Part shown: positions 1-64,000 of the stretch, piece by piece
Position numbering within the stretch: position 1 is the first letter of the stretch
Layout of the letters: the number at the start of each line of letters is the position of its first letter
NCBI GenBank assembly: GCA_052326305.1
Contig: JBKQPJ010000017.1
Span: forward strand, 6,475-70,474
DNA: 64,000 nt
Direction of reading: 5' to 3'
Origin: Thermoplasmata archaeon
Lineage (GTDB): Archaea > Thermoplasmatota > Thermoplasmata > Lutacidiplasmatales > UBA184
Position numbers and translations under genes: made by a program
Notes under the pieces: model-generated
The model's database searches: none
Seen by the model: the letters and a program-made list of their open reading frames with translations, nothing else
Told to the model about the DNA's origin: nothing

Positions 1-25
1 GCGTTCGAGCGGGCGATCGACACTG

Positions 26-820
26 CTACGAAGGGCTCGATGACGGTCCTCTGAGGCGGCGCAGCTCGGAGAAGCCGAGCCCCTCGGTCGGGATCTCGCG
101 GCGGCCGAGCTCGGCGCGCAGGCCCTCCACGTGGGCGTCGCCCACCACGACCGCGAGGCGGAGGAACCCGCGCGCGCGCAGCTGCGCGAGCCGCTCCGCC
201 ATGTGGGCGTTGCGCTCGTCGAGGAGCACCCGGGCGATCGTCGGGCTCGCGCGGCGCAGCTCTTCGACGATCTCCCCCGGATTCTCCACGTACTCCTCCA
301 TCTGCTCCTTCACGATCCGGGAGGGGATGAAGAGACCGGCGATCGAGCCGAGGAGCAGCGTGATCCGTTCCTTCGGCGGCATGGTCGTGAGGAGCCGGTT
401 CAGCATCGCCCGCACGGGATCGTCGATCAAGAAGAGCGGCAGGTTCCGTTCGCGCGCGATGGCGGCCGCCGTGCGCATCTCGGCGCCCGGCATCCCGCCG
501 CCGAGGTCCGCCCCGAGGCGCCGTTGCAGGACCGACCAGAGGCGGGCGAACAGCGGGATGTGGGCGGGCCGGCCCTTCGGCCCTTCGGGCGAGAAGAGCA
601 GCTGCGCCCGCTCCGCGTCGAGCTCGATCGCGATCCCGTCGAGCGGGCGGGCGGTGAGGACGAGGCGGATCGGTTCGGCCAGATCGATGACGTGCGCGGT
701 GCCGATCACGAGGACGGGCGCGCCGGTCGCTCCGCTCTCCACGGTCGACCGAGCCGGCCCGCCCTCTTCTGCCTTGTTCCCGGTCGCGGGGCCTCGACGG
801 GCCGTGCGCACAACCCCCAT
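26..820 (-). CDS. TraB/GumN-family protein (pheromone-shutdown-like); ORF extends to 937 but ATG at 820 preferred
   Basis: Translation contains the VLVIGTAHV TraB-family motif. The internal ATG at 820 avoids overlap with the divergent plus-strand gene. Confidence 0.55.
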   Translation of the reverse strand: MGVVRTARRGPATGNKAEEGGPARSTVESGATGAPVLVIGTAHVIDLAEPIRLVLTARPLDGIAIELDAERAQLLFSPEGPKGRPAHIPLFARLWSVLQRRLGADLGGGMPGAEMRTAAAIARERNLPLFLIDDPVRAMLNRLLTTMPPKERITLLLGSIAGLFIPSRIVKEQMEEYVENPGEIVEELRRASPTIARVLLDERNAHMAERLAQLRARGFLRLAVVVGDAHVEGLRAELGRREIPTEGLGFSELRRLRGPSSSPS

Positions 821-847
821 ATAGGCCGGGCGCGGTCGTCCGGCACC

Positions 848-1153
848 ATGCCGTGGGCCCTCTTTTCCATCCCGTCCGCGAAGAAGGCGGAGCTCGATGC
901 GGCCCTCGCCGACGACGTCGTCTCCCGCCAGAGCCACAAGATCCGCTCCGCGGGGGCCCTCGGGGGGCCGGCCGACCGCACGTACGTACTGATCGAAGGC
1001 TCCGCGGAGGCCGTGCGCCGCGCCGAGGGGCTCCTCGCGCCCCTGGGCGACCGTCCTCCCGCCGCCGAGGCGTCCCTGCTGTACCAGCGGTTCAAGGACG
1101 AGGAGGACGCCGCGTCCGCCGGAATGGGTCTGTTCTTCGGGGACGGCGCGTAA
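848..1153 (+). CDS. hypothetical small protein (101 aa)
   Basis: ATG at 848 lies 24 nt downstream of an ATATAG TATA-like box (819-824). GC3 is high throughout and the ORF is the C-terminal part of the track ORF 131..1153. Confidence 0.4.
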   Translation: MPWALFSIPSAKKAELDAALADDVVSRQSHKIRSAGALGGPADRTYVLIEGSAEAVRRAEGLLAPLGDRPPAAEASLLYQRFKDEEDAASAGMGLFFGDGA

Positions 1154-1156
1154 CCG

Positions 1157-1948
1157 TCACTCTGGATCGGGCGCGTGGGACGGCTCGAGGTCCTCTCCCC
1201 CCGCGAACACGCGCTGGCACGATCGGTAGAACACGTCGAGCCCCAGGCCCTCGGTCGCCGAGGCGGTGAGGAGGTCCGTGAGGGGGGACATCGTTTCGAT
1301 CGCGCGGAACAGCTCGATCGAAAGCTGCACGTCGGGGGTCGGGGCGTCCCGAGTGACGGCAGCGTAGAGCGACTCCGAGTCCTCCGACCACCCCGAGATC
1401 TCGCGGAGCTGCTCGGCATTTAGGACGTCGGACTTCGAGAGGACCTGCAGCATCGGCAGCCGGAACCGGAACTCGACCGTGGCGCTGAGCATGCGGAGCG
1501 AGACGAACCCCCCGGGGGTCCGGGCGAGGGCCGGATCGAACAGGAAGGCGAGGATCGACCGGTCGCCGCTGAGGGCATCGACGATCGCCCGCGACGCCTC
1601 CCGGAACGCGAACAGCTCGATCTGTCCCGGGGTGTCGATGAGGACGTAGTCGGTCTTCAGCTCGGTGACCGCCTGCTTGACGTCGAAGACCTTGAGCGCG
1701 ATCATGTCGGCGGCGGCGACCTGGGCTCCGTTCGGCCCGAGGCCATACTCGTCCTGCACGTCCGGTAGGCGGACCCATTCCCGGATGTCGATGTCCGGGT
1801 TCAGCGCGGGATTCTCGTTCCCCGGATCGAGGTTCACGACGGTCGCGTCGTACCCGGCGGAGCGCATCCAGTCGGCGAAGGCTCGGACGAACGTCGTCTT
1901 CCCCGCCCCGGCCGTGCCGGTGAAGTAGATCGTCCCGGGTTCCTCCAT
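1157..1948 (-). CDS. GPN-loop GTPase
   Basis: P-loop GTAGAGKTT, a GPN motif (DPGNENP), and the DTPGQIE motif typical of archaeal GPN GTPases. Confidence 0.9.
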   Translation of the reverse strand: MEEPGTIYFTGTAGAGKTTFVRAFADWMRSAGYDATVVNLDPGNENPALNPDIDIREWVRLPDVQDEYGLGPNGAQVAAADMIALKVFDVKQAVTELKTDYVLIDTPGQIELFAFREASRAIVDALSGDRSILAFLFDPALARTPGGFVSLRMLSATVEFRFRLPMLQVLSKSDVLNAEQLREISGWSEDSESLYAAVTRDAPTPDVQLSIELFRAIETMSPLTDLLTASATEGLGLDVFYRSCQRVFAGGEDLEPSHAPDPE

Positions 1949-2248
1949 CTACTTCTTCTCCGCCAGGGTCCGCACCTTGCGGACCTCCGCGGCCAGGGCG
2001 CGCAGGGCGGTCGCCTTGGACGTCCCCGCCCGCTTCGTGACCTTCACCCGTCCGCCGTAGACGAAGAAGCGACGAGGGTACTGCTTGGTGGGCTCGTCCT
2101 CGGCCTTCCACCCGAGGCGCTTCGCCGCCAGCGCGATCTCCTCCGCCGTCACGTCCGGCGTCCCTTCGGCCTCGGGGACGCGTCGTCCGTCCGTCCGCGA
2201 GAGCTTGCGATCGAGATAGGCCGGGTAGACGTAGAAGTGGTCCGGCAT
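1949..2248 (-). CDS. srp19: signal recognition particle protein SRP19
   Basis: 99-aa protein with N-terminal VYPAYLD and the basic SRP19 signature. Its stop abuts the GPN start. Confidence 0.85.
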   Translation of the reverse strand: MPDHFYVYPAYLDRKLSRTDGRRVPEAEGTPDVTAEEIALAAKRLGWKAEDEPTKQYPRRFFVYGGRVKVTKRAGTSKATALRALAAEVRKVRTLAEKK

Positions 2249-2267
2249 CGGCTCGGCCGGCGCCGGA

Positions 2268-2660
2268 TCACGCGGGCGCCGAGGGCAGCCGCACGCCGTT
2301 CAGGACGCCGTCCTGCCCCGGTCGGGACCGGACCCGGACGAGCCCGAGCTCGGTCTCGAGGATCGCGCCTTTCGTGATGATGTTGCGCTGGACGAAGTTG
2401 GGATTCGCCGGGTTCTCCCGGACGGTGACGATCCGCGCGGGCTGCATCTTCTTCGTCGCGGGATCGAAGACGTTGATCGTGTGGGCGGTGAGGATCCGGA
2501 GCTTCAGGTTCCCGCCGCGGACGCGGTATCGCTTGACGGTCCCGGTCCCGAGCGTCGCGGTCTGGAGCTCCCGCCCGATCTCGAACCGCCGCTTCTTGCG
2601 GATCGGCCGAAGGCGGCCGCCCGTTCGCTTGCGCCGGGAGCGCCCCTGCCAGATTCCCAT
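2268..2660 (-). CDS. rps8e: 30S ribosomal protein S8e
   Basis: MGIWQGRSRRKRTGGRL N-terminus and overall S8e similarity. Confidence 0.9.
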   Translation of the reverse strand: MGIWQGRSRRKRTGGRLRPIRKKRRFEIGRELQTATLGTGTVKRYRVRGGNLKLRILTAHTINVFDPATKKMQPARIVTVRENPANPNFVQRNIITKGAILETELGLVRVRSRPGQDGVLNGVRLPSAPA

Positions 2661-2846
2661 CGTAACCCCCGAGGAGCGTTCCGACCGGGGTGCCGTATTT
2701 TAGGCTTTCAGCGGGGGGCGCCGGAGGAGCGTCGGCGCCGGGGTCGGTGGACCGGGGGCTTCCGAAGGGCGTCGGAGACCCGGCGATCCGGCTTCCCCTC
2801 TACGGTCTCGCGGAGTCGGGGGCGCGGATTGGCGGACGGCCGCAGC

Positions 2847-3551
2847 ATGATAACGGCGGGGGGAGTGGCCGCCAGGGTGGGGGCGGCCGGCGACGAGACC
2901 GCGGTCGGCATCGACGAGGCCGGACGGGGGGCCTGGCTCGGTCCGCTCGTCGTCGCCGCCGTCGCCGTGCCGTTGCGGCGGATCTCCGAGGTCCCGGGAA
3001 CCGGGGCCCGCGATTCGAAGGAGCTCTCGCCGACGGCGCGCGCGGCGGCCTACGTTCGCATCGCGCAGCTCGGGACGTGCCGGTCGGTCGCGCTTCGTCC
3101 GCGAACGATCGACCGGTCCGTCGCCCGGGGCGAGCTCAACCTGCTCGAGGCGCGGGCCTTCGCCCGGCTCCTTCGCGAACTGTCGCCGCACACCGCCTAC
3201 CTCGATGCGTGCGACGCCAACGCCGAGCGGTTCGGCCGGACGGTCGCCGCGCTGGCCGGGTCGCCGGCCCGGATCATCTCGCGCCACAAGGCCGACCGCG
3301 ACTTTCCCTTGGTGGGGGCCGCGTCGATCGTCGCGAAGGTCCGGCGCGACCGGGCGATCGCGGCCCTCGCGCGGCGCCTGGGCGAGGAGATCGGGAGCGG
3401 GTACCCCTCCGACTCCCGAACGGTCGAGTACGTGCGGCGGACGGTCCCTCCGGGGGGTCCGTTCCCCGACTGGATGCGCGCGGAGTGGGCGACCACGAAA
3501 AGGGTTATCCCCGCGCGTCCCGGTCCAACGCTGGACGGGTTTCTCGGATGA
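2847..3551 (+). CDS. rnhB: ribonuclease HII
   Basis: GIDEAGRGAWLGPLVVAAV catalytic motif. ATG at 2847 is in frame inside the longer track ORF 2481..3551. Confidence 0.9.
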   Translation: MITAGGVAARVGAAGDETAVGIDEAGRGAWLGPLVVAAVAVPLRRISEVPGTGARDSKELSPTARAAAYVRIAQLGTCRSVALRPRTIDRSVARGELNLLEARAFARLLRELSPHTAYLDACDANAERFGRTVAALAGSPARIISRHKADRDFPLVGAASIVAKVRRDRAIAALARRLGEEIGSGYPSDSRTVEYVRRTVPPGGPFPDWMRAEWATTKRVIPARPGPTLDGFLG

Positions 3552-3883
3552 CGGTCGAGGAGACGCTCGCGTCGCTCGTGGAGCGGTTCAATCGGCACGC
3601 GGAGCGGACCCCGGCGATGGCCGAGGAGCTCCAGGGGATCGAGCGGACGATCCGCATCCGTATCACGGACGGCGGCACCTACGCGGTCGACCTCTCGGGA
3701 GGGCGGCTCCGGAACCTGCGGAGCGCGACCTCGGGCCGGGCCGACCTCACGATCACGACGGACGGGGCGACGTTCGACGGGCTCGTGCAGAAGGAGATCG
3801 GTCCGATGAAGGCGCTCGTCCTGCGCAAGCTCGCGATCGACGGCAGCCTCGAGGACAAGCTCCTGTTCCGCAAGCTCCTCTGA
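3548..3883 (+). CDS. SCP2 sterol-carrier-like domain protein
   Basis: 111-aa C-terminal part of track ORF 2690..3883 with an SCP2-like pattern (KALVLRKLAIDGSLEDKLLF). ATGA overlap with the rnhB stop. Confidence 0.65.
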   Translation: MTVEETLASLVERFNRHAERTPAMAEELQGIERTIRIRITDGGTYAVDLSGGRLRNLRSATSGRADLTITTDGATFDGLVQKEIGPMKALVLRKLAIDGSLEDKLLFRKLL

Positions 3884-3896
3884 CGGAGCGTCGGGA

Positions 3897-4394
3897 TCAG
3901 GGCAGGAAGACGCACGCCGCGATGCAGACCCCGTAGTGGTCCATGGGGATGGAGAGCTCCTCGGTCCGATAGTGGATCCGACGAAGCTCCACGCCGCGGA
4001 AATGCGCGATCTCCTGCATCCGCCACCTCAGGAACTCCTTGAGCGACTTCTGCGTGCCGTGCAGATGCCCTTCCGCCACGTACCCGCCCTGGCCGTCGAC
4101 GCGGAAGCCGTAGGCGATCCCGGCGCTGATCACTTCGCCTTCGCCGCCGCCGTGCCGGGCGAGGACGCAGTGCGTGATCGCCCCGCGGGCGATCTTCGTC
4201 CGGTCCGTCTGGCGGATCCCGATCGGGAGGACGGAGGAGACGCTGACCAGGTTCTGCTCCCCGATCCCCGCCTGGAGCAGCGCGAGATCGAAGGCATTGA
4301 GCTCGCTCGTCTTGTTGATCCCCTTCCCGCTCGTGACGAAGAACTTGGACGGTACGGGGAGGAGCGTCTGGGCGGGGGTCTCGGCGCGGGGCAC
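3897..4394 (-). CDS. pdaD: pyruvoyl-dependent arginine decarboxylase
   Basis: Self-cleavage SS site in VSVSSVLP and overall PdaD similarity. GTG start. Confidence 0.85.
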   Translation of the reverse strand: MPRAETPAQTLLPVPSKFFVTSGKGINKTSELNAFDLALLQAGIGEQNLVSVSSVLPIGIRQTDRTKIARGAITHCVLARHGGGEGEVISAGIAYGFRVDGQGGYVAEGHLHGTQKSLKEFLRWRMQEIAHFRGVELRRIHYRTEELSIPMDHYGVCIAACVFLP

Positions 4395-4446
4395 ACCGGG
4401 CCGGGAGGAGACCTCCCGCTTAAGGTTTGGGCGGAGCCGCGCCCCG

Positions 4447-5019
4447 TCAGACCATGATCGCGTGCCGGCCGCGCATCGACGCCTCGGTCTCGCCGCGGGT
4501 CGCGAGCAGCTCGGCGACGATCGCGTCGGTGAGCCGGAGGCTCGCCGATTCGAACAGCGTCCCGAGCGGAGCGTACCTCGGCCGGTCGGCGTCCTCGGGG
4601 AACTCGATCGTCAGGAGGAGCGTGGCCGTGTGGGCGAGCTTCGAGGAGGGGCGCGACGTGAGGACGATCAACTGGGCGCCCTCCCGGCGGACGATGTTCG
4701 CCGTCTGGATCGACGAATAGCTCTCCCCCTGGCCCGAGAGGATGAACACCGCGTCGCCGGGCCGCACGATCGGGGTGACGCTCTCCCCGATGACGTAGGC
4801 GCGCAGACCGGTCTGGACGAGGCGCATCGCGAACGCCCGGCCGATGATCCCGCTGCGTCCGGCCCCGTAGACGAACACCTGGGGCGCGGCGTGCAGGATC
4901 GCGACCGCGCGGGCGATCGCGGCCGGCTCGACGCGGACGAGCGCCTCGGTCACCCGCTCGCCGATGTACCGCTGCGCGCGGACGAAGCGGGAACCGTTAG
5001 CGGGAGCGTCGGTGGCCAC
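4447..5019 (-). CDS. SIS-domain sugar-phosphate isomerase (6-phospho-3-hexuloisomerase-like)
   Basis: SIS fold signature VFVYGAGRSG ... ILSGQGES. Confidence 0.65.
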   Translation of the reverse strand: MATDAPANGSRFVRAQRYIGERVTEALVRVEPAAIARAVAILHAAPQVFVYGAGRSGIIGRAFAMRLVQTGLRAYVIGESVTPIVRPGDAVFILSGQGESYSSIQTANIVRREGAQLIVLTSRPSSKLAHTATLLLTIEFPEDADRPRYAPLGTLFESASLRLTDAIVAELLATRGETEASMRGRHAIMV

Positions 5020-6217
5020 TGCCCCCTCCTTTCGGGGACGGGCGCCGGTGCGTGGACGAGGGCCTCGGGCGCGGGCGGGACCGGCTCGGCCGCGAGGGCC
5101 GGGACCGTGCGGGCGCGACGCGCCGGGGGGGCGGCGTCCGCCCGGGCCGGGCGGGCGTCGCGGGACGGACCGCGGGCTTGGGGGCGGGGCGGGCGGTCGG
5201 CGGCGGGTGGTGCCGCGTCCACCGTCGGGTCAGCGACCGTTCGTAGAGGAGCTTCATGTACATCGCGTCGTGCTCGAGGAGCGGCGAGCTCGAGATCACG
5301 GTGAGATCGTAGTCGCGCTCGGAGAGCAGCTCGGCGAGCGGGTCGAAGCGGACCAGGCCGCGTTTGATCGGAGTGAGGCGGAACTCCCCGGGCCCGTAGA
5401 ACTCGACCCCCGAGAAATTGAGGTAGAGCGGGCCGTCGGTCGCGCGGACGAACTCCTTCAGGATCGGGTCGAGCTCCTCGGGATCCTCGAAGCTCTTGCG
5501 CTCGCGCGCCGCGAGGTGCGGCAGGTTGAGGACCGGCACGGTCCCTTTCGCACGATGCACGAGCTCGAGGACCTCTTCCCTCGACCCGAAGACGTCCGGG
5601 TGACCGCTCGGTTCGATCGCGAGGCGCACCTTCCCCTTCGTCGACTTGTTGAGCCAGTCGGAAAGGTCCGAGACGATGTCGGTGAGCGCCTGCACCGAGT
5701 CCGCGCGCTGGCCCGGTCCGTAGAACCCGAGGTGGGTGACGGCGAGCCGGGCCCCGAGCCCCTGGGCGAGGACCCCGGTCCACTGGATCTGCCGGGTCGA
5801 CTGCTCGCGGGCGTCGTCCGAGCCGAAGAAGTCGACGTAGTACGGGGCGTGCAGGGTCAGGTCGACATCGAGCGCGCGGGCGAGGATGCGGGTCTGCTCG
5901 AGATCGGCCCAATCCTTCGCGAGGCTCCAGGTGAGGGTGGTCAGCGAGTCGCGCCGGCGCAGGGGCGCGGCGAGCGCCTCGGCGGTGGCGGGCGCCGCCG
6001 GCTTGTCCGGCGGGCCGACGCCCACGACCAGCTGCTGCACGAGCTCGCGCGGAAGCTTGCCGATCTCCTCGTCGAGCGCGGGCCGCGTGAGGTGATTAAC
6101 CTTGATGAACTGCACCTCCATCGCCGTGAGCCCGAGATGGTGGACGTCGGCGATCCCGTCCCGCAGCGTCCGGCCCTTACAGGAGAGGGGGATCCCTGCG
6201 GGTCCGAATCGAATCAC
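4997..6217 (-). CDS. xylose-isomerase-like TIM-barrel protein (AP endonuclease family 2 / sugar-phosphate isomerase-epimerase) with an R/P-rich C-terminal tail
   Basis: MIRFGPAGIP N-terminus, HAPYYVDF and IEPSGHP metal-site-like motifs. Roughly 80 aa of Arg/Pro-rich low complexity at the C-terminus. Confidence 0.6.
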   Translation of the reverse strand: MIRFGPAGIPLSCKGRTLRDGIADVHHLGLTAMEVQFIKVNHLTRPALDEEIGKLPRELVQQLVVGVGPPDKPAAPATAEALAAPLRRRDSLTTLTWSLAKDWADLEQTRILARALDVDLTLHAPYYVDFFGSDDAREQSTRQIQWTGVLAQGLGARLAVTHLGFYGPGQRADSVQALTDIVSDLSDWLNKSTKGKVRLAIEPSGHPDVFGSREEVLELVHRAKGTVPVLNLPHLAARERKSFEDPEELDPILKEFVRATDGPLYLNFSGVEFYGPGEFRLTPIKRGLVRFDPLAELLSERDYDLTVISSSPLLEHDAMYMKLLYERSLTRRWTRHHPPPTARPAPKPAVRPATPARPGRTPPPRRVAPARSRPSRPSRSRPRPRPSSTHRRPSPKGGGSGHRRSR

Positions 6218-6261
6218 GACGCACCAGGCCTCAGACAGGGAGGCGGGCCTACTCTACGAAA

Positions 6262-6903
6262 CTATATATCGGAAGCCCGGGGTGCGGGTGCTCCTCGGAC
6301 GGCGGCCTTTCCGGGTCGGAAACCGAGCCCGACGAGGTACATCTCCGAGGAGGCCTCGCGGGACGCCGGCGGCTTCGTCCGCCGGACGCGCGCGAACGTG
6401 CCGGCCATCTCCTCTTCGAGGCCGTCCAGGAGGTCCCCGTCGAACACCTTCGCCGCGAACGCGCCCCCGGGCCGCAGCACCTCGACGGCGACCCCGAGCG
6501 CGAGCCGCACGAGGTCGACCGAGCGCGCGTGGTCGGTCGCGTACGCCCCGCTGATCCGGGGCGACAGATCGGAAAGGACGAGGTCGAACCGTTCGGGGCC
6601 GAGCCGCTCCCTCAGCGTGGGATCGCCGACCCGCCCGCGGACGACCCGGACCCCTTCGATCGGCTCGATCGGGCGCACGTCGACCGCGACCACGCGGCCC
6701 CGGGGTCCGACCCGTTCCGCGGCGACGACGGACCAGCCGCCCGGGGCGGCGCCGAGGTCGAGGACGCGCCGGCCCGGTCCGAGAAGGCGATACCGCCGGT
6801 CGAGGTAATCGAGCTTGAACGCGGCTCGCGACCGGAGGCCCTGGCTCTGGGCCGCCTGGTAGAACGGATCGCGTCGGCGATCGTCCAGGAAACGTCGGCT
6901 CAT
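6262..6903 (-). CDS. rlmE: 23S rRNA (uridine-2'-O)-methyltransferase RlmE/FtsJ
   Basis: FRSRAAFKLDYLD and DLGAAPGGWS SAM-binding motifs. Confidence 0.9.
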   Translation of the reverse strand: MSRRFLDDRRRDPFYQAAQSQGLRSRAAFKLDYLDRRYRLLGPGRRVLDLGAAPGGWSVVAAERVGPRGRVVAVDVRPIEPIEGVRVVRGRVGDPTLRERLGPERFDLVLSDLSPRISGAYATDHARSVDLVRLALGVAVEVLRPGGAFAAKVFDGDLLDGLEEEMAGTFARVRRTKPPASREASSEMYLVGLGFRPGKAAVRGAPAPRASDI

Positions 6904-6952
6904 CGGTCGTTCCCGCTGGCGGAGCTAGCCCCGGCCGGGCGGGCGGGGCCGG

Positions 6953-7027
6953 TGGGGCCGTCCGAATTTGAATCGGAGTCTCTTGCACCCCAAGCAAGAA
7001 GGATGGTCCAAGCTACCCCACGGCCCC
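6953..7027 (-). tRNA. tRNA-Pro (anticodon GGG) candidate
   Basis: Hand-folded cloverleaf: a 7-bp acceptor stem GGGGCCG/CGGCCCC with U8, anticodon stem CTTGC/GCAAG with loop TTGGGGT (T33, GGG, purine 37), and a T-arm TCCGA-TTCAAAT-TCGGA. The D-arm/26 junction is one nt longer than canonical. Confidence 0.5.
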
Positions 7028-7091
7028 GTGCCGGTCGCGCGGCGACCGGGGGCGGCGAGATAATGGTTTGCCCGGGGGGCCGGGCCGCGCC

Positions 7092-7267
7092 TAGCGGACG
7101 AACCACCACGTGGCGATCCCGGCGACGGCGATGATGGCCGTGTTGAGGAGCGCGAGCCAGAAGAACCCCCAGAGGTCGGCCTTTCCCTCCGCGGGGGTCA
7201 TCTCCGGTGAAGGGGTGGAGCTGCCCGGGTGCCGGGCGTAGGGGGTGGTGTACGACTCTTCGCCCAT
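7092..7267 (-). CDS. hypothetical single-TM small protein (58 aa)
   Basis: ATG-to-TAG ORF not in the track. High GC3 and a hydrophobic C-terminal helix (LWGFFWLALLNTAIIAVAGIATWWF). Confidence 0.3.
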
Positions 7268-7321
7268 CGTCCTCCGGCACGACGGGTCCCGCGTTCTTAA
7301 TCCCTCGGTCCGTTCGCGCGC

Positions 7322-8035
7322 CTAGGCCGCGAACCACGGGAGGCGGGCGGCGGGCCCGGTCGGCCGCAGCACGAGGAGGTGGACGTTCGCCCCGGGGTCC
7401 CCGGGGGCGTAGGAGTCGCGGTGGGCGAGCTGGTAGAGCACGAACAGCGCGTCCTCGTCCGAGCGGACGTTGAGCGAGCCGAGCACGTCGATCCCGAACC
7501 GGCGGCGGATGAGGCCGAGCATCTCCTCGAAGTCGATCTGGGCCGACCCTTCGGCGGCCTGGGCGCGGCGGAACAGCCCGACCACGACGCCGGTCGCGAC
7601 CCGCAGGACGTCGCGCGGTTCGACCTTTCGAAGGTGGAAGTGCGGGGAGGCGTCGGCCCGGTCCGCCGGGGGAACGACGAGGATCGAGACGTCGTGCTCG
7701 ATCGTCGGTTCGTCGGGTCCGGCCAGTCGGGTCCAGGCCTCGTCGGCGGCGAGATCGTTCGGGGCCACGAAGATCGCCCGGCGGCGCGCGGCGGCTCCGC
7801 CGCGGCTGCCCGCCAGCCATCGGTCGATCCGCTCCGCGAGCCCGGCCCGCTCGGCCGAGGGAACGAACACGGGGTACGTCCGTCGCGGGACGCCGGCCTC
7901 CTGGACCCAGAACGAGGCGTCGGGCTCGCCCGGCTTGCGCTCGGGAGCGACCCGGGCGTAGCCCAGCCGACGGAGCACGGCCTCGGTGTCCCGGAGTCGA
8001 TCGTCGCTGCTCGGACCCGGTGTCGGAGGGGACAT
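7322..8035 (-). CDS. hypothetical protein
   Basis: Diverse composition. The internal ATG (MSPPTPG) avoids a 41-nt overlap with ctaB. No recognisable domain. Confidence 0.45.
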   Translation of the reverse strand: MSPPTPGPSSDDRLRDTEAVLRRLGYARVAPERKPGEPDASFWVQEAGVPRRTYPVFVPSAERAGLAERIDRWLAGSRGGAAARRRAIFVAPNDLAADEAWTRLAGPDEPTIEHDVSILVVPPADRADASPHFHLRKVEPRDVLRVATGVVVGLFRRAQAAEGSAQIDFEEMLGLIRRRFGIDVLGSLNVRSDEDALFVLYQLAHRDSYAPGDPGANVHLLVLRPTGPAARLPWFAA

Positions 8036-8084
8036 CGGCTCCGAAAGGCACCTCGGACCGAGATAAGCTTCGCGCGCCCCGGCC

Positions 8085-9017
8085 CTACAGGCCCGACGGT
8101 ACGCCGGCCCGGACGAGCGGGGCATTGACCAGGATCGCCGCGACCACCGCGAGCAGGTACGGCCCCGAGAAGATGAACCCGCGCCGGGCGGTCTGCCGGG
8201 AGGCGTCGGTCCACATCGGGAGGGCGAGGGCGACGAAGATCCCTCCCAGCGCGACCAGAGCGACGAGCACCGGCCAGGTGACGGCCCCCGACCAGCCGAT
8301 CAGGATCGCCGCCGGCACGAGGAGCGCGGCCGAGAGGACCACGACCTTCCCGGAGTAGGCGACATCGTCCATCCGGGGGAGCATCGGGAGGTCCGCCCTC
8401 GCGTAATCGTCCCGGAGTAGGATCGCGAGGCTCCAGAAGTGCGGCGGGGTCCAGAGGAAGACGAGCACGGCGAAGGCGATCCCTCCGGTGGTCCAGTGGC
8501 CGACCGCCGCCGCGCTCCCCGCGAGCGCCGGAGCGCTCCCCGCGAACCCCCCGATCACGATGTTCCAGCTGGAACGGCGCTTGAGCCAGGCCGTGTAGAC
8601 CACGACGTACGTCAGCCCCCCGAGCAGGATCGAGAGCCCGGTCAGCAGGTTGAGCAGGAGCGTCGCTCCGCCCACGCCGAGGGCGAGGAGGCCGAGGCCG
8701 ACCGCGAGCACCGCGGAGGCCGGCCCGTTCGCATCGGCGGCCAAGGTGCGCTCCCGGGTCCGATGCATCCGGCGGTCGACGTCGCGGTCGAGGTAGTGGT
8801 TCAGCATCGACGCCCCCGCGCTGGCCGCGGCCCCCGTGGCTACGAGGAGGGCGAGCCGGACGAGGTCGATCGAGCGGGGATCGGCCAGGACGAAGCCGCC
8901 GACGGCGACGGTGCAGATGAGCGCCGTGATCCCCGGCTTGGCGAGCGGAAAGTAGGAGGTCCACGAGGCTCGGGGGGGATCCGATGGAGGGGCCGGGGCG
9001 ATGGGAGGGGTCGACAT
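8085..9017 (-). CDS. ctaB: protoheme IX farnesyltransferase (heme O synthase)
   Basis: UbiA-family polytopic protein; start ATG verified at 9017 (MSTPPIAP...). The conserved NHYLDRDVD motif is present. Confidence 0.9.
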   Translation of the reverse strand: MSTPPIAPAPPSDPPRASWTSYFPLAKPGITALICTVAVGGFVLADPRSIDLVRLALLVATGAAASAGASMLNHYLDRDVDRRMHRTRERTLAADANGPASAVLAVGLGLLALGVGGATLLLNLLTGLSILLGGLTYVVVYTAWLKRRSSWNIVIGGFAGSAPALAGSAAAVGHWTTGGIAFAVLVFLWTPPHFWSLAILLRDDYARADLPMLPRMDDVAYSGKVVVLSAALLVPAAILIGWSGAVTWPVLVALVALGGIFVALALPMWTDASRQTARRGFIFSGPYLLAVVAAILVNAPLVRAGVPSGL

Positions 9018-9058
9018 GGAGGGGGTCCTCGCGGGGGGGCAGAGGTCGGGGGCGGCCT

Positions 9059-9631
9059 TCAGCCTTCGGGGCTCCGATCGCCGGGGCTCCCGTTCCGGAA
9101 CGGGGCCGGGGTCGCGGATCCCACCGGGGCCGCCGGGGGCAGCGACTCCTCGGAGGCGCGGCGGGCCCAGTCGATCCACCGGCGCGGCATCTCCCTCAGG
9201 TTGGAGAGGAGCACGAGGATCAGCAGGAGGCCGAACAGGACGGTCGCGAGCCCGAGGTGCGCGATGATCAGCGCCGCCTGGAGGTTGCTCTCGACGACCA
9301 GCCCGCCCAGCAGTGCCTCCGCGACGACGAGCGCGAGCGACGCGAGGCTCAGCCGGAGGAGCACCCGGCGACCCCGCTCGAACGCGAGCCCGAGGAGGGA
9401 GAGGACCAGGACCGAGACCGAGAGGACGAACGCGAAGACCCGGTGGCTCCACTCCACGGCCGCCGGGCCCTGGAAGGCGGGGAGCAGGTTCCCGTTCGGA
9501 TAGCACGTCGGCCAGTGGGGGCATCCGAGCCCGTCCCCGTTCGCCATGACGTTCCCGCCGAGCAGGATCGTGGCGTAGCAGAGCACCGCCGCGAAGAGGG
9601 CGACGATGCGGAACAGGTCGTGGCCCCGCAT
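9059..9631 (-). CDS. ctaA: heme A synthase, short (4-TM) archaeal type
   Basis: 190 aa, four predicted TM helices, a GCPHWPTC cysteine pair in the first loop, and position between coxI and ctaB. Confidence 0.7.
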   Translation of the reverse strand: MRGHDLFRIVALFAAVLCYATILLGGNVMANGDGLGCPHWPTCYPNGNLLPAFQGPAAVEWSHRVFAFVLSVSVLVLSLLGLAFERGRRVLLRLSLASLALVVAEALLGGLVVESNLQAALIIAHLGLATVLFGLLLILVLLSNLREMPRRWIDWARRASEESLPPAAPVGSATPAPFRNGSPGDRSPEG

Positions 9632-9638
9632 CGTCCCG

Positions 9639-11324
9639 TTACGGCGCCTCCGACGACGGGGCGGCGCTCGGCAGCGGGACCGGGGTCCGGGCCGGGACGG
9701 GCGCCGGCCGGGGGGTCGGTCCGGTCATCACCGAGGGAAGCGGCTCCCCCCAGGGGTCGTCCGCGGTCACCGGGGTGCCGGCGAAGTAGGAGTAGACCAT
9801 GTTGAACAGGAAGACGAGCTGGCCGATGCCGAGGATGTACGCCCCGAGCGTCGAGAGGAAATTGAGCGCCTGGAAGTTGCCGCTCCAGAGGTACGTGTAG
9901 ACGCGGCGGGGCATCCCCTCCGCGCCCAGGAGGAACATCGGGAACAAGAGCACGTTCACGCCGACGTAGGTCAGGAGGAAGTGGATCTGCCCGAGCCGCT
10001 GGCTGTACCAGCGGCGGGTGAGGATCGGGAAGTAGAAGTAGATCGCCGCGAAGATCGCCATCAGCGTCCCGCCGAGGATGATGTAGTGGAAGTGGGCCAC
10101 GACGAAGTACGTCCCGTGGTACAGGTAGTCGATCGGGATCGAGGCGAGCATCAGGCCCGAGAGCCCGCCGATGACGAAGCCGGTGATGAACGCCACGCAG
10201 AACCACATCGGCACGGCCATCCATATCCGGCCCCCCCACAGGGTGGCGATCCAGTTGAACGTCTTGACCGCGGACGGCACGGCGATCGCCATCGTCGCGA
10301 GCATGAAGACGAACCGGACGTTCGTCGCGATGCCCGTGACGAACATGTGGTGCTCCCAGACGGCGAACGAGAGGACGGCGAAGACCCCAAGGGAGATCGC
10401 CATCGCCCCGTAGCCGAAGATGTCCTTGCGCGCGAGCTTCGGGAGGATCGTGGAGACGAGCCCGAACGCGGGGAGGACCATGATGTACACCTCGGGGTGC
10501 GCGAAGAACCAGAAGACGTTCTGGTAGAGGAGCGCCCCGCCGAGCGGCGTCCCGTTGGCCGCCGCGAGCATGTGCGTGTGGAGGAGGCGGTCCGACAGGA
10601 TCATCGTGAGGCCGATCGACAGCGACGGGAGGGCGAAGATGAGGAGCACCGAGTTGATCAGCGTCGCCCAGACGAACAGCGGCATGTTCCAGTAATGCAC
10701 GCCCGGCGCGCGGTGCTTCAGGATCGTGACGAGGAAGTTGACCGCCCCGAGCATCGAGGAGATCGTGAGGATGTGCAGCCCGAGGATCCAGAGGTCGATG
10801 CCGTTCCCCGGGGCCTCGACGGAGAGAGGAACGTAGCCGGTCCACCCCGCGTTGGCGTTCGAGAGGATGAGGATGATCCCGGCCGGCGGGAGCATCCAGA
10901 AGGCGATCGCGTTGATCCGGGGGAGGGCCATCTCCCGCGATCCGATCATCGACGGGACGAGGTAGTTCCCGAAACCGGCGAGGGTCGGGATGACGAACAT
11001 GAAGACCATCAGCACCCCGTGCATCGTGAACAGCACGGAGTAGACGTTCGGCGAGATCCCGAGGGTCGTCTGCGGGTCGAGCCCCAGCCCCTGGGCGAGG
11101 CCGAGGTCGGTTCGGATCAGCGTGGCGTAGATCCCGCCGATGAAGAAGAACAGGATCCCGATCCCGATGTACATGAGGCCGATCCGCTTGTGGTCGGTCG
11201 TGAACACCCAGCGCTTCAGCACCGCGAGCAGCCACGGCCCGCGGTAGGCGAGCATCCACAGGACGAAGCCGGCGAACCCGGCGATCAACGCGACCAGCAC
11301 GACGGCCGTCGTCACCGCGCTCAT
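9639..11324 (-). CDS. coxA: heme-copper oxidase subunit I
   Basis: 561 aa, 12+ TM helices, canonical subunit-I histidine ligand motifs (WFFGHPEVY, HHMF...). GGGAGG RBS upstream. Confidence 0.95.
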
Positions 11325-11340
11325 CGGGCCCCTCCCGTCG

Positions 11341-11685
11341 TCACGTCAGCAATCCCCCGAGCACGTACGCGATCGCCGCGCCGGCCAGGACCAGGATGAG
11401 GACCTGGAGGAACCGGATCTGGGCCTGCGCGCTCACCGGCCCCGGGGGGGTGGGGACGAACCGCCGGCCGAGCGGCCAGGCGCGGTAGGTGCGGTCGACG
11501 ACGTGGAAGATCGCCGCGGCCATCAACGACATCAGCCCGATCGCGTAGCCGAACGACGTCTGGGCGCCCGGGCTGGTGAGCGGTCCGAGGCGGATCGAGT
11601 ACACCGCGAGCACCGCGATCCCGAGCAGCATCATCGCGACGACCGCCGTGTAGAGGGTCAGCGTCCGATCCCGGAGCGCCGCCAT
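11341..11685 (-). CDS. small integral membrane protein (possible oxidase-associated subunit)
   Basis: Three hydrophobic helices, located between coxI and cytochrome b. ATG at 11685. Confidence 0.45.
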
Positions 11686-11689
11686 ATCG

Positions 11690-11956
11690 CTATTCAAACA
11701 GCTCCACCCTCCTTCCGGTCGCCCCGCGGTACCGATCGACCCGGTACAGGATCCCCAGCGTGAACAGGCAGGAGAGGACCGCCGCGATCCCCCCGATCGC
11801 GACGAACAGGAGGTCCAGCGGTTCGCCGGCCGCGACCCCGAGCACGCCGTAGACGAAGGTCGCCGCCCCCGCCGAGCCGACGATCACGAACCCGGCGAGG
11901 ATCCCCCAGAGGACCCCGGTCTTCCATTGGGGCCGGTCCGCCCGGGGTTCAGTCAT
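11690..11956 (-). CDS. small integral membrane protein (2 TM)
   Basis: ATGA overlap with the cytochrome b stop; strongly hydrophobic. Confidence 0.45.
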   Translation of the reverse strand: MTEPRADRPQWKTGVLWGILAGFVIVGSAGAATFVYGVLGVAAGEPLDLLFVAIGGIAAVLSCLFTLGILYRVDRYRGATGRRVELFE

Positions 11957-13298
11957 GGGGCCTCCGCTCGGGGACGCCGGGAGGGGAGGGGGAGCCTGCG
12001 GACGGGGGGCGGTAGACCCCCTCGAACGCGTGCGGCCGGGCGGCGATCCGCCGGCGGTAGCTGCGCACGTACCTCCAGTGGAAGAGCGCGACGGCCAGCC
12101 CGTTCACGAGGAAGATCGGTCCGAGCGTTTGGGCGACGACCATCGGCGCTACCTGGACCCCGGGGGTCTCGCCCCCCCAGACGGTCATCAGGATAAGGAA
12201 GCCGAGCAGGGAGGTCGCGATCCAGATGAACAGCGGGCGGTCGCGCGGATGGGTGCGCTTCGACCGGTCGAGGAACGGCAGGAACAGCACGTACGCGATG
12301 AGGGCCGTCGTCGCGCCGACAGCGATGAGGGGCGTCACCCCCTGGAAGTCGACCAGCTTGAACACCCAGAGGAAGTACCAGTCGGGCTCGGTCACGCCGG
12401 GCGAGACGCCGAGGTTGCCGACGTACGTCGGGAGCTGCCACGGCCAGAGCGCGGCGATGCCGAAGAGGACCCCCGTGTAGAGGAGGCCCCATTTCGCCAT
12501 GTAGAACAGGATGTGCGGCATGAACGGCACGTGGCTGCGGTCGTCCTTCTCGGTGAACCGTCGCCGCTGGGCCGGGTCGGAGGTGGCCGGCGGCGCGATC
12601 CCGTGCGATTCGAACAGGGCGATGTGGGCGTAGAGGAGGGCCCCGAGCGCGATCGGGATCAGGAGCACGTGGGCGTCGAACATCCGGGAAAGGAGCCCCT
12701 GGGTGGTCCCGTCCCCCTGGACGAACGGGCCGAGCAGGGGCCCGAAGGTCGGCAGACGGAGCGCGAGCACCAGGCCGACGTTCGTCGCGTTGTAGGAGAG
12801 CTGCGTGTAGGGAAGGAGGTAGCCGGTGAACCCCATCCCGAGGGTGAAGACCATCAGGAGCGTGCCGACCATCCACGAGAACTCGCGGGGGGCCTTGTAG
12901 ACGCCGAGGTAGTAGCCCCGGAAGAAGTGGACGAACATGAGGAAGATCATCGCGTAGGCGCCGTACAGATGGGTCGAGAGCAGGAGGGCGCCCATCGGCA
13001 CCGAGTGCAGGAGGTAGTACGTCGAGCACCAGGCGGCGGGCGCCGCGGAGAGCGCTCCGACCGGTTGGCCGCAGGGGGTAAGCGTGGGCAGGGTGCTCGG
13101 CTGGTAGTAGAGGAGGAGGAGGGCCCCCGAGACGACCTGGTAGAGGAAGGCGTTCACGACGAACGCCCCGGTCCAGTACGACGGCTTGAACGTGAACTCG
13201 GGTTGGGGCCGTAGCGCCCACTTGCGCATCGCCGTGCGGTCCTCGACGAACCCCCAGAGGCGGTTGAGGGTCCGGTTGTACCATCGAGAGAACGTCAC
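11949..13298 (-). CDS. cytochrome b of a bc-type complex
   Basis: HSVPMGALLL ... HLYGAYAMIFLMFVHFFRGYYLG bis-histidine heme motifs; 449 aa. GTG start 17 nt after the Rieske stop. Confidence 0.9.
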   Translation of the reverse strand: MTFSRWYNRTLNRLWGFVEDRTAMRKWALRPQPEFTFKPSYWTGAFVVNAFLYQVVSGALLLLYYQPSTLPTLTPCGQPVGALSAAPAAWCSTYYLLHSVPMGALLLSTHLYGAYAMIFLMFVHFFRGYYLGVYKAPREFSWMVGTLLMVFTLGMGFTGYLLPYTQLSYNATNVGLVLALRLPTFGPLLGPFVQGDGTTQGLLSRMFDAHVLLIPIALGALLYAHIALFESHGIAPPATSDPAQRRRFTEKDDRSHVPFMPHILFYMAKWGLLYTGVLFGIAALWPWQLPTYVGNLGVSPGVTEPDWYFLWVFKLVDFQGVTPLIAVGATTALIAYVLFLPFLDRSKRTHPRDRPLFIWIATSLLGFLILMTVWGGETPGVQVAPMVVAQTLGPIFLVNGLAVALFHWRYVRSYRRRIAARPHAFEGVYRPPSAGSPSPPGVPERRPHD

Positions 13299-13314
13299 CG
13301 ATGAACCGCTCCTG

Positions 13315-14013
13315 CTAGAGGAAATTGCAGAGGTGGACCGGCGACTCGGTCGCCAGCTGGCTCGTGTTCCCCACTCCGTAATCGCCCTGCAGCGTGTTGA
13401 GGTGCCCGTTCACGGGCGGACCGACCACGTTCGTCGCGAAGACCTGGTTGGCCTGTGGGCCGGTGGTGTAGGGCGCGGTCAGGATGACCTGGGGCAACGG
13501 CAGGACCGCCGGTCCGGTAAGGTTCGAGGCGCGGTTCGCGACGTCGTAGGTCGAGCCATGGCAGGAGCAGTGGATGTAGAAGTTCTTCCCGCCGGGCGAG
13601 TCGTCCTGGCACGTCCCGGGGGGGTAGTACGCGATCGCCGGCGCCGGGCACCCGAGGTGCTGGCAGATCGCGCTGAACGCGACGATCGAGCCGTACGGCC
13701 CAATGCCTCCGGGAACGTAGTCCTGGACCTCGTGGAGGTTCAGGAGGAAGTTCGGCTCGTTCCGCAGCGGATAGTTGAAGAGGTACAGCTCCGAGGTCTT
13801 GCCGTTGATCCCGGTGTTCGGGTCGAGCGAGCCCTTGCCGATCGTGAGGGGGCTGCCGTCGAGGTCGAGCAGGAGGACCGTGGGGTAACTCGACAGGCCG
13901 ACCGCCGGCGGCTGCACGTACTGGAGCGCTCCGCCCACGGCCCCCCCGGCGCCGATCCCGAGCACGCCGGCCACGGCCGCGAGCTTCAGGATGTTGCGTT
14001 TCGTCTCATCCAC
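13315..14013 (-). CDS. Rieske [2Fe-2S] iron-sulfur protein (Tat substrate)
   Basis: Box I CQHLGCP and Box II CSCHGS. A KR-type twin-arginine signal (TKRNILKLAAVAG). The ORF is open to 14235, but a GTG at 14013 gives a typical length. Confidence 0.8.
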   Translation of the reverse strand: MDETKRNILKLAAVAGVLGIGAGGAVGGALQYVQPPAVGLSSYPTVLLLDLDGSPLTIGKGSLDPNTGINGKTSELYLFNYPLRNEPNFLLNLHEVQDYVPGGIGPYGSIVAFSAICQHLGCPAPAIAYYPPGTCQDDSPGGKNFYIHCSCHGSTYDVANRASNLTGPAVLPLPQVILTAPYTTGPQANQVFATNVVGPPVNGHLNTLQGDYGVGNTSQLATESPVHLCNFL

Positions 14014-14123
14014 CTCCCCGTCGGCGGCGGCGACGCGACGGACCTGGCCGATCGGCAGTTCGAGCGCCGCCTCGCGTCGGGGCGGGAACGGGCACGCGTC
14101 GGTCCCGCAGAGCTCGGGGAACG

Positions 14124-14309
14124 TCAGAGGGTCCTCCCCCGGGTGTCCGGCCGGGCGTCGTCGGCCTCCCCGGGCGGTGGGATTGTCGCCTCGCCCGGGA
14201 GCTCGGCGTTCTCGCTCCCGTAGTAGACGCCCCACGTGATGCCGATCCCCATCAGAAGGACGAGGACCTCGGTCAGCGTCACGATCTGGTCGGGGGAGAG
14301 CGCGCTCAT
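14124..14309 (-). CDS. hypothetical single-TM protein (61 aa)
   Basis: Track ORF with one hydrophobic helix, between tatA2 and Rieske. Confidence 0.3.
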   Translation of the reverse strand: MSALSPDQIVTLTEVLVLLMGIGITWGVYYGSENAELPGEATIPPPGEADDARPDTRGRTL

Positions 14310-14686
14310 CGGAACTCCTCCGTCGGCGGGACCCCGCCAGTGACCGACCAGCTGAGGATCGGCGAACCGCCGGTCCAGGGCACGCCCGGGGGCGGCGGGA
14401 GGCGGGGGAGCGCGGCCGGAGGCACCGTCACGGCCGCCGGGATGGCACTCGCGCGGGCGACCGCGGGGTCCAGTCCGAGCAGCGCGGATCGCAGGCTCGG
14501 CGCTCCATTACCGATCGGCAGGTCGGCCGCCTTCGACACCTCCGAGAGCAGGTCCTGCTTCAGCCGGATCGCGCGGCCGTACCATCGCCCCAGCGTCCGC
14601 ACCACCTGGGCGTTCTCCCGGCCGAACAGGAGGAACGCCGCGACGACCGCGATGATCATCCAGTCGATGTCGGAGAACATCCCCAT
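14306..14686 (-). CDS. tatA: Sec-independent translocase TatA/TatB-family protein
   Basis: N-terminal TM helix followed by a FGRENAQVVRTLGRWYGRAIRLKQD amphipathic helix. Confidence 0.6.
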   Translation of the reverse strand: MGMFSDIDWMIIAVVAAFLLFGRENAQVVRTLGRWYGRAIRLKQDLLSEVSKAADLPIGNGAPSLRSALLGLDPAVARASAIPAAVTVPPAALPRLPPPPGVPWTGGSPILSWSVTGGVPPTEEFR

Positions 14687-14690
14687 CAGC

Positions 14691-15524
14691 TCACCCCGCT
14701 CCCGCGGCGAGCCCCGGCTTCGCGCGGGCGTTCGAGCGGCGCTCCCAGCGGGCGGCGAAGTACGCCCCGCCGAGGTAGAGCGCCATCATCGGCGCCGCGA
14801 TCAGGAGCATCGTGATGCCCGAGTTGTCCGGGGTCACGATCATGCCGAAGATGAGGGACCCGAGGATCGCCCCCCGCCAATGCTTGCGCCAGGCCCCGGC
14901 CCGGACGACCCCGAGGCGGGTCAGGCCGTAGATGAAGACCGGCAGCTCGAAGACGACGCCGAAGGCGAGCGAGTAGAGCAGGGCGAACGTGACGAACGAC
15001 TGGACGCCGAGCACGGGGTCGAGCCCCATCGCCGCCACGTACAGGAACAGGAGCCGGAAGGTGAACGGGGTCAGGAAGAACACGCCGATCGCCGTGCCGA
15101 GGGCGAAGAGCGCCGTCGCCGGTAGGCCGATCTGGCGCAGCAGCATCCGCTCGTTCCGGCGGAGGGCGGGGACGAGGAACGCGGCGACCTCGTGGACGAT
15201 CCACGGCATTCCGAGGATGAGGGTGAGCAGGAGCCCGATCTCCATCTGGACCACGATCGAATCCGCGACCCCGACGTTCAACAGCGTGATCCCGGGCGGG
15301 AGCATCCAGGCGACCATGGCGCGGAACACCTGCGCCGTGATGTTGTAGAACGGGTTCGGCCAGGGGTAGGCGAGCGGGATCCTCCACCCGTCGACCGTGA
15401 CGTGGAACGGCACCAGCCGCACGAGGATGAGCGCGCCGAAGAGCGGGCCGAGCACCAGCGCGACGCGGACGAGCCGTCGCCGGGCCTCGGAGACGACCGC
15501 AAGGATCCGGTCGAGGTCGCCCAT
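14691..15524 (-). CDS. tatC: Sec-independent translocase TatC
   Basis: 277 aa, 6 TM helices, TatC-like loops. Confidence 0.9.
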   Translation of the reverse strand: MGDLDRILAVVSEARRRLVRVALVLGPLFGALILVRLVPFHVTVDGWRIPLAYPWPNPFYNITAQVFRAMVAWMLPPGITLLNVGVADSIVVQMEIGLLLTLILGMPWIVHEVAAFLVPALRRNERMLLRQIGLPATALFALGTAIGVFFLTPFTFRLLFLYVAAMGLDPVLGVQSFVTFALLYSLAFGVVFELPVFIYGLTRLGVVRAGAWRKHWRGAILGSLIFGMIVTPDNSGITMLLIAAPMMALYLGGAYFAARWERRSNARAKPGLAAGAG

Positions 15525-15630
15525 CGTTCCCTACCGGTCCGGTCCGAAACCCGTCAGGACGGACCGTGGCAAGACCTGTCGGTCGCCGAAACGTTCCTCC
15601 GTCTCCCATGCCGGCGTAGGACCGTCCGTC

Positions 15631-15837
15631 CTAGCGCGGTGCGGTCGACGAGGGGGCTCCGGGGGATGGTGCGGTCTGCTCGGCCTTCAGCTCGCGCTCG
15701 ACCTCGAGACGGCCCTTCTTGAACTCCCCGACGGACCGACCGAGGCTATGGGCGAGCTGGGGAATCTTGCTGGACCCATAGAATAGGATTCCAGCCACTA
15801 CGGCGATGATCAGCCAGTCGTCGATGGAGTCGAACAC
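15631..15837 (-). CDS. tatA: Sec-independent translocase TatA
   Basis: IIAVVAGILFYGSSKIPQLAHSLGRSVGEFKKG. GTG at 15837 preceded by GAGGAGA; the track ORF extends to 15909. Confidence 0.65.
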   Translation of the reverse strand: MFDSIDDWLIIAVVAGILFYGSSKIPQLAHSLGRSVGEFKKGRLEVERELKAEQTAPSPGAPSSTAPR

Positions 15838-15954
15838 CGTTCTCCTCGACCGTCTCACTCGGGAACCGCCGATATGACGTTCGTACGGTGCGACCCAACC
15901 CGTACGCACGGTCCGTATCTGGGGCGGATAAAGGGTCGATCGCGGCCGGGCATC

Positions 15955-16998
15955 TCAGGCGAGCTCGGTCAACACGGATTCGCTGCCCGACGCGACGGCC
16001 CGGTCGATCGCGAGCTCGGCGAGCAGCGAGAGGCAGGTCCCGGAGCGCTTGAGGAGGTACGACGTGGCCCGGTTCCGGCCCGAGCGGGCGCTCAGCGCCG
16101 TGGCAACGGCCGCCAGCGCCGAGCCGTTCCCGACGCGGTCACCCTGTTGGTAGACCTCGCAGGCGTGGTCGAGGGAGGGATGCATGACGGAGTCGACCAC
16201 CGCCTTGAGCTGGCCCTTGACATCGGGGATGATCTCCGCCAGTCCCGCGGCGGCGTCGATCGACAGGCGGGGCGCCTCCTCGTTCAGCGTCGCCAGCGCC
16301 TCGCCGAAGAGCGCTGCGAGCTCCTCGAGGGAATGGACCACGACCCGCCATTCGAGCAGCTGGCGGGGGTCGGGGCTGCCGATCCGTCGGGCGAGCGACC
16401 AGTCGCGGCTCGCGAGGAACAGCTGTCGCACGAGCAGGGCGAGCACCTTGTTCGCCTCCTCCTCGAGGGTCGGAAGCCGACGGCTGCGCCCCTTGCGCCG
16501 GGCGACCTCCTCCATCTCCTCGAGGAAGGCGACCAGGATCATCTTCATGCGCTGGACCAGCTGGGGAAGGCCGTACTTCGACGGGTCGATGAAGTTCTGG
16601 AGCACGACCCGGTTGGGCTCCTGCGCGACCACGGAAACGCCGAGGAGCCCCCGGGCGGCCTGGAGCAGCTCCTCGAGACGATCCGGGGCGAGCGGCACGT
16701 CGGTGCGGACCTCGATCGAGTCGTGCCCGACCCGGTAGGCGCCGACGATCAAGCGCTCGAGCAGCCCCGGCGTCTCGATCGACCGCGCCTGGACGAGGAA
16801 CGGAGTGGTGACCCCCGGGGCTCCGGGCGCCGGGGCGGGTTTCAGGTACAGCGTCCCGTCATCGTTCTGGTCGAAGACGACGAGATCCCCGGGATGGAGG
16901 TTCATCGCCTCGGCCCACGGCTTGGGGAGGGTGACCGCGATCGACGAATGGCCGGCCTTCAAGACTCTACGCTCCCGACTCGGGGTTCCCCACGCCAT
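15955..16998 (-). CDS. PhoU-family regulator with N-terminal AbrB/SpoVT domain
   Basis: N-terminus VLKAGHSSIAVTLPKPWAEAMNLHPGDLVVF (SpoVT/AbrB swapped hairpin), followed by PhoU-like helical repeats. Confidence 0.65.
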   Translation of the reverse strand: MAWGTPSRERRVLKAGHSSIAVTLPKPWAEAMNLHPGDLVVFDQNDDGTLYLKPAPAPGAPGVTTPFLVQARSIETPGLLERLIVGAYRVGHDSIEVRTDVPLAPDRLEELLQAARGLLGVSVVAQEPNRVVLQNFIDPSKYGLPQLVQRMKMILVAFLEEMEEVARRKGRSRRLPTLEEEANKVLALLVRQLFLASRDWSLARRIGSPDPRQLLEWRVVVHSLEELAALFGEALATLNEEAPRLSIDAAAGLAEIIPDVKGQLKAVVDSVMHPSLDHACEVYQQGDRVGNGSALAAVATALSARSGRNRATSYLLKRSGTCLSLLAELAIDRAVASGSESVLTELA

Positions 16999-17086
16999 CG
17001 ATCCGCTCTGAACCTACTACGGGTTCCGTAGGCTGTAGGGCGGGGGGGTCTTGAACGTTTCGTCGGCGGCGGGAGGGCGGGGCGGC

Positions 17087-17806
17087 TCAGGCGGTCGGCG
17101 GGGAAGTCGGCGGTTTGCCGGCCGGCGGAGCGCCCGGTTCGGCGTAGCCGAGCCGCTCGGGAGGCATCTCGTGCTTCGCCCCCTCCCGCCGCCCGACCAC
17201 GAACCCGGCGACGATGGCGATCACGGTCAGGGTGACGATCGTCCCGACGATGATGAAGACGGCCAGCCCCGGCCCCGGGGCCGAGGAGGAGGGGACGAGA
17301 TAGGCCGGGACGGTCGTGTTGAAGGCGATGAAGCCGTACATCCCGGCGGCGAAGTGGCCCGATTCGGTGCAGACGAACTCGTACCAGCCGGGTTTCGATG
17401 GGGCCGTGAAGCTCCGGGTGAGGGAGGATTTGGCCGCGGGGACGATGTTCGCGAGGGGCGGGAGGGCGCACGTCGAACCGGTCCCGTTGATGAATTGCTG
17501 GGGGGTATCGGTCGACGGTATCGAGACGTTCGCGCACCCTAGGATGGTGAACGTATGGATCCCGCCGTTCGTGTCGCCGTTGATGAACTTGAGCGAGATG
17601 GAGACACTCTCGGGCACCCCGTTGATCACGTTCGGGGTGAACCCGAAGGTGCTCGTCGCCGTGACGGTCACGGACGTCGAGGTGTCCACGATCTCGGACG
17701 ACGCCCGGGCCTCCCGGACGACATCGTTGCCTGCCAGTCCCGCGAAGAGGACCAGAAGGAGGATGCCTACCGCCACGGCGGTGCGTCCGGCTCGCTTCAC
17801 TCCCAT
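17087..17806 (-). CDS. membrane-anchored type-1 blue copper protein (sulfocyanin/halocyanin-like cupredoxin)
   Basis: Cu site CTESGHFAAGMYG with upstream GGIHTF His. An N-terminal signal/anchor (ATG verified at 17806) and a C-terminal TM helix; several N-x-S/T sequons. Confidence 0.8.
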   Translation of the reverse strand: MGVKRAGRTAVAVGILLLVLFAGLAGNDVVREARASSEIVDTSTSVTVTATSTFGFTPNVINGVPESVSISLKFINGDTNGGIHTFTILGCANVSIPSTDTPQQFINGTGSTCALPPLANIVPAAKSSLTRSFTAPSKPGWYEFVCTESGHFAAGMYGFIAFNTTVPAYLVPSSSAPGPGLAVFIIVGTIVTLTVIAIVAGFVVGRREGAKHEMPPERLGYAEPGAPPAGKPPTSPPTA

Positions 17807-17941
17807 CCTGTCCGGGGAGCTCCCCCGGCCGCCCCTCGCAGACCGGGTGCGGTTCAAACCCCCTCCGTACGTACCCGTTCGCCCGTATCCGGGGCCCGGG
17901 AGGGCAAAACCGTACGAACGCGGGGGATATGTAGGGCCGTA

Positions 17942-18184
17942 GTGCACGACCCCATCGTGGACGGGTCCAGAACGTCGGGGACGCGGACGATCCCCCTGGC
18001 GTTCGGCTCCTTCGGGGCGGTCGGGTCCGGGACGGCCGGTGCGACGAACCTTCAGCTCACCCAGCCCCTGCTCTGGGCGATGATCGCGATCAGCACCGCC
18101 GGAGCGATCGTGACGTTCGCCTTCCTCGTCTACGCCCTCTGGCGCTACCGGGATCCGGCGGTGCGGAGGCGACGTTATGGTTAA
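17942..18184 (+). CDS. cytochrome oxidase subunit II N-terminal fragment (TM1 + basic cytoplasmic loop); split gene or frameshift
   Basis: Hydrophobic helix LLWAMIAISTAGAIVTFAFLVYALW followed by RYRDPAVRRRRYG. It ends with a TAA that overlaps the ATG of the next ORF (ATGGTTAA). Confidence 0.45.
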   Translation: MHDPIVDGSRTSGTRTIPLAFGSFGAVGSGTAGATNLQLTQPLLWAMIAISTAGAIVTFAFLVYALWRYRDPAVRRRRYG

Positions 18185-18635
18185 CAAGCTCGAGGTCGCC
18201 TGGACCCTCACGGTCGTCGCCCTGATCACCGGGGTCGGCGTGTACTCCACGGTCCTGCTCTACAAGATCGACGCGCTCACACCGAACCCGGCCGAGTACG
18301 TCGAGGTGACCGGCCACCAGTGGTACTGGGAGTTCTGCTACTCGAACAAGACCTGCTTCAACTCGAACTACAACGCCGCCACCGGCCAGACCACCGGCGG
18401 GGCGTTATGGGCGACCCCCGGTTCGGTGATCCAGGTCAACGTCACCGGCGCCGACGTGATCCATTCGTTCAACATCCCGCAGCTCGGCATCCGGATCGAT
18501 GCGATCCCGGACCGGGTGAACACGATCGACATCCAGATCCCGAACGCTCCGGTGGGCACGGAGTACGCGATCCAGTGCACGGAGTTCTGCGGGACGTTCC
18601 ACGGCACGATGCGCTCGGAGCTCGTGCTGACGTAA
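18177..18635 (+). CDS. coxB: cytochrome oxidase subunit II (TM2 + CuA cupredoxin domain)
   Basis: GHQWYWEF aromatic motif and CuA ligands H...CTEFCGTFHGTM. Confidence 0.9.
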   Translation: MVNKLEVAWTLTVVALITGVGVYSTVLLYKIDALTPNPAEYVEVTGHQWYWEFCYSNKTCFNSNYNAATGQTTGGALWATPGSVIQVNVTGADVIHSFNIPQLGIRIDAIPDRVNTIDIQIPNAPVGTEYAIQCTEFCGTFHGTMRSELVLT

Positions 18636-18672
18636 GGCGCCCGAGCTCCCCCGGCGGAGGGGCCGGTCCGGT

Positions 18673-19746
18673 TCACGCGCCGCCGTGCTGGGAGGGAGGC
18701 GACCGGGGGAAGCGGCCGGCGAACCCCGCGACGACCAAGAACACGGCCCCGATCCCGAGGAGGATCGCGGAGCCGGCGAGCACCCACGTCTCCACGATCG
18801 CGCTGCTCGGCGGACCGCCTCCCGTGGGCACCGGGACCCCGGCGTAGAGGTACCCGAACATCCCATTCTCGAAGTGGCCGGGGACGGTGCAGACGAACTC
18901 GTAGATCCCTTTCGCGGGGATCGAGAAGTTGGCCCAACCGCTCTTCCCGGCCTCCGAGGGGATCGTGGCGTTCGCGAGCGGAGGATGGTCCTTGAGCCAG
19001 CCCACCGTCGTGATGTTCAGGTCCGGTTGCGCCACGACCGTGAACGTGTGGGCGAGACCGCCGAGATTGGTGACCTTGATGATCACGTTCGCGGGGAACT
19101 GGGCGGGCTGGGCCGAGAGGGCCGCCGGCTGGAAGGAGAAGGAGTTCGTCGCGTTGTCGGAGAGGACGAGACCGGGCGAGCTCGACGAGATGTTCAGGAA
19201 GCCCCACATGCCGGCCTGGAACTGGTACGGGACCTGCGACACGAACTCGAAGGAGTCGAGGCTCGCGGTCTTCGCGATGGAGAAGTTCGCCCATCGTTCG
19301 TGACCCGCGGGGACCGAGACGTTCGCGATCGGCGGGTAGCTGGCGAACGATTCGTTCAGATCTGCCGGAGTCCAGGATCGGTTGAGCAGGACCCCGCTCT
19401 GGCTCGACAGGGTGAAACTATGCGGGAGGAGACCGGTGTTGTTGAGGTGCACCGACACGTTGTCGCCGGGCGCCGCGCTGATCGACCTCGGGTCGAACGC
19501 CGGCCCGTCCGTCAGGACCAGGTAGATCGTCTCGTTGGCCGCCGCCGGGTGGGCGTACCCGACGGACGGGGCGAAGGAGAGGAACGGCACGCCGCGGGCC
19601 CCTCCGACCGACGCGACGACGGCCAGCACGAGCCCGGCGGCGAGCCACGGGGACGCCCGACGCACACCTCCCGCCGATCGGCCCCACGGCGTGACCTTGA
19701 CCGCCTCCCGGGAGACTCTCGACCGCCGAACCGTTGATATCGGCAC
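18673..19746 (-). CDS. two-domain cupredoxin-family surface protein, C-terminally membrane-anchored, heavily N-glycosylation-sequon-rich
   Basis: The C-terminal domain has an intact type-1 Cu site (LAHTF ... CTVPGHFENGMFGY). The N-terminal domain is cupredoxin-like but lacks the Cys/His ligands. Eleven N-x-S/T sequons and a C-terminal TM helix. Confidence 0.75.
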   Translation of the reverse strand: MPISTVRRSRVSREAVKVTPWGRSAGGVRRASPWLAAGLVLAVVASVGGARGVPFLSFAPSVGYAHPAAANETIYLVLTDGPAFDPRSISAAPGDNVSVHLNNTGLLPHSFTLSSQSGVLLNRSWTPADLNESFASYPPIANVSVPAGHERWANFSIAKTASLDSFEFVSQVPYQFQAGMWGFLNISSSSPGLVLSDNATNSFSFQPAALSAQPAQFPANVIIKVTNLGGLAHTFTVVAQPDLNITTVGWLKDHPPLANATIPSEAGKSGWANFSIPAKGIYEFVCTVPGHFENGMFGYLYAGVPVPTGGGPPSSAIVETWVLAGSAILLGIGAVFLVVAGFAGRFPRSPPSQHGGA

Positions 19747-19770
19747 TGTACGAATCGCCCCTCCCTCCCT

Positions 19771-20808
19771 TTAGCGGACGGAGAGGGGCCGGTCGGCCGC
19801 GGACGGTTCCGCCGGGCGCGTGCGGACCGCGGGGCGGGCCGATCCCGTCGCGTCGGTCTGGCGTAACGGCGGGGTGGCGGCCGTCGGTCCGGAGTAGCAG
19901 CGGCGGACGAGGTAGCTCACCTCCCCGACCATGCCGACGGTCATGACCGCGCCGAAGAGTATCCGGGAGGCGTTCTGGCCCCCGTCGGCCACGAGCCCGA
20001 CGGCGGAAACGGCCATGGCCAGGAAGAGCCCGCTGAGCGCGATCAGGAATCGCAACTCGGACGGCGACGCCCGGTGCTGCAGGAGGACCCGGGCCACGAA
20101 CAGGAACAGGCCGACCATCACCGCCGCGGCGGCGAGCCCGCCGACGAGCGGAAAGGCGGTCACCCACGGGGCCGAGACGCTCGCGAGGGCGAGGGCGGCG
20201 GACCCGGATCGCTCGACGGAGGAGAGCGGCGCCCAGAGAAGGAGCGCGATCATCACCACGGCCATCGACCAGTAGAGCCAGATCGACGAGAGGCCGAGGG
20301 CGATCGCCGTCGGGATGGAGAGCGCCCCGCTGGCCCCGCCCACGGCGAACAGGAGCCCCATCAGCACCTCGGAGCCCGTCACCGCGACCCCGAGGGTGAG
20401 CGGCCAGGTCCAGCCCCGCGTGGAGATCGTGCGGTCCTCGAAGAGGATCTGGGAGACGAACCAGAACCCGGCCGGGAACATCATCATGAAGTTGAACGAG
20501 AGCAGCACCCAGGTCCATGCCTCCGTACCGTTCTGGTCGATGAAGACGAAGAGCAGCGAGAGGAGCAGAACGCTCCCTCCCGAGAGCACCGAGAGCGCGA
20601 GGACCAGCTGGGTGAGGAGCGGTGGGGCTCGTTGGCGGGGGAGGACCTTGATCAGGACGAAGACCGTGATCGCGATCATCGCGATGGCGATGACCGCGAA
20701 CGGCAGCAGGGCCGCGCTCACGCCGACGACCGGGAACGGGACCCGCATTCGCTGAGCCCGCCGAGCTCCGGCCGTTTGATATCGTGCCGGTACCGACCCG
20801 CCTCGCAC
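19771..20808 (-). CDS. polytopic membrane protein (7-8 TM), possible oxidase accessory subunit
   Basis: Highly hydrophobic and co-directional with, and directly upstream of, the cupredoxin gene. No diagnostic motif recognised. Confidence 0.55.
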   Translation of the reverse strand: MRGGSVPARYQTAGARRAQRMRVPFPVVGVSAALLPFAVIAIAMIAITVFVLIKVLPRQRAPPLLTQLVLALSVLSGGSVLLLSLLFVFIDQNGTEAWTWVLLSFNFMMMFPAGFWFVSQILFEDRTISTRGWTWPLTLGVAVTGSEVLMGLLFAVGGASGALSIPTAIALGLSSIWLYWSMAVVMIALLLWAPLSSVERSGSAALALASVSAPWVTAFPLVGGLAAAAVMVGLFLFVARVLLQHRASPSELRFLIALSGLFLAMAVSAVGLVADGGQNASRILFGAVMTVGMVGEVSYLVRRCYSGPTAATPPLRQTDATGSARPAVRTRPAEPSAADRPLSVR

Positions 20809-20873
20809 GGCGCCGAGGTGCGGCGCGACGCGCGCGGGACGTGGCTCGGTTCGCGGGGGAGCGGCGGCGGCCC

Positions 20874-22433
20874 TCAGGCGCCGTTCGGGCCGCGAAGGGG
20901 TTTGGCCATGTGGGGGCCCCGCGAAGAGTACCCCTGGCGCCGGTAGTAATCTCGCGTGCCGACGGCGCTCATGACATAGATCTCGTCAAAGCCTCGATCC
21001 CGCGCTTCCTCCTCCGCCGCGGCGAGCAACCTCCGGCCGAAGCCCCGGTGCTGGAAGTCGCCCGGCCCGAGCGCGGGAGCGCCGACGGCGAGCTCCGGGC
21101 CGAGGACCTTGAGCTCGCGGACCACCGGGGCCCGGAGGCCCTCTTCGGTCGTCCCCGACGGGAACCGGAGCCGGAGGAACCCGGCGATGCGATCGCTCTT
21201 CGTCTCCTCGAACGCGAGGAATCGCTCCTCGCCACCGCCGGCGTCGAAGCCCGTTCGGGTCAGGGCGAACTCCTCGGCCGCGGGGGTCGTACCGCGACCG
21301 ACCTCGCGGCAGCGGAGGCACCGGCAGTGAGCGCCGTCCCGCGCGAGCCGCTCCAGGGCGAGCTGGCGAAGGTTGCTCGCGCGAACTCCCGCGGCGATCA
21401 GGCGCGCGGGGATGTCCCTCTGGATCCGGTGGATCCGGACCCACGGCGGGAGCTCCCGCTTCATCGCGGCGAGCAGCTCCGCGGCCCGCTCGACGTCGTA
21501 CGGTTCGTAGCGTCCCGCGGCCCAGTCGTCGTGGAGCGGAGTTCCGGGGAGGACGAGCGTCGGGTAGATCTTGAGGAAGTCGGGGCGGAAAGCGGGCTCG
21601 GCCCACAGTCGACGGAAATCGGCGAGGTCGCTCGTCGGGTCCATGCCCGGCAGGCCGAGCATGAGATGATAGCCGACCTTGAGGCCCCGGTCCCGGGCCT
21701 CGCGGGTCGCCCTCGCCACGTCGCCGCTCGCGTGCGCCCGCCCGACCGCCGCCAGTACGTCGTCGTGGAGGCACTCGACCCCGATCTCGACCCGGGTCAC
21801 CCCGGCCGCCAGGAGGAACGGAAGGACCCGGCCGTCGCACCAATCCGGCCGGGTCTCGACCGTGAGGCCGACGACCCGGTGGGGCCCGGTCTCGTTGCGC
21901 TCCTGAGCCTGGACGAGGGAGGGGGCGGGGGCGCCGCCGTTCAGCCCGTCGTAGACGCCGCGGAAGACCTCCTCCTGGTAGGCGCGCGGGCGCGACGGGA
22001 AGGTGCCGCCCATGACGATCACCTCGACCTTGGAGGTCGGGTGCCCGATCTCCTCCAGCGTCTCGATCCGGTGGCGGGCGATCGCCCCGGCGTCCCAGCG
22101 GAACTGCGCCCCTCGGAGCGCGGACGGCTCCTCGCCGGTGTAGCTCTGGGGGCTGCCGTGGTCGACGCCGCCCGGACAGTAGGTGCACCGGCCGTGGGGG
22201 CACCGGGCGGGAGCGGTCATGACGGCGACGATCGCGACCCCGGAGAGCGTCCGGGACGGCTTGCGGAGGACGACGCCGGCGAAGCGGCCCCGGTCCTCGG
22301 CCGAGCGTCCGCGGACCCAGTCGACGTTCGACGGGAGCGGCCCCCCGGGGATCCGGTGGGCCTCGCGCAGCTTCTCCCGGTGGAGCTCCTCCGGCGTCGG
22401 AGGGGGGACTAGCGGCGAAGCCACGGGCGGCAC
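20874..22433 (-). CDS. elp3: Elp3-like tRNA uridine carboxymethyl synthase (radical SAM + GNAT)
   Basis: Radical SAM cluster CPHGRCTYCPGG and a C-terminal GNAT acetyltransferase domain. Confidence 0.9.
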   Translation of the reverse strand: MPPVASPLVPPPTPEELHREKLREAHRIPGGPLPSNVDWVRGRSAEDRGRFAGVVLRKPSRTLSGVAIVAVMTAPARCPHGRCTYCPGGVDHGSPQSYTGEEPSALRGAQFRWDAGAIARHRIETLEEIGHPTSKVEVIVMGGTFPSRPRAYQEEVFRGVYDGLNGGAPAPSLVQAQERNETGPHRVVGLTVETRPDWCDGRVLPFLLAAGVTRVEIGVECLHDDVLAAVGRAHASGDVARATREARDRGLKVGYHLMLGLPGMDPTSDLADFRRLWAEPAFRPDFLKIYPTLVLPGTPLHDDWAAGRYEPYDVERAAELLAAMKRELPPWVRIHRIQRDIPARLIAAGVRASNLRQLALERLARDGAHCRCLRCREVGRGTTPAAEEFALTRTGFDAGGGEERFLAFEETKSDRIAGFLRLRFPSGTTEEGLRAPVVRELKVLGPELAVGAPALGPGDFQHRGFGRRLLAAAEEEARDRGFDEIYVMSAVGTRDYYRRQGYSSRGPHMAKPLRGPNGA

Positions 22434-23554
22434 TCTCCGGTGAGCACGTAGGGCACCTTCTGGAGCTCCGCGATCGACCGGGCGCCCGTCAGGAACATCG
22501 CGACCTTCAGCTCGTGAACGAGGGTCTCGAGCTCCGCCCGGGTCTCCTCGAACCCCGTGGACGCGGCCCGCAGGAGGCCGCCGGCAATCCCGGCGGCCGT
22601 CGCCCCCAGCGCGACCGCCCGCGCGACATCGAGGCCGGAGCGGACCCCACCGCTCGCGACGACGGGCAGGCCGAGCGGGGCGACCTCGAGGACGGAGATC
22701 GGCGCCGGGATGCCCCAGTCCCAGAACGTCTTGCCGACGCGGGCCTCGCGCGCGGCGCCCCGGTCGATCGCGCGGTAGTACTCGACGGCCGCGAAGGAGG
22801 TGCCGCCCGTGCCGCTCACGTCGAACGCCCGCACGCCCCGGTCCCGGAGGGATTCGCCGACCGGCCGAGAGAGCCCGGCTCCGGTTTCCTTCACCAGCAC
22901 CGGGAACTGGTGGGCGAGCTCCCCGATCCGGTCGAGGCAGCCCTTCGCCCGCCGGTCCCCTTCGGGCTGGACCATCTCCTGAAGGAAGTTGAGGTGGATC
23001 GCGAGGACGTCGGCGTGGATGAGCTCCATCGCGCGGCGGACCTCTTCGGGCCCGACGACCGGATCGCCCGGCTTCTGCCCGATGAGCTGGGGGGCCCCGA
23101 TGTTCGCGAGCTTCAGCGGAACGGCATGCCGGGCGACGCAGGAGTAGCTTTCCGGGTACTGTCCCTTCACGACGGCGGCCCGCTCGCTCCCGACGCCCAT
23201 CGCGACGCCGACCTCGGCCGCCGCGCGCGCAAGGTGGTCGTTGATCTTCGCCGCATCGGGGAACCCGCCGGTCATTCCGGTGATCAGGATGGGCGCCCGA
23301 AGGGCGTGACCCAGGAGCGAGGTCGAGGTGTCAATCTCCTCGAAATCGACCTCGGGGAGCGCCCGGTGCACCAGCTGCACGTCGTTCCAGTAGCGGTACC
23401 TTCCTTCGACGTCCCGCCCGAGGACCACCTTGACGTGCTCGGCCTTGCGGTGGCTCAGGTCGAGCCCGTCGCGATCGGGCGACCTACCCGGGCCGCGCGT
23501 GCGCCCAGCTTCCGTAGACCGACTCCCCGCGAATCGCCCGCGCGATCGCTCCAT
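22409..23554 (-). CDS. fni: isopentenyl-diphosphate delta-isomerase type 2 (FMN-dependent)
   Basis: HRKAEHVKVVL N-terminal motif and a TIM-barrel FMN-binding pattern (GGTSFAAVE...). The exact start is uncertain. Confidence 0.9.
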   Translation of the reverse strand: MERSRGRFAGSRSTEAGRTRGPGRSPDRDGLDLSHRKAEHVKVVLGRDVEGRYRYWNDVQLVHRALPEVDFEEIDTSTSLLGHALRAPILITGMTGGFPDAAKINDHLARAAAEVGVAMGVGSERAAVVKGQYPESYSCVARHAVPLKLANIGAPQLIGQKPGDPVVGPEEVRRAMELIHADVLAIHLNFLQEMVQPEGDRRAKGCLDRIGELAHQFPVLVKETGAGLSRPVGESLRDRGVRAFDVSGTGGTSFAAVEYYRAIDRGAAREARVGKTFWDWGIPAPISVLEVAPLGLPVVASGGVRSGLDVARAVALGATAAGIAGGLLRAASTGFEETRAELETLVHELKVAMFLTGARSIAELQKVPYVLTGECRPWLRR

Positions 23555-24302
23555 CGGTCAAACCGCTAATAAGTACTGCGTCCACGCCGGCGCGGGCGAT
23601 CCGGCGCATCGACTCGGCCTTGCCCTGGATCCCGCCCGTCACGTCGGCCGAGCCTCCCGCCCGGGGGAGCGAGGCGGCCAGCGCGTCGGTGATCTCGGGG
23701 AGGACCTGACGGCGGCTCCCCCGGTTCTCCTCGAGGATCCCGGGAACGTCGGTCGCGAACACGACCCGTGAGGGTCGCAGCAGGGGCACGAGCGCCTCCG
23801 CGATCGTGTCGGCGCTGAGGACCGAGAAGCCCCATTCGTCGTCCGGCACGACGTCCCCGAAGGAGACCGGCGTCGCCCCGCGGGCGAGGGCCTCCTCGAT
23901 CGGGGTTGCATCGATGGCGACGAGCGAGCCGGCCCGGTTCCGGGCGTGGGTCGCCATCGGCGTGGAGAGGGGCGCGAGCCCCGCCCGAACGAGCTCCCGA
24001 AGGAGCGCGAGGTGGAGGCGCCGGACCTCGGCAGAGACGATCGCCGCCCCGCGGGTCCTCTCGGTCGGCTTCTCCCGAGGCAACGGGGGGCGCGCGAGGC
24101 CGAAGCGCTTCGCGCCGGGGTGACCGAACGATCCGGCTCCGTGGAGGAGGACAAGGGGCACGTCCCGAACGGTGGCGAGCTCGGCGGCGACCCGGGCGAT
24201 GACCTTCGGTCGAAGCTTCTCGACCTCACGCTTCCGGGTGACGAGGCTCCCTCCGAGCTTGAGCACGACGGGCCGCCGAGGGACCTCGGCCGTCGGGGGC
24301 AT
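23484..24302 (-). CDS. ipk: isopentenyl phosphate kinase
   Basis: Amino-acid-kinase fold VLKLGGSLVT ... LLHGAGSFGH. ATG verified at 24302. Confidence 0.85.
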   Translation of the reverse strand: MPPTAEVPRRPVVLKLGGSLVTRKREVEKLRPKVIARVAAELATVRDVPLVLLHGAGSFGHPGAKRFGLARPPLPREKPTERTRGAAIVSAEVRRLHLALLRELVRAGLAPLSTPMATHARNRAGSLVAIDATPIEEALARGATPVSFGDVVPDDEWGFSVLSADTIAEALVPLLRPSRVVFATDVPGILEENRGSRRQVLPEITDALAASLPRAGGSADVTGGIQGKAESMRRIARAGVDAVLISGLTDGAIARAIRGESVYGSWAHARPG

Positions 24303-24319
24303 CGTCGGCCGCCCTCGCC

Positions 24320-24571
24320 TTACGCGTGGTCCGGCCCGGTCGCGCGCGAGAAGAGGAGGAGAGCGCCGACGACGAGGGGGACCACGCTCGCGAGGAGCAC
24401 CCACTGGAAGGTGATCAGCCAGAACGTCATCCCCGTGAGCCCGATCCCCACGAGCGCGGCGGCCCCGACGACGAGCGGTATCGAGACGGTCCCTTCGGAG
24501 TGGCCGGCGTGCGCGTCCGAGGTCGCCGTGGAACCCGCCATCTCGGGCGAACGACTGCCGTTCCCCTTCAA
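24320..24571 (-). CDS. hypothetical 2-TM small protein
   Basis: Track ORF with two hydrophobic helices. Confidence 0.3.
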   Translation of the reverse strand: MKGNGSRSPEMAGSTATSDAHAGHSEGTVSIPLVVGAAALVGIGLTGMTFWLITFQWVLLASVVPLVVGALLLFSRATGPDHA

Positions 24572-24753
24572 ATCGGTTCGCTCGGGGTCCGGGAACGGAA
24601 TTTTCGGGCCCGGCTCGTATAATTCGCGGGTTCCGGCGGCTCCGTCGCTGGCGCGTTCCCAAAGATAGATATGCGCGCCCTACCTCGCACCCCCGCTCGA
24701 GGCCCGGGCAGGTCCGTACGTTGTCTCCTTCTCCCGAGGAAAGGCCGGCAGGG
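24572..24753. promoter_or_regulatory. candidate replication-origin/ORB-containing intergenic region upstream of cdc6
   Basis: Relatively AT-richer patches (GAATTTTCGG, GTATAATTCGCGG, AAAGATAGATATG) plus a repeated CGTTCCC motif in direct and inverted orientation, adjacent to orc1/cdc6. Confidence 0.3.
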
Positions 24754-26142
24754 ATGCCCCTCCCTTCCGAGACGCTGCAGGCGAACACCCCCGCGGCCAC
24801 GCCGGTCGGCGACCGCCGCACCGCCGTGGTCTCGGCGGCCCCATCCTCCGCCCCGTCGCCCCCCACGGCGAGCTCCGCGGCCGAGTTCCTTGACGAGATC
24901 CTCCAGAGCAAGAGCGAGTTGTTCCGCGGCAGCCGCGAGGTGCTGCGCGATTCCCACATCCCGAGCCGCCTGCCGCACCGCGAGGTCCAGATCCGTCAGG
25001 TCGCGGAGATTCTGGGGCCCGCCCTTCGGGGCGACCTCCCGTCGAATCTCCTCATCTACGGGAAGATCGGCACCGGCAAGACCGCCGTCGTCGCCCAGGT
25101 GCGCCAGGACATGCAACGGCGGGCCGACTCGGCCAAGGCCGTCTCGTTCGTCACCGTCAACTGCGGGAACATCGACACGGCGTATAGCCTCCTGCAAACG
25201 ATCGGCAACACCTACGCGCGGACGGAGGCCGAGCGGATCCCGACGGGGTGGTCGCTCGACCGGGTCCAGGCGGGGATGCGCCGCCTGATGGACACGGCCG
25301 GGGTCACCATCCTGCTCGTCCTGGACGAGATCGACCGCCTCGTGGCGCGTAGCGGCGACAGCGTCCTCTACACGCTGAGCCAGCTGAACACCGAGCTCGA
25401 GACCGCCCGGCTCGTGATCGTCGGGATCTCAAACGACCTCAAGTTCACGAACCACCTGGACGCGCGGGTCCGCAGCCGGCTGAACGAGGAGAAGATCCTC
25501 TTTCCGCCGTACGATGCGGTCCAGCTGCAGGACATCCTCCGCGAACGCGCCCGCGAGGCGTTCCGCGACGGGGTGATCGACCCGGGGGTCGTCGAGCGGT
25601 GCGCCGCGTACGCCGCGCTCGAGAACGGGGATGCCCGCCGGGCGCTCGCGCTCCTCCGGCTCGCCGCGGAGATGGCCGAGCGGGACCACGCGAAGCGGAT
25701 CACCCCCGACCACGTCGTAAAGGCCAAGAACCGCCTCGAACAGGACATCATCGTCGACTGCTGCCGGACGCTCCCGCCCCACTGCAAGGTGCTCCTCTAC
25801 GCGATCCTGCAATCGTACGAGCGCCGGCGCACCGGCGTCCTGACCGGAGAGGTCTACGACAGCTACCGCCGGCTCGCGGAGCGTCTCGGGTTGCAGCCGC
25901 TCCACGCGCGGTCGATTTCCAACTACGTCTCCGAGCTGGAGACCCTCGGCCTGATCCGGGCGACGATCGTCTCGCGGGGACGCGGCGGCCGCACCCGGGA
26001 GATCATCGTCGATGTCCCGATCTCCGAGACGATGCCCGCCCTCGAGGAGGATCCGCTCCTCGCCCCGGTCGGCCGACCCCGGACCCGCGGACAGATGCTG
26101 CTCACGAACTTCGACAACCCCGGCCGCACCGGCTCCTTCTAG
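24754..26142 (+). CDS. cdc6: Orc1/Cdc6 replication initiator
   Basis: AAA+ Walker A YGKIGTGKTAV, Walker B LVLDEID, sensor and a winged-helix C-terminus. ATG verified at 24754. Confidence 0.9.
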   Translation: MPLPSETLQANTPAATPVGDRRTAVVSAAPSSAPSPPTASSAAEFLDEILQSKSELFRGSREVLRDSHIPSRLPHREVQIRQVAEILGPALRGDLPSNLLIYGKIGTGKTAVVAQVRQDMQRRADSAKAVSFVTVNCGNIDTAYSLLQTIGNTYARTEAERIPTGWSLDRVQAGMRRLMDTAGVTILLVLDEIDRLVARSGDSVLYTLSQLNTELETARLVIVGISNDLKFTNHLDARVRSRLNEEKILFPPYDAVQLQDILRERAREAFRDGVIDPGVVERCAAYAALENGDARRALALLRLAAEMAERDHAKRITPDHVVKAKNRLEQDIIVDCCRTLPPHCKVLLYAILQSYERRRTGVLTGEVYDSYRRLAERLGLQPLHARSISNYVSELETLGLIRATIVSRGRGGRTREIIVDVPISETMPALEEDPLLAPVGRPRTRGQMLLTNFDNPGRTGSF

Positions 26143-26168
26143 CGCCGCGGGCCGGCGGGGCGCCCGGG

Positions 26169-26384
26169 TCACGCCACGATCTCGGCGGTCGACGCCGTTT
26201 CGACATCGACCGCCGATTCGGCCCGCCGCCGCGCGCGTTCCCGGTGCAGCTCCCGAAGGTCGCGGTCGAGCTCCCGCATCTCGGCGGCCGCGCGGCGCAG
26301 CCGGAGGCGGGCGATCCGCTCGACCTGGGCGATCTCCCGTTCGAGCTGCTCGTCCGTGCCGCGAAACGCGCCCATGTCCGTCAC
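26169..26384 (-). CDS. hypothetical small helical/coiled-coil protein
   Basis: 71-aa R/E-rich helical ORF with a GTG start overlapping the ALDH stop. Confidence 0.3.
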   Translation of the reverse strand: MTDMGAFRGTDEQLEREIAQVERIARLRLRRAAAEMRELDRDLRELHRERARRRAESAVDVETASTAEIVA

Positions 26385-27859
26385 CCTTCGACGATCTGGG
26401 CCTTCTGCAGCTTCGACGAGAAATCGACGAAGACCGTCTTGATCTCGGTGAACTCCTCGATCGCCACGCTGCCGGCCTCGCGGCCGCCGTTGCCGGTGTT
26501 CTTGACGCCGCCGAACGGCAGCTGGACCTCCGCCCCGATCGTCGGGGCGTTGACGTACGTGATCCCGGCCTCGAGGTCGGAGATCGCGCGGAACGCCCGG
26601 CCCACGTCCCGGGTGTAGATGGACGAGGAAAGGCCGTAGTCGACGTCGTTCGCGACCCGCACCGCGTCGGCGTAGTCCGCGACCTTGAGGACGGAGAGGA
26701 CCGGCCCGAAGATCTCCTCCTTGGAGATGCGCGTCCCGTGCTTCGTCTCAAAGACCGTCGGCGCGATGAAGAAGCCGCGGTCGTAGGCGCCCCCGGTCAG
26801 CTTCTGGCCGCCCCGGCGAAGCTTGGCCTCCTTGCGGCCGATCGCGATATACTCGAGGATCTTGCGCTCCTGGTCCGCGGAGGCGACCGGGCCCATCCCC
26901 GTCTTCGGGTCGAGGGGGTCGCCGACCGAGAACCGGTCGAGGCGGGCGTCGAGCATCCCGAGGAACTCGTCGTACACCTTATCGTGGAGGATGAGGCGGC
27001 TCGTCGCGGTGCACCGCTGGCCCGACGTCCCGAAGGCGCCGAAGAGGATCCCCTCGAGGGCCAGGGGCAGGTCGGCGTCGTCCATCACGATCTGCGGGTT
27101 CTTGCCCCCGAGCTCGAGGTGGACCATCTTGAGGCCCTGCGCGCCGCGCACGTAGACGTCCCGGCCCGCGTCGACTCCCCCCGTGAACGAGACCGTCCGG
27201 ACGCGCGGGTCGCCGACGAGCGCGTTCCCGACGACCGAGCCCGCGCCGGTCACGTAGTTGAGGACCCCCGGGGGGACCCCGGCCTCCTCGTAGACCCGGA
27301 CGACCTCGGCGGCGCACCGCGCGGTGGCCGACGCCGGCTTGAAGACGATCGTGTTGCCCGTGACGAGCGCCGCGGCGATCTTCCAGTTCGGGATCGCCGT
27401 TGGGAAGTTCCACGGAGTGATGCAGGCGACGACCCCCTTGGGCTGGCGGATGGTCATGCAGAACTTCGAGCGCAGTTCCGACGGGACCGTCTCGCCGGCG
27501 AGACGGCGACCTTCGCCGGCCATGTACTCCACGAAGTCGATCGACTCCTGCACGTCGCCGAGGCCTTCCCCGATCACCTTGCCCATCTCGGTGGTCACGA
27601 TCCGGCCGAGCTCGGCCTTCCGCTCGCCCATCCGGCGCGCGGCCCGCAGCAGGATCTCTCCGCGCTTCGGCGCGGGGGTCTCCTTCCAGCCCGGGAATGC
27701 CTTGGCGGCGGAGGCGACGGCGCGGTCGACGTCGGCCACCGTCCCGGAGACGAACGAGCCGACCGGCTCGCGGGTCGCGGGGTTGATCGTCTCGAATCGT
27801 TTTGCCTTCGGCGGCGACTCCCACTGGCCATTGATGAAGAGCCCGTATTCCTGCGTCAT
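26381..27859 (-). CDS. NAD(P)-dependent aldehyde dehydrogenase
   Basis: ALDH glutamate and cysteine active-site motifs (LELGGKNP; [10 protein letters not shown]). ATG verified at 27859. Confidence 0.9.
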
Positions 27860-27991
27860 GGAGACTCCGGGGGATGCCGGCCGGCCGAATCCCCCCCGAG
27901 GGTACATAGGCGTTTGCGGGCCCCGGCGGCCACCCCCCCGCCGCTATTCCCGCACGGCAAGCTCTTTCGGACGGACCGGCTGGGGGGGACG

Positions 27992-29287
27992 TTGATCGAC
28001 ATCGACCTCCTTCGGAGAGAGCCGGCGCGGGTCGAGGCCAACCTCGCCCGGCGGCGGGATCCGGAACAGCTTCGACGGCTCGCGGAGACGATCGCGAAGG
28101 ATGCCGAGTGGCGGGCGTCGCTCCAGGAGGCCGACCGGCTCCGTCGCCGTCGCAACGAGGTCGGCCGACGGATCGCGGAGTCGAAGGCCGCCGGTGCACC
28201 GACCGCCGAGATCGAGGCCGAGGCGAAGTCGCTGCCCGACGAGCTCCGGCGGATCGAGGTGCGCGAGGCCGAGCTCTTGGCGGCCCGCGACGCGCTGCTC
28301 CGCCGGCTGCCGAACCTGCTCGACGAGTCGGTGCCGTTCGGCAAGGACGACACCGAGAACGTCGTCGTCGCGACGTGGGGGACCCCCTCCCCCGGGGGGC
28401 CGCAGCTGCGATCCCACGTCGACCTGCTCGAGGGACTCGGAATGGCGGACTTCGACCGGGCCCGGCGGGCCAGCGGGGCGGGCTTCTACTACCTGCTCGG
28501 TCCGGTCGTCCTTCTCGACCTTGCCCTCCAGCGATTCGCGCTCGACCTCCTGGTCGAACGCGGGTTCACGCCGGTCGTCCCGCCGTACATGCTGCGACGG
28601 GAACCGTACGAGGGGGTCACCGACCTCGCGGACTTCGAGAACGTGATGTACAAGGTCGACGGCGAGGACCTCTACCTGATCGCGACGAGCGAGCACCCGC
28701 TCGGGGCGATGTACCTCGGGGAGCTGCTCGAGGAGGACCGATTGCCGCTCCGGCTCGCGGGGATCAGCCCCTGCTTCCGCAAGGAGATCGGAGGGCACGG
28801 GGTCGACCAGAAGGGCGTGTTTCGGGTCCACCAGTTCCAGAAGGTCGAGCAGTTCGTCTTCTGCCGCCCCGAGGAGTCGGCCGCGATCCACGAGGAGCTG
28901 CGCGCGAACGCGGAGGAGGTCTTCCGACGCCTCGAGGTGCCGTACCGGGTGGTGAACGTCTGCACGGGGGACGTCGGCTCGGTCGCCGCGAAGAAGTACG
29001 ACATCGAAGCGTGGTTCCCGCGGCAGCAGGCATACCGCGAGGTCGTGAGCTGTTCCAACTGCACCGACTACCAGGCCCGACGCCTCGGGATCCGGGTCGG
29101 GAAGGCCGGACGACCCGGCAAGGCGGTGCCCCACACCCTCAACTCGACCGCGATCGCGACCTCCCGGGGCCTCGCCGTACTCCTCGAGCAGTACCAGCAG
29201 CCCGACGGTTCCGTGACCATCCCCTCCGTTCTGCGCCCGTACCTCGGCGGCCGCTCGTCGATCGGCCCCGGTCCGTCGAAAGGGTGA
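27992..29287 (+). CDS. serS: seryl-tRNA synthetase
   Basis: N-terminal coiled-coil arm and class-II motifs (FRKEIGGHGVDQKGVFRVHQFQKVEQF). TTG start giving (M)IDIDLLRREP. Confidence 0.85.
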   Translation: MIDIDLLRREPARVEANLARRRDPEQLRRLAETIAKDAEWRASLQEADRLRRRRNEVGRRIAESKAAGAPTAEIEAEAKSLPDELRRIEVREAELLAARDALLRRLPNLLDESVPFGKDDTENVVVATWGTPSPGGPQLRSHVDLLEGLGMADFDRARRASGAGFYYLLGPVVLLDLALQRFALDLLVERGFTPVVPPYMLRREPYEGVTDLADFENVMYKVDGEDLYLIATSEHPLGAMYLGELLEEDRLPLRLAGISPCFRKEIGGHGVDQKGVFRVHQFQKVEQFVFCRPEESAAIHEELRANAEEVFRRLEVPYRVVNVCTGDVGSVAAKKYDIEAWFPRQQAYREVVSCSNCTDYQARRLGIRVGKAGRPGKAVPHTLNSTAIATSRGLAVLLEQYQQPDGSVTIPSVLRPYLGGRSSIGPGPSKG

Positions 29288-29367
29288 CGGAACCCGCCCC
29301 GGACCACCGGCGCCGTCCCCCGAGGGGAAGCCCCTAAGCGCGGAGCCCTCTCTCCGGCCGAGGACCC

Positions 29368-31080
29368 GTGAGCCCGCAGCGAAGCCTCGACGAGTTCGCG
29401 ACGAAGGGCGAGGAGACGACCCCGTTCCCTGCGCGGAGCGGACGTTCGCACCCGGCTCCCCTGCCCGGAGTATGGCAGGTCGCCGACGGGTGGGTCCTCC
29501 ACCCGTTCCTCCGCCCCGCGGTGGTCCGGGCGCTCCCGTTCCAGATCGACATGGCCCGCATCGGGCTCTCCTCCGACCTCCTCGTCGTACTGCCGACCGG
29601 GCTGGGAAAGACGGTGATCGCGGCGCTCGTCGCCGCCGAGGTCCTCCGCCGCTCGGACGAAAAGGTGCTCGTCCTCGCGCCGACCCGTCCGCTGGTGGCG
29701 CAGCATGCCGAGTCGTTCGCCCGCTGGCTCACCCCGCGGGCGACGGCGCGGTTCACGGGGACGGTGAAGAAGCCCCTGCGAGAAGGGAAGTGGGAGACCG
29801 CGGAGCTCGTCTTCGCGACCCCCGAGCTCGTCCAGAACGACCTCGAGGCCGGCCGCTACCGGCTCGACGAGGTCGGGCTGATCGTCTTCGACGAGGGCCA
29901 CCACGCGGTCGGCAAGTACGCCTACGTCGAGATCGCCGCCCGCTACCGGGCGGACCGGCCGAAGGACGGGCGCGTGCTGGCGCTCACGGCGTCCCCCGGC
30001 GGCCGGGACGAGCGGATCGAAGAGGTGGTTCGCGTGCTCGGCGTCGACCGGATCGAGGCGCGGAGCCGGGAGGACGAGGGGGTGAAAGAGTACGTTCAGC
30101 AGGTCGACATCGACTACCGTTGGGTCGATCTCTCCCCGACCGCCGAGCGGATCCGGGAACTCCTGCAGGCCGCCACCCACACGACGGCCCGCAAGCTCCA
30201 GAAGATGGGATTCCTGAGGAAGAAGCCGATCACCTCGCTCTCGGTCAAGGACCTCATCGCCCTGCGGGCCGAGATCTTCGCCCGGCCCGGCCCCATGGTC
30301 CGACGCTTCGGACCCCTGTTCCACCAGCTCCTCCTTCTCCACCTCCACCACTCCCTCGAGCGACTCGAGACGCAGGGGATCTCGCCGTTCCTCCAGTACA
30401 CCGAGCGGGTCGGGGCTAAGGAGAAGGTCAGCCGCGGGGACGCCGCCTTCCTCAAGCTTCCCGAGGTCGTCGAGTCGCGCCGGATCGCCGAGGAGCTCCT
30501 CCGGACGACGAAGGAATCGTCGCACCCGAAGCTGGACGCCCTGGTCGACCTCGTCCGGGAGACCCTGGCCCGACCGACCGGCCACCCCCCTCGGATCCTC
30601 GTCTTCGCCCAGTACCGCGACACGATCCAGACGATCCAGACGATGCTCGAGCTCCAGGGATGGTCCGTGGGACGGTTCGTCGGCCAGGCGACGCGCGACG
30701 CGGAGGACAAGGGGATGAACCAGAAGGAGCAGGCCCGGGTGCTCGCGGGGTTCCGGGCCGGCCAGTTCCCCCTGCTCGTGGCGAGCAGCGTCGCGGAGGA
30801 GGGGCTCGACGTGCCGGATGTCGATCTCGTCGTCTTCTTCGAGTCGATCCCGAGCGAGATCCGGGCGATCCAGCGGCGCGGGCGCACCGGCCGCACCTCG
30901 CTCGGACGGGTGACGGTCCTGCTCACCCGCGCGACGCGGGATGTCCAGTACCAGGTCGCCGAGGTCCGGCGGGAAAAATCGATGCGCCGGATCGTGCGCA
31001 AGCTCTCGGCCGAGGCCCGTCGCCGGGGCCGGGAGGGGCCCCCGCCCGCCGAGGGCGCCGCGACAAAGGGGAGTCTATAA
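29368..31080 (+). CDS. hef: Hef/FANCM-like SF2 helicase (helicase domains only, no ERCC4 nuclease)
   Basis: PTGLGKT Walker A, DEGH box, SAT motif, QRRGRTGR motif VI. Confidence 0.85.
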   Translation: MSPQRSLDEFATKGEETTPFPARSGRSHPAPLPGVWQVADGWVLHPFLRPAVVRALPFQIDMARIGLSSDLLVVLPTGLGKTVIAALVAAEVLRRSDEKVLVLAPTRPLVAQHAESFARWLTPRATARFTGTVKKPLREGKWETAELVFATPELVQNDLEAGRYRLDEVGLIVFDEGHHAVGKYAYVEIAARYRADRPKDGRVLALTASPGGRDERIEEVVRVLGVDRIEARSREDEGVKEYVQQVDIDYRWVDLSPTAERIRELLQAATHTTARKLQKMGFLRKKPITSLSVKDLIALRAEIFARPGPMVRRFGPLFHQLLLLHLHHSLERLETQGISPFLQYTERVGAKEKVSRGDAAFLKLPEVVESRRIAEELLRTTKESSHPKLDALVDLVRETLARPTGHPPRILVFAQYRDTIQTIQTMLELQGWSVGRFVGQATRDAEDKGMNQKEQARVLAGFRAGQFPLLVASSVAEEGLDVPDVDLVVFFESIPSEIRAIQRRGRTGRTSLGRVTVLLTRATRDVQYQVAEVRREKSMRRIVRKLSAEARRRGREGPPPAEGAATKGSL

Positions 31081-31201
31081 ACCCTCGGTTGCGCCCGCCG
31101 CCCCAGGCCCCGGGTGACGAGGCTAAATACGGCTTTCCGGGTCGAACGCCCCGGCGATTCGGAAGGGTCCCGTGGATTGGATTCTCCAGCATCTCGGCCT
31201 G

Positions 31202-31276
31202 ATGGTGCTCACGGTCGTTTCGGCCGTGCTTACGGTCTACCTCATTTACGTAATGCTCCGCCCCGAGAGGTTCTGA
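31202..31276 (+). CDS. kdpF: potassium-transporting ATPase subunit F (24 aa)
   Basis: MVLTVVSAVLTVYLIYVMLRPERF, a single hydrophobic helix immediately upstream of kdpA. Not in the ORF track. Confidence 0.55.
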   Translation: MVLTVVSAVLTVYLIYVMLRPERF

Positions 31277-31285
31277 GCGGGGTCC

Positions 31286-32998
31286 ATGGCGTTCGAGCTC
31301 CAGTCGCTCTGGGACGTCATCGTCCTCGTAGCGATCGCGATCGCGCTCGCCCCTTGGTTCGGAAGCTACCTCGGCCGCGTCTACATGGACCTGCCGCTCT
31401 TCGGCGACCGGATCCTGACCCCAATCGAGTCGGGGATCTACCGGCTGCTGGGGACCTCCCCCCGCAAGTCGATGCGCGCGGGGGAGTACATGGTCGCCCT
31501 CCTCCTCGTCAATGCCGGGGTCGCGGCCTTCCTGTTCGTCTTCTTCTATCTCCAGGGCGGCCTGCCCGGGAACCCCTCCGGCGTCCCGGGGATGCCCTGG
31601 TCCCTCGCCGTCCATTCCGCGGCGAGCTTCACGACCAATACCAACTTCACCCACTTCACCAACGAGTCCCAGGTCTCTCTCGCCTCGCTCACCGTCGCGT
31701 GGCCCCTCGCCCTCTTCCTCTCTCCCGCCACCGGACTCGCCGCGGTCGTCGCGATGGTCCGCGGGTTCGTGCGCAAGGACGGGACGGTCGGGAACTTCTA
31801 CGTCGACATGGTCCGATCCATCTCCCGGCTCCTGCTCCCCCTCGCGATCCTGGGGGCGATCGTGATGGTGCTCCTGGGCGTCCCCGAAACGTACACCGGC
31901 GTCGTGATGGCCCACCCGATCACCGGCGGGACGCAGGCGATCTACCTCGGCCCGGTGGCCTCGTTCCAGTCGATCTCGCTGCTCGGGTCGAACGGAGGAG
32001 GGTTCTATGCCGCCAACATGGCGAGCCCCCTCGCAAACCCCTCCGCCGTATCGAACCTCTTCGGTACGTTCGTCATGATGTTGATCCCATTCTCCACCCC
32101 GTTCGCTTTCGGAGCGATCGTACGGCGGCGCGGCGAGGCGTGGCCGTACATGGGGGTCATCATCATCGTCTTCGCGATTGCCTTGGGCCTTTTCATCGCC
32201 TACCAGGCGGCCACCAACCCGCTCCTCTTGGGAGTTCACGGCCTCGGTCCCCAGGTCAACGGCTACCCCGTCGGGCAGGAGACGCGGTGGAGCCTTTCGG
32301 AAGGGTCGCTGTTCCAGGTCGTCAGCGTCTATTCGAACGTCGGGGCGAACAACATGGCGATCGGCGCGATCTCGCCGGTCGCCCAGCTCGTCCTCCTGTT
32401 CGGGATGTTCACCCAGAGCACGCCCGGGGGCGTGGGGACGGGATTCGGGACGCTGCTGCTCTTCTCGCTGATGGGGATCTTCGTCGGCGGACTGATGGTC
32501 GGACGGACCCCCGAGTACCTGGGCAAGAAGATCGGCACGAGCCACGTCCGCTGGGCCGCGCTCGCGATCTTGACGCACCCCGCCTTCATCCTGCTTCCCT
32601 TCGTCGTGGCGCTGCTCGGGGGGTACGTCGACCTCAGCGGACCTACGGTCGGTGCGACCACCCACAATTTCACGTCCGTGCTCTACGAGTTCACCTCGGA
32701 GTCGGCGAACAACGGGAGCGCGCTCTCGACCGGGGCGTTCAACGACACCACGCTCTACTTCAACCTCGCCGGAGCCTTGGTGATGCTCGCCGGGCGCTTC
32801 GTTCCGATCTGGGTGATGATCAAGATCGGTGGGCTCTTCTCGGAGCAGCCAACCCTTCCGCCGGGACCGGGCACGTTGCGCACCGCGAGCGGGACGTTCT
32901 CGCTGTACCTCACGCTCTTCCTGGTCATCACGACCGCTCTCATCTTCCTGCCCGTCATGACGCTCGGGCCGCTCTCCCAGATCCTCGGGGGTGGCTAG
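31286..32998 (+). CDS. kdpA: potassium-transporting ATPase subunit A
   Basis: 570-aa polytopic protein with KdpA selectivity-filter-like repeats. Confidence 0.95.
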   Translation: MAFELQSLWDVIVLVAIAIALAPWFGSYLGRVYMDLPLFGDRILTPIESGIYRLLGTSPRKSMRAGEYMVALLLVNAGVAAFLFVFFYLQGGLPGNPSGVPGMPWSLAVHSAASFTTNTNFTHFTNESQVSLASLTVAWPLALFLSPATGLAAVVAMVRGFVRKDGTVGNFYVDMVRSISRLLLPLAILGAIVMVLLGVPETYTGVVMAHPITGGTQAIYLGPVASFQSISLLGSNGGGFYAANMASPLANPSAVSNLFGTFVMMLIPFSTPFAFGAIVRRRGEAWPYMGVIIIVFAIALGLFIAYQAATNPLLLGVHGLGPQVNGYPVGQETRWSLSEGSLFQVVSVYSNVGANNMAIGAISPVAQLVLLFGMFTQSTPGGVGTGFGTLLLFSLMGIFVGGLMVGRTPEYLGKKIGTSHVRWAALAILTHPAFILLPFVVALLGGYVDLSGPTVGATTHNFTSVLYEFTSESANNGSALSTGAFNDTTLYFNLAGALVMLAGRFVPIWVMIKIGGLFSEQPTLPPGPGTLRTASGTFSLYLTLFLVITTALIFLPVMTLGPLSQILGGG

Positions 32999-35141
32999 AT
33001 TGGCCGCCGAGGAGCCGTTCCTCATCGAGCCGGGTGCCCAGGTCTCGGTCCGGCGCACCCCGCACACCTCCTGGCGGCGGGTGATCGCGGACTCGTTCCT
33101 GCACTTCGACCCCCGGCGGCAGATCCGCCATCCGCTGATGTTCTGCGTCTATGCCCTGCTGTTCTTCGTGGCAGCCGTGACGGTCTACCCGCGGGCGTTC
33201 CCCGACATCGCCCGTACGTACCAATCGGGCTACTACCTCGCCACGACGATCATCCTGTTCCTGACGCTCTGGTTCGCGAACCTGTCCGACTCGATCGCCG
33301 AGGCGCAGGGCCGCGCCCAGGCCGACAGCCTGCGGGAGATCCGCAGCGGGATCCGCGCGCGCCAGGTCCTTCCGGACGGGGCGGTCCGCTGGGTCGCCTC
33401 CGACATCCTCCATGTCGGCGATACGGTGGAGGTCCGCCCCGGGGAGCCGATCCCGCTCGACGGCGACGTGATCCACGGGGCCGCCCTGATCGACGAGTCG
33501 ATGATGACCGGGGAGTCGGACGCGGTCACCCGCGAGAGCGGCGGCGACAAGACGAGCGTCCTCGGGGGTACCCGGGTCCTGCAGGGAACCGTCCGCGTGC
33601 GGGTCAGCGCCGCTCGGGGCGAGTCGTTCCTCGATCGATTGATCCGGCTGGTCGAGGGGTTGGGTCGCGAGCCGACGCCGAACGAGATCGCCCTCAGCGT
33701 CCTGCTTGCGGCGTTCACGATCACCCTGTTCACCGTCTGCGTCTCGTTCGTCTTCCTCGCGGACAGTTCGGGGATCGTGACGATCGACATCGCGACGATC
33801 GTGGCCCTGTTCGTCTGCCTCATGCCGACCACGATCGGCGCCCTCCTGCCGGCCATCGGGATATCGGGCGTGAACCGGGTCGCCCGGGCGAACGTGATCG
33901 CGAAATCGGGCAAGGCGGTGGAAGCGTCCGGAGACCTCGATGTCCTCATCCTCGACAAGACCGGAACGATCACGGTGGGCAACCGCCTCGCCGTCCAGTT
34001 CATCCTCGGGCCCGGCGTGTCCGCCGACGAGCTGGTGGAAGGCGCGATGCTCTCCTCCACTCTCGACGAAACGCCGGAGGGCCGCTCGATCGTACGGCTC
34101 GCGGCCCGCCGCAACGTCCCGGTGCGACGCCTCGAGCCGGGGACGTTCAAGGTGATGCCGTTCACCGCCGAGCGAAAGATGAGCGGGCTCGTGCTGGGCG
34201 ATGGCACCGAGCTGTTCAAGGGCGCCCTCCAGGCGATGGAGTCCTACGGCGCCACCCTCGCCCCCGAGCTCCGGAGGGCGGCCGCGGAGGCCGCCGGGAG
34301 GGGGATGACCCCTCTCGCCATCTCTCGGAACAAGCGGGTCCTCGGTCTCGTCATCCTGAAGGACGTGGTGAAACCGGGGATCCGCGACCGGATCCAGGAG
34401 CTGCGGCTGATGGGGATTCACACGATCATGTGCACGGGCGATAACCGCCTCACCGCGGCGGCGATCGCCCAGGAGAGCGGGGTGGACGAGTTCGTCGCGG
34501 AAGCCAAGCCGGAGTCGAAGCTCGAGCTGATCCAGCGCGAGAAGGCGCAGGGCCGTCTGGTCGCGATGACCGGCGACGGGACGAACGACGCGCCCGCCCT
34601 CGCCCGCGCGGACGTGGGGCTCGCCATGAACAGCGGGACGAGCGCCGCGAAGGAGGCCGGCAACATGGTGGACCTCGACAACGACCCGACGAAGCTGATC
34701 CAGGTCGTCTCGATCGGCAAGCAGCTCCTGATCACCCGCGGGGCGCTGACGACCTTCTCGATCACGAACGACGTGGCGAAGTACTTCGCGATCATCCCGG
34801 CGATCTTCGTGACCGCGGGCGCGGCCGGCCTCCCCGGGGTCGCGGTCCTCAACATCCTCGGACTCTCCAACCCCTACCTCGCCGTCCTCGCCGCGCTCCT
34901 GTTCAATGCCCTGATCATCCCCCTCCTGATCCCGCTCGCCCTCGCCGGGGTGCCGTTCCGTCCCCGCACCGCGATCGACCTCCTGCGGAGGAACATGCTG
35001 ACCTACGGGCTGGGAGGGCTCGTGAGCGCGTTCGTCGGGATCTGGTTGTGCTACTACCTCCTCCTCTGGCTCACCGGGATGCCGTTCGTCCACGCGATCG
35101 GGGCGACCGTCGCCCACTTTTTGCCGCTCGGAGGGAGATGA
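32991..35141 (+). CDS. kdpB: potassium-transporting ATPase subunit B (P-type ATPase)
   Basis: DKTGTIT phosphorylation motif, TGDN, GDGTNDAPAL. GTG start overlapping the kdpA stop. Confidence 0.95.
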   Translation: MARLAAEEPFLIEPGAQVSVRRTPHTSWRRVIADSFLHFDPRRQIRHPLMFCVYALLFFVAAVTVYPRAFPDIARTYQSGYYLATTIILFLTLWFANLSDSIAEAQGRAQADSLREIRSGIRARQVLPDGAVRWVASDILHVGDTVEVRPGEPIPLDGDVIHGAALIDESMMTGESDAVTRESGGDKTSVLGGTRVLQGTVRVRVSAARGESFLDRLIRLVEGLGREPTPNEIALSVLLAAFTITLFTVCVSFVFLADSSGIVTIDIATIVALFVCLMPTTIGALLPAIGISGVNRVARANVIAKSGKAVEASGDLDVLILDKTGTITVGNRLAVQFILGPGVSADELVEGAMLSSTLDETPEGRSIVRLAARRNVPVRRLEPGTFKVMPFTAERKMSGLVLGDGTELFKGALQAMESYGATLAPELRRAAAEAAGRGMTPLAISRNKRVLGLVILKDVVKPGIRDRIQELRLMGIHTIMCTGDNRLTAAAIAQESGVDEFVAEAKPESKLELIQREKAQGRLVAMTGDGTNDAPALARADVGLAMNSGTSAAKEAGNMVDLDNDPTKLIQVVSIGKQLLITRGALTTFSITNDVAKYFAIIPAIFVTAGAAGLPGVAVLNILGLSNPYLAVLAALLFNALIIPLLIPLALAGVPFRPRTAIDLLRRNMLTYGLGGLVSAFVGIWLCYYLLLWLTGMPFVHAIGATVAHFLPLGGR

Positions 35142-35824
35142 GCGCCGGTTCCGCTCCTCGGTCCGCCGAGAACCCCTCGGCGCCCTCCTCCGCGGGCCCG
35201 TCGCATTCGCTCGGGGGCCATCTGCGCGCCACCGCGATCCTCCTCGTACTGTCGATCCTCGTCTCGGGGTTCGCCTACCCGATCGTCGTCACGGAGGTCG
35301 CGCACGTACTCGACCCGTACGCCGCGGGGGGCTCGCTCGTACGGTACCCGAACGGGGTGGTCGCGGGCTCGGAGTACGTCGCGCAGAACCTGACGAACCA
35401 TAGCCAGCCCTGGCTGTTCTGGGCGCGGCCGTCCCTCACCGATTATAACACGACGCTCGGCGCCGATACGCCGCCGGGGCCGAGCGACCCGGCCCTGCTC
35501 GCGCTGTTCAATGAGACGCTGAGCTACATGCGGCTCTACGGGAACTTCACGGTCAATGCGACCCTTCCGATCTGGCTGGTCGCCCCCTCCGGCTCGTCGA
35601 TCGATCCGGACCTCGTCCCCGAGGCCGTCCTCGTCCAGGTACCCCGGATCGCCAACAACACCAACCTTTCGGAGCTCGGGTACACCACGCTCAACGAGCG
35701 GATCCAGTTCCTCACCGGCTTCGTCAACGAGCATATCACCCAGCCGCCCCTGCCGTTCGTCGGGGTCCCGTACATCAACGTCCTGAAGCTCGACCTCGCC
35801 CTTCTTCCCTTGATCGGAAGGTGA
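35138..35824 (+). CDS. kdpC: potassium-transporting ATPase subunit C
   Basis: ATGA overlap with the kdpB stop, GGAGGGAG RBS, N-terminal TM helix. Seven N-x-S/T sequons in the soluble domain. Confidence 0.8.
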   Translation: MSAGSAPRSAENPSAPSSAGPSHSLGGHLRATAILLVLSILVSGFAYPIVVTEVAHVLDPYAAGGSLVRYPNGVVAGSEYVAQNLTNHSQPWLFWARPSLTDYNTTLGADTPPGPSDPALLALFNETLSYMRLYGNFTVNATLPIWLVAPSGSSIDPDLVPEAVLVQVPRIANNTNLSELGYTTLNERIQFLTGFVNEHITQPPLPFVGVPYINVLKLDLALLPLIGR

Positions 35825-35827
35825 CCG

Positions 35828-36634
35828 ATGTACCGCAAGATCCTCCTCCCGGTCGCCACCCCCTCCGAGGTCGAGCCGATGATCCGGTTCGCCGCGATGC
35901 TCCTCGATTCGGACGGGGAGGTCCGGATGCTCCACCTGATCCCGGCGTCGACGCTCCCCGAGGTGACGCGCGAGTGGCGGGCGTCCGTGAACCTCGTCGT
36001 CCCGGCCCACGAGGCCGGGGCGGCGCTCGACATCCGCGTCGAGCCCGAGGTCCGCTCCGCGAACGACGTCCCCACAGAGATCCTCGAGAGCGCGGATGCC
36101 CACGAGGTCGACGCGATCCTCCTCACGCTCCGGGGGGACCGGCGGAGCCGCAACCCGCTCGTCGGCCACACGGCCACCGGCATCCTCCAGCACGCCCAGA
36201 TGGACGTCCTCGTCGTCAACCGCCTCGCGCTCACTTCCGACAAGTTCCCGCGCATCCTCGTCACGACGTTCCGGCCGGAACCGACGCGCCGTGTCGTCCA
36301 GCTCGCCGAGGTCCTCTCGGTCCGCAACGGGGGGGCCCCGGTGGTCCTCCTCGCGCTCGGTCCCCGCGGACCCGGCGAGGGGGTGTCGGTCCGGGAGGAG
36401 CGCAGCGAGCGGGGCGTGCCGTTCACCCGCAAGCGCTCGATCTTCTCGGAAGCGCTCCTCGGCCGCCGCCGCCGACTCCCCGAGCTGATCCTCCAGGCCG
36501 CGGCCAAGGAGCGGTTCGGCCTCCTCGTCGTCGGCGAGGAGGACCCCGACGCCGGGGGGCCCCTGCTCACCCGACGATTCCTCGAGGAGCTGTTCCGCGC
36601 CGCCCCGTGCCCGGTGATCGCCCTGCGCAGCTAG
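35828..36634 (+). CDS. tandem universal stress protein (UspA) domain protein, KdpQ-like
   Basis: Two Usp-like alpha/beta repeats directly downstream of kdpC. Confidence 0.7.
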   Translation: MYRKILLPVATPSEVEPMIRFAAMLLDSDGEVRMLHLIPASTLPEVTREWRASVNLVVPAHEAGAALDIRVEPEVRSANDVPTEILESADAHEVDAILLTLRGDRRSRNPLVGHTATGILQHAQMDVLVVNRLALTSDKFPRILVTTFRPEPTRRVVQLAEVLSVRNGGAPVVLLALGPRGPGEGVSVREERSERGVPFTRKRSIFSEALLGRRRRLPELILQAAAKERFGLLVVGEEDPDAGGPLLTRRFLEELFRAAPCPVIALRS

Positions 36635-36641
36635 GGTCGAC

Positions 36642-37412
36642 ATGGGGGAGCTCGCGTTCGTCGGCCTCGGCCTCGACGACGAGCGGGGCCTCTCCGCGCG
36701 GGCGCTCGAGACGCTTCGCGGCGCGGCGGAGGTGTTCGCCGAGGAGTACACCGCCGTCGCGCCCCCGGGGACGCTCGACCGGATCGCGGCGCTGATCGGT
36801 CGACCGGTCCGACGCCTCGAGCGGCCGCTCGTCGAGTCGGAGGCGCCGCTCGTCGACGCGCTCGCTCGATCGGGAACGGTCGCCCTGCTCGTCGTCGGGG
36901 ACCCGTTCGCCGGGACGACGCACGTCGCGCTGCGCCTCGCGGCGGAGCGCTCCGGCCACCGGTGGCGCTACCTGCCCAACGCGAGCATCGTCACCGCCGC
37001 CCCGGGATTCCTCGGGTTCATGCCGTACCGGTTCGGGCGGATCGTCTCCCTGCCGTTCCCCGAGCCCGGCTTCGCCCCCCGCTCCCCGCTCGAACAGATC
37101 GGCTCGAACCGCTCCCGGGACCTCCACACCCTCGTGCTGCTCGACCTCCGGCCCGACGAGGGCCGGTTCCTTACCGCGAGCGAGGGGCTCGGTCTCCTCC
37201 GCGAGCGCGACCCCGACGCAAAGCTGCTCTCGGACCGGGACCCGGTCGCGGTCGCCGCCCGCGTCGGCCGGGACGACGCCGCCGGCTTCTTCGGAGCGTT
37301 CGGCCGCCTGCGCTCCGTCGACTTCGGCCCGCCGATGCACGCGCTCGTCGTGCCGGCGCCCCAGCTCCACTTCGAGGAAGCGGCGGCGCTCGCCCGGTTC
37401 CGGGTCGACTAG
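36642..37412 (+). CDS. dph5: diphthine synthase
   Basis: Tetrapyrrole-methylase fold with LAFVGLGL, LVVGDPF motifs. Confidence 0.9.
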   Translation: MGELAFVGLGLDDERGLSARALETLRGAAEVFAEEYTAVAPPGTLDRIAALIGRPVRRLERPLVESEAPLVDALARSGTVALLVVGDPFAGTTHVALRLAAERSGHRWRYLPNASIVTAAPGFLGFMPYRFGRIVSLPFPEPGFAPRSPLEQIGSNRSRDLHTLVLLDLRPDEGRFLTASEGLGLLRERDPDAKLLSDRDPVAVAARVGRDDAAGFFGAFGRLRSVDFGPPMHALVVPAPQLHFEEAAALARFRVD

Positions 37413-37774
37413 CCGCTCAGGGCGGGGGGCGAGGCGCCGGGCGGGTGGACGGCTTCCGCGAACTGCCGGATGCGGAACGGCCGCAGCAGCACGACGTCGG
37501 GTCCCTGTCCCGCGACGCCCATCACGGGCGGGGGACGGGAGGCCGGGGCGACCACGATCACGCGGAGCTTGGCGTCGATCGCCCGGGCGTCGGCGACGAG
37601 GGCCGCGGGGCTTCCTTCGGCGAGGTTGACGTCCGCGAGGAGGAGCTCCGGCCGGTGCGTGCGAAGGAGGGCCAGGGCCTGGCTCGCCCCTTCCGCTTCG
37701 CCGTCGACCCGGAAGTGGTGCAGGCGCAATAGACCCCGAAGAAGGACCCGAGTCTCCTCGTCGCCCGCCGCCAC
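37409..37774 (-). CDS. single-domain response-regulator receiver (CheY-like)
   Basis: The 121-aa translation has the receiver-domain alpha/beta pattern with an LLLADVNL phospho-acceptor region, and no output domain. Confidence 0.6.
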   Translation of the reverse strand: MAAGDEETRVLLRGLLRLHHFRVDGEAEGASQALALLRTHRPELLLADVNLAEGSPAALVADARAIDAKLRVIVVAPASRPPPVMGVAGQGPDVVLLRPFRIRQFAEAVHPPGASPPALSG

Positions 37775-37871
37775 GACGGCGGTATGCTCCGGCCCCTGGG
37801 GCGCGCTAGACGTACGTCACCATCCTTGCAGGGCGGGTACCCGGCCGCCCTGGTGGATGGATGTCAGTACC

Positions 37872-39470
37872 TCATCCCTTGTATTTTTCAACTGCTCCCG
37901 TACCGGGGACCGTCGGAGGCGGCTCCGGGGCGTCGAGGATCCCCCAATCGACGACCCCGGCGGTCTCGAGCAGACGGGCGAGCGCGGCGTGGTACCCATC
38001 GGCCGGGGCGCGCAAGAGCGCGCGCGCTTGCGGCTCGAGGGATTGACCGAACTCCCGTTCGGTCGGAGAGAACTGCCAGGCGTGGGCGCTTCCGCGGCCG
38101 AGCGCGAGGAGGAGCCCGTAGGCGAGCCCCCGCTCCTTGCCCTCCCGGGGAAGCGACTGGAGGATCGCCCGCTCCGCCCCGGCGTCGCCCCGGGTGCGGT
38201 GCTCCCGGGCGATCCGGTCGACCCACCCGGCCTCCCGGGCGAGGCGCTGGTAGCGGGGAAGGGCCTCGAGCACCTCGCGCTCCTCGTTCCGGCGCTGCGC
38301 CCGCTTCAGGATCTCGGCGACCCGGCCCGGAGCGTTCCGCGCTTCCTCGACCAGGCGGCGGGCCTCCTCCGGATCCGGGACGATCGCGCCGACGATCTCC
38401 TCGGCGTGCTCGGTCCAGAGCCGCTCGAGCGCCCGGCTCGCCGAGGGCTCGTCGACCTCGAAGTACCCCCGCTCGCCGGCGAGGACCTCCTCGAGCGCGC
38501 GCCGCTCGACCGGGGTCGCTCCGAGGGCGTCCAGGAACTCGGACCGTCGGTTCCCATAGCAGATGCCGCCGGCCACGAACGTCGGTCGGTCCGCCCGCTC
38601 GATCCGCGGCTTGAGCTCGGCGACGTACTCGTCGAGGAGCTGGCCGTCCGAGAGCCGTCCGAGCTCGTAGCGCTTCAGCAGGCTGCGGGGAAGGTCGGGC
38701 AGCCGGGCGTGGACGCACTCCTCGCCGCCCTGGCAACGGACGTTGAGGAACGCCGAGACGACGAACTCGCTCGAAGGGTCCGGCACGATCGCGCCGTCCG
38801 AGAGGCTCGACAGGAGATGCCGGTCCGCCTTCGCGCAGCGACGGCAGACCCGGAACGACCGTTCCGCCCCCGGCCATCCGACCTCGAGGAACGGCCGGGC
38901 CTCGCCGGCCGCGAGGTGCGAGCAGTCGAGCCGGTGGTGGGTGGGGTCCTCGATCAGCCGGTACGGGAGCTCGCCGACCCGCTCGGAGAGGAAGTCGGGC
39001 GGAGGCCGCGGCGAGCGGCCGGTGCACCAGAGCGTGCGCCGCGTGGCAAAGAAATGGAAGCCTTTGCGGGCCCAGTCGACGTAGCCGAGCAGCAGGCGGG
39101 TCGGGTCGTCCGACTGCTGGACCGCGACCTCCGCCTCGCGCGTGGTGCGGGCCAGGGCGACGTACGAGACCTCTCCGTCCGGGACCGAGAAGCTGACGAC
39201 CACGGGGGTCGTCGGTTCGAGCGCGAACTTGAGGAGCCCGGCGTACGCCCGGGCGATCGGGTCCCCGTGCCGCGAGAACCGCTCGATGCGGCGCTCGTCG
39301 TCGGCCGCGGCGCGGACCTCCTCGAGCTCCTCGCGCAACCGGTCGAACCGCTCCGTGGGGCAGTCCGGGGTCAGTCGGGGCAAGAGGCCATCGACCCGCT
39401 CCGAGAGCGACTTCGCGCGGGCGACGAGATCCTGTTCCCGTACTCCCGAGCCCCGACGGATTCTCGCCAC
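37872..39470 (-). CDS. hypothetical 532-aa protein with Cys pairs (possible zinc ribbon)
   Basis: Long, compositionally complex ORF with CRRC and CQGGEEC motifs and no P-loop. Directly upstream of the receiver gene. Confidence 0.5.
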   Translation of the reverse strand: MARIRRGSGVREQDLVARAKSLSERVDGLLPRLTPDCPTERFDRLREELEEVRAAADDERRIERFSRHGDPIARAYAGLLKFALEPTTPVVVSFSVPDGEVSYVALARTTREAEVAVQQSDDPTRLLLGYVDWARKGFHFFATRRTLWCTGRSPRPPPDFLSERVGELPYRLIEDPTHHRLDCSHLAAGEARPFLEVGWPGAERSFRVCRRCAKADRHLLSSLSDGAIVPDPSSEFVVSAFLNVRCQGGEECVHARLPDLPRSLLKRYELGRLSDGQLLDEYVAELKPRIERADRPTFVAGGICYGNRRSEFLDALGATPVERRALEEVLAGERGYFEVDEPSASRALERLWTEHAEEIVGAIVPDPEEARRLVEEARNAPGRVAEILKRAQRRNEEREVLEALPRYQRLAREAGWVDRIAREHRTRGDAGAERAILQSLPREGKERGLAYGLLLALGRGSAHAWQFSPTEREFGQSLEPQARALLRAPADGYHAALARLLETAGVVDWGILDAPEPPPTVPGTGAVEKYKG

Positions 39471-39531
39471 GGTCCCTTGCGTCGCGCAGAGGCGACGGGT
39501 ACATATTCCGATGGGGGGGCCGGCGCGGCCG

Positions 39532-40095
39532 TCACCGACGGCAGACGTCGAGGAAATGGCGGAAGATCTCCCGCCCGCCCTCGGTGTGCTCGACCTCGGG
39601 GTGGAACTGCACGCTCCAGATCGGCCGGACGGGGTGCGCCATCGCCTCCACCGGGCAGGATGCCGAGTGGGCGAGCACCGGCCACCCCGGCGGCGGCGTC
39701 ACGACCTGGTCGTTGTGGCTCGCCCAGACCTTGAACCGGTGCGGCAGCCCGGCGAACATCGGGTGGTCGGGGCGGTCCACGGTGAGGTCGACCGAGCCGA
39801 ACTCGGGTCCCCCCCGCGCGACGGTCCCGCCGAATCGGCGGCCGACGAACTGGTGGCCGACGCAGATCGCGAGCACCGGGACCGGGACCGAATCGATCCA
39901 GTCGTCCACCCGTCCGAGCGGGGCCGCGGAGCCCTCGAGGCTGAGGGCCCCGCCCGACAGCACGATCCCGTCGGCGTCGAGCTCGGCAAGGGGGGTGGTG
40001 TTCGCGACGATCCGGCTCTCCGCGCCGAGGTCCCGCAGCACCCGCCACTCGCGGTGGGTCCACTGGCCCCCGTTGTCGATCACCGGGATCTTCAC
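39532..40095 (-). CDS. guaAA: GMP synthase subunit A (class-I glutamine amidotransferase)
   Basis: GATase triad context LAICVGHQ ... HPE. Confidence 0.8.
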   Translation of the reverse strand: MKIPVIDNGGQWTHREWRVLRDLGAESRIVANTTPLAELDADGIVLSGGALSLEGSAAPLGRVDDWIDSVPVPVLAICVGHQFVGRRFGGTVARGGPEFGSVDLTVDRPDHPMFAGLPHRFKVWASHNDQVVTPPPGWPVLAHSASCPVEAMAHPVRPIWSVQFHPEVEHTEGGREIFRHFLDVCRR

Positions 40096-40460
40096 GACCG
40101 CTCCGGGGGACGACGCGGAGGCGGCGGGGGATCCCGAGCGTCGGGTCGGACGGCGCGGCGGATCTCCTCGACCGCCGAGCGCATATCCCGGACCTCGGAG
40201 CGCATCCGGAGCATCTCCTGCTCGTACGGCGTGAACCCGAGCGGCGTCAGCAGCCGGTGGGAGATGTAGAGGCCGATGAAGATCGCGCCGACCACGGCGA
40301 GCAGCGTGGTGAAGACGAGCGCGGTCACCAGGGCGATCGGGTCCCCTAGGGCGAGTTGGATCGGCAGGGTGAACAGGTGGGTCAGCTCGGCGACCTCGAC
40401 CCCGAGGAGGATCACGATCAGCCCTCCCCAGACGGCAAAGATCGTCCAGGACCGCCTCAC
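40092..40460 (-). CDS. hypothetical membrane protein
   Basis: Three hydrophobic helices. A GTG start is inferred to avoid overlap with the upstream gene. Confidence 0.4.
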   Translation of the reverse strand: MRRSWTIFAVWGGLIVILLGVEVAELTHLFTLPIQLALGDPIALVTALVFTTLLAVVGAIFIGLYISHRLLTPLGFTPYEQEMLRMRSEVRDMRSAVEEIRRAVRPDARDPPPPPRRPPERS

Positions 40461-41026
40461 GGCGGGCTCCCGGAGCCCCAGTCCTGGAGCAGCAGTACGA
40501 GCGGCAGGCTGCCGATCGATAGGGGGGAGGACGGCGGCGTGGCCCCGTAGCACGCCGCGCTCGACAGGTACCCGCCCGAGGTGTCGAAGGCGAGCTCGGC
40601 GGAGTAGTTCGCCGTCGAGCCGCCCTCGATGTACGTGGCCGTGGCGACGATCGCCACCGGGTTCTGTTCGGTCTCCGCGCTCACCTCGAGGACGTTCTTC
40701 TGGTCCACCGGGGCGCCGAAGGTGAGCCCCGAGCCGGGACAGACGCCGCTCCAGGCGAAGTTCGAGGCGAGCATGATCGAGATCTCGGCGTACCGCACGG
40801 TCGGCCCGACGGCATGCACGTAGAAGGTCGTGTTGTTGCTGCTCGGGAGCTGGTCGACGATCAGCTCCGCCTGCGTTTCGAACGAGCCGGCGGCGGGAGG
40901 GCCGGAGGCGAACAGGATCGGAGTGAACACGATCAGCACCAGCAGGATCGCGGTCGCCCCGACGAGCGGGATCGGGAACAGCTCCCCGCGGGGGGTGGGA
41001 AGCGGGGGCGGAGGGGCCGCGCTCAC
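40457..41026 (-). CDS. hypothetical N-terminally anchored extracellular protein
   Basis: GTG start overlapping the ubiX stop. Pro-rich segment then a TM helix, a Ser/Thr-rich ectodomain and N-x-S/T sequons. Confidence 0.45.
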   Translation of the reverse strand: MSAAPPPPLPTPRGELFPIPLVGATAILLVLIVFTPILFASGPPAAGSFETQAELIVDQLPSSNNTTFYVHAVGPTVRYAEISIMLASNFAWSGVCPGSGLTFGAPVDQKNVLEVSAETEQNPVAIVATATYIEGGSTANYSAELAFDTSGGYLSSAACYGATPPSSPLSIGSLPLVLLLQDWGSGSPP

Positions 41027-41598
41027 CGCTTCTCGGACCCCCAGGGCCGGTAGAGCCGGTGGCGGAGGCCGAACCGGTCGAGGACCTTGCCGACGAGGTA
41101 GTCGGTGACGTCGTCGATCGACCGGGGGTGGAGGTAGTACGCCGGGGCGGCGGCGAGGACGACGACGCCGAGCTCGCTGAGGGTCGTCAGGTGGCGGAGC
41201 ATCAGCGTCGGGAGCGGCGTTTCCCGCGGCACGACCACGAGGGGGCGCCGCTCCTTCAAGTGGACGTGCGCGGCCCGCGAGATCAGGGTGTCCCCGAGCC
41301 CGAGGGCGATCCGGGCGACGGTGTTGGAGGAGCACGGGACGACGACCATCCCGCGGGTCGGCTGGGTGCCGCTCGCGATCGGGGCCGCGAGCTCGTCGTC
41401 CGGGTAGACATGGCGGGCGAGCTTCGCGAGCTCCCCCTCGTCGATCCCCGCCTCTTCCTTCAGGACCTTCCGACCCCCGGCCGAGACGACGAGCGCGACG
41501 GGCACCCGGGCCCCGTGGAGCCACTCGAGCAGGCGGACCGCGATCGGGGCGCCGCTCGCGCCCGAGACCGCCACGACGATCGGAGGAGTTTCTGCCAT
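41023..41598 (-). CDS. ubiX: flavin prenyltransferase UbiX
   Basis: Flavoprotein fold with VAVSGASGA and a UbiX/Pad1 pattern. Confidence 0.9.
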   Translation of the reverse strand: MAETPPIVVAVSGASGAPIAVRLLEWLHGARVPVALVVSAGGRKVLKEEAGIDEGELAKLARHVYPDDELAAPIASGTQPTRGMVVVPCSSNTVARIALGLGDTLISRAAHVHLKERRPLVVVPRETPLPTLMLRHLTTLSELGVVVLAAAPAYYLHPRSIDDVTDYLVGKVLDRFGLRHRLYRPWGSEKR

Positions 41599-41661
41599 TT
41601 TGGTCCCCCGGGCTTAAGGGCTCGAACGACTCGACCGTTATGACGATTCGCGGGGCGAGCG

Positions 41662-42828
41662 GTGGGAGGGCATCGGGCGGCCGTCATCGGCGCGGGGCAT
41701 ACCCGGTTCGGCCCGCTCCCCGACGGTCCCCGGGCGCTCCTCCGTTCGGCCATCGAGCGGGCCGTGGAGAGCGTGGACCGCGGTCTCGAGACGACGTCGA
41801 TCGGGGCGGCCTACCTCGCCACCCTCGGGTTCGGCGGCTGGCAGATCGGGAACGCCTCCGCGCTCCTGGCCGAGGAGGCCGGCCTCCCGGGGATCCCCTC
41901 GGTGCGGGTCGAGAACGCCTGCGCCTCGGGCGGCTTCGCCCTGCACGCCGCCGTCCATGCCGTCGCCTCCGGGGCAGTGGAGCTCGCGCTCGTCGTGGGC
42001 CTCGAGAAGATGACGGACGTCTCGAACGCGAGACGCCGGTACTGGCTGGGGGTCTCGGGGGAGACCGAGTGGGAGCGCCAGGCCGGTCTGACGTTCGCCG
42101 GGGTCTACGGCCTGATCGCCTCCCGGTACCTCGCCCTCCACGCCGTCGGGCCGGAGGCGCTCGCCGAGGTCGCCGTCAAGAACCACGCGAACGGCGCGCG
42201 CAACCCGAACGCGCACTTCCAGAAGGAGATCACGCGGGAGGCGGCCCTCGCGTCCCCGCGGGTCGCCGACCCGCTCGGCCTCTACGACTGCTGTCCCGTG
42301 AGCGACGGGGCGGCGGCGGTCCTGCTGGCCGCTCCCGAGGTGGCGCGCCGGTACACCGACACCCCGGTGTACGTCGACGGGGTGGGGGCGGCCTCCGACT
42401 TCCTCGCCGTTCAGGAACGGCCCGAACCGACGCGCTTCGAAGCGACGCGCCGCGCCGGGGAGGCGGCCCTCCGGACCGCCGGCTGCGAGCGAAAGGAGCT
42501 CTCGTTCCTCGAACTTCACGACTGCTTCACGATCGCCGAGCTGCTGGCGCTCGAGGACCTCGGGTTCGCCGAGCGGGGGAGCGCCGGGGCGCTGACGCTC
42601 TCGGGCGCGACCCGGCGGGACGGTCCGCTCCCGGTGAACCCGGACGGAGGGCTGAAGGCGAAGGGCCATCCGATCGGCGCCACGGGAGTGTCGCAGGCGT
42701 ACGAGGTGTTCGTTCAGCTCCGCGGCCAGGCCGGCGCCCGCCAGGTCTCCCGACGGGATCGCGCGCTGACGCACAACGTCGGAGGAGCGGGGGCGACGGC
42801 CGCGGTCACCGTCTTCTCCGCGGGGTGA
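41662..42828 (+). CDS. archaeal-type thiolase (acetyl-CoA C-acetyltransferase)
   Basis: Catalytic Cys in VENACASGG and C-terminal GHPIGATG, NVGGAG motifs. Confidence 0.9.
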   Translation: MGGHRAAVIGAGHTRFGPLPDGPRALLRSAIERAVESVDRGLETTSIGAAYLATLGFGGWQIGNASALLAEEAGLPGIPSVRVENACASGGFALHAAVHAVASGAVELALVVGLEKMTDVSNARRRYWLGVSGETEWERQAGLTFAGVYGLIASRYLALHAVGPEALAEVAVKNHANGARNPNAHFQKEITREAALASPRVADPLGLYDCCPVSDGAAAVLLAAPEVARRYTDTPVYVDGVGAASDFLAVQERPEPTRFEATRRAGEAALRTAGCERKELSFLELHDCFTIAELLALEDLGFAERGSAGALTLSGATRRDGPLPVNPDGGLKAKGHPIGATGVSQAYEVFVQLRGQAGARQVSRRDRALTHNVGGAGATAAVTVFSAG

Positions 42829-42832
42829 ACCC

Positions 42833-43876
42833 GTGAACGGGATCGTTCGGGCGGGGGCGTACGCTCCGGCCTGGGGCTCGGGCGGGCGTCGCGTCCCCGG
42901 CCCCGACGAGGACGCCTTCACCCTCGCGGCGACCGCCGTCGAACGGGCGGTCGGTCCTTCGATCCTCCCCTCTTCGCCCGTGACGGTGGACGTCATCGGC
43001 GAGGCGGGCGAGGCGGCGTCGTGGGGTTTCGGCCCGCTCCTCGGGGTAGAGGCGCGGGTCCGCTCCCACCCCGGGGGCCCGGCGGCCCTCGGGAGCGCGC
43101 TCTCCTCCGCCCGAGCTGGCCCGGGTTCAGGGCTAGTCGTGGCCGTGGACCTGGGGAGCAGTGGAGGGCCCGATCACGACTCTCGCGGGGCCGGCGCGGT
43201 CGCGTTCTTCCTCGCGGCCGAGGCGCGGGAGGACGCCGAGTTCGGGTCGCCGCCGGCACCGCTCGGTCCTTCCGAGACGGCCGTCGACCTCGCGAGACGG
43301 TGGTTCCGTGACCGATCGGAGGCGGCCCGAGCCTCCTGGATCGGGGACTGGCGGCCGAACCACCGGCCGCTCCGGCCCTCTCCGCTCGTCCCGGGGGCGG
43401 CGCCGGCTCCTCCGAGCCCCGCGGTCTCCGAGGGAGCCTACCTGCCGCGACCGCGATATGTGGAGGGGCTGCCGAGCCGGTGGAGGTTCGCGGCCGAGCG
43501 CTGTGGGACCTGTGGCCGTATCGGCTTCCCGGTCCGTCGCCGGTGCCGGGGGTGCGGAAGAGCCGATTCGCTGGAGCTCCTCCACCTGCCGCGGGACGGC
43601 GGGAAGGTCGTCGCGCTGACCTGGATCGGGCGGGGGGGCCAGCCGACCGAGTTCGACCCTCAGGTCGAGGCGACAGGACCGTACGGGGTCGTCCTGGTCG
43701 AGCTCGCCGAGGGGATCCGCGCCACGCTGCAGTTGACCGACTGCGACCCAGGGGAAGTTCGGATCGGGGACCCGGTAGGGAGCCGCCTTCGCAGGATCTA
43801 CGCGCTCGAAGGGGAGTGGCGGTACGGGCGCAAGGCGGTCCCGATGCGGGAGACGGCCCCCCCTCCCGTGGCGTGA
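42833..43876 (+). CDS. fusion protein: degenerate HMG-CoA-synthase N-half-like domain + DUF35 (Zn-ribbon/OB-fold thiolase-HMGCS scaffold)
   Basis: N-terminal approximately 200 aa align with the HMGCS N-half (GIVRAGAYAP; PDEDAFTLAATAVERA; GAGAVAFFLAA) but contain no cysteine. The C-terminus has CGTCGRIGFPVRRRCRGCGR and an OB-fold typical of DUF35. Confidence 0.7.
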   Translation: MNGIVRAGAYAPAWGSGGRRVPGPDEDAFTLAATAVERAVGPSILPSSPVTVDVIGEAGEAASWGFGPLLGVEARVRSHPGGPAALGSALSSARAGPGSGLVVAVDLGSSGGPDHDSRGAGAVAFFLAAEAREDAEFGSPPAPLGPSETAVDLARRWFRDRSEAARASWIGDWRPNHRPLRPSPLVPGAAPAPPSPAVSEGAYLPRPRYVEGLPSRWRFAAERCGTCGRIGFPVRRRCRGCGRADSLELLHLPRDGGKVVALTWIGRGGQPTEFDPQVEATGPYGVVLVELAEGIRATLQLTDCDPGEVRIGDPVGSRLRRIYALEGEWRYGRKAVPMRETAPPPVA

Positions 43877-43890
43877 ACCGCCGATCCCTT

Positions 43891-44109
43891 CTAGCCGAAG
43901 CCGGGGAGGCTCTGACGGGAGTCCCGGGCCTCTTTCCGTTCGTACGGCTCGGCCGCGATGCCGAGGTGCGTCGCGAGCGTACGGAAGGTCGTCGCCAGCT
44001 GGTTGACCGCCCGGACGAGCTCCTGCTGTTCGGCGCGGAGCTCCGCGAGCTCTTGGCGGAGCATTCGCAGTTCGGCCTCCCAGTGTTCCTCGGTCGACGA
44101 CGCGGTCAC
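43891..44109 (-). CDS. hypothetical small coiled-coil protein
   Basis: 72-aa helical R/E/L-rich ORF. Confidence 0.3.
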   Translation of the reverse strand: MTASSTEEHWEAELRMLRQELAELRAEQQELVRAVNQLATTFRTLATHLGIAAEPYERKEARDSRQSLPGFG

Positions 44110-44168
44110 TTGATCTCCCGAGGGCCAGAAGGCGAAGATGCCTGATTAGCTTCCCGGCGGTCGGAGGG

Positions 44169-44678
44169 CTAGGTCGGAGGCCCGGTCGGGGGGTCCTTCT
44201 CCACGAACGGCGTCCAGTCCTGCTTCTCGGCCGAGAAGTCGATCCGACGCAGGTCGAGGACGAACTCCTTCAGGAGGTTCGAGGGACCGGGGCGAAGCGC
44301 GATCGTGTAGACGTAGACCCCGAAGCCCATGAAATCGAGCACCCGACGCAGGACCTCCGGGAGGTCCTCACGGGGTACGATGACGCGGATCGACGTCTCC
44401 CCCAACATGCTCGAGAACTGGTCGATGTCGAACCCGCGGTCGAGCGTGATGAGGGGGTCTCCGCCGGGGGGGGCGGAGGCACCCCGCAACGGCGGGCTCG
44501 CCCGAGAGTCGATGACGATGGGAGGGGGCGGAGGCAGGCTCTGGACCCGGGGGGGGTAGCGCTCGAGCACCGGCGACGGGTCGCGGCCCACGAACCGGGG
44601 CGCGGGAGCGCGGGCGACGGGGGCCCGGGGCTTGGGGCGTCGCTTCGCTTTCCGGGCCGGTGCGGGACGTCGGGGCAT
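44169..44678 (-). CDS. hypothetical protein with basic N-terminal tail and poly-Pro linker
   Basis: N-terminus KAKRRPKPRAP, a PPPPP run, then a compact C-terminal alpha/beta-looking domain. Confidence 0.45.
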   Translation of the reverse strand: MPRRPAPARKAKRRPKPRAPVARAPAPRFVGRDPSPVLERYPPRVQSLPPPPPIVIDSRASPPLRGASAPPGGDPLITLDRGFDIDQFSSMLGETSIRVIVPREDLPEVLRRVLDFMGFGVYVYTIALRPGPSNLLKEFVLDLRRIDFSAEKQDWTPFVEKDPPTGPPT

Positions 44679-44931
44679 CGATCGGAGGACCGAGGCGAGG
44701 ACCGCGCATAAGGTATTGGAGGGAGACGGGGAGGGCGCGGGCAGGTCCGAGCTCGAGGGGCTCTCGGAACGGCCGTCGAGGGCAAGTTGTAGCGAGTGCC
44801 ACCGTGCGAGCCCACCTCACGGGAAGCTCGTTTTGTCGCCTTCCCGACGACAGATGGGTTATGTAGCATGGGATTGCTGGCTCAGCAAGCCCGACTCGAA
44901 GGAGGAGGGCGGAACGGAGAGGAAACGACCA

Positions 44932-46641
44932 ATGCCGGCGCGAGTGATGAAGGAGTTCCAGGCCCCCCGGGGCCTTCCGCGGAAGACGGCGTCCGTCTGC
45001 CCTGAGTGCATCAAGGTGATTCCGGCGATCGTCCGGGAGAAGGACGGCCGCGTGATCATGGAAAAGACGTGCCGCGCGCACGGCTATTTCTGGGACATCA
45101 TCTCTAACGACGTCGACTTCTACCTCCGGATGGAGGTCTACGCGCACGACGGCGTCGGCTACGAGAACCCGTACTACGAGAAGTTCATCGGCTGCCCGAC
45201 GACCTGCGGAATGTGCAGCCACCACAAGTCCCACACGGGACTGGCGTTGGTGGACCTGACGAACCGCTGCAACCTGAAGTGCCCGGTCTGCTTCGCGAAC
45301 GCCAACGCCGCCGGCTACGTCTTCGAGCCGACCCGCGAGCAGATCCACTTCATGCTGAAGACGCTCCGGGAGCAGAAGCCGGTGGGCACGGTCGCCGTCC
45401 AGTTCTCGGGCGGGGAGCCGACGCTGTCGCCGCTGTTCCTCGACGCCGTGTCGATGGCCCGGGACCTGGCGTTCAAGCAGATCCAGGTCGCCACGAACGG
45501 GATCCGCGTCGCGAACGAGCCCGGCTTCGCCCAGGCGTGCCGGAACGCGGGCCTCCACACTCTGTACCTGCAGTTTGACGGGCTGGACGACGAGATCTAC
45601 CGGAAGGTCCGAGGGGTCCCGCTGTTCAAGGTGAAGCAGAAGGCGATCCAGGCCGCGCGGGAGACCCACTCCTCCCCCGCCGAGCTCGCCGCGGGCAAGC
45701 CCGACAAGCCGATCTCCGTGGTGCTCGTCCCGACCCTCGTCGGCGGGTTCAACGAGAAGGAGATCTGGCCGACCGTGAAGTTCGCGATCGACAACATCGA
45801 CGTCGTCCGCGGCGTCAACTTCCAGCCGGTCGCCCTGACCGCCCGGATCCCCGACAAGGACCGCTTCCAGATGCGGTTCACTCAGTCCGACCTGGTCCGC
45901 ATCCTCTGCACCGAGGGACCGTTCGAGAAGTCCGACTTCTTCCCCGTCCCATCGGTCGCCCCGATCTCGGAGCTCGTCTCGATCATCCACGGCGAGGAGA
46001 AGATGACCCTGACGACGCACCCGGGCTGCGGCTGCGCCACGTTCGCCTTCGTCTCGGAGGACGGCCAGAAGATCACTCCCCTGCCGCGGTTCATGGACGT
46101 CGACGGCTTCTTCGAGAACGTCGAGTCGATGATCGAGAAGTACCGGGACGCGCGGTTCTCGCGGGTCCGCACGGCGGTGGCCGGGGCCCGGCTGCTCCAC
46201 GACGTGTCGAAGTACTTCGACTTCTCGAAGGCCCCGGAGGGCCTGAACGAGAAGAACTGCGTCAAGGTGATCGCCGGGATCTTCACCGAGGGCAACAAGG
46301 AGGCGCTCGCGCAGTTCACCTGGCGGACGATGTACATCGGCAACATGCACTTCCAGGACGCCTACGACTACGATATCCAGCGCCTGATGCGCTGCGACAT
46401 CCACTACGCGGTGCCGGACGGGCGCGTCATCCCGTTCTGCTCGTACAACTCGGGCCCGATCTACCGGACGGAGGTCGAGCAGAAGTTCTCGATCCCGATC
46501 AAGGACTGGCAGCGGGCGAAGCAGCAGGCCGGCGTTCCGCTGAAGACGCTCGAGACGATGGGCGTCAACGGCGAAGTGATCGTCGACCCCGAGTACTACA
46601 AGATCCGGGCGCTCAAGGGCGCCCCGGGGATGTCGGCGTAG
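44932..46641 (+). CDS. tes: radical SAM protein, tetraether lipid synthase (Tes/GDGT-MAS)-like
   Basis: N-terminal CPEC...C..H rubredoxin-like site, a second Cys cluster CPTTCGMCSHH, the radical SAM CNLKCPVCF motif and a C-terminal HPGCGC. GGAGGAGGG RBS before the ATG at 44932. Confidence 0.7.
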   Translation: MPARVMKEFQAPRGLPRKTASVCPECIKVIPAIVREKDGRVIMEKTCRAHGYFWDIISNDVDFYLRMEVYAHDGVGYENPYYEKFIGCPTTCGMCSHHKSHTGLALVDLTNRCNLKCPVCFANANAAGYVFEPTREQIHFMLKTLREQKPVGTVAVQFSGGEPTLSPLFLDAVSMARDLAFKQIQVATNGIRVANEPGFAQACRNAGLHTLYLQFDGLDDEIYRKVRGVPLFKVKQKAIQAARETHSSPAELAAGKPDKPISVVLVPTLVGGFNEKEIWPTVKFAIDNIDVVRGVNFQPVALTARIPDKDRFQMRFTQSDLVRILCTEGPFEKSDFFPVPSVAPISELVSIIHGEEKMTLTTHPGCGCATFAFVSEDGQKITPLPRFMDVDGFFENVESMIEKYRDARFSRVRTAVAGARLLHDVSKYFDFSKAPEGLNEKNCVKVIAGIFTEGNKEALAQFTWRTMYIGNMHFQDAYDYDIQRLMRCDIHYAVPDGRVIPFCSYNSGPIYRTEVEQKFSIPIKDWQRAKQQAGVPLKTLETMGVNGEVIVDPEYYKIRALKGAPGMSA

Positions 46642-46665
46642 GGAGACCGTTCCCGCCGCGCCCAA

Positions 46666-46690
46666 CCCTTTCTTCTTCTTCCTTTACCGC
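46666..46690. terminator. pyrimidine/T-rich tract (CCCTTTCTTCTTCTTCCTTTACC) between the convergent tes-like and SWIM genes
   Basis: The only T-rich run in the region, immediately after the tes stop. This is the archaeal oligo-T terminator type. Confidence 0.4.
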
Positions 46691-46703
46691 CGGGCGGGTG
46701 TGC

Positions 46704-47138
46704 CTACTCGAACAGGGCGGCTCCCGGGCGGGAGAGCTCCCGTCCGGTGACGCGGGACGCCGCCGGGAGGTCCTTGGTCCGCCGGTCGATCTCGGGCCAG
46801 ACGGTCGGGGGCCGGGGCGGCGCTTGGGTCGAGGTCGGTGGGCCCGCGTCCGCGTGGACCGTCAGCCAGCGGATCCCGGCCTCGATGTGCTTGCAGGTCC
46901 CCAGGTCGCGGCGGGCGAAGTCCGTGCAGGTGCACAGCGCCGGGATCGGGGAAGGGAATTCGGGGAACATGACGAGGTAGGCGGTGCGGTGGATCGGGTT
47001 ACGGACCTCGAGCAGCGCGTAGGGGTCCCGGGCCTTCACGCGGACGTCCAGCGGCTCCTCGAGCGCCCGGGCCCTCCGTTCCGCCCTCGCCTCGGCGGGT
47101 ACCCGGTCAGCGCCCGGAACGCGGAGGGGTCGCCGCAC
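46704..47138 (-). CDS. SWIM zinc-finger domain protein
   Basis: CTCTDF-x8-CKH matches the SWIM CxCxnCxH signature. Confidence 0.5.
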   Translation of the reverse strand: MRRPLRVPGADRVPAEARAERRARALEEPLDVRVKARDPYALLEVRNPIHRTAYLVMFPEFPSPIPALCTCTDFARRDLGTCKHIEAGIRWLTVHADAGPPTSTQAPPRPPTVWPEIDRRTKDLPAASRVTGRELSRPGAALFE

Positions 47139-47377
47139 GTATCCCGGAACGGCCGGGCGTCATTAGGCGAACGGAGGACCCTCCCGGGCCCCGGTCGTCG
47201 GTCGCGAGGGGCGGTCCGACCGACCCCCTGGAGCGAGTTGGGTCGGGAGACGCCGGACCCGACCCCTCCCGCACCGGAGCGGCGCGGCCGACCCGTCGGG
47301 TCCGTTCCGGCGGCGGGCGATCCGCCCGTTCAGGGCGACTCCCGCGCGGTTATCTCCTCACTCGGCCACCGCCGGCC

Positions 47378-47614
47378 GTGTCCGCCCCGGCCGGCACCGC
47401 CCCGGAACCCCTCCCCCGCGCTCGGCGGCCGTCGCTCTCCAAGCGTTCCAAGATCGGCCTCGGCCTCCTATTCACCCTCCTCGGGCTCTTCCTGCTCGCG
47501 GACGAACTGCCGGTCGCTCCCGGACCGCTCGAGCACGCCCTCCCGGTCCTGGCCGCCGGGGTCGTGGGCCTCTGGGTGGGGGGCATCCTGATGGGGATCG
47601 GCAGCCGGTCCTAG
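47378..47614 (+). CDS. hypothetical 2-TM small protein
   Basis: Track ORF with hydrophobic helices; weak support. Confidence 0.25.
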   Translation: MSAPAGTAPEPLPRARRPSLSKRSKIGLGLLFTLLGLFLLADELPVAPGPLEHALPVLAAGVVGLWVGGILMGIGSRS

Positions 47615-47691
47615 GACCCCGGCGGAACGCGGCGGGCTTGGGAATCGCGGCGGCGTCGACTGGAATGTGCCGCTCCCTGCCAACAGGTTTC

Positions 47692-47697
47692 TTATAA
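47692..47697 (+). promoter_or_regulatory. TATA box (TTATAA) for the leaderless gene starting at 47719
   Basis: AT hexamer 22-27 nt upstream of the ATG. Confidence 0.45.
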
Positions 47698-47718
47698 CGA
47701 CGGTCCGTCCCGCGACCG

Positions 47719-48300
47719 ATGGAGTACGTCGTCGTCCGGGCGACCCACCCGTCCTGGCTGACCCTGCAGCTTCCGACCGAGGTGGCGACGTTGATACGGT
47801 TCGAGCCTCCGGCCGCCGGGGAGGCGCGGGATGGCGGCCGGTCGATCTCGTTCCTGGCCCGGGGCACCGGGCTCGTCCGCGTGATCGCGACCCATCCGGC
47901 GCGCGAGGCGCTGGCGATCGAGACGGTCCGCAGCCGCCTGCTCGCCACCGCCCGGCCGGGGGAGCGTCTCCTGTTCACGCTTCCGGCGTCCGTGGGCGAG
48001 CACCTCGGGCTCAAGGTGTACTCCCGGGGCCCGCGGGTGCGCGGGACCGACGACTCCCTCGTCTGGTTCGTGCCCGCGCCGGAGTACTACGAGTACCGCT
48101 CGCTCATTTCGGCCGGAAAGGCGTGGAACGGCCCGTCCGGAGGCCCGTTCGCCCACGTATATCTCGCGAAGTCCCTCGTCCCGTTCCCGAAGGAGCTCGG
48201 CGCGCTCGCCGAGCAGGAGTACCGGATCGAGCAGGACGAATGGCGCCCCGGGGTGGAGGCGCTCCATCGGATCGGACGGGGCCGGCGGACGGTGTTATAA
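47719..48300 (+). CDS. hypothetical protein (193 aa)
   Basis: A TTATAA box sits 23-28 nt upstream of the ATG (leaderless). No recognisable domain. Confidence 0.5.
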   Translation: MEYVVVRATHPSWLTLQLPTEVATLIRFEPPAAGEARDGGRSISFLARGTGLVRVIATHPAREALAIETVRSRLLATARPGERLLFTLPASVGEHLGLKVYSRGPRVRGTDDSLVWFVPAPEYYEYRSLISAGKAWNGPSGGPFAHVYLAKSLVPFPKELGALAEQEYRIEQDEWRPGVEALHRIGRGRRTVL

Positions 48301-48350
48301 CATCCCGGACCGGGCCGGTCTCGCAAACCGGTAGGTCGTTTTACGAACGT

Positions 48351-48357
48351 ATATATA
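48351..48357 (+). promoter_or_regulatory. TATA box (ATATATA) for the leaderless gene starting at 48382
   Basis: AT-rich heptamer in otherwise 70 % GC DNA, 25 nt upstream of the ATG. Confidence 0.5.
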
Positions 48358-48381
48358 GTGACCCGTGGAATAGAATTTGGC

Positions 48382-49041
48382 ATGCCGGCGTCGGGACGGC
48401 GGCCCACAAAGAGTGCTTCTTCGAGCGGCTACACCCTGCGTAATCCGGTCCCCCTCCGGAGCGCTTCCGACACCGCGCGGACGCGGGTCGGGATCCCCGA
48501 CGATGCGGTGCTCGCGAACCTCAGCGGTCCGGTCGATTTCGACTCCCTGGCGAAGGCGATCCGACGCTCCGTCGGCCACGACGGGATGCGTCCCGAGGAC
48601 GCCCGATCGATCGCCGCCCACGTGCTGAACTTCTTCGGCTTCAACGAGCGGATCATCGACAACGTCCTCGAGCCGGACGACCGCGACACGTTCTACATGC
48701 TCGAGGACACGGGGATCCTCGAGACCGAGCGGGACGAGACGACCCTCTACGACGGCCGCGAGTGGAGGATCCACTACTGGATGTTCCGCAAGGACCGGAT
48801 CTTCGAGCTGGCGCACGAGGAGAGCGCGGCGATGGCCGCCGCCGGCGAGCTCGACGTCGTCTACTCCTCCAACGCGAACCGCTCGGGAGCGTTCCGCCTG
48901 CCCCACGGCGAGGTCGGCACCGGGCTCCCGGCCCATGCCGTCTACCACGAGCTCGGGGACGAGATCTGGCTGGAACGCCGCCAGAACCCTATCCCGGCGC
49001 CCCCGGGGCCCCGGGCCCGACGCTCCCCGCTCGGCCCGTAG
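48382..49041 (+). CDS. hypothetical protein (219 aa)
   Basis: An ATATATA box at 48351-48357 lies 25 nt upstream of the ATG. No recognisable domain. Confidence 0.5.
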   Translation: MPASGRRPTKSASSSGYTLRNPVPLRSASDTARTRVGIPDDAVLANLSGPVDFDSLAKAIRRSVGHDGMRPEDARSIAAHVLNFFGFNERIIDNVLEPDDRDTFYMLEDTGILETERDETTLYDGREWRIHYWMFRKDRIFELAHEESAAMAAAGELDVVYSSNANRSGAFRLPHGEVGTGLPAHAVYHELGDEIWLERRQNPIPAPPGPRARRSPLGP

Positions 49042-49090
49042 GCGCGCCGGCGGCGAACCGTTAATCCCCCGCACCGGCTCCGCGCCGGGG

Positions 49091-49714
49091 ATGCGTCGCT
49101 TCCTGCTCCTCGCCCACCGGGTCCCGGCCCGGGGGGAGTTCACCCTGAACGACCTCGCGGGCGGAGGCGGGCGGATGGACGAGGTCGCCCGGGCGGTCTC
49201 GACCGCGTTCACGCTCTCGAACGACCTGCGCCGGGACACGGAGATGACGATCCTCTTCGCGGGAGGCCCCGCCGCCCCGCCGCGCCGGGTCGACCTGGTC
49301 GGCGCTCGCCTTCGCTACCTCAACCCCGACGAGCGGTCGACGGCCGCCCTGCTGAAGAACGCCCTCGCCCGCGCCGCGACCTACCCGCACGAGTTCGAGT
49401 CGTCCCCCGGGCTCCGGGTCGGGCCGACGGAGCCGCTGGAGGCCCTCGCCGAGTTCCTCCGGCGGCCGGGAGCGCTCTGGCTGACGGAGACCGGAACGCC
49501 GATCGCCGGGTGGCGAGGGCCCCCCGACGAGGTCGCCGCCGTCGTCTCGGACCCGTACGACCCGACCCCCGAGGAGACGGAGCGCCTCGTGTCGAGCGGG
49601 GTGCCGCGCGTCTCGGTGGGGCCCCTCGTGCTCCGGACGAGCCAGGTGATCGATGCCGTCCACCGGGAGCTCGACCTGCGCGCGCTCGGCCCGACGGCGG
49701 CTCGCCCGGGCTAG
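49091..49714 (+). CDS. trmY: tRNA (pseudouridine54-N1)-methyltransferase TrmY
   Basis: The SPOUT TrmY (MJ1640 family) pattern is seen in DLAGGGGRMDEVARAV ... LSNDLRRD. Confidence 0.8.
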   Translation: MRRFLLLAHRVPARGEFTLNDLAGGGGRMDEVARAVSTAFTLSNDLRRDTEMTILFAGGPAAPPRRVDLVGARLRYLNPDERSTAALLKNALARAATYPHEFESSPGLRVGPTEPLEALAEFLRRPGALWLTETGTPIAGWRGPPDEVAAVVSDPYDPTPEETERLVSSGVPRVSVGPLVLRTSQVIDAVHRELDLRALGPTAARPG

Positions 49715-50745
49715 CGGACGAGCGGGATCTCGTAGGATCCCCGAGCGCGCGGACCGATCGCCTCGCGGACCGTCCGCGTCCGCAGGCCGCCGACGATCGC
49801 CGTCAGCCGGACCGCGTCGCGGGGCTCGGGACCGAGCCGGGTGCCGAAGACGAGCCGTTCGGGCTCGTGGAGGTCGGCGCGGACCGCCTCGAGCACCCGG
49901 TCGAGGGTCTGCAGGGTGAGGTTGGCGCCGCCGTCGAGGTGGACGAGGACCGACGTCCGGTCCGAGAGCCGGTAGTCGAGCATCGTCCCGGAGAGCGCCT
50001 CGTGGACGAGCCGTTCGGGCTCGGAGATGTGCTGCTCGCCGATCGTGAGCGTGGAGAGGCCGGAGTCCCGCAGGTGGTTCTTGAGGCTCGCGAGGTCGAC
50101 GTTCAGCTGCGAGGGGTTCTCGACCATGTCGACCAGGCTCGCGACGAGGGAGTGCAGGTAGGCGTTCCGGACCTGGAAGACGCGGTGGATCGGGAGCGTC
50201 TCGAACCGGCGGAGCTTCTCGTTCGCCAGCGCGAGCAGGAGGCCCCCCATCCGCTCGAGCTCCTCGACCGTCTCCTCCACGTTCTTGCGCCGTCCCGGGT
50301 TCGACTCGAGCTCGACGCGGAACGGAAGGAAGATGACGGGGACCGGGAGCGTCGAGGTGCCGCGGAGGTGTCGGGAGAGGTACGGGAGGAGCGCGCTCCC
50401 CGTACCGCCCCCGAGCCCGGCGAGCAGGAAGACCATCTCGAACGGGGCGAGGCGGCCGAGGACCTCGTCCCGGCTCTCCTCGATCGCGCGGAGGACCGCG
50501 GCCCGATCGCCGCCGCTCCCCCGGCCTCGAAGCTCCCGGTGTCCGAGGAGGATCCGCTCGGTGACCCGGATCTTCGAGAGGTGGGCCTCGTCCGTGTTGA
50601 CCGCGATCGAGCGCACGCCGGGGATCCCGAGGCTCGCGATGTCCTGGGCCGCTTCGCTGCCGGCGCCGCCGAGCCCGACGATGGCGATCGGCGGGCCGGT
50701 GGAGGACGGCTTCCAGGCCTCCGGAAGCAGGTAACTGTCGTTCAT
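49711..50745 (-). CDS. divergent FtsZ/tubulin-family GTPase (CetZ/FtsZ-like, 344 aa, no C-terminal tail)
   Basis: T1 loop GLGGAGSE, T4 signature GLGGGTGSA, T7 NVDLAS. ATGA overlap with the upstream RHH gene region. Confidence 0.8.
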   Translation of the reverse strand: MNDSYLLPEAWKPSSTGPPIAIVGLGGAGSEAAQDIASLGIPGVRSIAVNTDEAHLSKIRVTERILLGHRELRGRGSGGDRAAVLRAIEESRDEVLGRLAPFEMVFLLAGLGGGTGSALLPYLSRHLRGTSTLPVPVIFLPFRVELESNPGRRKNVEETVEELERMGGLLLALANEKLRRFETLPIHRVFQVRNAYLHSLVASLVDMVENPSQLNVDLASLKNHLRDSGLSTLTIGEQHISEPERLVHEALSGTMLDYRLSDRTSVLVHLDGGANLTLQTLDRVLEAVRADLHEPERLVFGTRLGPEPRDAVRLTAIVGGLRTRTVREAIGPRARGSYEIPLVR

Positions 50746-50760
50746 CGGCCCCCCGGCCCC

Positions 50761-51126
50761 TCAGGGCGGTGGGGAGCCCTCCGCAGTGACGGCCTCGCCT
50801 TCGCGCCGGTGGGCTCGTGCGGGCGGAGAGAGCTGGTCGATGCGGCTGCGGATGTACTCCCGGACGGCAGAGCGCACGGCGTCGTCGACGCTCACCGAAT
50901 TACCCTCGCGGACGAACTCCTCCAGGCGGCTGTTGTCCTGCCGGGAGAGCTCGACGACGACCTTGCGAATGTGCTGGGGCGGCAGGTTGAGCTCGATGTA
51001 CTGCTCGAGCGCCTCCCGGATCGTGTCGGAGATCGTGGACGTCCCCTTGTGCTGCTGGATGTTCTTCAGCCCCTCGAGGAGGTCCTGCGGGATCCGCACC
51101 GTCACCCGCTCCGATGTGTCGACCAT
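50761..51126 (-). CDS. tandem ribbon-helix-helix (CopG/Arc-like) DNA-binding protein
   Basis: Two beta-strand-helix-helix units (VTVRIPQDLLEGL...; VSVDDAVRSAVREYI...). Confidence 0.7.
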   Translation of the reverse strand: MVDTSERVTVRIPQDLLEGLKNIQQHKGTSTISDTIREALEQYIELNLPPQHIRKVVVELSRQDNSRLEEFVREGNSVSVDDAVRSAVREYIRSRIDQLSPPARAHRREGEAVTAEGSPPP

Positions 51127-51129
51127 GTC

Positions 51130-51160
51130 CGTCAGACAATACCCCTAGCTTTGTCTGACG
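51130..51160. promoter_or_regulatory. perfect 10-bp inverted repeat CGTCAGACAA-N11-TTGTCTGACG, 4 nt upstream of the RHH gene start codon
   Basis: Read directly from the sequence. It is positioned between a TATA-like element (about -60) and the ATG of the RHH gene, so it is a likely operator or centromere-like site. Confidence 0.6.
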
Positions 51161-51437
51161 ATTGACATATCAGCCTTCGTGTATATGAACCCAGCTTCGG
51201 GCCCGCCGGCCCCGGACCCGGACGCTCGGGCCCGGCGCCCCCCGACGGCCGGCAGCTCCGCTCGCGGACCGAAGCGCTCGCGATCTACCTCCGGCGGGTC
51301 GAGGCGCCTCGGCGGCGCGCCGTGGGCGGGTCCTGCGGACGGGTCGCCGCGGTCCTCCGACCCGCCGCGTTCCGGGCCGTTCGTGACGGCGGGACCCGGC
51401 CCCGCGAACTTATGGACCGAGGCCGCTCGCTTCGGGA

Positions 51438-52376
51438 GTGACCGAGGAGGTCGTTCCGGTTTCCGTCGACCTCGAGGCGGCCGTCCGGCTCGGGCGCGCG
51501 GCGGTCCTCGGCCGTCCCTGGATCGGCACGCACGGGCCCGAGATCGCCGACCGGTTCGAGTCCGCTCTGCGAGCTGGGACCCGGCGAGGAGCCCTGTTCC
51601 GCCCGGGGGGCCGCTCCGCCGGGATCGCGGTCTGGGAGGTCCACGGCCCGCTCGGCGCCTCCGTCGACCTCCTCTACCTCGAGCGATCGATCGTCTCCGT
51701 CGGCGCGTATGCGCGGTTCTGGACCGGGCTACGGGAGCTCGCCGGCCCGATCGCCATGGCCCCCGGCGAGCTTCCCGGGCTCGCCGAACCCGAGGAGGAG
51801 CGCCTGATGGCCGGCCTCGGGCTCGCGCGTTTCGGCCGGAGCGAGATGGAGCTGCGCGACGGGGCCACCCTACCGGCACCGGATCTTCCGGTCGGGGGCT
51901 CGCTTCGCCGGATCGGTCCCCCGGACTTCTCCGAGCTCGCCCGTCTGCACCGGATCGCCTACCACGAGCGGTTCGACCGGTTCCTCTTCCTCGAGGACGA
52001 GGACGAGGAACGCGACGCCGAGCGAATGGTGAAGGACCTCTTCGGCGCGCGGTGGGGCGAGTTCGCCGCCGACGGGTCGTGGGGGCTCGAGATCGACGGT
52101 CGGCTCGTCGGCGCGGTGCTCAGCGTCCGTCGACCCCAGGGGACCCTCATCGCCGACGTCATGGTCGACCCGTCCCTCCAGGGCCGCGGGATCGGGCGGG
52201 CGGTGCTGCTCGCCACGATGCGCGCGCTCGCGGAGGCCGGCGCGGGATCCGTCGTCCTCAACGTGACGGAAGGCAACACCCGGGCGATCCGCCTGTACGA
52301 GAAGCTCGGGTTCGTCCGCTCGCTCGGACCGAGCCGGGACTGGTACGACCCGGCCCGGATCCCGGTGCCGCCCTAG
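51438..52376 (+). CDS. GNAT-family N-acetyltransferase with N-terminal extension
   Basis: C-terminal QGRGIGRAVL acetyl-CoA-binding motif. GTG start. Confidence 0.65.
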   Translation: MTEEVVPVSVDLEAAVRLGRAAVLGRPWIGTHGPEIADRFESALRAGTRRGALFRPGGRSAGIAVWEVHGPLGASVDLLYLERSIVSVGAYARFWTGLRELAGPIAMAPGELPGLAEPEEERLMAGLGLARFGRSEMELRDGATLPAPDLPVGGSLRRIGPPDFSELARLHRIAYHERFDRFLFLEDEDEERDAERMVKDLFGARWGEFAADGSWGLEIDGRLVGAVLSVRRPQGTLIADVMVDPSLQGRGIGRAVLLATMRALAEAGAGSVVLNVTEGNTRAIRLYEKLGFVRSLGPSRDWYDPARIPVPP

Positions 52377-52377
52377 G

Positions 52378-53718
52378 CTAGGACGCGCCCGGCTCGGCCG
52401 TCGCCGCGGGCCGGTCGGGGTGGTAGCCCAGTCGGCGGAGCTGTCCGAACGTCAGCAGCATGACGAGGCCGAGGACGCCGATCGCCGCCCCGGCGAACAG
52501 GTACGTCCCCCGGATGCCGATGGTGATCGCGAGGAGCCCGCCGAAGAACTGGCCGAGCGGGACGAACGAGATGCTCCCCAGCTCGTCCGCGGCGAAGACG
52601 CGGCCCATCCGCTCGTCGGGCACCGTCGCCTGGATCGTCGAAAGGAAGACGGTCGTGATCATCCCGGGAGCCAGCCCGTAGAGGAACAGGATCGGGAGGG
52701 CGAGCCAGATCGTGCGCACGAGGGCGAGGGCGACCAGGGCGAGACCCATCGCGAAGACGAGGGCGATCATCACGCGGCCGGCCCGCTCCTCGAACCGGAG
52801 GTGGCCGATCAGGAGGAAGCCGCACGCCGTGCCGAGCGTCGCCGCCGCGACCATCGCGCCGTAGTAGATCCCCTGGACGAGCCCGAGCCAGCTCACGACG
52901 TAGAGCGCGAGCTCGACCAGGGCGAGGGCCGTGAGGAAGTTGACGAACAGCGCGGCCACCGTGATCTCGAGGAGGTCGACCCGCTTCCAGAGGTAGGCGA
53001 ACCCCTCCCAGGCGTCGATCCAGATCGGCCGTCGGACCGCCGGTCGCTCGACGGACAGGTCGATGCCGATGAGCAGCAGCGTGACCTGGGTCGCGAAGAA
53101 CAGCCCGAACGGGATCGCGAGCGCGTACTCGCTCGGGCCGACCGTCAGCAGCACGCCGACGGCGACGGTCGCCAGGGCGCTCGAGATCGCCGCGACCGCG
53201 TAGATGAGGCCGTTCGCCCGGCCGAGGGCGCGCTGTTCCACGAGGCGGGGCACGAGGGTGTTGTACGCGGGCCGGAACAGCGTGGAGGTGGCGGCGACCG
53301 CCGCCCAGACCGGGTAGCTCAGGACGAGCCACTCGGGAAGGTAGAAGCCGCGCGGCCCGGGGAAGGGGATGCGGGCCCCGGGGCGGAGGATGAGGTCGGC
53401 GGCGAGCCCGGCCGTGGCGAGGAGCGCGCAGAGGTTCGCCCCCCGCATCAGCGCTCCGCGGTCGTAGCGGTCGGCGAACGCCCCGGAGAAGACCGCGGTG
53501 AGCAGGGTGGGGACGGTCGAGGAGAGCCCGAGGAACGCGAGGGCGAGCGCGCCGTACGTCTCCCGCTCCGCCTTCGGGTAGGCGAGCGCCACGCTGAACA
53601 GGAGGATCACCTGGACGGCGGACGGCGCGGCGAGCTGGAACGCCCCGGCCATGAGGAACGGACGAAACGAACGTTCCCGGAACAGGTCGGCGTACCGACC
53701 GGTGGCGGGCTCCGCCAT
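52378..53718 (-). CDS. MFS transporter
   Basis: 12 predicted TM helices with an MFS loop signature. Confidence 0.85.
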   Translation of the reverse strand: MAEPATGRYADLFRERSFRPFLMAGAFQLAAPSAVQVILLFSVALAYPKAERETYGALALAFLGLSSTVPTLLTAVFSGAFADRYDRGALMRGANLCALLATAGLAADLILRPGARIPFPGPRGFYLPEWLVLSYPVWAAVAATSTLFRPAYNTLVPRLVEQRALGRANGLIYAVAAISSALATVAVGVLLTVGPSEYALAIPFGLFFATQVTLLLIGIDLSVERPAVRRPIWIDAWEGFAYLWKRVDLLEITVAALFVNFLTALALVELALYVVSWLGLVQGIYYGAMVAAATLGTACGFLLIGHLRFEERAGRVMIALVFAMGLALVALALVRTIWLALPILFLYGLAPGMITTVFLSTIQATVPDERMGRVFAADELGSISFVPLGQFFGGLLAITIGIRGTYLFAGAAIGVLGLVMLLTFGQLRRLGYHPDRPAATAEPGAS

Positions 53719-53834
53719 GCGTCGGCCCGACCCTCCCCTACCGCATTAAGGGTATCGAACGCGGGGGGACCGCGGTTCGGCGCGGGCGAAACGGGCTTGT
53801 ACCGGCCGCCCGTCCGTCGACCCGGAGAGCCCCC

Positions 53835-54953
53835 GTGCGTCTCCTCTTCCAGGATCCGGTGACCGGCGTGCGCCGCGTGCGCCTCGAGACGCCGAGCGAC
53901 CTCTGGCGGATCGCCCGCCTCGTCCGTTCCGGCGACCTCGTCGGGGCGTCGACCACCCGTCGCGACCCCGAGGCGCCGATGGACGTCGCCGGGGCGGAGC
54001 GGGCCCGCCGGCGCGTCTTCCTCACCGTGCGGACGACCCAGGTCGAGTTCCATGGGTTCTCGAAGCACGTGCGGATCACCGGCCCGATCGTCGAGGGCCC
54101 GTTCGACATCGGTCGGCACCACACCCTCGACCTGACCGAGGGGGACGACGTCACCCTCGCCCGGGGGGAGCTCACGCCGGGCGAACGGGCGATTTTCGAA
54201 GAAGGCCTCGCCGGCAAGGGCGATCCGACGATCGTGGTGGCGGCGGTCGACTGGGGGGACTCCTCCCTCGTCCGGCTCCGGGGGCGGTCCGTCGAGCCGA
54301 TCGCCGACCTGCGCCGCTCGATCGCGGGAAAGCGGTACGCGGGCGGTCAGGCCGAGAAGGACCGCGCGACGTACGTCGCGGAGCTCGAGGCGCTCGTGCT
54401 CAAGGAGAGCGCCGACGCCCACGCGGTCCTCGTCGTCGGGCCCGGGTTCCTCAAGGAGGAGCTCTCCCGCCGGATCCAGGAGCACGCGCCCGAGGTGGCC
54501 CGCCGCTTGCGCGTCTACCCGACCGCCGAGTCGGGCCGGGTGGGGGTCGACGAGCTGCTCAAGTCGGGACGGGCGAGCGAGGTCCTGCGCGGCACCGTGG
54601 CCGCCGAGGAGGCGGAGTACGTCGAGCGGCTCGTCCGCGCGCTCGCCGGGGGGACCCGGGCCGCCGTCGGCCGCGAGGAGGTAGAGGAGGCGGTGGACGC
54701 GGGCGCGACGGAGACGATCCTCGTCTCGGAGGAGCTGCTGCCCGACCCCGCCGTGATCCCGATCCTCGACCGCTCCCGCGGGTCGAAGAGCCGGATCTTC
54801 GTCGTTCGGTCGGAAGGAGAGGCGGGCGCCCGGCTCGCCGCCCTGGGCGGCATCGGGGCGATCCTGCGCTACGACTGGACGAGCGGCCGGCGCCCTAGGG
54901 GATCGACTGGAGCGCCTCGCGCAGCTCCTCGAAGCGGCGCTTTAGGTCCTTGA
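53835..54953 (+). CDS. pelA: pelota/Dom34 homolog
   Basis: eRF1-like three-domain pattern with an N-terminal LETPSDLWRIARLV. GTG start. Confidence 0.85.
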   Translation: MRLLFQDPVTGVRRVRLETPSDLWRIARLVRSGDLVGASTTRRDPEAPMDVAGAERARRRVFLTVRTTQVEFHGFSKHVRITGPIVEGPFDIGRHHTLDLTEGDDVTLARGELTPGERAIFEEGLAGKGDPTIVVAAVDWGDSSLVRLRGRSVEPIADLRRSIAGKRYAGGQAEKDRATYVAELEALVLKESADAHAVLVVGPGFLKEELSRRIQEHAPEVARRLRVYPTAESGRVGVDELLKSGRASEVLRGTVAAEEAEYVERLVRALAGGTRAAVGREEVEEAVDAGATETILVSEELLPDPAVIPILDRSRGSKSRIFVVRSEGEAGARLAALGGIGAILRYDWTSGRRPRGSTGAPRAAPRSGALGP

Positions 54954-55740
54954 GCGCGTAGCGCAGCGCCTCGCGCGCGGAGAGGGAGCCGTCGGTCTCG
55001 AACCGCAGGAAGAACCGTTCCGTATCGGGGGTCACGCGCACCGAGCCGTGCTCGCAGGCGTCCTCGCAGGCCCCGCAGAGGATGCACTTCGCCTCGTCGG
55101 TGACGGAGAGCTTGCCGTTCTCGAACTCGAGGATGTTGACGGGGCACGACGCTCCCGTCCGCTTGAGGCAGGCGTCGGAGCAGCCTTCCTTGCGCGCGAT
55201 CTTCACGTGCGGGCGGGGCGTGATCCCGACCCCGTGCGCGACCTGCCACTTCGCGTGGTCGCGGGAGCTCCCGACGACCGCGGTCGCGTAGGCGAGCAGC
55301 GCCTGGCGGGCCCCCAGCCGGACGATGGGGATGTCGGGTTCGAGGATCGCGAGCGTGGGGTCGCCGAGCGGCACGACGTTCCGGGCGTAGACGGTGCACG
55401 GGCCCTTCTTGTCGATCGAGAACATCACCTGGCAGTGCGGGCAGCCGGTCCCGCCGCAGTCGCACTCGGACTTGCGCCAGAACTGTCCCGGGTCGCTCGG
55501 GATCGGAAGGAGGCCGAGCCGGAGCGCCACGCCCTCGTCAAACATGCTGGTCGACGAATCGTAATCCTTGCCCGACGTCTCGTCGCGGATCGGGCCGAGG
55601 TGGAACTCGACGTCCTCGATGGCGAGCTTCGGCACATCCGCGAGCAGGGTGCGCCGGATCGCGTTCACCTGCGAGGCGCTGGTGCCGACGAGCTCGAGCG
55701 TCGTGCTCCGCGTCTTGAGCTCGGCGATCGTGACCGGCAT
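54895..55740 (-). CDS. rpoD: DNA-directed RNA polymerase subunit D (Rpo3) with a 4Fe-4S domain
   Basis: Cys clusters CDCGGTGCPHC and CILCGACEDAC. Position in the S13-S4-S11-RpoD operon. Confidence 0.9.
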   Translation of the reverse strand: MPVTIAELKTRSTTLELVGTSASQVNAIRRTLLADVPKLAIEDVEFHLGPIRDETSGKDYDSSTSMFDEGVALRLGLLPIPSDPGQFWRKSECDCGGTGCPHCQVMFSIDKKGPCTVYARNVVPLGDPTLAILEPDIPIVRLGARQALLAYATAVVGSSRDHAKWQVAHGVGITPRPHVKIARKEGCSDACLKRTGASCPVNILEFENGKLSVTDEAKCILCGACEDACEHGSVRVTPDTERFFLRFETDGSLSAREALRYALKDLKRRFEELREALQSIP

Positions 55741-55742
55741 CG

Positions 55743-56126
55743 CTACACCCGCCGGCCGCGTCGGCCGCCCTTCGGCTTCGTGCCGTCGTGGGGGACCGGC
55801 GTGACGTCCTCGATGCGCTGGATCTTCACGCCCGCGCGCGCGAGGGCACGGATCGCGGCCTGGGCGCCGGGACCCGGCGACCTCGAACGGTTGCCGCCCG
55901 GAGCGCGGACCCGCACGTGGAGCGTGTCGTAGCCCTTCTCCTTGATCGCGGCGGCGACCTGGTCGGCGGCCTTCATCGCGGCGTACGGGCTCGATTCGTC
56001 CCGCGCCGCCTTCACGACCATCCCACCGGTCGCCTTCGCAAGCGTCTCCGCGCCGGTGATGTCGGTGACGGTGATGTGGATGTTGTTGTAGCTCGCGTAG
56101 ATGTGGGCGATGCCGATCCGCGCCAT
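55743..56126 (-). CDS. rps11: 30S ribosomal protein S11
   Basis: [18 protein letters not shown] uS11 signature. Confidence 0.95.
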
Positions 56127-56129
56127 CGC

Positions 56130-56726
56130 CTAGCCCCCCGGGGCGGCGGGAGCGGCCGCCGCCGGCTCGGCCGGCGCCGCGCGGTGCTCGAGCCGCTCCC
56201 GCAGCGCGAGGCGCATCGCGTGGTCGTCGCTGGCGAGGGGGCTCGTCGGGGTGTACGTGAGCCGCGTCTCCTCGGCCGGCGGCACGAGGTAGCCGGGACG
56301 GGTGACGCGGTGGTCACCGATCGAGAAGTGCCCGTGCACGATCCACTGGCGGGCGCCGTACGCGGTCGGCGCGAGCCCCCGGGAGAAGACGATCCACTCG
56401 AGACGTCGCTTCAGGAGGTCCTCGGTCGAGAGCGCGAGCACATCGTCGAGCGTCGGCGACCCGACCGGTAGGAGGCCGAGCCGAACGAGGCGTCCGAGGA
56501 GGCCCTCGGTCTCGCGCCGGGCCTGCTCCTCTCCGGCCCGTAACCGCGCCTGGAGATCGCGCGCCTGACCCCGGAAGCCCCGCAGGATCGACTGCGCCTT
56601 CCACAGCTCGCGCTTGTTCTTGAGGCCGTAGCGGTCGAGGAGCTTGCGCTCCTCCTCCATCCGGGTCGCTTCCCACGGATGCTTCGGGGTGTCGTAGGTC
56701 CGTCGCAGGAACTTAGGATCGCCCAT
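56130..56726 (-). CDS. rps4: 30S ribosomal protein S4
   Basis: uS4 N-terminus plus an S4 RNA-binding domain (RLEWIVFSRGLA). Confidence 0.95.
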   Translation of the reverse strand: MGDPKFLRRTYDTPKHPWEATRMEEERKLLDRYGLKNKRELWKAQSILRGFRGQARDLQARLRAGEEQARRETEGLLGRLVRLGLLPVGSPTLDDVLALSTEDLLKRRLEWIVFSRGLAPTAYGARQWIVHGHFSIGDHRVTRPGYLVPPAEETRLTYTPTSPLASDDHAMRLALRERLEHRAAPAEPAAAAPAAPGG

Positions 56727-56733
56727 CGGAGGA

Positions 56734-57495
56734 TCACGCCTTCTTGGCGGCCGGTGCCGCCGCGGGGGTGGCGGCGGGCGCCGCGGCCGGGGCCGCCCCT
56801 TCTCGGCCCGAGGATTCCTTGCCCGCCGCGGCCGCCGCTTCCCGGGCCGTCTTCTTGATCACGCCGGCGGCCATTCCCGTCCGGCCGTTCGACCGGGTGC
56901 GCTGGCCGCGGACCTTCTGTCCGCGCTCGTGCCGGACGCCCCGGTAGCTGCGGACCATCTTCATCACGTTGATATCGTCGCGGCGCCGGGTCTCGAGGTC
57001 CGGGCCGAACAGGTGAGGCGATTCCCCAAGGAACGGCTCGTTGGGGTGGTTGGTCATCCAGGGGGGAAGCTTCGTTGGCAGGGTGCCGAGGGTCGTCTCG
57101 ATCGTCTCAACGGTCGCCTCGGGCAGGTTGCCGATCAGGGTGGCCGGGTTCACGTGCGCGAGCCGGCAGGTCGCTTCCGCGATCCTCAGCCCGACGCCCC
57201 GGACCCCGGTCAGGGCGAGGCCCGCGGGCCGCGTCCCGTCGAGGTCGGAGTTGGCGACCCGCACGATGTAGCGGAAGTTGGGGTTCTCGGCGATGATCTT
57301 CGCGGTCTTGGTGGACGCCGCGGACTTGCCCTTGCCCTTTCCTTCCTTGGGCTCCTTGGCTTCCTTCGGCTTTCCGCCCTTCTCCCGCTTCGCGCCCTTC
57401 TCGGCCGGCGGTTCCGTCGCGCTTCCGCTCGCCGGCGCGGCCTTCTCTTCCGGAGCGGCCTTGGGCTCCTTCGCTTCCTTGGGCGCGACGCTCAC
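56734..57495 (-). CDS. rps13: 30S ribosomal protein S13 with K/E/P/A-rich N-terminal and Ala-rich C-terminal extensions
   Basis: Core NFRYIVRVANSDLDG...LTGVRGVGLRIAEA uS13 signature. About 65 aa of KEAKEPK-type low complexity precede it with no alternative start. Confidence 0.85.
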   Translation of the reverse strand: MSVAPKEAKEPKAAPEEKAAPASGSATEPPAEKGAKREKGGKPKEAKEPKEGKGKGKSAASTKTAKIIAENPNFRYIVRVANSDLDGTRPAGLALTGVRGVGLRIAEATCRLAHVNPATLIGNLPEATVETIETTLGTLPTKLPPWMTNHPNEPFLGESPHLFGPDLETRRRDDINVMKMVRSYRGVRHERGQKVRGQRTRSNGRTGMAAGVIKKTAREAAAAAGKESSGREGAAPAAAPAATPAAAPAAKKA

Positions 57496-58259
57496 TCCCC
57501 TGTTCGAGGTGCCTCCGGATCGCGGGACCGAGCGCGAGCGACCGCCCGCGGCCTGGCCCGACCCTTCGGAGGGAGGCCGTGGAGAGGTGTGGGCTTCTTA
57601 ACGGCTTCGGACGCCGGAACGACCGGCTCCGGGGGAGCCGTCACGTCAAGGACCCGGTAGCCCGAGCCGCGCCCGACGACCTGGACCCCGGGCCCCCAAT
57701 GGGTCCGGATCCATTCCTGGTAGAATCGGATCCCCTGGCTTCCCTTCCCGACGATCAGGAGGCGCCCTTGGGGGGCCAGATGGCGCGGGGCCGCGGCGAG
57801 CAACTCCATGACGAGCTCGCGACCGGCGCGGAACGGAGGGTTCGTGGCGATGAGGTCGAACCGCTCGTCCGCGACGGGTTCGAACAAGCGCCCGACCCGC
57901 ACCTCCGCGTTCGCGATGCGGTTGCGCCCGAGGTTCTCCGACGCGAGACGGGCCGCCCTCCGGTTCACGTCGGTGAGGACGACCGTGCCCCGGGGCGACG
58001 ACTTCGCGGCGGCGACGCCGACCGCGCCCCAGCCGCATCCGAGGTCGAGGATGCGGGCGCCGTCGACGACGCCCAGATGCTCGATGAGCAGGCCCGTTCC
58101 CGGGTCGAGCCCGTGGGAGGCGAAGACGCCGGCGTCGACCGCGAAGGAGAGGAGCTCGCCCCGGTAGAGGAACCGCAGTTCGCGCCGGGCCGAGCGGGAG
58201 CGCGGCCGTTCCGCGAAGTACTGCTCCGAGGCCGGGGCCCCCGCCTCCTCGTCGTTCAC
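57492..58259 (-). CDS. class-I SAM-dependent methyltransferase (MTS domain, NPPF motif; RsmC/RsmD/METTL5-like)
   Basis: ILDLGCGWGAVG motif I and a TNPPF motif IV. GTG start overlapping the dnaJ stop (GTGA). Confidence 0.65.
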   Translation of the reverse strand: MNDEEAGAPASEQYFAERPRSRSARRELRFLYRGELLSFAVDAGVFASHGLDPGTGLLIEHLGVVDGARILDLGCGWGAVGVAAAKSSPRGTVVLTDVNRRAARLASENLGRNRIANAEVRVGRLFEPVADERFDLIATNPPFRAGRELVMELLAAAPRHLAPQGRLLIVGKGSQGIRFYQEWIRTHWGPGVQVVGRGSGYRVLDVTAPPEPVVPASEAVKKPTPLHGLPPKGRARPRAVARARSRDPEAPRTGE

Positions 58260-59404
58260 GGGGACTTCCGGCGGAAGAACGACTCCTTCCGCGGCCCGGC
58301 GCCCGGCGCGGACGGGCCGAGCGCCTCCTTGAGGAGGTCGCGTTCTCGGGAGGAGAGAGAACGGGGTATCTCGACGTGGACGGTGACGATCTCGTCGCCG
58401 CGCGAGGAGCCGCCGGGAGGAGGGAATCCGCGTCCGCGCATGCGGAACTGGGTCTCCGGCTGGGTTCCGGCCGGGACCTTGAGGATCGCCTGCCCGTCGA
58501 CGGTCGGAACGGTCACTTCGCCCCCGAAGAGCGCGGTGGCGAGCGGGACGGTCGTTTCGACGTAGGCGTCCTCGCCCTCGCGACGTAGATGGGGCGACGG
58601 CTCGAAGACGACCTGCACGAACAGATCGCCGGCCCGGGCGCCGGAGCGCCCGGGGAGACCGTGTCCGGGGACCCGAAGCACGGCGCCGTCCTCGACCCCG
58701 GGAGGGACGCTCACCTGGATGCGTTCCACGCTCTCCTTCTGGCCGCTGCCGCTGCAGACCGGGCAGCGCTCGAGGACCCGCTTGCCGACGCCGCGACAGC
58801 GCGGACAGACGCCGATCGAGATCATCTGCGTGTACCCTCGGTTCTGCACCCGGCGCACCTGTCCCTGGCCCTGGCACTCCGGGCAGACCTCGAGCGCCGT
58901 CCCCCCCTTGGCGCCCGTGCCGCGGCAGGACGCACAGTCGGCCACCTGGGGGATCTCGAGGGTCGGGCGGGCTCCCTCGACCGCGGCGAGGAGGGGGAGA
59001 CGGACCGCCATCTCGAGGTCGCCGCCCCGCTGCCGACCCCGACCGCCGGATCCCCCGAACGCGCCTCCGAAGTTCCCAAAGAACTGGCGGAACAGCGGGT
59101 TGGATCCGAGAAGGTCCTCGAGGTCCTGGGCGTGGGTGAAGTTCTGCCACGTGAATCCGGTCGGCCCGAAATCGGACTCGACGCCCGAGAACCCGAGTTG
59201 GTCGTAGCGCCGCCGCTTCTCGTCGTTCGCCAGGACCTCGTACGCCTCCGAGAGCTCCTTGAACTTCTCCTCGGCGGCCTTCGGGTCCTCCTTCGCGACG
59301 TCGGGATGGTACTGCCGGGCGAGCCGCCGATAGGCGGTCTTGATCTCGTCGTTCGTCGAGGTCCGGGGGATCCCGAGGACCTCGTAGTAGTCGCGTTTCG
59401 CCAT
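58256..59404 (-). CDS. dnaJ: chaperone DnaJ
   Basis: J-domain with HPD, a G/F region, and four CxxCxGxG zinc-finger repeats. Confidence 0.95.
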   Translation of the reverse strand: MAKRDYYEVLGIPRTSTNDEIKTAYRRLARQYHPDVAKEDPKAAEEKFKELSEAYEVLANDEKRRRYDQLGFSGVESDFGPTGFTWQNFTHAQDLEDLLGSNPLFRQFFGNFGGAFGGSGGRGRQRGGDLEMAVRLPLLAAVEGARPTLEIPQVADCASCRGTGAKGGTALEVCPECQGQGQVRRVQNRGYTQMISIGVCPRCRGVGKRVLERCPVCSGSGQKESVERIQVSVPPGVEDGAVLRVPGHGLPGRSGARAGDLFVQVVFEPSPHLRREGEDAYVETTVPLATALFGGEVTVPTVDGQAILKVPAGTQPETQFRMRGRGFPPPGGSSRGDEIVTVHVEIPRSLSSRERDLLKEALGPSAPGAGPRKESFFRRKSP

Positions 59405-59428
59405 CGGTCGATCGGCGGAGTCGATCCC

Positions 59429-60253
59429 TCACCGTAGTCTAGGTCGTTCGCTATTTACCGATTGAGAGGCGGCGGAACGACCCGCTGCCGCGCGTACCGC
59501 GACCCGCGTGCCGACGTGCGCCCGCAGTCTCCGGGCGGCATTTCCCTCGCTGACGGCGAGCTCGAGGGTCCCGAAGCTCGAGCCGAGGGCGCCGAGCCGG
59601 CCGCGGCCGATCTCCTCGTAGCTCGTGGTCCACCGCGTCCGGAGCGTCCGTCGACCGACGGTGACGGTCAGGCGGGTCCCCCGGGGGTGGACCCATCCCG
59701 TGGGGATGTTGGTGATCAGGTTCCCAAAGTGATCGACGTGCAGGGTCTGCCCGAGCACCGCCGTACCGCGTCGGACGGCTTCCGGGACCCGATACTCGGT
59801 AGGTCGAACCCGGGACCCGATCGCGTCGGGCCGGTCCCCTTCCGCGAGACGGGCGGCGGCGGGAGCGAAGAGGTCCCGCCCGTCGAACGTCGTGCCGAGG
59901 CGAGCCGGCCCTCCGACGCGTCCGGGGTCGAGCCGGAACGCCTGCGGACGCCCGAGCGACTCCGCGAGCGGGAAGAGCACCCCATTGTCCGGCCCGACGA
60001 GCCGCGAGCCGTCGGCGCAGGAGATCGCGAGCGGGGCGCGTCGACCGCCCACTCCGGGGTCAACGATCGCGAGGTGGACGGTGCCGGCCGGGAACCCCTG
60101 GGCCATCGCGCGGAGGAGGAACGCGGCCTCGGGGACCCGGTGGGCGGGAAGCTCGTGCGTCAGCTCGACGAGGCGTCCGGGACCGATCGACCGGGCGAGG
60201 ACGGCCTTGACCTGAGCGGAGTAGGCAGCGCCGAGGTCGCTAGACAAGGTCAC
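59429..60253 (-). CDS. SAM hydroxide adenosyltransferase-family protein (DUF62, SAM hydrolase/halogenase-like)
   Basis: HVDHFGNLITNI and a DUF62 pattern. Confidence 0.7.
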   Translation of the reverse strand: MTLSSDLGAAYSAQVKAVLARSIGPGRLVELTHELPAHRVPEAAFLLRAMAQGFPAGTVHLAIVDPGVGGRRAPLAISCADGSRLVGPDNGVLFPLAESLGRPQAFRLDPGRVGGPARLGTTFDGRDLFAPAAARLAEGDRPDAIGSRVRPTEYRVPEAVRRGTAVLGQTLHVDHFGNLITNIPTGWVHPRGTRLTVTVGRRTLRTRWTTSYEEIGRGRLGALGSSFGTLELAVSEGNAARRLRAHVGTRVAVRAAAGRSAASQSVNSERPRLR

Positions 60254-60310
60254 GAGGCGCGAACGGCGGGGGAACCGGGGCGTCAGCGCCGCGGTACCGG
60301 GGCCGGCGAT

Positions 60311-60646
60311 CTACGACTTCATGATCGCGACCAGGAAGATCCCGACCGCGACGAGGGCGCCGATCACGGCCGCCACGATCACCAAGAACGCCTCCCAGAT
60401 CAGCGTCTCGAGGTGGCCGGAGTGGTTCGCGTTGAGGCTGCCGGTGTGGTAGAAGTATCCTGTCAGGAGCCCGACGACGAGGCCCGCGGCAAGGAGGCCG
60501 ACCCCGACCGTGCGGCTCTTCCCGCTCCCGAAGTACGCGGTGAAGATACCGGCGAGGATCAGGAACAGGGCGAAGACGAGGAGCAGGATCGTGAGGAATT
60601 GCCACCCACCGACGTACACCGCGGTCGTTCCCATTAGATCGAACAT
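60311..60646 (-). CDS. hypothetical 3-TM membrane protein
   Basis: Three hydrophobic helices. Confidence 0.45.
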   Translation of the reverse strand: MFDLMGTTAVYVGGWQFLTILLLVFALFLILAGIFTAYFGSGKSRTVGVGLLAAGLVVGLLTGYFYHTGSLNANHSGHLETLIWEAFLVIVAAVIGALVAVGIFLVAIMKS

Positions 60647-60655
60647 AGTCGTTCC

Positions 60656-60889
60656 TCAGAATTTGATACCCGTGAGGGTCTTCGTGTCGATCACGCCGGC
60701 GACCGACCGGATCTTGTCGACGACCAGTTGGCCGAGCGCGTTGAAGTCCTCGGCCTCGACCTTGGCGATGAGGTCGTACTCCCCGAACAACGGGTGGAGC
60801 TCGACGATCCCTTTGACGCGGAGGAGCTCGGTGTAGACTTCGTGCTCCTTGGCCGGGGCCGTGCTGATGAGGACGAATCCAATGGCCAC
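60656..60889 (-). CDS. standalone RAM/ACT-like domain protein (Lrp/AsnC C-terminal domain)
   Basis: 77 aa (GTG start), EVYTELLRVKGIVELHPLFGEYDLIAKVEAEDFNALGQLV, typical of AsnC_trans_reg domains. The rest of the track ORF is rejected. Confidence 0.5.
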   Translation of the reverse strand: MAIGFVLISTAPAKEHEVYTELLRVKGIVELHPLFGEYDLIAKVEAEDFNALGQLVVDKIRSVAGVIDTKTLTGIKF

Positions 60890-61041
60890 GCGCAACCTCG
60901 AAGGGGCGCGAGATGTGCCTTCCCTAATAAGCGTGTCGTGACGAGGGGCACCTCGGGGCCCGGTGGGCGTCCCGGGCGGGCGCCGCAGCGACTCGAATCG
61001 ACGTCCCTTAAGTCTAGAGTTCGTAGCCGCGGGTGCTCTCC

Positions 61042-62448
61042 ATGGCACTGTCGTCCCGCACCTGGCCGGCCCGTCTGGTCGCCCGGCCGTGGCTTCTCGC
61101 CTTCGTGCCCATCAATGCCGCCACGTCGGGGTTCGGGGTCGTCCTCCCCCTCTTGATCCTCATCACCCTGCACGGGACCTGGGCGGACGTCGCCGTCGCG
61201 GCCACGCTGTATAACTCGACGCTGATCCTTTCGTCGGTCGTCTGGGGGCATCTCTCCGACCGCTACCCACTCCGCCGGGTCTTCCTGATCCTGAACTACG
61301 TCGGCTTCGCCGCCCTCTACGCGCTCCTGATCCACGTGAACTCGCTGCCGACGCTCTACGTGCTCTACGGGGCGATCGGCGCGATCGCCCCGGCGGGCGC
61401 GAGCGCCTCCAACCTGCTCATCCTGGAGAAGTTCACGCCGACCGAGCGAGCGACCGCGTTCGCGTCGTTCCAGGAGGTGAGCATGATCGGCAGCCTCGTC
61501 GGCCTCCTGGCCGGCTACTTCTGGACGGAGGGGAGCGACGGGCTGCTCTCCCTGCTCGGGATCTTCGCGGTCCTCGCGCTCGCGAGCGCGATCGCGGTCG
61601 CCGTGGGGGTCTCCGAGGCGGGCCGGCGGCTGACGATCTCGCACGTGGTCGGCCATCCCGAGAGCCTCGCCTCGCGCCTGCACCCGGCCGGGCCGGCCCA
61701 CACTCCGGTCCCTTTCTTCCCCCTCCGCCCGCCGATGCGCCCCGACCCGATCGGCCGGTTCCGTCGCTGGGCCCGGACGGAGCTGCACCACGAGCTCCCG
61801 CTCATCATGCTCGCGTCGTTCCTGTTCAGCCTCTCGGCGAACCTGTTCAACATCTCCTACACGCCGTACCTCTACTCGATCGGATTCACGGCGGCGGCGA
61901 TCTTCCTCGTCAACCTCTCCAACAACTTCACGCAGACGCTCGTCTTCCCCCTCACGGGGGGCCTATCGAACCGCCTCGGCGCGGACCGGATCGTCCACCA
62001 CGCGACGTACCTGCGGGGGATCGGGTACCTCGCGACGGCCGGCCTCACGTTCGTCGCCCTCACCCATTCTTCCGCCTTCGGGGCGAACGTCGCGATCTAC
62101 GCGCTGCTCGGCGGGGCGGTGGCCGTGTACACCACGTCGAGCACGCTGATCCTCTTCCGCGGGGTCGTCGGCCGCGAGGCGGGAAGCCTTCTCGGTGTGA
62201 ACAGCGCCCTCGGCGGCGTCGCGGCGATCATCGGCGCCGGGCTCTCGGGCCTCATCGCCGTCGTCGGGAGCTACCGTCTCGTCTTCCTCGTCTCGGGCGG
62301 GATCCTGCTCGCGTCCCTGCCCCTCTGGACGGCCGCGACGATCGCGTACCGGCGCCGGAGCCCTGAGGCCGCACCCGCCCCGGACCCGGCGCGGAGCGGT
62401 CCGCCCGCGTCCGGCGTCGAACCCGTCGTCTCCACGAAAGCCCATTAA
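61042..62448 (+). CDS. MFS transporter
   Basis: 12 TM helices; ATG verified at 61042. Confidence 0.85.
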   Translation: MALSSRTWPARLVARPWLLAFVPINAATSGFGVVLPLLILITLHGTWADVAVAATLYNSTLILSSVVWGHLSDRYPLRRVFLILNYVGFAALYALLIHVNSLPTLYVLYGAIGAIAPAGASASNLLILEKFTPTERATAFASFQEVSMIGSLVGLLAGYFWTEGSDGLLSLLGIFAVLALASAIAVAVGVSEAGRRLTISHVVGHPESLASRLHPAGPAHTPVPFFPLRPPMRPDPIGRFRRWARTELHHELPLIMLASFLFSLSANLFNISYTPYLYSIGFTAAAIFLVNLSNNFTQTLVFPLTGGLSNRLGADRIVHHATYLRGIGYLATAGLTFVALTHSSAFGANVAIYALLGGAVAVYTTSSTLILFRGVVGREAGSLLGVNSALGGVAAIIGAGLSGLIAVVGSYRLVFLVSGGILLASLPLWTAATIAYRRRSPEAAPAPDPARSGPPASGVEPVVSTKAH

Positions 62449-62482
62449 CCATCGCCCGGTGCGCCGGCCCGGTCTCGGAAGG

Positions 62483-63616
62483 ATGTCGACACCCCCGGAG
62501 GTCCACGCGGGACTCGAGGACATCGTCGCGCTCTCCTCGAAGATCTGCTTCATCGACGGGAAGCAGGGTCGCCTGATCTACGAGGGGTACGACATTCGCG
62601 ACCTGGCGGCCCGCTCGACGTTCGAGGAGGTCGCGCATCTCCTGTGGTACGGCCGCCTCCCGACCGAGGCGCAGCTCGCCGAGCTGAAGGCCCACTTCGT
62701 CCACCTTCGCGTGCTCCCGGCCGCGCTCGCCGACGAGATCGACGTCTTTCCCGTCTCCGCCAACCCGATGGACATCCTGCGCACGGCCGTCAGCGCGCTC
62801 GCGCTGTTCGAGCCGGCCGAGACCCGACCCGGGGCGAGCTCGATCGGCGGGGCCCAGCGGCTCACGGCGGTCATCCCGACGATCATCGGCCAGTTCCATC
62901 GGCGGAGGACCGGTCGGTCGCCTCCCGCGCCGCGCCCGGACCTCTCGCAGGCCGCCTACCTCCTCTACTGCCTGCTCGACCGCGAACCCACGGAGCTCGA
63001 GACCCGGGTGATGGACGTGGCGCTGATCCTGCACGCCGACCACGAGCTGAACGCCTCGACGTTCGCGGCCCGGGTCACCGCGTCGACCCTGAGCGACCTC
63101 TACAGCTCGGTCACGAGCGCCATCGGCACGCTCAAGGGACCGCTCCACGGGGGGGCGAACGAACGGGTGATGGAGTTCCTGGACGAGATCCGGACCGTCG
63201 ACCGGGTCGAGGCGGCCGTGAAGGGACGCCTTGCCCGCCACGAGCGGATCATGGGGTTCGGGCACCGCGTCTACAAGGTCGAGGACCCGCGCGCGACGAT
63301 CCTGCGCGAGTGGTCGCACAAGGTCGGCGAGGCGCACGGGAACCTCCACTACTACGATCTCTTGCGCAAGGTCGAGGAGGTCGTGTTCCGCGAGAAGGGG
63401 CTCTACCCGAACGTCGACCTCTATTCCGGATCGATCCTCACGCTGATGGGGATCCCCCCGGACCTGTTCACCCCGATCTTCGCCGCGAGCCGGGTCGCCG
63501 GGTGGACCGCCCACGTGCTCGAGGAGTACCAGGACCTCCGGCTGATCCGGCCGACGGCGAAGTATATCGGCGCGACCGACCTGCCGTACGTTCCCATCGC
63601 GCAGCGACGGGCCTAG
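62483..63616 (+). CDS. gltA: citrate synthase (or 2-methylcitrate synthase)
   Basis: GFGHRVYKVEDPRA signature and catalytic His/Asp context. Confidence 0.9.
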   Translation: MSTPPEVHAGLEDIVALSSKICFIDGKQGRLIYEGYDIRDLAARSTFEEVAHLLWYGRLPTEAQLAELKAHFVHLRVLPAALADEIDVFPVSANPMDILRTAVSALALFEPAETRPGASSIGGAQRLTAVIPTIIGQFHRRRTGRSPPAPRPDLSQAAYLLYCLLDREPTELETRVMDVALILHADHELNASTFAARVTASTLSDLYSSVTSAIGTLKGPLHGGANERVMEFLDEIRTVDRVEAAVKGRLARHERIMGFGHRVYKVEDPRATILREWSHKVGEAHGNLHYYDLLRKVEEVVFREKGLYPNVDLYSGSILTLMGIPPDLFTPIFAASRVAGWTAHVLEEYQDLRLIRPTAKYIGATDLPYVPIAQRRA

Positions 63617-64000
63617 CGGCGCGGCCCCGGCCGGCGGCCGGGCGAGCGGCGCGGGCCGGCGCGGACGACGTCCATCAGCGGATACCGCAGGTCGGGCCGG
63701 TGGCGCAGGCGCGCCTCCACCCGATGCCCGCGGTGCTCGAGGGAGACCACCACGTCGAGCATCTCGGGGGTCAGGTAGCGGTACGCGAAACGGCCCCGGC
63801 CGACCGGCGGGCCCCGGCCGGGGGTCACGCGGACCCGCACCTCGCGCACGTACGGTTGCAATCGCACGGCGGCCGCGATCGCCCGGGAGAGCGCCGGGGC
63901 GGTGCGCGGATCGACCGGGATGCCGAGGTACTGGTGGAAGATCCCGCCGAGCTTGATGCCGGCCTCGAAGAGGAGGGTCTCGCGGGCGGTGAGTCGTACC
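63613..64000 (-). CDS. hypothetical protein, 3-prime part (gene continues beyond window end)
   Basis: The open frame continues without a stop to position 64000 on the minus strand. High GC3. Confidence 0.35.
   Translation of the reverse strand, partial: VRLTARETLLFEAGIKLGGIFHQYLGIPVDPRTAPALSRAIAAAVRLQPYVREVRVRVTPGRGPPVGRGRFAYRYLTPEMLDVVVSLEHRGHRVEARLRHRPDLRYPLMDVVRAGPRRSPGRRPGPRR

What the first reader, a model, noticed from the sequence alone, without database searches (positions are those of the whole stretch)
17087..19746. Two membrane-anchored blue-copper proteins bracket the split CoxII; one is a two-domain protein whose first cupredoxin domain has lost its copper ligands
Both carry intact type-1 Cu sites (CTESGHFAAGM; CTVPGHFENGM). 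The 357-aa protein has a second, N-terminal cupredoxin-like domain with no Cys/His ligands, and eleven N-x-S/T sequons. This indicates a heavily N-glycosylated surface electron carrier, the sulfocyanin/halocyanin role between bc complex and oxidase. A ligand-less extra domain is unusual.
Basis: partly seen in the sequence, partly recalled or inferred. Interest (0 to 1): 0.5.

Follow-up and report, generated by a model that had tools for sequence, protein, structure and literature searches.

The report
Tandem cupredoxin with a copper-less domain
In a soil archaeon, two membrane-anchored blue-copper proteins flank the oxidase's copper subunit, and the larger one has an extra copper-protein-like domain whose cysteine and one histidine are serine and glutamine in every relative; it is a conserved variant of a known respiratory electron carrier, not a new kind of system.

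Summary
Gene A (17087-17806, minus strand, 239 aa) and gene B (18673-19746, minus strand, up to 357 aa) flank a truly split CoxII on the plus strand. Both have invariant His/Cys/His/Met type-1 copper ligands and hydrophobic segments at both ends.

The N-domain keeps His109 and Met180, and has Ser170 for Cys and Gln175 for His. This H-S-Q-M set is fixed in 79 of 80 species-level relatives, and its loop is more conserved than the true copper loop. It is a remodelled site under selection, not a decayed one.

B has 12 sequons, about ten times the window average, at positions conserved across the family.

The cluster occurs in at least 132 uncultured soil Thermoplasmata species, apparently Lutacidiplasmatales. 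It was already described in outline (PMC9287336).

Neither protein meets the sulfocyanin or rusticyanin models. The carrier role, the glycosylation and the function of the N-domain are inferences. This is a new variant of a known kind, of modest interest.

The parts
17087..17806 (-). Protein A: single-domain, membrane-anchored type-1 copper cupredoxin (239 aa). It is the first gene of the long minus-strand respiratory cluster.
   Evidence: ORF and sequence. Pfam gives weak Cupredoxin_1 and Copper-bind hits. 462 homologues. H84/C146/H151/M156 are invariant. The family profile hits auracyanins (E 3e-10) and rusticyanin.
17339..17371 (-). Type-1 copper loop of A: C146-TESG-H151-FAAG-M156 (spacing C-x4-H-x4-M).
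17090..17284 (-). C-terminal transmembrane helix of A (residues 175-207) and its cytoplasmic tail with the invariant motif GRRxGxxHEMPPERLGYxEP.
   Evidence: Hydropathy. Invariant columns in 54 homologues.
17948..18184 (+). CoxII first piece: a 78-aa peptide carrying transmembrane helix 1, ending ...RRRRYG*.
   Evidence: The same separate ORF is found in 75 of 75 related loci. Relatives have called genes of 75-86 aa here.
18177..18635 (+). CoxII second piece: transmembrane helix 2 plus the CuA cupredoxin domain (H96, C134, E136, C138, H142, M145).
   Evidence: Pfam COX2 E 1.3e-16. TIGR02866 CoxB scores 107 bits, which is below that model's cut-off because the protein is truncated.
18673..19746 (-). 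Protein B: two-domain cupredoxin. The ORF is 357 aa; the NCBI call starts at V28 (19665) and gives 330 aa.
19588..19665 (-). N-terminal hydrophobic segment of B, preceded by the conserved twin-arginine motif W-R-R-[AG]-x-P-W. It is probably a Tat signal or a signal anchor.
   Evidence: R29 is present in 49 of 60 homologues and R30 in 55 of 60; P33 and W34 are each present in 54 of 60. AlphaFold predicts a helix at 28-50. tatA and tatC lie in the same cluster.
19183..19563 (-). N-domain of B (residues about 62-188): a cupredoxin fold without a thiolate ligand, carrying 8 of the 12 sequons.
19192..19254 (-). Remodelled site loop S165-FEFV-S170-QVPY-Q175-F-Q177-AG-M180-WGFL-N185. Together with H109 (19418-19420) it gives the set H-S-Q-M.
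   Evidence: H-S-Q-Q-M in 79 of 80 distinct species sequences; the other one has Leu for Met. Column entropy is 0.50 here and 0.85 in the true copper loop. The Ser codon varies synonymously.
18838..19170 (-). C-domain of B (residues about 193-303): type-1 copper cupredoxin, membrane-proximal.
   Evidence: H233/C286/H291/M296 are invariant. The profile hits nitrite-reductase cupredoxin domains, auracyanin and rusticyanin.
18859..18891 (-). Type-1 copper loop of B: C286-TVPG-H291-FENG-M296.
18721..18801 (-). C-terminal transmembrane helix of B (residues 316-342), following a Pro-rich linker.
   Evidence: Columns P313-V318, L323, G325, G344 and R345 are conserved.
19771..20808 (-). Conserved polytopic membrane protein of unknown function directly upstream of B on the same strand (NCBI 325 aa, start M21). 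It is a possible partner of B.
   Evidence: Present upstream of B in 68 of 84 loci. Its stop overlaps the start of B in L003. No Pfam, NCBIfam or PDB match.

Best explanation
A and B are two extracytoplasmic, membrane-anchored type-1 copper proteins that belong to a cytochrome-c-free respiratory module. The module comprises a Rieske/cytochrome b complex and an aa3-type oxidase with a split, CuA-bearing subunit II. It occurs in an uncultured, high-GC soil Thermoplasmata archaeon, apparently of the order Lutacidiplasmatales.

Shown here: both proteins have complete His/Cys/His/Met sites, and both are conserved next to CoxII.

Inferred: they carry electrons from the Rieske centre to CuA. They are probably fixed subunits of a supercomplex rather than free shuttles, because their transmembrane helices, and the cytoplasmic tail of A, are as conserved as or more conserved than their copper domains. 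The two coppers may act in series, taking the place of the two haems c of other chains.

B arose from the same lineage of single-domain anchored cupredoxins by acquiring a second domain. Its C-domain, next to the C-terminal anchor, is the redox-active one. Its distal N-domain keeps the whole cupredoxin scaffold but has Ser for the Cys ligand and Gln for the exposed His ligand.

Inferred: a Ser-Gln-His hydrogen-bond network fills the former metal cavity, so this domain is redox-silent. It would serve as a rigid, heavily N-glycosylated docking or shielding module. The invariant 'northern' loop, which is the face that cupredoxins use to meet their partners, would contact another component: CoxII, the Rieske protein, A, or the conserved upstream membrane protein.

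B is probably exported by the Tat pathway encoded in the same cluster.
For: - Ligands and fold.
- The N-domain site is H-S-Q-M in 79 of 80 species and in about 24 of the 50%-identity clusters across the whole protein library.
- Ser170 uses TCC (30), TCG (40), TCA, TCT and AGC (2), so the amino acid is held while the codon drifts.
- The N-domain is as conserved as the C-domain (entropy 1.41 and 1.29). Its site loop is the most conserved stretch (0.50, against 0.85 for the true copper loop).
- The scaffold residues N103, G105, F111, G179 and G182 match N227, G229, F235, G295 and G298 of the copper domain.
- Synteny holds in about 70 of 84 loci.
- The CuA motif is intact. There is no CxxCH protein in the cluster. 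Cytochrome c is reported absent from Thermoplasmatota, and blue copper proteins have been proposed as the carriers (PMC9287336).
- Anchors and tail are conserved. The twin-arginine motif is conserved.
- Sequons: 12 in B, family mean 13.2 (range 10-16), at conserved columns, and about ten times the window average.
Against: - Nothing here measures copper binding, redox activity, glycosylation, export route or protein contacts.
- I could not inspect model coordinates. The Ser-Gln-His network and the exposure of the loop are therefore inferences from alignment with the copper domain.
- Complete retention of His109, Met180 and the second-sphere scaffold is also what a different, non-thiolate metal site would look like.
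- The respective roles of A and B, and whether they act in series or in parallel, are not resolved.
- A few genomes carry B away from CoxII and A (L080-L084).
- The AlphaFold pTM for the whole protein is only 0.56, so the arrangement of the two domains is uncertain.
Confidence: 0.55

Rival explanations
1. The N-domain is not silent. His109, Gln175, Met180 and Ser170, perhaps with Gln177 or Tyr174, form a non-thiolate mononuclear metal site. This could be a type-2-like copper site or an Fe(II) site. B would then be a two-centre protein in which a substrate- or metal-binding site is wired to the type-1 copper.
For: All four ligand-equivalent positions, plus Q177 and the second-sphere scaffold, are invariant. 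The loop spacing is unchanged: S-x4-Q-x4-M against C-x4-H-x4-M. In diverged relatives the axial position varies Met/Leu/Phe while Ser and Gln stay fixed, which is the pattern seen at real copper sites. The structural neighbours include cupredoxin-like domains with non-classical metal sites: EfeO/FtrB, CupA and nitrosocyanin.
Against: One His, one Met and two oxygen or amide donors make a poor set for tight Cu(I) or Cu(II) binding. There is no extra His, Cys or Met nearby; M180 is the only Met in the domain, and H100 and H149 are variable. To my knowledge no natural precedent is known.
Confidence: 0.15
2. B, or A, is not on the main electron path. It is an oxidase partner in the manner of AcoP of Acidithiobacillus ferrooxidans: a membrane-anchored cupredoxin bound tightly to the oxidase that keeps it active in acid surroundings. 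The other protein would be the actual carrier.
Against: Both proteins keep canonical His/Cys/His/Met ligands under strict conservation, which argues for redox function in both. Sequence similarity to AcoP is not detectable.
Confidence: 0.15
3. The N-domain is a decaying relic of a duplication and has no function of its own.
For: It lacks the Cys ligand needed for a type-1 site.
Against: It is present and full-length in at least 132 species. It is as conserved as the copper domain, and its site loop is the most conserved stretch. The Ser codon shows synonymous turnover.
Confidence: 0.03
4. B is a two-domain multicopper oxidase or a nitrite-reductase-like enzyme.
For: The best Foldseek matches to the whole model are two-domain laccases, aligned over about 300 columns. 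The profile hits nitrite reductases.
Confidence: 0.02

Closest known systems
Sulfocyanin SoxE of the Sulfolobus SoxM supercomplex (TIGR03094, PF06525)
   Same: An archaeal, membrane-anchored type-1 copper protein encoded alongside Rieske, cytochrome b, CoxI and CoxII. It is thought to replace cytochrome c between the bc-like complex and CuA. The proposed way of working is the same.
   Different: A and B score far below the family cut-offs, lack the FNFNGTS motif, and come as a pair. B has a second, thiolate-less domain. The CoxII here is split.
Two-domain blue copper proteins directly following coxB in Ca. Angelarchaeales (PMC9038741). P0265 in locus L085 appears to be an example.
   Same: A Thermoplasmatota tandem cupredoxin next to coxB, without type-2 or type-3 ligands. 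The gene neighbourhood logic is the same.
   Different: Those proteins have two intact type-1 sites; P0265 is HCHM + HCHM. B has one type-1 site and one fixed H-S-Q-M site. Only one of B's domains is seen by Pfam, so by that paper's criteria B would be classed as a 'medium-length one-domain' protein.
Rusticyanin and AcoP of Acidithiobacillus ferrooxidans
   Same: Two different cupredoxins serve one aa3 oxidase. AcoP is anchored and bound to the oxidase. Rusticyanin shares the C-x4-H-x4-M loop spacing (own knowledge) and is hit by both family profiles.
   Different: These are bacterial and periplasmic, work together with cytochromes c, and are single-domain. TIGR03095 scores 19-27 bits against a cut-off of 146.7.
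Auracyanins (Chloroflexus, Roseiflexus)
   Same: They are the best solved sequence relatives of A (E 3e-10 and 2e-9). They are membrane-tethered type-1 carriers in a chain that lacks soluble cytochrome c.
   Different: Bacterial, single-domain, and partnered with Alternative Complex III.
Copper-less cupredoxin domains: CyoA of quinol oxidases, SufI/FtsP, factor V/VIII A domains, plant early-nodulin-like proteins
   Different: In B the silent domain is fused to an active type-1 domain of the same lineage. It keeps two of the four ligands and has a strictly fixed Ser/Gln replacement.

Membership tests
Cupredoxin superfamily (fold) | Greek-key beta-sandwich of the cupredoxin type | tested here: met
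Type-1 (blue) copper protein | His ... Cys-xn-His-xm-Met ligand set | tested here: met
   A has H84/C146/H151/M156 and the B C-domain has H233/C286/H291/M296. All are invariant in 54 and 60 homologues.
Type-1 (blue) copper protein: N-domain of B | Cys thiolate ligand and second His ligand | tested here: not met
   Ser170 and Gln175 occupy the aligned positions in 80 of 80 species sequences. The domain contains no other Cys.
Type-1 (blue) copper protein | Copper actually bound, with a blue spectrum and a reversible one-electron couple | not testable with these tools
   Requires purified protein.
Sulfocyanin (SoxE; TIGR03094, PF06525) | Score above the curated family cut-off | tested here: not met
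   TIGR03094: A 15.6 and B 16.9 bits against a cut-off of 168.4. PF06525: B 19.2 against 21.
Sulfocyanin (SoxE) | Sulfocyanin motif FNFNGTS (as cited in PMC3750248) | tested here: not met
   The string is absent from A and B.
Sulfocyanin (SoxE) | Encoded with the Rieske, cytochrome b and haem-copper oxidase genes | tested here: met
Rusticyanin (TIGR03095) | Score above the curated cut-off | tested here: not met
   A 19.3 and B 27.2 bits against a cut-off of 146.7. The loop spacing C-x4-H-x4-M is shared.
Halocyanin | Tat signal followed by a lipobox Cys for a lipid anchor | tested here: not met
   B has a conserved twin-arginine motif but no lipobox. Its only Cys is the copper ligand. A has no twin-arginine motif.
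Two-domain multicopper oxidase / NirK | Type-2 or type-3 copper ligands (HxH motifs) at the domain interface | tested here: not met
   There is no HxH motif. The only invariant His are H109, H233 and H291.
'Ancestral' two-domain blue copper protein with two type-1 sites (PMC9038741) | Two complete type-1 sites | tested here: not met
   B has one complete site. The relative P0265 has two.
N-glycosylated archaeal surface protein | Occupied N-x-S/T sequons | not testable with these tools
   Only the enrichment and positional conservation of sequons could be shown.

The most novel reading that the evidence does not exclude
The invariant His109/Ser170/Gln175/Met180 constellation of the N-domain is a natural non-thiolate metal site built in a cupredoxin scaffold. 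It could be a type-2 or 'type-zero'-like copper site, or an Fe(II)-binding site. B would then be a two-centre protein that takes electrons from a bound metal or substrate at the distal domain and passes them through its type-1 copper to the oxidase.
Probability: 0.12. Interest if true: 0.7.

Novelty: new variant of a known kind. Interest (0 to 1): 0.3.

Why it matters
Aerobic soil Thermoplasmata have no cytochrome c, and how electrons get from their bc-like complex to the oxidase has not been studied experimentally. This work makes four points.
- The conserved module contains two distinct type-1 copper proteins, not one generic 'cupredoxin'.
- One of them is a cryptic tandem whose second domain domain-based annotation misses.
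- That second domain is a fixed Ser/Gln-substituted version of a copper site, under strong selection.
- CoxII is a stable two-piece subunit.

Together these give concrete targets for expression, metal analysis and structural work on an archaeal bc/aa3 supercomplex. They also provide a natural test case for what a cupredoxin scaffold does once the thiolate is gone. The finding does not change the general picture of blue copper proteins standing in for cytochrome c.

Tried and rejected
- Shifted ligands. I looked for another Cys or a conserved His or Met in the N-domain. There is none: C286 is the only Cys, M180 is the only Met in the domain, and H100 and H149 are variable.
- Sulfocyanin, rusticyanin or CopI membership. 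Rejected on curated cut-offs. The CopI hit (44 bits against a cut-off of 280) covers only the first strands and the first His.
- A simple internal tandem duplication as the origin of the N-domain. Not clearly supported. Single-domain HCHM cupredoxins with the motif CxxPGHFQAGM score higher against the N-domain profile (up to 98 bits) than B's own C-domains do (35-67 bits). The order of events therefore stays open.
- The upstream membrane protein as a divergent CoxIII. No Pfam, NCBIfam or PDB-profile match supports this.
- My first tblastn query for the CoxII N-terminal piece was cut in the wrong frame, so the 'CoxIIN' counts are meaningless.
- The afdb50 fold library was not available.
- The exact NCBI protein P0001 was not on record for a contig look-up, so the source assembly of the window was not identified.
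- A search for origin-type repeats near orc1 found nothing convincing.
Full report
WHERE THE WINDOW COMES FROM. The window has about 70% G+C. Gene B is 100% identical to an NCBI protein of a 'Thermoplasmata archaeon' metagenome-assembled genome (P0001). Relatives of B were found in 132 of the species-representative genomes scanned. All 80 retained loci are uncultured Thermoplasmata (one labelled 'bacterium') from soil, peat and similar samples. They include the AcS/SubAcS genomes of Sheridan et al. 2022 (L003 is GCA_022750335.1). That paper named the order Lutacidiplasmatales, with about 69% GC. It noted that the complex IV genes lie next to complex III, haem A/O synthesis, the Tat system, 'cupredoxin' and six unknown proteins. 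It also reported that Thermoplasmatota lack cytochrome c (PMC9287336). The window matches this cluster, so the overall setting was already known.

GENE MAP. The following lie on the minus strand:
- a CtaA-like gene, 9059-9631
- CoxI, 9639-11324
- cytochrome b, 11949-13298
- Rieske, 13315-14235
- a TatA-like gene, 14306-14686
- TatC, 14691-15524
- TatA, 15631-15909
- an AbrB/SpoVT-domain protein, 15955-16998
- protein A, 17087-17806
- protein B, 18673-19746
- an unannotated polytopic membrane protein, 19771-20808

On the plus strand, between A and B, lie the two CoxII pieces: 17948-18184 and 18177-18635. A and CoxII are transcribed divergently. CoxII and B are convergent.

THE OBSERVATION. A has 239 aa once the start is placed at the ATG at 17806; the 387-aa ORF in the ORF list is an over-extension. 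It has hydrophobic segments at 5-31 and 175-207 and the ligands H84, C146, H151 and M156. B has a hydrophobic segment at about 31-58, a helix at 316-342, and the ligands H233, C286, H291 and M296. In alignments of 54 A-type and 60 B-type homologues, at 43-68% identity to the window proteins, all eight ligand columns are invariant.

The CoxII C-piece has the full CuA motif and a clear COX2 hit. The split is not an assembly error. In 75 of 75 related loci the helix-1 peptide ends ...RR(Y/H)G* in a separate frame, and in almost all of them its stop overlaps the start codon of the second piece.

IS THE N-TERMINAL HALF OF B A CUPREDOXIN? Yes.
- The two halves of B align at 36% identity, E 2e-17, with the ligand positions in register.
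- AlphaFold2 with the 60-sequence alignment gives pLDDT 90-98 over both beta-sandwiches.
- Foldseek aligns about 300 columns to two-domain laccases. The TM-score is only 0.23-0.29, so the domains are cupredoxins but are arranged differently.

WHAT HAPPENED TO THE SITE. In register with H233/C286/H291/M296, the N-domain has H109/S170/Q175/M180, with the same S-x4-Q-x4-M spacing. So two ligands are kept and two are replaced. Each replacement, Cys to Ser and His to Gln, can arise by a single base change.

The replacement is not drift.
- Among 80 distinct N-domain sequences recovered without any motif filter from the species loci, 79 read H-S-Q-(Q177)-M and one reads H-S-Q-Q-L.
- The Ser codon is TCC (30), TCG (40), TCA, TCT or AGC (2). 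The amino acid is held while the codon changes.
- The N-domain is about as conserved as the copper domain (mean column entropy 1.41 and 1.29). Its site loop, residues 165-185, is the most conserved stretch of the protein (0.50, against 0.85 for the true copper loop).
- The scaffold residues around the site (N103, G105, F111, G179, G182) match those of the copper domain.

A profile of the N-domain searched against 1.84 billion representative proteins found about 24 clusters with H-S-Q-M. It also found a few diverged relatives with H-S-Q-L, H-S-Q-F, P-S-Q-M or Q-S-E-F, and many single-domain anchored cupredoxins with the canonical H-C-H-M and the motif CxxPGHFQAGM. It also turned up two other tandems:
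- P0265 has two intact sites and lies directly after an unsplit coxB.
- P0273 has H-C-H-M plus Q-C-H-M.

Tandem cupredoxins are therefore recurrent in these archaea, and B is the widespread one with a fixed Ser/Gln site. Diamond et al. 2022 had already described two-domain blue copper proteins with two type-1 sites following coxB in Ca. Angelarchaeales (PMC9038741). By that paper's Pfam-based criteria B would count as a one-domain protein, because Pfam detects only weak, sub-threshold hits.

GLYCOSYLATION AND EXPORT. B has 12 N-x-S/T sequons, 8 of them in the N-domain. Twelve of its 17 Asn lie in sequons. Shuffles of the same protein give 2.4 +/- 1.4. The density is 3.36 per 100 aa, against 0.34 for 47 likely genes of the window, and it is the highest in the window. 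Homologues have 10-16 sequons, and many sit at the same columns: positions 77, 142, 154, 185, 198, 242 and 273 carry one in 50-59 of 60 sequences. This supports selection for N-glycosylation, but occupancy is untested.

A W-R-R-[AG]-x-P-W motif before the N-terminal hydrophobic segment is conserved, and tatA and tatC lie in the cluster. Tat export of B is therefore a reasonable inference. Whether the N-terminal segment is cleaved is unknown. If it is cleaved, the copper domain sits next to the C-terminal anchor and the Ser/Gln domain is distal.

FAMILY MEMBERSHIP. Neither protein reaches the curated thresholds for sulfocyanin, where they score 15.6 and 16.9 bits against a cut-off of 168.4. Neither reaches the threshold for rusticyanin, where they score 19.3 and 27.2 bits against 146.7. 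The sulfocyanin motif, a lipobox and HxH motifs are all absent. By sequence, the closest solved relatives are auracyanins and rusticyanin for A. For the B C-domain they are the cupredoxin domains of nitrite reductases, auracyanin and rusticyanin. The N-domain profile hits only 4hcf significantly. A and B work like sulfocyanin or auracyanin, but they are members of neither family.

HOW IT MOST LIKELY WORKS.
Shown: there are two conserved type-1 copper proteins with conserved anchors next to a CuA oxidase subunit, inside a bc/aa3/Tat cluster that has no c-type cytochrome.
Inferred:
- They relay electrons from the Rieske centre to CuA.
- The invariant transmembrane helix and cytoplasmic tail of A (GRRxGxxHEMPPERLGYxEP) and the conserved helix of B suggest fixed subunits of a supercomplex.
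- Two coppers in series could stand in for the two haems c of other chains.
- The N-domain is most simply a redox-silent module. Ser, Gln and His would fill the former metal cavity by hydrogen bonding, and the domain would serve as a glycosylated docking or shielding unit.

A non-thiolate metal site cannot be excluded; I put it at about 0.12-0.15. An AcoP-like role as oxidase stabiliser is a further rival for one of the two proteins (PMC4059628).

VERDICT. The features are real and conserved. It is also wrong about family membership. The finding is a new variant of a known kind, a cryptic tandem cupredoxin with a conserved Ser/Gln pseudo-site, inside a gene cluster that had already been described in outline. 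Interest is modest (0.3).

Noticed in passing
window 17948-18635 (+): CoxII is encoded as two overlapping ORFs: a 78-aa helix-1 peptide and a 152-aa piece with helix 2 and the CuA domain, sharing the 8-nt overlap ATGGTTAA. The same split and frame offset occur in 75 of 75 related species loci. It recalls subunit IIa of the Thermus ba3 oxidase (own knowledge). Translational coupling seems more likely than programmed frameshifting, but I did not test this.
   Followed up: partly
window 17090-17284 (-), C-terminus of protein A: The transmembrane helix and cytoplasmic tail of A (GRRxGxxHEMPPERLGYxEP) are invariant in 54 homologues and more conserved than its copper domain. This suggests a specific contact on the cytoplasmic side.
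   Followed up: partly
window 19771-20808 (-): A conserved polytopic membrane protein of about 325 aa lies directly upstream of B on the same strand in 68 of 84 loci. It has many invariant Trp, Met and Pro residues and no Pfam, NCBIfam or PDB-profile match. No CoxIII gene is recognisable in the cluster, so this protein is a candidate for an unrecognised oxidase or carrier subunit.
   Followed up: partly
window 15955-16998 (-): A 347-aa protein with an N-terminal AbrB/SpoVT (MazE-type) domain sits between A and TatA. It is the most conserved gene of the cluster: 94% identity in a relative (L001) where B is only 62% identical. It may be a dedicated regulator.
   Followed up: no
L085 6001-6921; L087 2686-3747; L086 7001-8035: Related Thermoplasmata carry other tandem cupredoxins. 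One has two intact type-1 sites and lies directly after an unsplit coxB (P0265). One has H-C-H-M plus Q-C-H-M (P0273). One is a B variant with Phe at the axial position, H-S-Q-F, in a similar neighbourhood (P0263).
   Followed up: partly
window 11341-11960 (-) and 14124-14686 (-): Small hydrophobic ORFs lie between cytochrome b and CoxI (about 87 and 118 aa). Two more lie between TatC and Rieske (61 aa, and 126 aa with a weak TatA-like N-terminus). ORFs of matching sizes are present at the corresponding positions in the relatives (87/121 and 61/127 aa in L001). They are probably the 'unknown transmembrane proteins' noted by Sheridan et al.
   Followed up: no
window about 20000-26200: Cumulative GC skew peaks at about 20-22 kb, and an orc1/cdc6 gene lies at 24721-26142 (+), so a replication origin may be nearby. 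A repeat search of 23400-24800 found no convincing origin-recognition-box repeats.
   Followed up: partly
window 19665-19746 (-): The NCBI annotation starts B at V28 (330 aa). However, an Arg at position 23 is present in 49 of 60 homologues, and the sequence upstream of the twin-arginine motif also looks conserved, so the true start is probably further upstream.
   Followed up: no
window 17087-17806 (-), residues C91 and C113 of A: Protein A of this genome has two extra Cys residues that are not conserved in the family. They may form a lineage-specific disulfide.
   Followed up: no

What the first reader, a model, noticed from the sequence alone, without database searches (positions are those of the whole stretch)
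17942..18635. Cytochrome oxidase subunit II is split (or frameshifted) exactly in the TM1-TM2 cytoplasmic loop
The CuA-domain ORF (18177-18635) starts with only one TM helix. A second upstream ORF in another frame encodes a textbook CoxII TM1 followed by a positive-inside loop (RYRDPAVRRRRYG). It ends with a TAA that overlaps the downstream ATG (ATGGTTAA). This suggests either a genuinely split CoxII made as two coupled polypeptides, a programmed or erroneous frameshift, or an assembly indel.
Basis: seen in the sequence. Interest (0 to 1): 0.65.

Follow-up and report, generated by a model that had tools for sequence, protein, structure and literature searches.

The report
Naturally split cytochrome oxidase subunit II
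In this soil archaeon and at least 80 related species, the copper-carrying subunit II of the respiratory oxidase is encoded as two overlapping genes, a small first-membrane-helix peptide and the rest of the protein; this is a conserved gene split, not a sequencing error.

Summary
An 80-codon ORF (17942-18184) encodes a transmembrane helix and an Arg-rich tail. It ends in a TAA that overlaps by 8 nt (ATGGTTAA) the start of a 152-aa CuA/COX2 ORF (18177-18635) with only one helix.

It is not an indel. Three independent assemblies of the same organism have it. All 81 species-level genomes examined (Thermoplasmata, probably Lutacidiplasmatales by GC content and locus layout) keep the same junction:
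- ATG is present in 81/81.
- The stop is TAA, TGA or TAG.
- The rare codons TAT/CAT and GGT are fixed there, against the codon usage of these GC-rich genes.

No fused homologue was seen.

Joining the two ORFs conceptually gives one continuous alignment to Paracoccus and Rhodobacter subunit II (TM1, loop, TM2). It raises the CoxB profile score from 107 to 128 bits.

Other archaeal lineages split the same loop with different overlaps (TTGA, ATGA, TAATG). Fusing those would need the opposite frameshift, which argues against programmed frameshifting.

Best reading: gene fission of an A-type CoxII into two translationally coupled polypeptides. It is functionally analogous to subunit IIa of ba3 oxidases, but keeps sequence homology and the canonical orientation. 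It is a new variant of a known kind and moderately interesting.

The parts
17942..18184 (+). coxB-N: small ORF (80 aa from GTG 17942; NCBI calls a 75-aa version, consistent with GTG 17957). It encodes a variable signal-peptide-like N-terminus, a conserved (T/S)NLQLT motif, transmembrane helix 1 and an Arg-rich cytoplasmic tail ending ...RRRYG*
   Evidence: 96 stand-alone homologues of 56-134 aa, all ending RR[YHIF]G. Called as a gene in three Logan assemblies. Adds 21 bits to the CoxB profile and aligns to TM1 of Paracoccus/Rhodobacter subunit II.
18068..18142 (+). Transmembrane helix 1 (LLWAMIAISTAGAIVTFAFLVYALW), homologous to TM1 of canonical A-type subunit II
   Evidence: Hydropathy. Alignment to 1QLE_B and 3OM3_B/2GSM_B, with the run YAVWRF identical to the family consensus YAVWKF apart from K/R.
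18143..18181 (+). Positive-inside tail RYRDPAVRRRRYG, the first half of the ancestral TM1-TM2 cytoplasmic loop
   Evidence: 6 Arg against 1 acidic residue. FRDP..RRYG is conserved in 79 distinct sequences.
18165..18169 (+). GGAGG Shine-Dalgarno-like motif inside the Arg codons (CGG AGG), 7 nt upstream of the coxB-C ATG
   Evidence: A match of 5 nt or more to GGAGGTGATC occurs in 37.5% of loci, against 8% after synonymous resampling (maximum 17.5% in 1000 trials). AGG makes up 15% of Arg codons in the tail and 1.8% in the CuA ORFs.
18177..18184 (+). 8-nt overlap ATGGTTAA: start codon of coxB-C (ATG 18177-18179) and stop codon of coxB-N (TAA 18182-18184)
   Evidence: Across 81 species-level loci the consensus is NATGGYTRR: ATG 81/81; stop TAA 65, TGA 10, TAG 6.
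18177..18635 (+). coxB-C: subunit II lacking TM1 (152 aa) = second half of the loop (MVNKLE), TM2 and the CuA cupredoxin domain
   Evidence: PF00116 61 bits. TIGR02866 CoxB 107 bits, covering only profile positions 54-190. The 120 best homologues are all 151-159 aa.
18195..18263 (+). Transmembrane helix 2 (VAWTLTVVALITGVGVYSTVLLY), preceded by the canonical LE..WT motif
18462..18611 (+). CuA centre ligands H96 ... C134-x-E136-x-C138-x3-H142-x2-M145
   Evidence: Motif scan. Invariant columns in alignment A1.
9639..11324 (-). coxA: A-type subunit I (561 aa, HPEVY motif), the presumed partner. It lies about 7 kb away on the other strand, next to cytochrome b, Rieske and haem A/O synthesis genes
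   Evidence: PF00115 472 bits. TIGR02891 CtaD_CoxA 589 bits against SoxB 68 bits. Motifs.

Best explanation
The coxB gene of an A-type haem-copper oxidase has undergone gene fission in the cytoplasmic loop between its two transmembrane helices.

The upstream ORF (coxB-N) makes a small peptide: a probable signal peptide, then TM1, then an Arg-rich tail, oriented N-out/C-in. The downstream ORF (coxB-C) makes TM2 plus the CuA domain, oriented N-in/C-out.

The two are co-transcribed and translationally coupled. The coxB-C ATG lies 5 nt before the coxB-N stop, so a terminating ribosome can re-initiate. In many species it is also preceded by a GGAGG-like motif written into the Arg codons.

The two polypeptides are inferred to reassemble next to subunit I into the normal two-helix anchor. 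This is what subunit IIa plus subunit II do in Thermus ba3 oxidase.

In this clade the junction looks like the scar of a single-base insertion. Removing one T (GGTTAAC to GGTAAC) restores ...RRRRYGNKLEVAWT, the canonical (H/Y)GN..LE..WT loop.

Shown here: the two ORFs, their conservation, their homology to the two halves of CoxB, and the invariant start/stop geometry. Inferred: separate translation, signal-peptide cleavage, and assembly into the oxidase.
For: 1. Not an error. The junction is identical in three independent Logan assemblies. It is also identical in 81/81 species-level loci whose CuA domains are only 60-82% identical.

2. Selection on the start and stop codons:
- ATG is present in 81/81.
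- The codon supplying its AT is TAT (65) or CAT (16), never TAC or CAC. Elsewhere in the same genes TAT is 8.5% of Tyr codons and CAT 19% of His codons.
- The stop is kept at the same position but varies (TAA 65, TGA 10, TAG 6), and residue 3 of coxB-C changes accordingly (N, S, E, D).

3. No fused relatives were seen. The 120 best CuA homologues are 151-159 aa. All 96 coxB-N homologues are 56-134 aa.

4. coxB-N looks like a real coding sequence. TM1, FRDP and RRYG are conserved. Mean pairwise difference by codon position is 0.39 (position 3), 0.29 (position 1) and 0.21 (position 2).

5. Homology across the break:
- The conceptual fusion profile aligns in one stretch to Paracoccus 1QLE_B/1AR1_B, and its first stretch to Rhodobacter 3OM3_B/2GSM_B runs through TM1, loop and TM2.
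- The TIGR02866 CoxB score rises from 107.4 bits (profile 54-190) to 128.5 bits (profile 11-190).
- IMG assigns several coxB-N homologues to oxidase subunit 2.

6. SD-like motif: enriched over synonymous resampling, with AGG Arg codons enriched about 8-fold in the tail.

7. Other lineages split the same loop with other junctions:
- L084: TTGA overlap, same Tat/AbrB/cupredoxin context.
- L089: ATGA overlap.
- L085/L086 (Bathyarchaeia): TAATG overlap, followed by COX1 and COX3.
- Concatenating these pairs also gives single-stretch CoxB matches of 134-150 bits.
- The Bathyarchaeia peptide has 130 stand-alone homologues. Some hit Pfam COX2_TM, and NCBI names some 'cytochrome c oxidase subunit II transmembrane domain-containing protein'.

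8. Precedent: ba3 oxidase works with a one-helix subunit II plus a separate helix, IIa (PMC3141039, PMC3128077).
Against: - There is no protein-level evidence. Separate translation, peptide stability and incorporation into the oxidase are all inferred.
- The junction is frozen over a divergence at which third codon positions differ in about 40% of pairwise comparisons. GGT is kept in 79/81 loci against 8.8% usage. Simple coupling does not obviously require this much conservation. I attribute it to dual-frame coding plus retained loop residues, but a recoding signal would also predict it.
- About 40% of loci lack an SD-like match of 4 nt or more.
- Pfam COX2_TM does not hit this clade's peptide. 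The peptide profile alone finds nothing in the PDB.
- The loci are phylogenetically related, so the counts are not independent events.
Confidence: 0.84

Rival explanations
1. Programmed +1 ribosomal frameshifting. With GGU in the P site and the stop codon in the A site, a fraction (or most) of ribosomes skip the T and read AAC. This would yield a full-length two-helix CoxII (...RRRRYG-NKLE...). The short peptide would then be a by-product or a second product.
For: - A +1 shift at the stop restores exactly the canonical loop motif.
- The geometry GGY-stop-N is invariant in 81/81 loci, and GGT is fixed in 79/81 against 8.8% usage.
- Shift sites that depend on a stop codon are the classical +1 design (prfB, antizyme; from general knowledge).
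Against: - ATG is conserved in 81/81 through rare NAT codons. Frameshifting alone would not need this.
- GGU to GUU gives no P-site re-pairing (seen in the sequence). The codon GGG, which would re-pair, is never used.
- The GGAGG motif lies 9 nt before the P-site codon and 7 nt before the ATG. That is initiation spacing, not the ~3 nt that stimulates +1 shifting in prfB (general knowledge, from E. coli).
- Related lineages with the same split have TTGA, ATGA or TAATG junctions. These would need a -1 shift, and L084 has long divergent ends on both sides.
- All gene callers and all homologues start at the same Met.
Confidence: 0.06
2. The upstream ORF is conserved and expressed but is no longer part of the oxidase. 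CoxB-C would function with one helix alone, as some single-helix subunit II proteins may. The peptide would have acquired another role, for example assembly factor or membrane chaperone, or would be dispensable.
For: - Single-helix subunit II enzymes exist. Expressing only subunits I and II of the Geobacillus ba3-type oxidase gave an active, proton-pumping enzyme, although the authors could not exclude that subunit IIa was present (PMC3128077).
- No direct evidence of assembly was obtained here.
Against: - The peptide retains sequence homology to TM1, and its coupling to coxB-C is invariant in four junction types across two phyla. This is most simply explained by stoichiometric co-assembly.
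- TM1 residues are more conserved than the N-terminal region.
Confidence: 0.08
3. Artefact or decay: a sequencing or assembly indel, or a recently frameshifted pseudogene.
For: A single extra T accounts for the frame change.
Against: - The junction is the same in three independent assemblies of this organism.
- It is the same in 80 other species-level MAGs from different projects and assemblers. All three stop codons are used, both ORFs are under constraint, and all CuA ligands are intact.
Confidence: 0.01

Closest known systems
Subunit IIa (CbaD) plus one-helix subunit II of B-type (ba3) oxidases of Thermus thermophilus, Aquifex aeolicus and others
   Same: A small single-helix polypeptide is encoded immediately upstream of a one-helix CuA subunit II. 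It is thought to fill the place of TM1 of canonical subunit II. Prunetti et al. explicitly raised fission between the two helices as a possible origin (PMC3128077).
   Different: - The oxidase here is A-type (HPEVY; CtaD_CoxA 589 bits against SoxB 68).
- The peptide keeps detectable sequence homology to TM1. No similarity was found for IIa (PMC3128077).
- The positive-inside rule predicts the canonical N-out/C-in orientation here. The helix of ba3 IIa is inverted (PMC3141039).
- The IIa motif P-x1-3-G-T/A is not evident.
- The peptide is longer and has a signal-peptide-like N-terminus.
Canonical two-helix subunit II of A-type oxidases (Paracoccus denitrificans 1QLE/1AR1 chain B, Rhodobacter sphaeroides 2GSM/3OM3 chain B)
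   Same: The two ORFs joined give a collinear match: TM1, (Y/H)GN..LE..WT loop, TM2, then CuA cupredoxin with all ligands.
   Different: The protein is encoded as two overlapping genes broken in the cytoplasmic loop. The loop is short. coxB is not next to coxA.
Split cox2 (cox2a/cox2b) of chlorophycean algae, alveolates and scoliid wasps
   Same: Natural fission of cytochrome oxidase subunit II into two polypeptides that reassemble (PMC5374615, PMC9895450). PDB 9f5x chains 2B and 2C match separate parts of the profile.
   Different: The break point differs. In those cases it lies after TM2, between the membrane anchor and the CuA domain: 9f5x_2B covers profile 8-106 and 2C covers 133-196. Here it lies between TM1 and TM2. 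The eukaryotic pieces are separate genes, often in different genomes, not an overlapping coupled pair.
Stand-alone 'cytochrome c oxidase subunit II transmembrane domain-containing protein' ORFs upstream of one-helix coxB in Bathyarchaeia MAGs
   Same: The same loop is split, and a small TM1 ORF abuts a coxB of about 156 aa. The concatenated pair scores 150 bits on CoxB, above the equivalog cut-off.
   Different: - The junction differs (TAATG, 1-nt overlap).
- The signal peptide is textbook (…AYA|Q).
- coxA and coxC follow directly.
- Some of these peptides reach Pfam COX2_TM and are already named by NCBI's pipeline. The Thermoplasmata peptides are all 'hypothetical protein'.

Membership tests
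Haem-copper oxidase subunit II (CoxB/COX2), CuA type | Periplasmic cupredoxin domain matching PF00116 above the gathering score | tested here: met
   61 bits against a cut-off of 22 for ORF 18177-18635.
Haem-copper oxidase subunit II (CoxB/COX2), CuA type | CuA ligand set H...C-x-E-x-C-x3-H-x2-M | tested here: met
   H96, C134, E136, C138, H142 and M145 are present and invariant in 30 homologues.
Haem-copper oxidase subunit II (CoxB/COX2), CuA type | Two N-terminal transmembrane helices in one polypeptide (canonical A-type architecture) | tested here: not met
   The CuA ORF has one helix and covers only CoxB profile positions 54-190. Positions 11-53 are supplied by the separate upstream ORF.
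Haem-copper oxidase subunit II (CoxB/COX2), CuA type | An A-type subunit I partner in the same genome | tested here: met
   ORF 9639-11324(-): PF00115 472 bits, TIGR02891 589 bits, HPEVY motif. Physical association was not tested.
Subunit IIa of B-type (ba3) oxidases | Small single-helix protein encoded directly upstream of a one-helix subunit II | tested here: met
Subunit IIa of B-type (ba3) oxidases | Partner oxidase belongs to the B family | tested here: not met
   Subunit I is A-type. PMC9287336 classes all Thermoplasmatota coxA as A1.
Subunit IIa of B-type (ba3) oxidases | P-x1-3-G-T/A motif and conserved Trp (Prunetti et al. 2011); helix inverted relative to aa3 TM1 | tested here: not met
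   No such Pro-Gly motif is evident in the family consensus TNLQxTxPLVWVMxAISVAGAIVTF... (by inspection). The charge distribution predicts the C-terminus inside, which is the canonical orientation and not the inverted one. Orientation is an inference, not a measurement.
Split cox2a/cox2b genes of eukaryotes | Break between the two-helix anchor and the CuA domain | tested here: not met
   The break here lies between TM1 and TM2. 9f5x_2B matches profile 8-106 and 9f5x_2C matches 133-196.
Programmed +1 frameshift sites (prfB / antizyme type) | In-frame stop codon in the A site at the shift position | tested here: met
   A stop follows GGY in 81/81 loci.
Programmed +1 frameshift sites (prfB / antizyme type) | P-site codon whose tRNA can re-pair in the +1 frame, and (in bacteria) an SD-like stimulator about 3 nt upstream | tested here: not met
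   GGU to GUU does not re-pair. GGAGG lies 9 nt before the P-site codon. The rules come from bacteria and eukaryotes and are unverified for archaea.
Programmed +1 frameshift sites (prfB / antizyme type) | A trans-frame protein product is made | not testable with these tools
   Needs proteomics or a reporter assay.

The most novel reading that the evidence does not exclude
The invariant GGU-stop-AAC junction is a recoding site. Archaeal ribosomes would both terminate and re-initiate there, giving two polypeptides, and shift +1, giving a full-length two-helix CoxII. The ratio of split to fused subunit II would then be set, or regulated, at the level of translation. This would be a conserved programmed +1 frameshift in an archaeal respiratory gene.
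Probability: 0.06. Interest if true: 0.75.

Novelty: new variant of a known kind. Interest (0 to 1): 0.45.

Why it matters
- **Annotation.** It shows that the 'missing' first helix of one-helix CoxII proteins in these aerobic soil archaea is not lost. It is encoded as a separate peptite-sized gene that annotation calls hypothetical. The core oxidase of Lutacidiplasmatales-like Thermoplasmata, and apparently of soil Bathyarchaeia, should therefore be counted as subunit I + II-N + II-C.
- **Origin of subunit IIa.** It gives a clear case in which the separate helix still has sequence homology to TM1 and, in one clade, a junction that differs from an intact gene by one base. This bears on whether the subunit IIa of ba3-type oxidases could arise by fission of a two-helix subunit II. 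For IIa no sequence trace remains (PMC3128077).
- **Split membrane proteins.** It is a natural split cut in a cytoplasmic loop. This is useful for thinking about membrane insertion: a signal-peptide type I piece plus a signal-anchor type II piece.
- **Gene callers.** It is a practical warning for gene calling in high-GC archaeal MAGs.

Tried and rejected
- **Pfam on the upstream ORF and on the conceptual fusion:** no COX2_TM (PF02790) hit, only sub-threshold noise such as TatC and BPD_transp_2. NCBIfam on the peptide alone: nothing.
- **Profile of the peptide alone (A2) against PDB sequences:** only chance hits with E > 0.1. The homology shows only when the peptide is joined to the CuA ORF.
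- **Nearest longer homologue P0223 (239 aa):** it first looked like a fused form, because query residue 4 aligns at residue 80. Its N-terminus is low-complexity Ser/Pro/Ala with no helix, and it sits on a 989-nt contig. It is probably an over-extended gene call, not a fusion.
- **Look-ups of other short CoxII representatives:** P0267 is cut by the contig end. P0321 lies in a contig with many broken genes, probably a noisy assembly. Neither is informative. P0263 had only 160 nt upstream, but that was enough to show an ATGA junction.
- **Literature searches for SoxH/SoxM subunit II topology:** nothing found in the held library. I could not check whether Sulfolobus SoxH has an equivalent peptide.
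- **Tat signal idea:** I considered whether the RRRR tail acts as a Tat signal for the CuA domain, since tatA and tatC are adjacent. I rejected it because the Arg run is on a different polypeptide from TM2, and coxB-C has no RR motif at its N-terminus (sequence).
- **Minus-strand ORF 17087-18250:** this 387-aa ORF overlaps the finding but is a high-GC artefact extension. The real cupredoxin gene ends at 17800, as called in the Logan assemblies.
Full report
**1. What is in the sequence**

The window has about 70% GC. On the + strand, ORF 17942-18184 (GTG start, 80 aa) reads VHDPIVDGSRTSGTRTIPLAFGSFGAVGSGTAGATNLQLTQPLLWAMIAISTAGAIVTFAFLVYALWRYRDPAVRRRRYG*. ORF 18177-18635 (ATG start, 152 aa) starts MVNKLEVAWTLTVVALITGVGVYSTVLLYKIDAL....

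The two share the octamer ATGGTTAA (18177-18184). The ATG of the second ORF lies 5 nt before the TAA of the first.

The second ORF matches Pfam COX2 (PF00116, 61 bits against a cut-off of 22). It carries the complete CuA ligand set H96, C134, E136, C138, H142, M145. It has one hydrophobic helix, aa 7-29.

The first ORF has one strong helix, aa 43-67. Its tail has six Arg and one acidic residue, so the positive-inside rule puts its C-terminus in the cytoplasm.

In DNA this GC-rich an 80-codon ORF is not significant on its own. The region also carries a spurious 387-codon ORF on the other strand. The case rests on comparative evidence.

**2. Not an error**

The exact 152-aa protein is encoded on three independently assembled contigs from three sequencing runs. 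Each has an 80-codon gene called upstream with the same 8-nt overlap.

A search with the conceptually fused protein returned 602 homologues. The best 120, down to 66% identity, are all 151-159 aa and cover only the C-terminal 65% of the query.

A search with the small ORF returned 96 homologues. All are stand-alone proteins of 56-134 aa, and all end in RR[YHIF]G.

A scan of one genome per GTDB species gave 151 relatives. I kept 80 loci, nearly all labelled Thermoplasmata archaeon, from many projects and assemblers.

Together with the window, all 81 show the same junction:
- ATG is present in 81/81.
- The upstream stop always begins 5 nt after the A of the ATG, but is TAA in 65 loci, TGA in 10 and TAG in 6. 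Residue 3 of the downstream protein changes accordingly (N, S, E or D).
- The codon that provides the AT of the ATG is TAT (65) or CAT (16), never TAC or CAC. Elsewhere in these same genes TAT is 8.5% of Tyr codons and CAT 19% of His codons.
- The Gly codon is GGT in 79/81, against 8.8% usage elsewhere.

A start codon and a stop codon are thus both maintained by selection, against the compositional bias of the genomes. An assembly indel or a decaying pseudogene is excluded.

**3. The small ORF is the missing first helix of CoxII**

Removing one T (GGTTAAC to GGTAAC) gives ...WRYRDPAVRRRRYGNKLEVAWT... .

A profile of 14 such conceptual fusions (A3) aligns to Paracoccus denitrificans subunit II (1QLE_B, 1AR1_B; E = 2e-27) in a single stretch. 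Its first stretch to Rhodobacter sphaeroides subunit II (3OM3_B, 2GSM_B) likewise begins in TM1 and runs through the loop into TM2. The alignment includes a run, YAVWRF in Rhodobacter against YAVWKF in the family consensus, that differs only by R/K. The junction falls at RFTHNSPLE in Rhodobacter and RRYGNKLE here.

Against NCBIfam TIGR02866 (CoxB):
- The CuA ORF alone scores 107.4 bits over profile positions 54-190.
- The fusion scores 128.5 bits over positions 11-190, again in one stretch.

IMG's pipeline independently labels several of the small proteins 'heme/copper-type cytochrome/quinol oxidase subunit 2'.

The peptide alone is too short and hydrophobic to find anything in Pfam, NCBIfam or the PDB.

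Across 79 distinct sequences the helix, the FRDP motif and the RRYG end are conserved, while the N-terminal ~35 residues are not. Nucleotide differences are highest at codon position 3 (0.39) and lower at position 1 (0.29) and position 2 (0.21).

The variable N-terminus is moderately hydrophobic and is followed by a conserved small-x-G|(E/Q)TNLQ motif. In the Bathyarchaeia relatives it is a textbook signal peptide (MRRLWMPITLVSLFFALLPFAYA|QSQ). I infer a cleaved signal peptide and an N-out/C-in mature peptide of about 46 residues. That is the orientation of canonical TM1.

**4. How the two genes are expressed**

In the window a GGAGG (18165-18169) lies 7 nt upstream of the ATG, written into the Arg codons CGG AGG.

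Across 80 loci:
- A match of 5 nt or more to the archaeal SD consensus GGAGGTGATC in the 22 nt before the ATG occurs in 37.5%. After synonymous-codon resampling the mean is 8% and the maximum in 1000 trials is 17.5%.
- Matches of 4 nt or more occur in 60% against 27.5%.
- AGG is 15% of the Arg codons in the tail and 1.8% in the CuA ORFs.

The second tail position alternates between Arg (AGG) and Gly (GGG/GGA). This is a poor amino-acid substitution but a good SD substitution.

These counts are not phylogenetically independent, and about 40% of loci lack a match of 4 nt or more. The SD is therefore an aid, not a requirement. The invariant feature is the close start/stop overlap, which is the usual arrangement for termination-reinitiation coupling. 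This is an inference from general knowledge of prokaryotic operons.

**5. The frameshifting rival**

The site GGU-UAA-C, with a stop in the A site, formally resembles the +1 sites of prfB and antizyme. A +1 shift would produce a perfect canonical CoxII. I cannot exclude it without protein data.

Four points argue against it:
- The invariant ATG, kept through rare codons, is unnecessary for frameshifting.
- GGU cannot re-pair as GUU, and the re-pairing codon GGG is never used.
- The GGAGG is 9 nt from the P-site codon, not the ~3 nt that stimulates +1 shifting in E. coli.
- Relatives outside the main clade have the same split with different junctions, which would need a shift in the opposite direction.

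Those relatives are:
- L084: 48% identical CuA domain, same TatC-TatA-AbrB-cupredoxin neighbourhood. It has a TTGA overlap, and the ends on both sides are long and divergent (...REVPAHLKNVARPSNRPRTPPELP* / MSAEPPPRRSRVEEARHWRRIEWTWT).
- L089: an ATGA overlap (...RFRDRK* / MKDHTKLEIGWT).
- L085 and L086: mostly labelled Bathyarchaeia. They have a TAATG overlap (...YREKPERAVEKS* / MTSKTHAIEI...), followed by COX1 and COX3.

Concatenating these pairs also gives single-stretch CoxB matches of 134 and 150 bits from about profile position 13.

The Bathyarchaeia peptide has 130 stand-alone homologues. Some reach Pfam COX2_TM, and NCBI names some 'cytochrome c oxidase subunit II transmembrane domain-containing protein'.

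The split is therefore widespread in at least two archaeal phyla, and it is compatible with several junction designs. I put frameshifting at about 6%.

**6. Context**

The partner subunit I is at 9639-11324 (-). It scores PF00115 472 bits, TIGR02891 CtaD_CoxA 589 bits and SoxB only 68 bits. It has the HPEVY motif, so it is A-type.

It sits with cytochrome b (11949-13298), a Rieske protein (13315-14001), a short CtaA (9059-9631) and a UbiA/CtaB-type prenyltransferase (8085-9002). Then come tatA, tatC, tatA, an AbrB/MazE-domain protein and a cupredoxin, all on the minus strand. The coxB-N/coxB-C pair follows on the plus strand, and a two-domain cupredoxin on the minus strand.

This matches the complex III/IV locus described for Lutacidiplasmatales (ex-TMEG). 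That order is aerobic, comes from acidic soil and has about 69% GC. [quoted passage not shown] In the passages I read, that paper does not mention a split coxB.

**7. Comparison with what is known**

The closest functional analogue is subunit IIa of B-type oxidases. This is a separate helix, encoded upstream of a one-helix subunit II, that occupies the place of TM1. Prunetti et al. suggested either fission between the two helices or fusion as its origin, but found no sequence similarity (PMC3128077). In Thermus the IIa helix is inverted relative to aa3 oxidases (PMC3141039).

The present case differs in four ways:
- The oxidase is A-type.
- Sequence homology to TM1 is retained.
- The predicted orientation is canonical.
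- In this clade the junction is one base away from an intact gene.

Eukaryotic split cox2 genes break at a different place, after TM2.

I therefore file it as a split member of the CoxB family that works like the II/IIa pair. It is not a member of the IIa family.

**8. Verdict**

This is a real, conserved gene fission of A-type CoxII into two translationally coupled polypeptides (confidence about 0.84).

It is a new variant of a known kind. The principle has a precedent, and NCBI's pipeline already recognises the Bathyarchaeia version. The Thermoplasmata version is annotated as hypothetical, and I found no description of it in the papers available to me.

Interest is moderate (0.45). It is a tidy evolutionary intermediate and an annotation fix, not a new mechanism, unless the junction turns out to be a recoding site.

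Noticed in passing
window 8085-20808: The whole respiratory locus is present: UbiA/CtaB-like prenyltransferase, short CtaA (190 aa), A-type CoxI, a 118-aa membrane ORF, cytochrome b, Rieske, tatA/tatC/tatA, an AbrB/MazE-domain protein, a cupredoxin, split coxB, a two-domain cupredoxin and a 345-aa polytopic membrane ORF. coxB lies about 7 kb from coxA on the opposite strand. This matches the Lutacidiplasmatales locus in PMC9287336.
   Followed up: partly
window 11341-11697 (-) and 19771-20808 (-): Two conserved-looking membrane ORFs (118 aa and 345 aa by the ORF listing; the second is called as 325 aa in the Logan assemblies) flank the oxidase genes. Neither has a Pfam or NCBIfam hit. No COX3 gene was recognised among the locus ORFs I scanned, so one of these might substitute for subunit III or IV.
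   Followed up: partly
window 10358 (-), inside coxA: Subunit I has WEHHMF where the usual A-type motif, as I recall it, is W(A/G)HHMF. A Glu sits next to the histidines of this motif.
   Followed up: no
window 18336-18356 (coxB-C residues 54-60): Two invariant cysteines (C54, C60) lie in the clade-specific insert WEFCYSNxTCFNS of the CuA domain, with N-x-S/T sequons nearby (NKT, NVT). They may form an extracellular disulfide and glycosylation sites.
   Followed up: no
window 18673-19746 (-): A membrane-anchored protein with two cupredoxin-like regions. The N-terminal part resembles CopI (NF051440, 44 bits). The C-terminal part resembles rusticyanin, sulfocyanin and SoxE, all below cut-off. 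It probably replaces cytochrome c as electron donor to CuA. The Logan gene calls start it at 19590 (305 aa).
   Followed up: partly
window 17087-18250 (-): A 387-codon minus-strand ORF runs across the coxB-N gene. Only its 3' part (17087-17800, 237 aa, cupredoxin) is a real gene. This is an example of the long spurious ORFs that 70% GC produces throughout the window.
   Followed up: yes
L084 3759-4552; L085 898-1580; L089 1-577: Other archaeal lineages have the same TM1/TM2 split with different junctions: an unnamed 69%-GC relative, contigs mostly labelled Bathyarchaeia, and an unnamed low-GC contig. The junctions are TTGA, TAATG and ATGA. Whether this reflects one ancient fission or several is open.
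   Followed up: partly
L017, L042, L072 and the P0233 cluster: Some contigs carrying these archaeal genes are binned or labelled as Acidimicrobiales, 'bacterium', Saccharimonadales, Acidoferrum or Methylomirabilota. These are probably mis-binned short contigs in public MAGs.
   Followed up: no

What the first reader, a model, noticed from the sequence alone, without database searches (positions are those of the whole stretch)
42833..43876. Catalytically dead HMG-CoA-synthase N-half fused to a DUF35 scaffold, next to the archaeal thiolase
In archaea thiolase, HMGCS and a small DUF35 protein form a channeling complex. Here the gene after thiolase has a DUF35 Zn-ribbon/OB C-terminus preceded by about 200 aa resembling only the N-terminal half of HMGCS. 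That half has no cysteine at all (catalytic Cys absent) and lacks the His-containing C-half. It could be a pseudo-enzyme scaffold, or a remnant of an HMGCS-DUF35 fusion whose real HMGCS lies elsewhere.
Basis: partly seen in the sequence, partly recalled or inferred. Interest (0 to 1): 0.6.

Follow-up and report, generated by a model that had tools for sequence, protein, structure and literature searches.

The report
Vestigial HMG-CoA synthase scaffold protein
This conserved archaeal protein is a dead, half-deleted HMG-CoA synthase fused to a DUF35 scaffold and paired with an intact thiolase. The same lineage keeps its real HMG-CoA synthase elsewhere, next to a thiolase that has lost its own catalytic residues.

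Summary

The protein belongs to a large Thermoplasmata family. Orthologues in the same syntenic slot are 417-500 aa and keep a reduced second half. Full-length relatives (about 460-496 aa, also in haloarchaea) align with true HMGCS over 318 columns, and the three I inspected lack the E-C-H-N tetrad. The window protein is therefore the end of an in-place deletion series of a dead HMGS-DUF35 fusion.

A relative carrying the family (MAG DASPSQ) also has a canonical HMGCS-thiolase-DUF35 operon. In every Thermoplasmatota operon I fetched, that thiolase lacks the nucleophile Cys, and most lack the GHx His. It is under purifying selection in the three loci tested. The window thiolase keeps C87/H286/H336.

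Best reading: a non-catalytic partner of a live thiolase, possibly the working acetoacetyl-CoA thiolase. A bacterial dead-HMGS-DUF35/ACAT complex was published in 2026. This is a new variant of a known kind.

The parts
41662..42828 (+). Thiolase 'ThlB' (388 aa), archaeal/SCP2 type. Catalytic motifs are intact: C87 in NACASG, H286 in HDCF, H336 in GHP.
   Evidence: Pfam Thiolase_N and Thiolase_C_1. NF004720 435 bits against a cut-off of 420. Best PDB hits are 7yvy_A (261 bits) and 6esq_A (229 bits). Motif positions.
42822..42832 (+). Junction GGGGTGAACCC: the thiolase stop codon TGA lies inside a GGTGA Shine-Dalgarno-like string, 4 nt before the GTG start. This suggests co-translation.
   Evidence: Sequence read. 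In homologous loci the two genes overlap by 4 nt or are 4-6 nt apart.
42833..43237 (+). Residues 1-135: N-terminal half of an HMGS-like thiolase fold. Catalytic Glu and Cys are absent. Invariant D25-E26-D27 and E37.
43238..43423 (+). Residues 136-197: what is left of the C-half. One helix (150-159), the last strand with the W-x-G-D-W motif (169-173), and a Pro-rich linker.
   Evidence: Alignment with intermediate and full-length forms. Secondary structure. Mean pairwise identity only 22%.
43424..43489 (+). Residues 198-219: the nearly invariant VSEGAYxPRxRYxExLxSRWRF segment, which leads into the DUF35 module.
   Evidence: The GAYVS motif is also invariant in full-length fusions.
43490..43567 (+). 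Residues 220-245: four-Cys zinc ribbon of DUF35 (C224, C227, C238, C241).
   Evidence: zf-ChsH2 hit in 71 of 72 family members. The cysteines are invariant.
43568..43876 (+). Residues 246-347 plus the stop codon: OB fold of DUF35 and a short tail.

Best explanation
The 347-aa protein is the non-catalytic partner subunit of the thiolase encoded just upstream.

Its C-terminal DUF35 module (zinc ribbon plus OB fold) binds the thiolase, as DUF35 does in every solved thiolase-DUF35 assembly. Its N-terminal 135 residues are the leftover half of an HMG-CoA-synthase-like subunit. That subunit was fused to DUF35, had already lost its catalytic tetrad, and was later cut down by internal deletions. The protein cannot make HMG-CoA.

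In this lineage the real HMG-CoA synthase sits in a separate HMGCS-thiolase-DUF35 operon. The thiolase of that operon has lost its nucleophile. The cell therefore appears to hold two mirror-image modules: live HMGCS with a dead thiolase, and live thiolase with a dead half-HMGS.

Shown here: fold, lost residues, deletion series, conserved gene pairing, and co-occurrence of both modules in one MAG.

Inferred: physical complex formation, thiolase activity, and the further step that this pair is the cell's working acetoacetyl-CoA thiolase feeding the mevalonate pathway. I put that last step at about 0.45.
For: Fold and dead residues.

Family size: at least 180 clusters (50% identity) at E<=1e-30. 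The top 120 hits are full length.

Gene pair and synteny: conserved in L004-L006, L138 and L139, with overlapping or closely abutting genes.

Partner thiolase: it keeps C/HDCF/GHP in all 8 distinct ThlB-clade sequences aligned.

Canonical operon in the same MAG as a family member.

Operon thiolase in Thermoplasmatota: none of the operon thiolases aligned has the Cys. They form one clade. dN/dS is 0.15-0.20 for the three pairs tested. The adjacent HMGCS keeps E/C/H/N in 23 complete loci.

Precedents: the DUF35 beta subunits of haloarchaeal BktB/PhaA are indispensable for thiolase activity (PMC7137286, citing Hou 2013). MucB is insoluble alone, and PfACAT with a dead HMGS-DUF35 is an active thiolase (PMC12960953). 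Saci_1121 needs Saci_1120 (bioRxiv 10.1101/2024.07.05.601840).
Against: No complex was modelled or measured.

The N-half core is weakly conserved (29% mean identity over residues 41-135, 22% in the linker), so it may be close to dispensable.

Direct sequence similarity of the short form to true HMGCS is weak (hhalign probability 17%, E 0.0014 over 40 columns). The link rests on structure and on intermediates.

The canonical operon was seen in a relative's MAG, not in the window's own genome.

Homologous full-length pairs sit in a beta-oxidation-like cluster in Haloferax. The Pseudomonas complex only cleaves acetoacetyl-CoA (PMC12960953). The pair may therefore have nothing to do with mevalonate.

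The genomes may hold other thiolases that I could not see.
Confidence: 0.65

Rival explanations
1. The pair is a thiolase for something other than isoprenoid synthesis, such as thiolytic cleavage in acyl-CoA or aromatic-acid catabolism, or an archaeal fatty-acid pathway. The fusion protein serves only as its DUF35 scaffold. Acetoacetyl-CoA for mevalonate comes from another enzyme.
For: In H. mediterranei pHM500 the full-length homologous pair lies among paaK, MaoC, a hotdog thioesterase, a second thiolase, a hydroxyacyl-CoA dehydrogenase and an enoyl-CoA hydratase. Its thiolase is 49% identical to the window thiolase. PfACAT/HMGS-DUF35 cleaves acetoacetyl-CoA but does not condense (PMC12960953). 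Archaea often carry several thiolase/DUF35 pairs with different roles (bioRxiv 10.1101/2024.07.05.601840).
Against: No catabolic genes flank the pair in the Thermoplasmata loci. The conserved neighbours are UbiX, GuaA subunit A and Tes. The operon thiolase of the lineage lacks its nucleophile, so some other thiolase must act.
Confidence: 0.3
2. The fusion protein bridges the neighbouring live thiolase to the live HMGCS encoded elsewhere, rebuilding one channelling complex from two operons. For example, the retained N-half (the dimerisation half of thiolase folds) could dock on HMGCS.
For: What survives the deletions is the N-half plus DUF35. The AF2 model is rigid (pTM 0.90). The two modules have complementary dead and live subunits.
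Against: The HMGCS operon has its own stand-alone DUF35 and a conserved thiolase-like subunit. There is no interaction evidence. The N-half core is poorly conserved.
Confidence: 0.15
3. The N-terminal part is decaying junk on a functional DUF35, or the gene is a pseudogene.
For: Low conservation of residues 41-197 (22-29%). Progressive deletions across orthologues.
Against: The reading frame is intact with coding-type GC3 throughout. There are hundreds of full-length homologues. Motifs in residues 1-40 and GDW are invariant. The AF2 fold is confident. No stand-alone DUF35 of about 140 aa was seen in this syntenic slot in the five loci looked up.
Confidence: 0.07

Closest known systems
[quoted passage not shown] 2018, cited in PMC12960953)
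   Different: Here the HMGS part has no catalytic tetrad and only half a fold, and it is fused to DUF35. The gene order is thiolase then fusion, not HMGCS-thiolase-DUF35. The true complex genes lie elsewhere in the lineage.
PfACAT/HMGS-DUF35 of Pseudomonas fluorescens, plus about 1,000 similar bacterial loci (Nat Commun 2026, PMC12960953)
   Same: An HMGS-like domain fused N-terminally to DUF35. The E-C-H-N tetrad is lost. The adjacent ACAT keeps Cys, HDxF and GHx. Gene order is ACAT then fusion.
   Different: The bacterial protein has a full-length HMGS domain. The window protein is archaeal and keeps only about 135 residues of it. The paper mined bacterial genomes only. Activity is untested here.
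PhlABC and MucABC acyltransferases (PDB 5M3K, 9VBO)
   Different: Their thiolase subunit lacks HDxF and acts as a C-acetyltransferase. The window thiolase keeps HDCF. They have three separate genes and a secondary-metabolism context.
[quoted passage not shown] 2013, via PMC7137286), and the S. acidocaldarius KT/DUF35 pair Saci_1121/1120
   Same: A thiolase plus a co-transcribed DUF35 subunit that is required for activity or solubility.
   Different: Their beta subunits are bare DUF35 (BktB-beta is 120 aa) with no HMGS remnant. BktB-alpha has Ser at the nucleophile position.
Uncharacterised haloarchaeal pair, e.g. H. mediterranei pHM500 HFX_RS18410/HFX_RS18405
   Same: A direct homologue of the module. 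Its thiolase is 49% identical. Its 476-aa 'zinc ribbon domain-containing protein' matches both the N-half (E 4e-5) and the DUF35 (E 1e-17) of the window protein.
   Different: It has a full-length dead HMGS domain and sits in a catabolic gene cluster on a megaplasmid.

Membership tests
DUF35 (Pfam zf-ChsH2 PF12172 + OB_ChsH2_C PF01796) | OB-fold domain scoring above the Pfam gathering threshold | tested here: met
   39.3 bits against 27.1. 68 of 72 family members hit at E<=1.
DUF35 (Pfam zf-ChsH2 PF12172 + OB_ChsH2_C PF01796) | Four-cysteine rubredoxin-like zinc ribbon preceding the OB fold | tested here: met
   C224/C227/C238/C241 are invariant. zf-ChsH2 scores 17.5 bits in the window protein, below the 23.2 cut-off, but it hits 71 of 72 members with best E 1e-7.
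DUF35 (Pfam zf-ChsH2 PF12172 + OB_ChsH2_C PF01796) | Structural match to solved DUF35 proteins and adjacency to an SCP2/archaeal-type thiolase gene | tested here: met
HMG-CoA synthase (NF003274 / TIGR00748 / Pfam HMG_CoA_synt_N and _C) | Catalytic tetrad Glu-Cys-His-Asn (E82/C114/H238/N270 in 6ESQ numbering) | tested here: not met
   No Cys in residues 1-223. The aligned Cys position is variable (His/Pro/Ser/Arg) and the Glu position is hydrophobic. The His/Asn region is deleted.
HMG-CoA synthase (NF003274 / TIGR00748 / Pfam HMG_CoA_synt_N and _C) | Both halves of the thiolase fold, and a family-model score above the cut-off | tested here: not met
HMG-CoA synthase (NF003274 / TIGR00748 / Pfam HMG_CoA_synt_N and _C) | Descent from HMGS (homology of the N-half) | tested here: met
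Archaeal thiolase/HMGCS/DUF35 channelling complex | Active HMGCS, active thiolase and DUF35 encoded together | tested here: not met
   There is no HMGCS in the 64-kb window or in the 4.5 to 7 kb of flanking contig recovered at each end. Only the dead half is present.
Archaeal thiolase/HMGCS/DUF35 channelling complex | Physical complex with a shared CoA-binding site | not testable with these tools
   No multimer modelling and no model coordinates were available.
Dead-HMGS-DUF35 fusion with active ACAT (PfACAT/HMGS-DUF35 type, PMC12960953) | HMGS-like domain and DUF35 in one polypeptide, tetrad lost, next to a thiolase keeping CxS, HDxF and GHx | tested here: met
Dead-HMGS-DUF35 fusion with active ACAT (PfACAT/HMGS-DUF35 type, PMC12960953) | Complete (two-half) HMGS-like domain | tested here: not met
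   The short form lacks about 90 residues that intermediate orthologues have, and more relative to full-length forms.
Dead-HMGS-DUF35 fusion with active ACAT (PfACAT/HMGS-DUF35 type, PMC12960953) | Thiolytic but not condensing activity on acetoacetyl-CoA | not testable with these tools
   Needs an enzyme assay.
PhlABC/MucABC C-acetyltransferases | Thiolase-like subunit lacking the HDxF motif | tested here: not met
   The window thiolase has H286-D-C-F.

The most novel reading that the evidence does not exclude
Across the phylum Thermoplasmatota the textbook thiolase/HMGCS channelling complex has been split into two complementary half-dead modules: live HMGCS with a pseudo-thiolase, and live thiolase with a pseudo-HMGS. 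These either co-assemble through their pseudo-enzyme subunits or have given up channelling altogether. The window protein is then the most reduced pseudo-HMGS. Its natural deletion series marks the minimal part (N-half plus DUF35) that the thiolase still needs.
Probability: 0.3. Interest if true: 0.8.

Novelty: new variant of a known kind. Interest (0 to 1): 0.6.

Why it matters
The first two steps of archaeal isoprenoid lipid synthesis are thought to run in one thiolase/HMGCS/DUF35 complex that pulls an unfavourable condensation forward.

If the operon thiolase of Thermoplasmatota really is inactive, then a whole phylum must make acetoacetyl-CoA some other way. That phylum includes Thermoplasma and the gut methanogens of Methanomassiliicoccales. 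The thiolase paired with this vestigial HMGS-DUF35 protein is the obvious candidate.

The orthologous series runs from full-length through reduced to halved. It is a ready-made deletion experiment on what a pseudo-enzyme scaffold must retain.

It also matters for annotation. Several of these dead fusions are labelled 'hydroxymethylglutaryl-CoA synthase', and Cys-less thiolases may likewise be read as active enzymes, which would mislead pathway reconstruction from MAGs.

Tried and rejected
1. Pfam and NCBIfam on the single sequence gave nothing for residues 1-200. Only the family profile and the structure revealed the fold.

2. I looked for HMGCS inside the window by eye and by Pfam on ambiguous ORFs. 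There is none.

3. Both window ends were extended with the look-up of encoding contigs. There is no HMGCS there. An HTH gene at the right end looked like the HTH gene that precedes HMGCS in relatives, but it is unrelated.

4. I tried to link HMGCS and the fusion on one contig by matching longest_contig values. There was no match beyond the DASPSQ MAG.

5. Three blind look-ups for the window's own HMGCS (P0342, P0310, P0304) landed in other MAGs.

6. The afdb50 fold library was unavailable.

A single protein worked.

8. I considered that the neighbouring thiolase is the mevalonate-operon thiolase. I rejected this: it is 40-47% identical to operon thiolases, forms a separate clade, and scores lower on the AcCoTHIOL_METTL model (374 against 497 bits).

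9. I considered that 'no Cys' alone means dead. This was tempered, because active BktB-alpha has Ser at that position. The operon thiolases, however, have Gly/Asp/Glu/Thr there, and most also lack the GHx His.

10. I considered a Thermoplasmatota-specific duplication with reciprocal loss. This was weakened because homologous dead-HMGS modules exist in haloarchaea.

11. Literature searches found no description of the Cys-less operon thiolase or of the halved fusion. Voegeli 2018 and Hou 2013 are not held.

Full report
**What is there**

ORF 42833..43876 (+, GTG start, 347 aa) begins 4 nt after the stop codon of a 388-aa thiolase (41662..42828, +). The thiolase stop lies inside a GGTGA string. 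GC3 is 0.80-0.88 along the whole ORF in this frame, as in neighbouring genes. The window is about 71% G+C. An identical protein is recorded from a Thermoplasmata MAG, GCA_052325905.1.

**C-terminal module**

Residues 198-337 are a DUF35 module.
- Pfam OB_ChsH2_C scores above its threshold, and there is a four-Cys zinc ribbon.

**N-terminal module**

No library model hits residues 1-200. A profile of 72 homologues matches the N-terminal halves of HMG-CoA synthases and PhlA in the PDB: 5hwq E 2e-4, 9skh_A 0.008, 1x9e 0.009.

The AlphaFold2 model is confident (pLDDT 89.4, pTM 0.90).
- KAS III enzymes and other HMGCSs follow.
- MucA and PhlA score 11.8 and 11.5.
- Foldseek agrees.

The protein's only cysteines are the four zinc ligands and C304. 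No column of residues 1-197 has Cys in more than 2 of 72 sequences. The positions aligned with catalytic Glu and Cys are variable or hydrophobic.

**Family and origin**

The protein is not an oddity.
- An exhaustive profile search finds 1,053 representative clusters at E<=1e-3 and 180 at E<=1e-30.
- The 120 best homologues are 328-369 aa. Nearly all cover the full length, and those that carry an organism name are 'Thermoplasmata archaeon'.
- The same search shows relatives of 417-509 aa.
- Relatives of 417-500 aa also come from Thermoplasmata MAGs.

Two of the longer relatives, P0381 (434 aa) and P0411 (483 aa), lie in exactly the same syntenic slot as the window gene. The order is Kdp, Usp, TP-methylase..., GuaA-A, two small ORFs, UbiX, then thiolase and fusion..., Tes. 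They are therefore orthologues.

Longer relatives (459-496 aa, e.g. P0251) carry a complete HMGS-like domain. It matches 6esq_I at E 2e-17 and the archaeal HMGCS equivalog at 130 bits (below the 244 cut-off). In P0251, S/P/N/D replace E/C/H/N.

Profile-profile comparisons close the chain:

| Comparison | E-value | Aligned columns |
|---|---|---|
| Short vs intermediate | 5e-105 | 345 |
| Intermediate vs full-length | 5e-50 | 400 |
| Full-length vs true HMGCS | 3e-29 | 318 |
| Short vs true HMGCS (direct) | 0.0014 | 40 |

Two internal deletions explain the short form. It keeps the N-half, one helix and the last strand.

Full-length forms also directly follow a thiolase that is 54-63% identical to the window thiolase. 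They occur in cultured haloarchaea. In H. mediterranei pHM500, HFX_RS18410/18405 lie inside a paaK/MaoC/thiolase/dehydrogenase/hydratase cluster.

**Where the real HMGCS is**

The window holds none, nor do the 4.5 to 7 kb of flanking contig recovered at each end.

I scanned species-representative genomes for the HMGCS motif FHQPN...GN written in G+C-rich codons. This returned 120 loci, nearly all true archaeal-type HMGCS genes.

One locus, L041, is contig DASPSQ010000003.1 of the same MAG that carries family member P0064 on contig DASPSQ010000006.1. It encodes HMGCS, a thiolase and a stand-alone DUF35 in a row. Its complete HMGCS (P0265, 350 aa) passes both archaeal HMGCS equivalog models and has E81/C113/H235/N267.

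The same operon is present in other G+C-rich Thermoplasmata MAGs. Its HMGCS is 83-90% identical across more than 120 clusters. The fusion family, by contrast, is only 44-57% identical to the window protein.

I could not confirm the operon in the window's own genome.

**An unexpected mirror image**

I aligned about 80 thiolases from the fetched loci at the three catalytic motifs.
- Every thiolase paired with a dead HMGS-DUF35 fusion keeps Cys/HDCF/GHP. This covers the window, L004-L006, L138, L139, L143, L144 and Haloferax HFX_RS18410.
- Every thiolase inside the HMGCS operon of Thermoplasmatota lacks the nucleophile Cys. It has Gly, Asp, Glu or Thr there, or a Cys shifted by two positions. This covers the G+C-rich lineages, Methanomassiliicoccales and Thermoplasma.
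- Most of these operon thiolases also lack the GHx His, and some lack the HDxF His.
- They form one clade in a neighbour-joining tree.
- They align end to end with 6esq_A (352 bits), with the substitutions RVEGGGASGA, EINDSY and GRPFG.
- Three pairwise comparisons within the G+C-rich lineage give dN/dS of 0.15-0.20.
- The HMGCS next to them keeps all four catalytic residues in 23 complete loci.
- Operon thiolases of other archaea and most bacteria keep C/H/H.

One caveat. The active haloarchaeal BktB-alpha has Ser at the nucleophile position (PMC7137286), so absence of Cys alone is not proof of inactivity. Gly, Asp, Glu or Thr at that position, together with loss of the GHx His in most, makes inactivity the likely reading.

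I found no description of this in the searchable literature. The 2018 structure paper is not held.

**How it most likely works**

DUF35 subunits bind SCP2/archaeal-type thiolases in every solved assembly that turned up here (6ESQ, 5M3K, 7PXP, 6OK1, 9VBO). They are needed for thiolase activity or solubility in Haloferax, Sulfolobus and Streptococcus systems (PMC7137286; bioRxiv 10.1101/2024.07.05.601840; PMC12960953).

A Pseudomonas ACAT with a fused, tetrad-less HMGS-DUF35 is an active thiolase (PMC12960953).

By analogy, the 347-aa protein is the obligatory non-catalytic partner of the upstream live thiolase, and its HMGS half is a structural vestige. The tight gene junction argues for co-expression and probably a stoichiometric complex.

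The lineage's HMGCS-operon thiolase looks inactive. That makes this live thiolase the obvious source of acetoacetyl-CoA for mevalonate, and it sits beside UbiX and near Tes and IDI2. This last step is inference, at about 0.45. The haloarchaeal context and the thiolysis-only Pseudomonas enzyme support a non-isoprenoid role as the main rival.

**Comparison with what is known, and novelty**

The architecture of a dead HMGS fused to DUF35 next to an intact ACAT was published for bacteria in January 2026 (PMC12960953). The following appear to be new:
- the archaeal occurrence;
- the halving of the HMGS domain through an orthologous deletion series;
- the complementary Cys-less thiolase in the true HMGCS operon.

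I rate it a new variant of a known kind, with interest 0.6.

Noticed in passing
Related loci L011, L018-L020, L023, L030, L035, L041, L044, L046, L052, L055, L061, L071, L072, L076, L084, L094, L095, L106, L127, L133, L135, L145: The thiolase inside the canonical HMGCS-thiolase-DUF35 operon of every Thermoplasmatota locus fetched lacks the nucleophile Cys, and most lack the GHx His. The adjacent HMGCS keeps E/C/H/N. dN/dS for the thiolase is 0.15-0.20 in the three pairs tested.
   Followed up: partly
window 44932..46641 (+): Tetraether lipid synthase Tes (radical SAM; NF045702 574 bits against a cut-off of 450). It is syntenic downstream of the thiolase pair in all related loci.
   Followed up: partly
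window 22412..23557 (-) and 41023..41598 (-): Type 2 IPP isomerase (TIGR02151, 365 bits) and a UbiX flavin prenyltransferase. UbiX is transcribed divergently from the thiolase. Together with Tes they form a loose isoprenoid-lipid neighbourhood.
   Followed up: partly
window 37872..39470 (-), 40092..40460 (-), 40457..41026 (-): Three ORFs (532, 122 and 189 aa) have no Pfam or NCBIfam hit. ORFs of matching size and order fill the stretch between GuaA-A and UbiX, and beyond GuaA-A, in most related loci looked up. Function unknown.
   Followed up: no
window 9642..20985: Aerobic respiratory cluster: COX1, a COX2-like cupredoxin, cytochrome b and a Rieske protein. The organism is probably an aerobe or facultative aerobe.
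   Followed up: partly
L012, L014-L016, L021, L022, L026, L031, L033, L036, L043 and many others: The archaeal-type HMGCS-thiolase-DUF35 operon is widespread in bacterial MAGs (Anaerolineae, Acidobacteriota, Planctomycetota, Eisenbacteria), at 55-67% identity to 6esq_I. In one Anaerolineae group (L031, L096, L120, L126) the thiolase has Asp or Ser in place of the Cys.
   Followed up: partly
L034 (CAVDQR010000106.1, 'Bacteroides ovatus') and L064 (CAVICI010000004.1, 'Dialister hominis'): These contigs (G+C 0.61-0.62) carry the archaeal HMGCS operon. They are 79-84% DNA-identical over 2.7-4 kb to Methanomassiliicoccales MAG loci. They are almost certainly mis-binned archaeal contigs.
   Followed up: partly
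Proteins P0242, P0248, P0406, P0436: JGI annotation names several tetrad-less HMGS-DUF35 fusions 'hydroxymethylglutaryl-CoA synthase'. This is likely a mis-annotation that could inflate pathway calls in MAGs.
   Followed up: partly
L147 (H. mediterranei pHM500 374335-383750) and L148 (1-14000): Haloferax carries a full-length homologue of the module (HFX_RS18410/18405) in a beta-oxidation/phenylacetate-like cluster. BktB-alpha (HFX_RS16840) has Ser at the thiolase nucleophile position, and BktB-beta is a bare 120-aa DUF35.
   Followed up: partly
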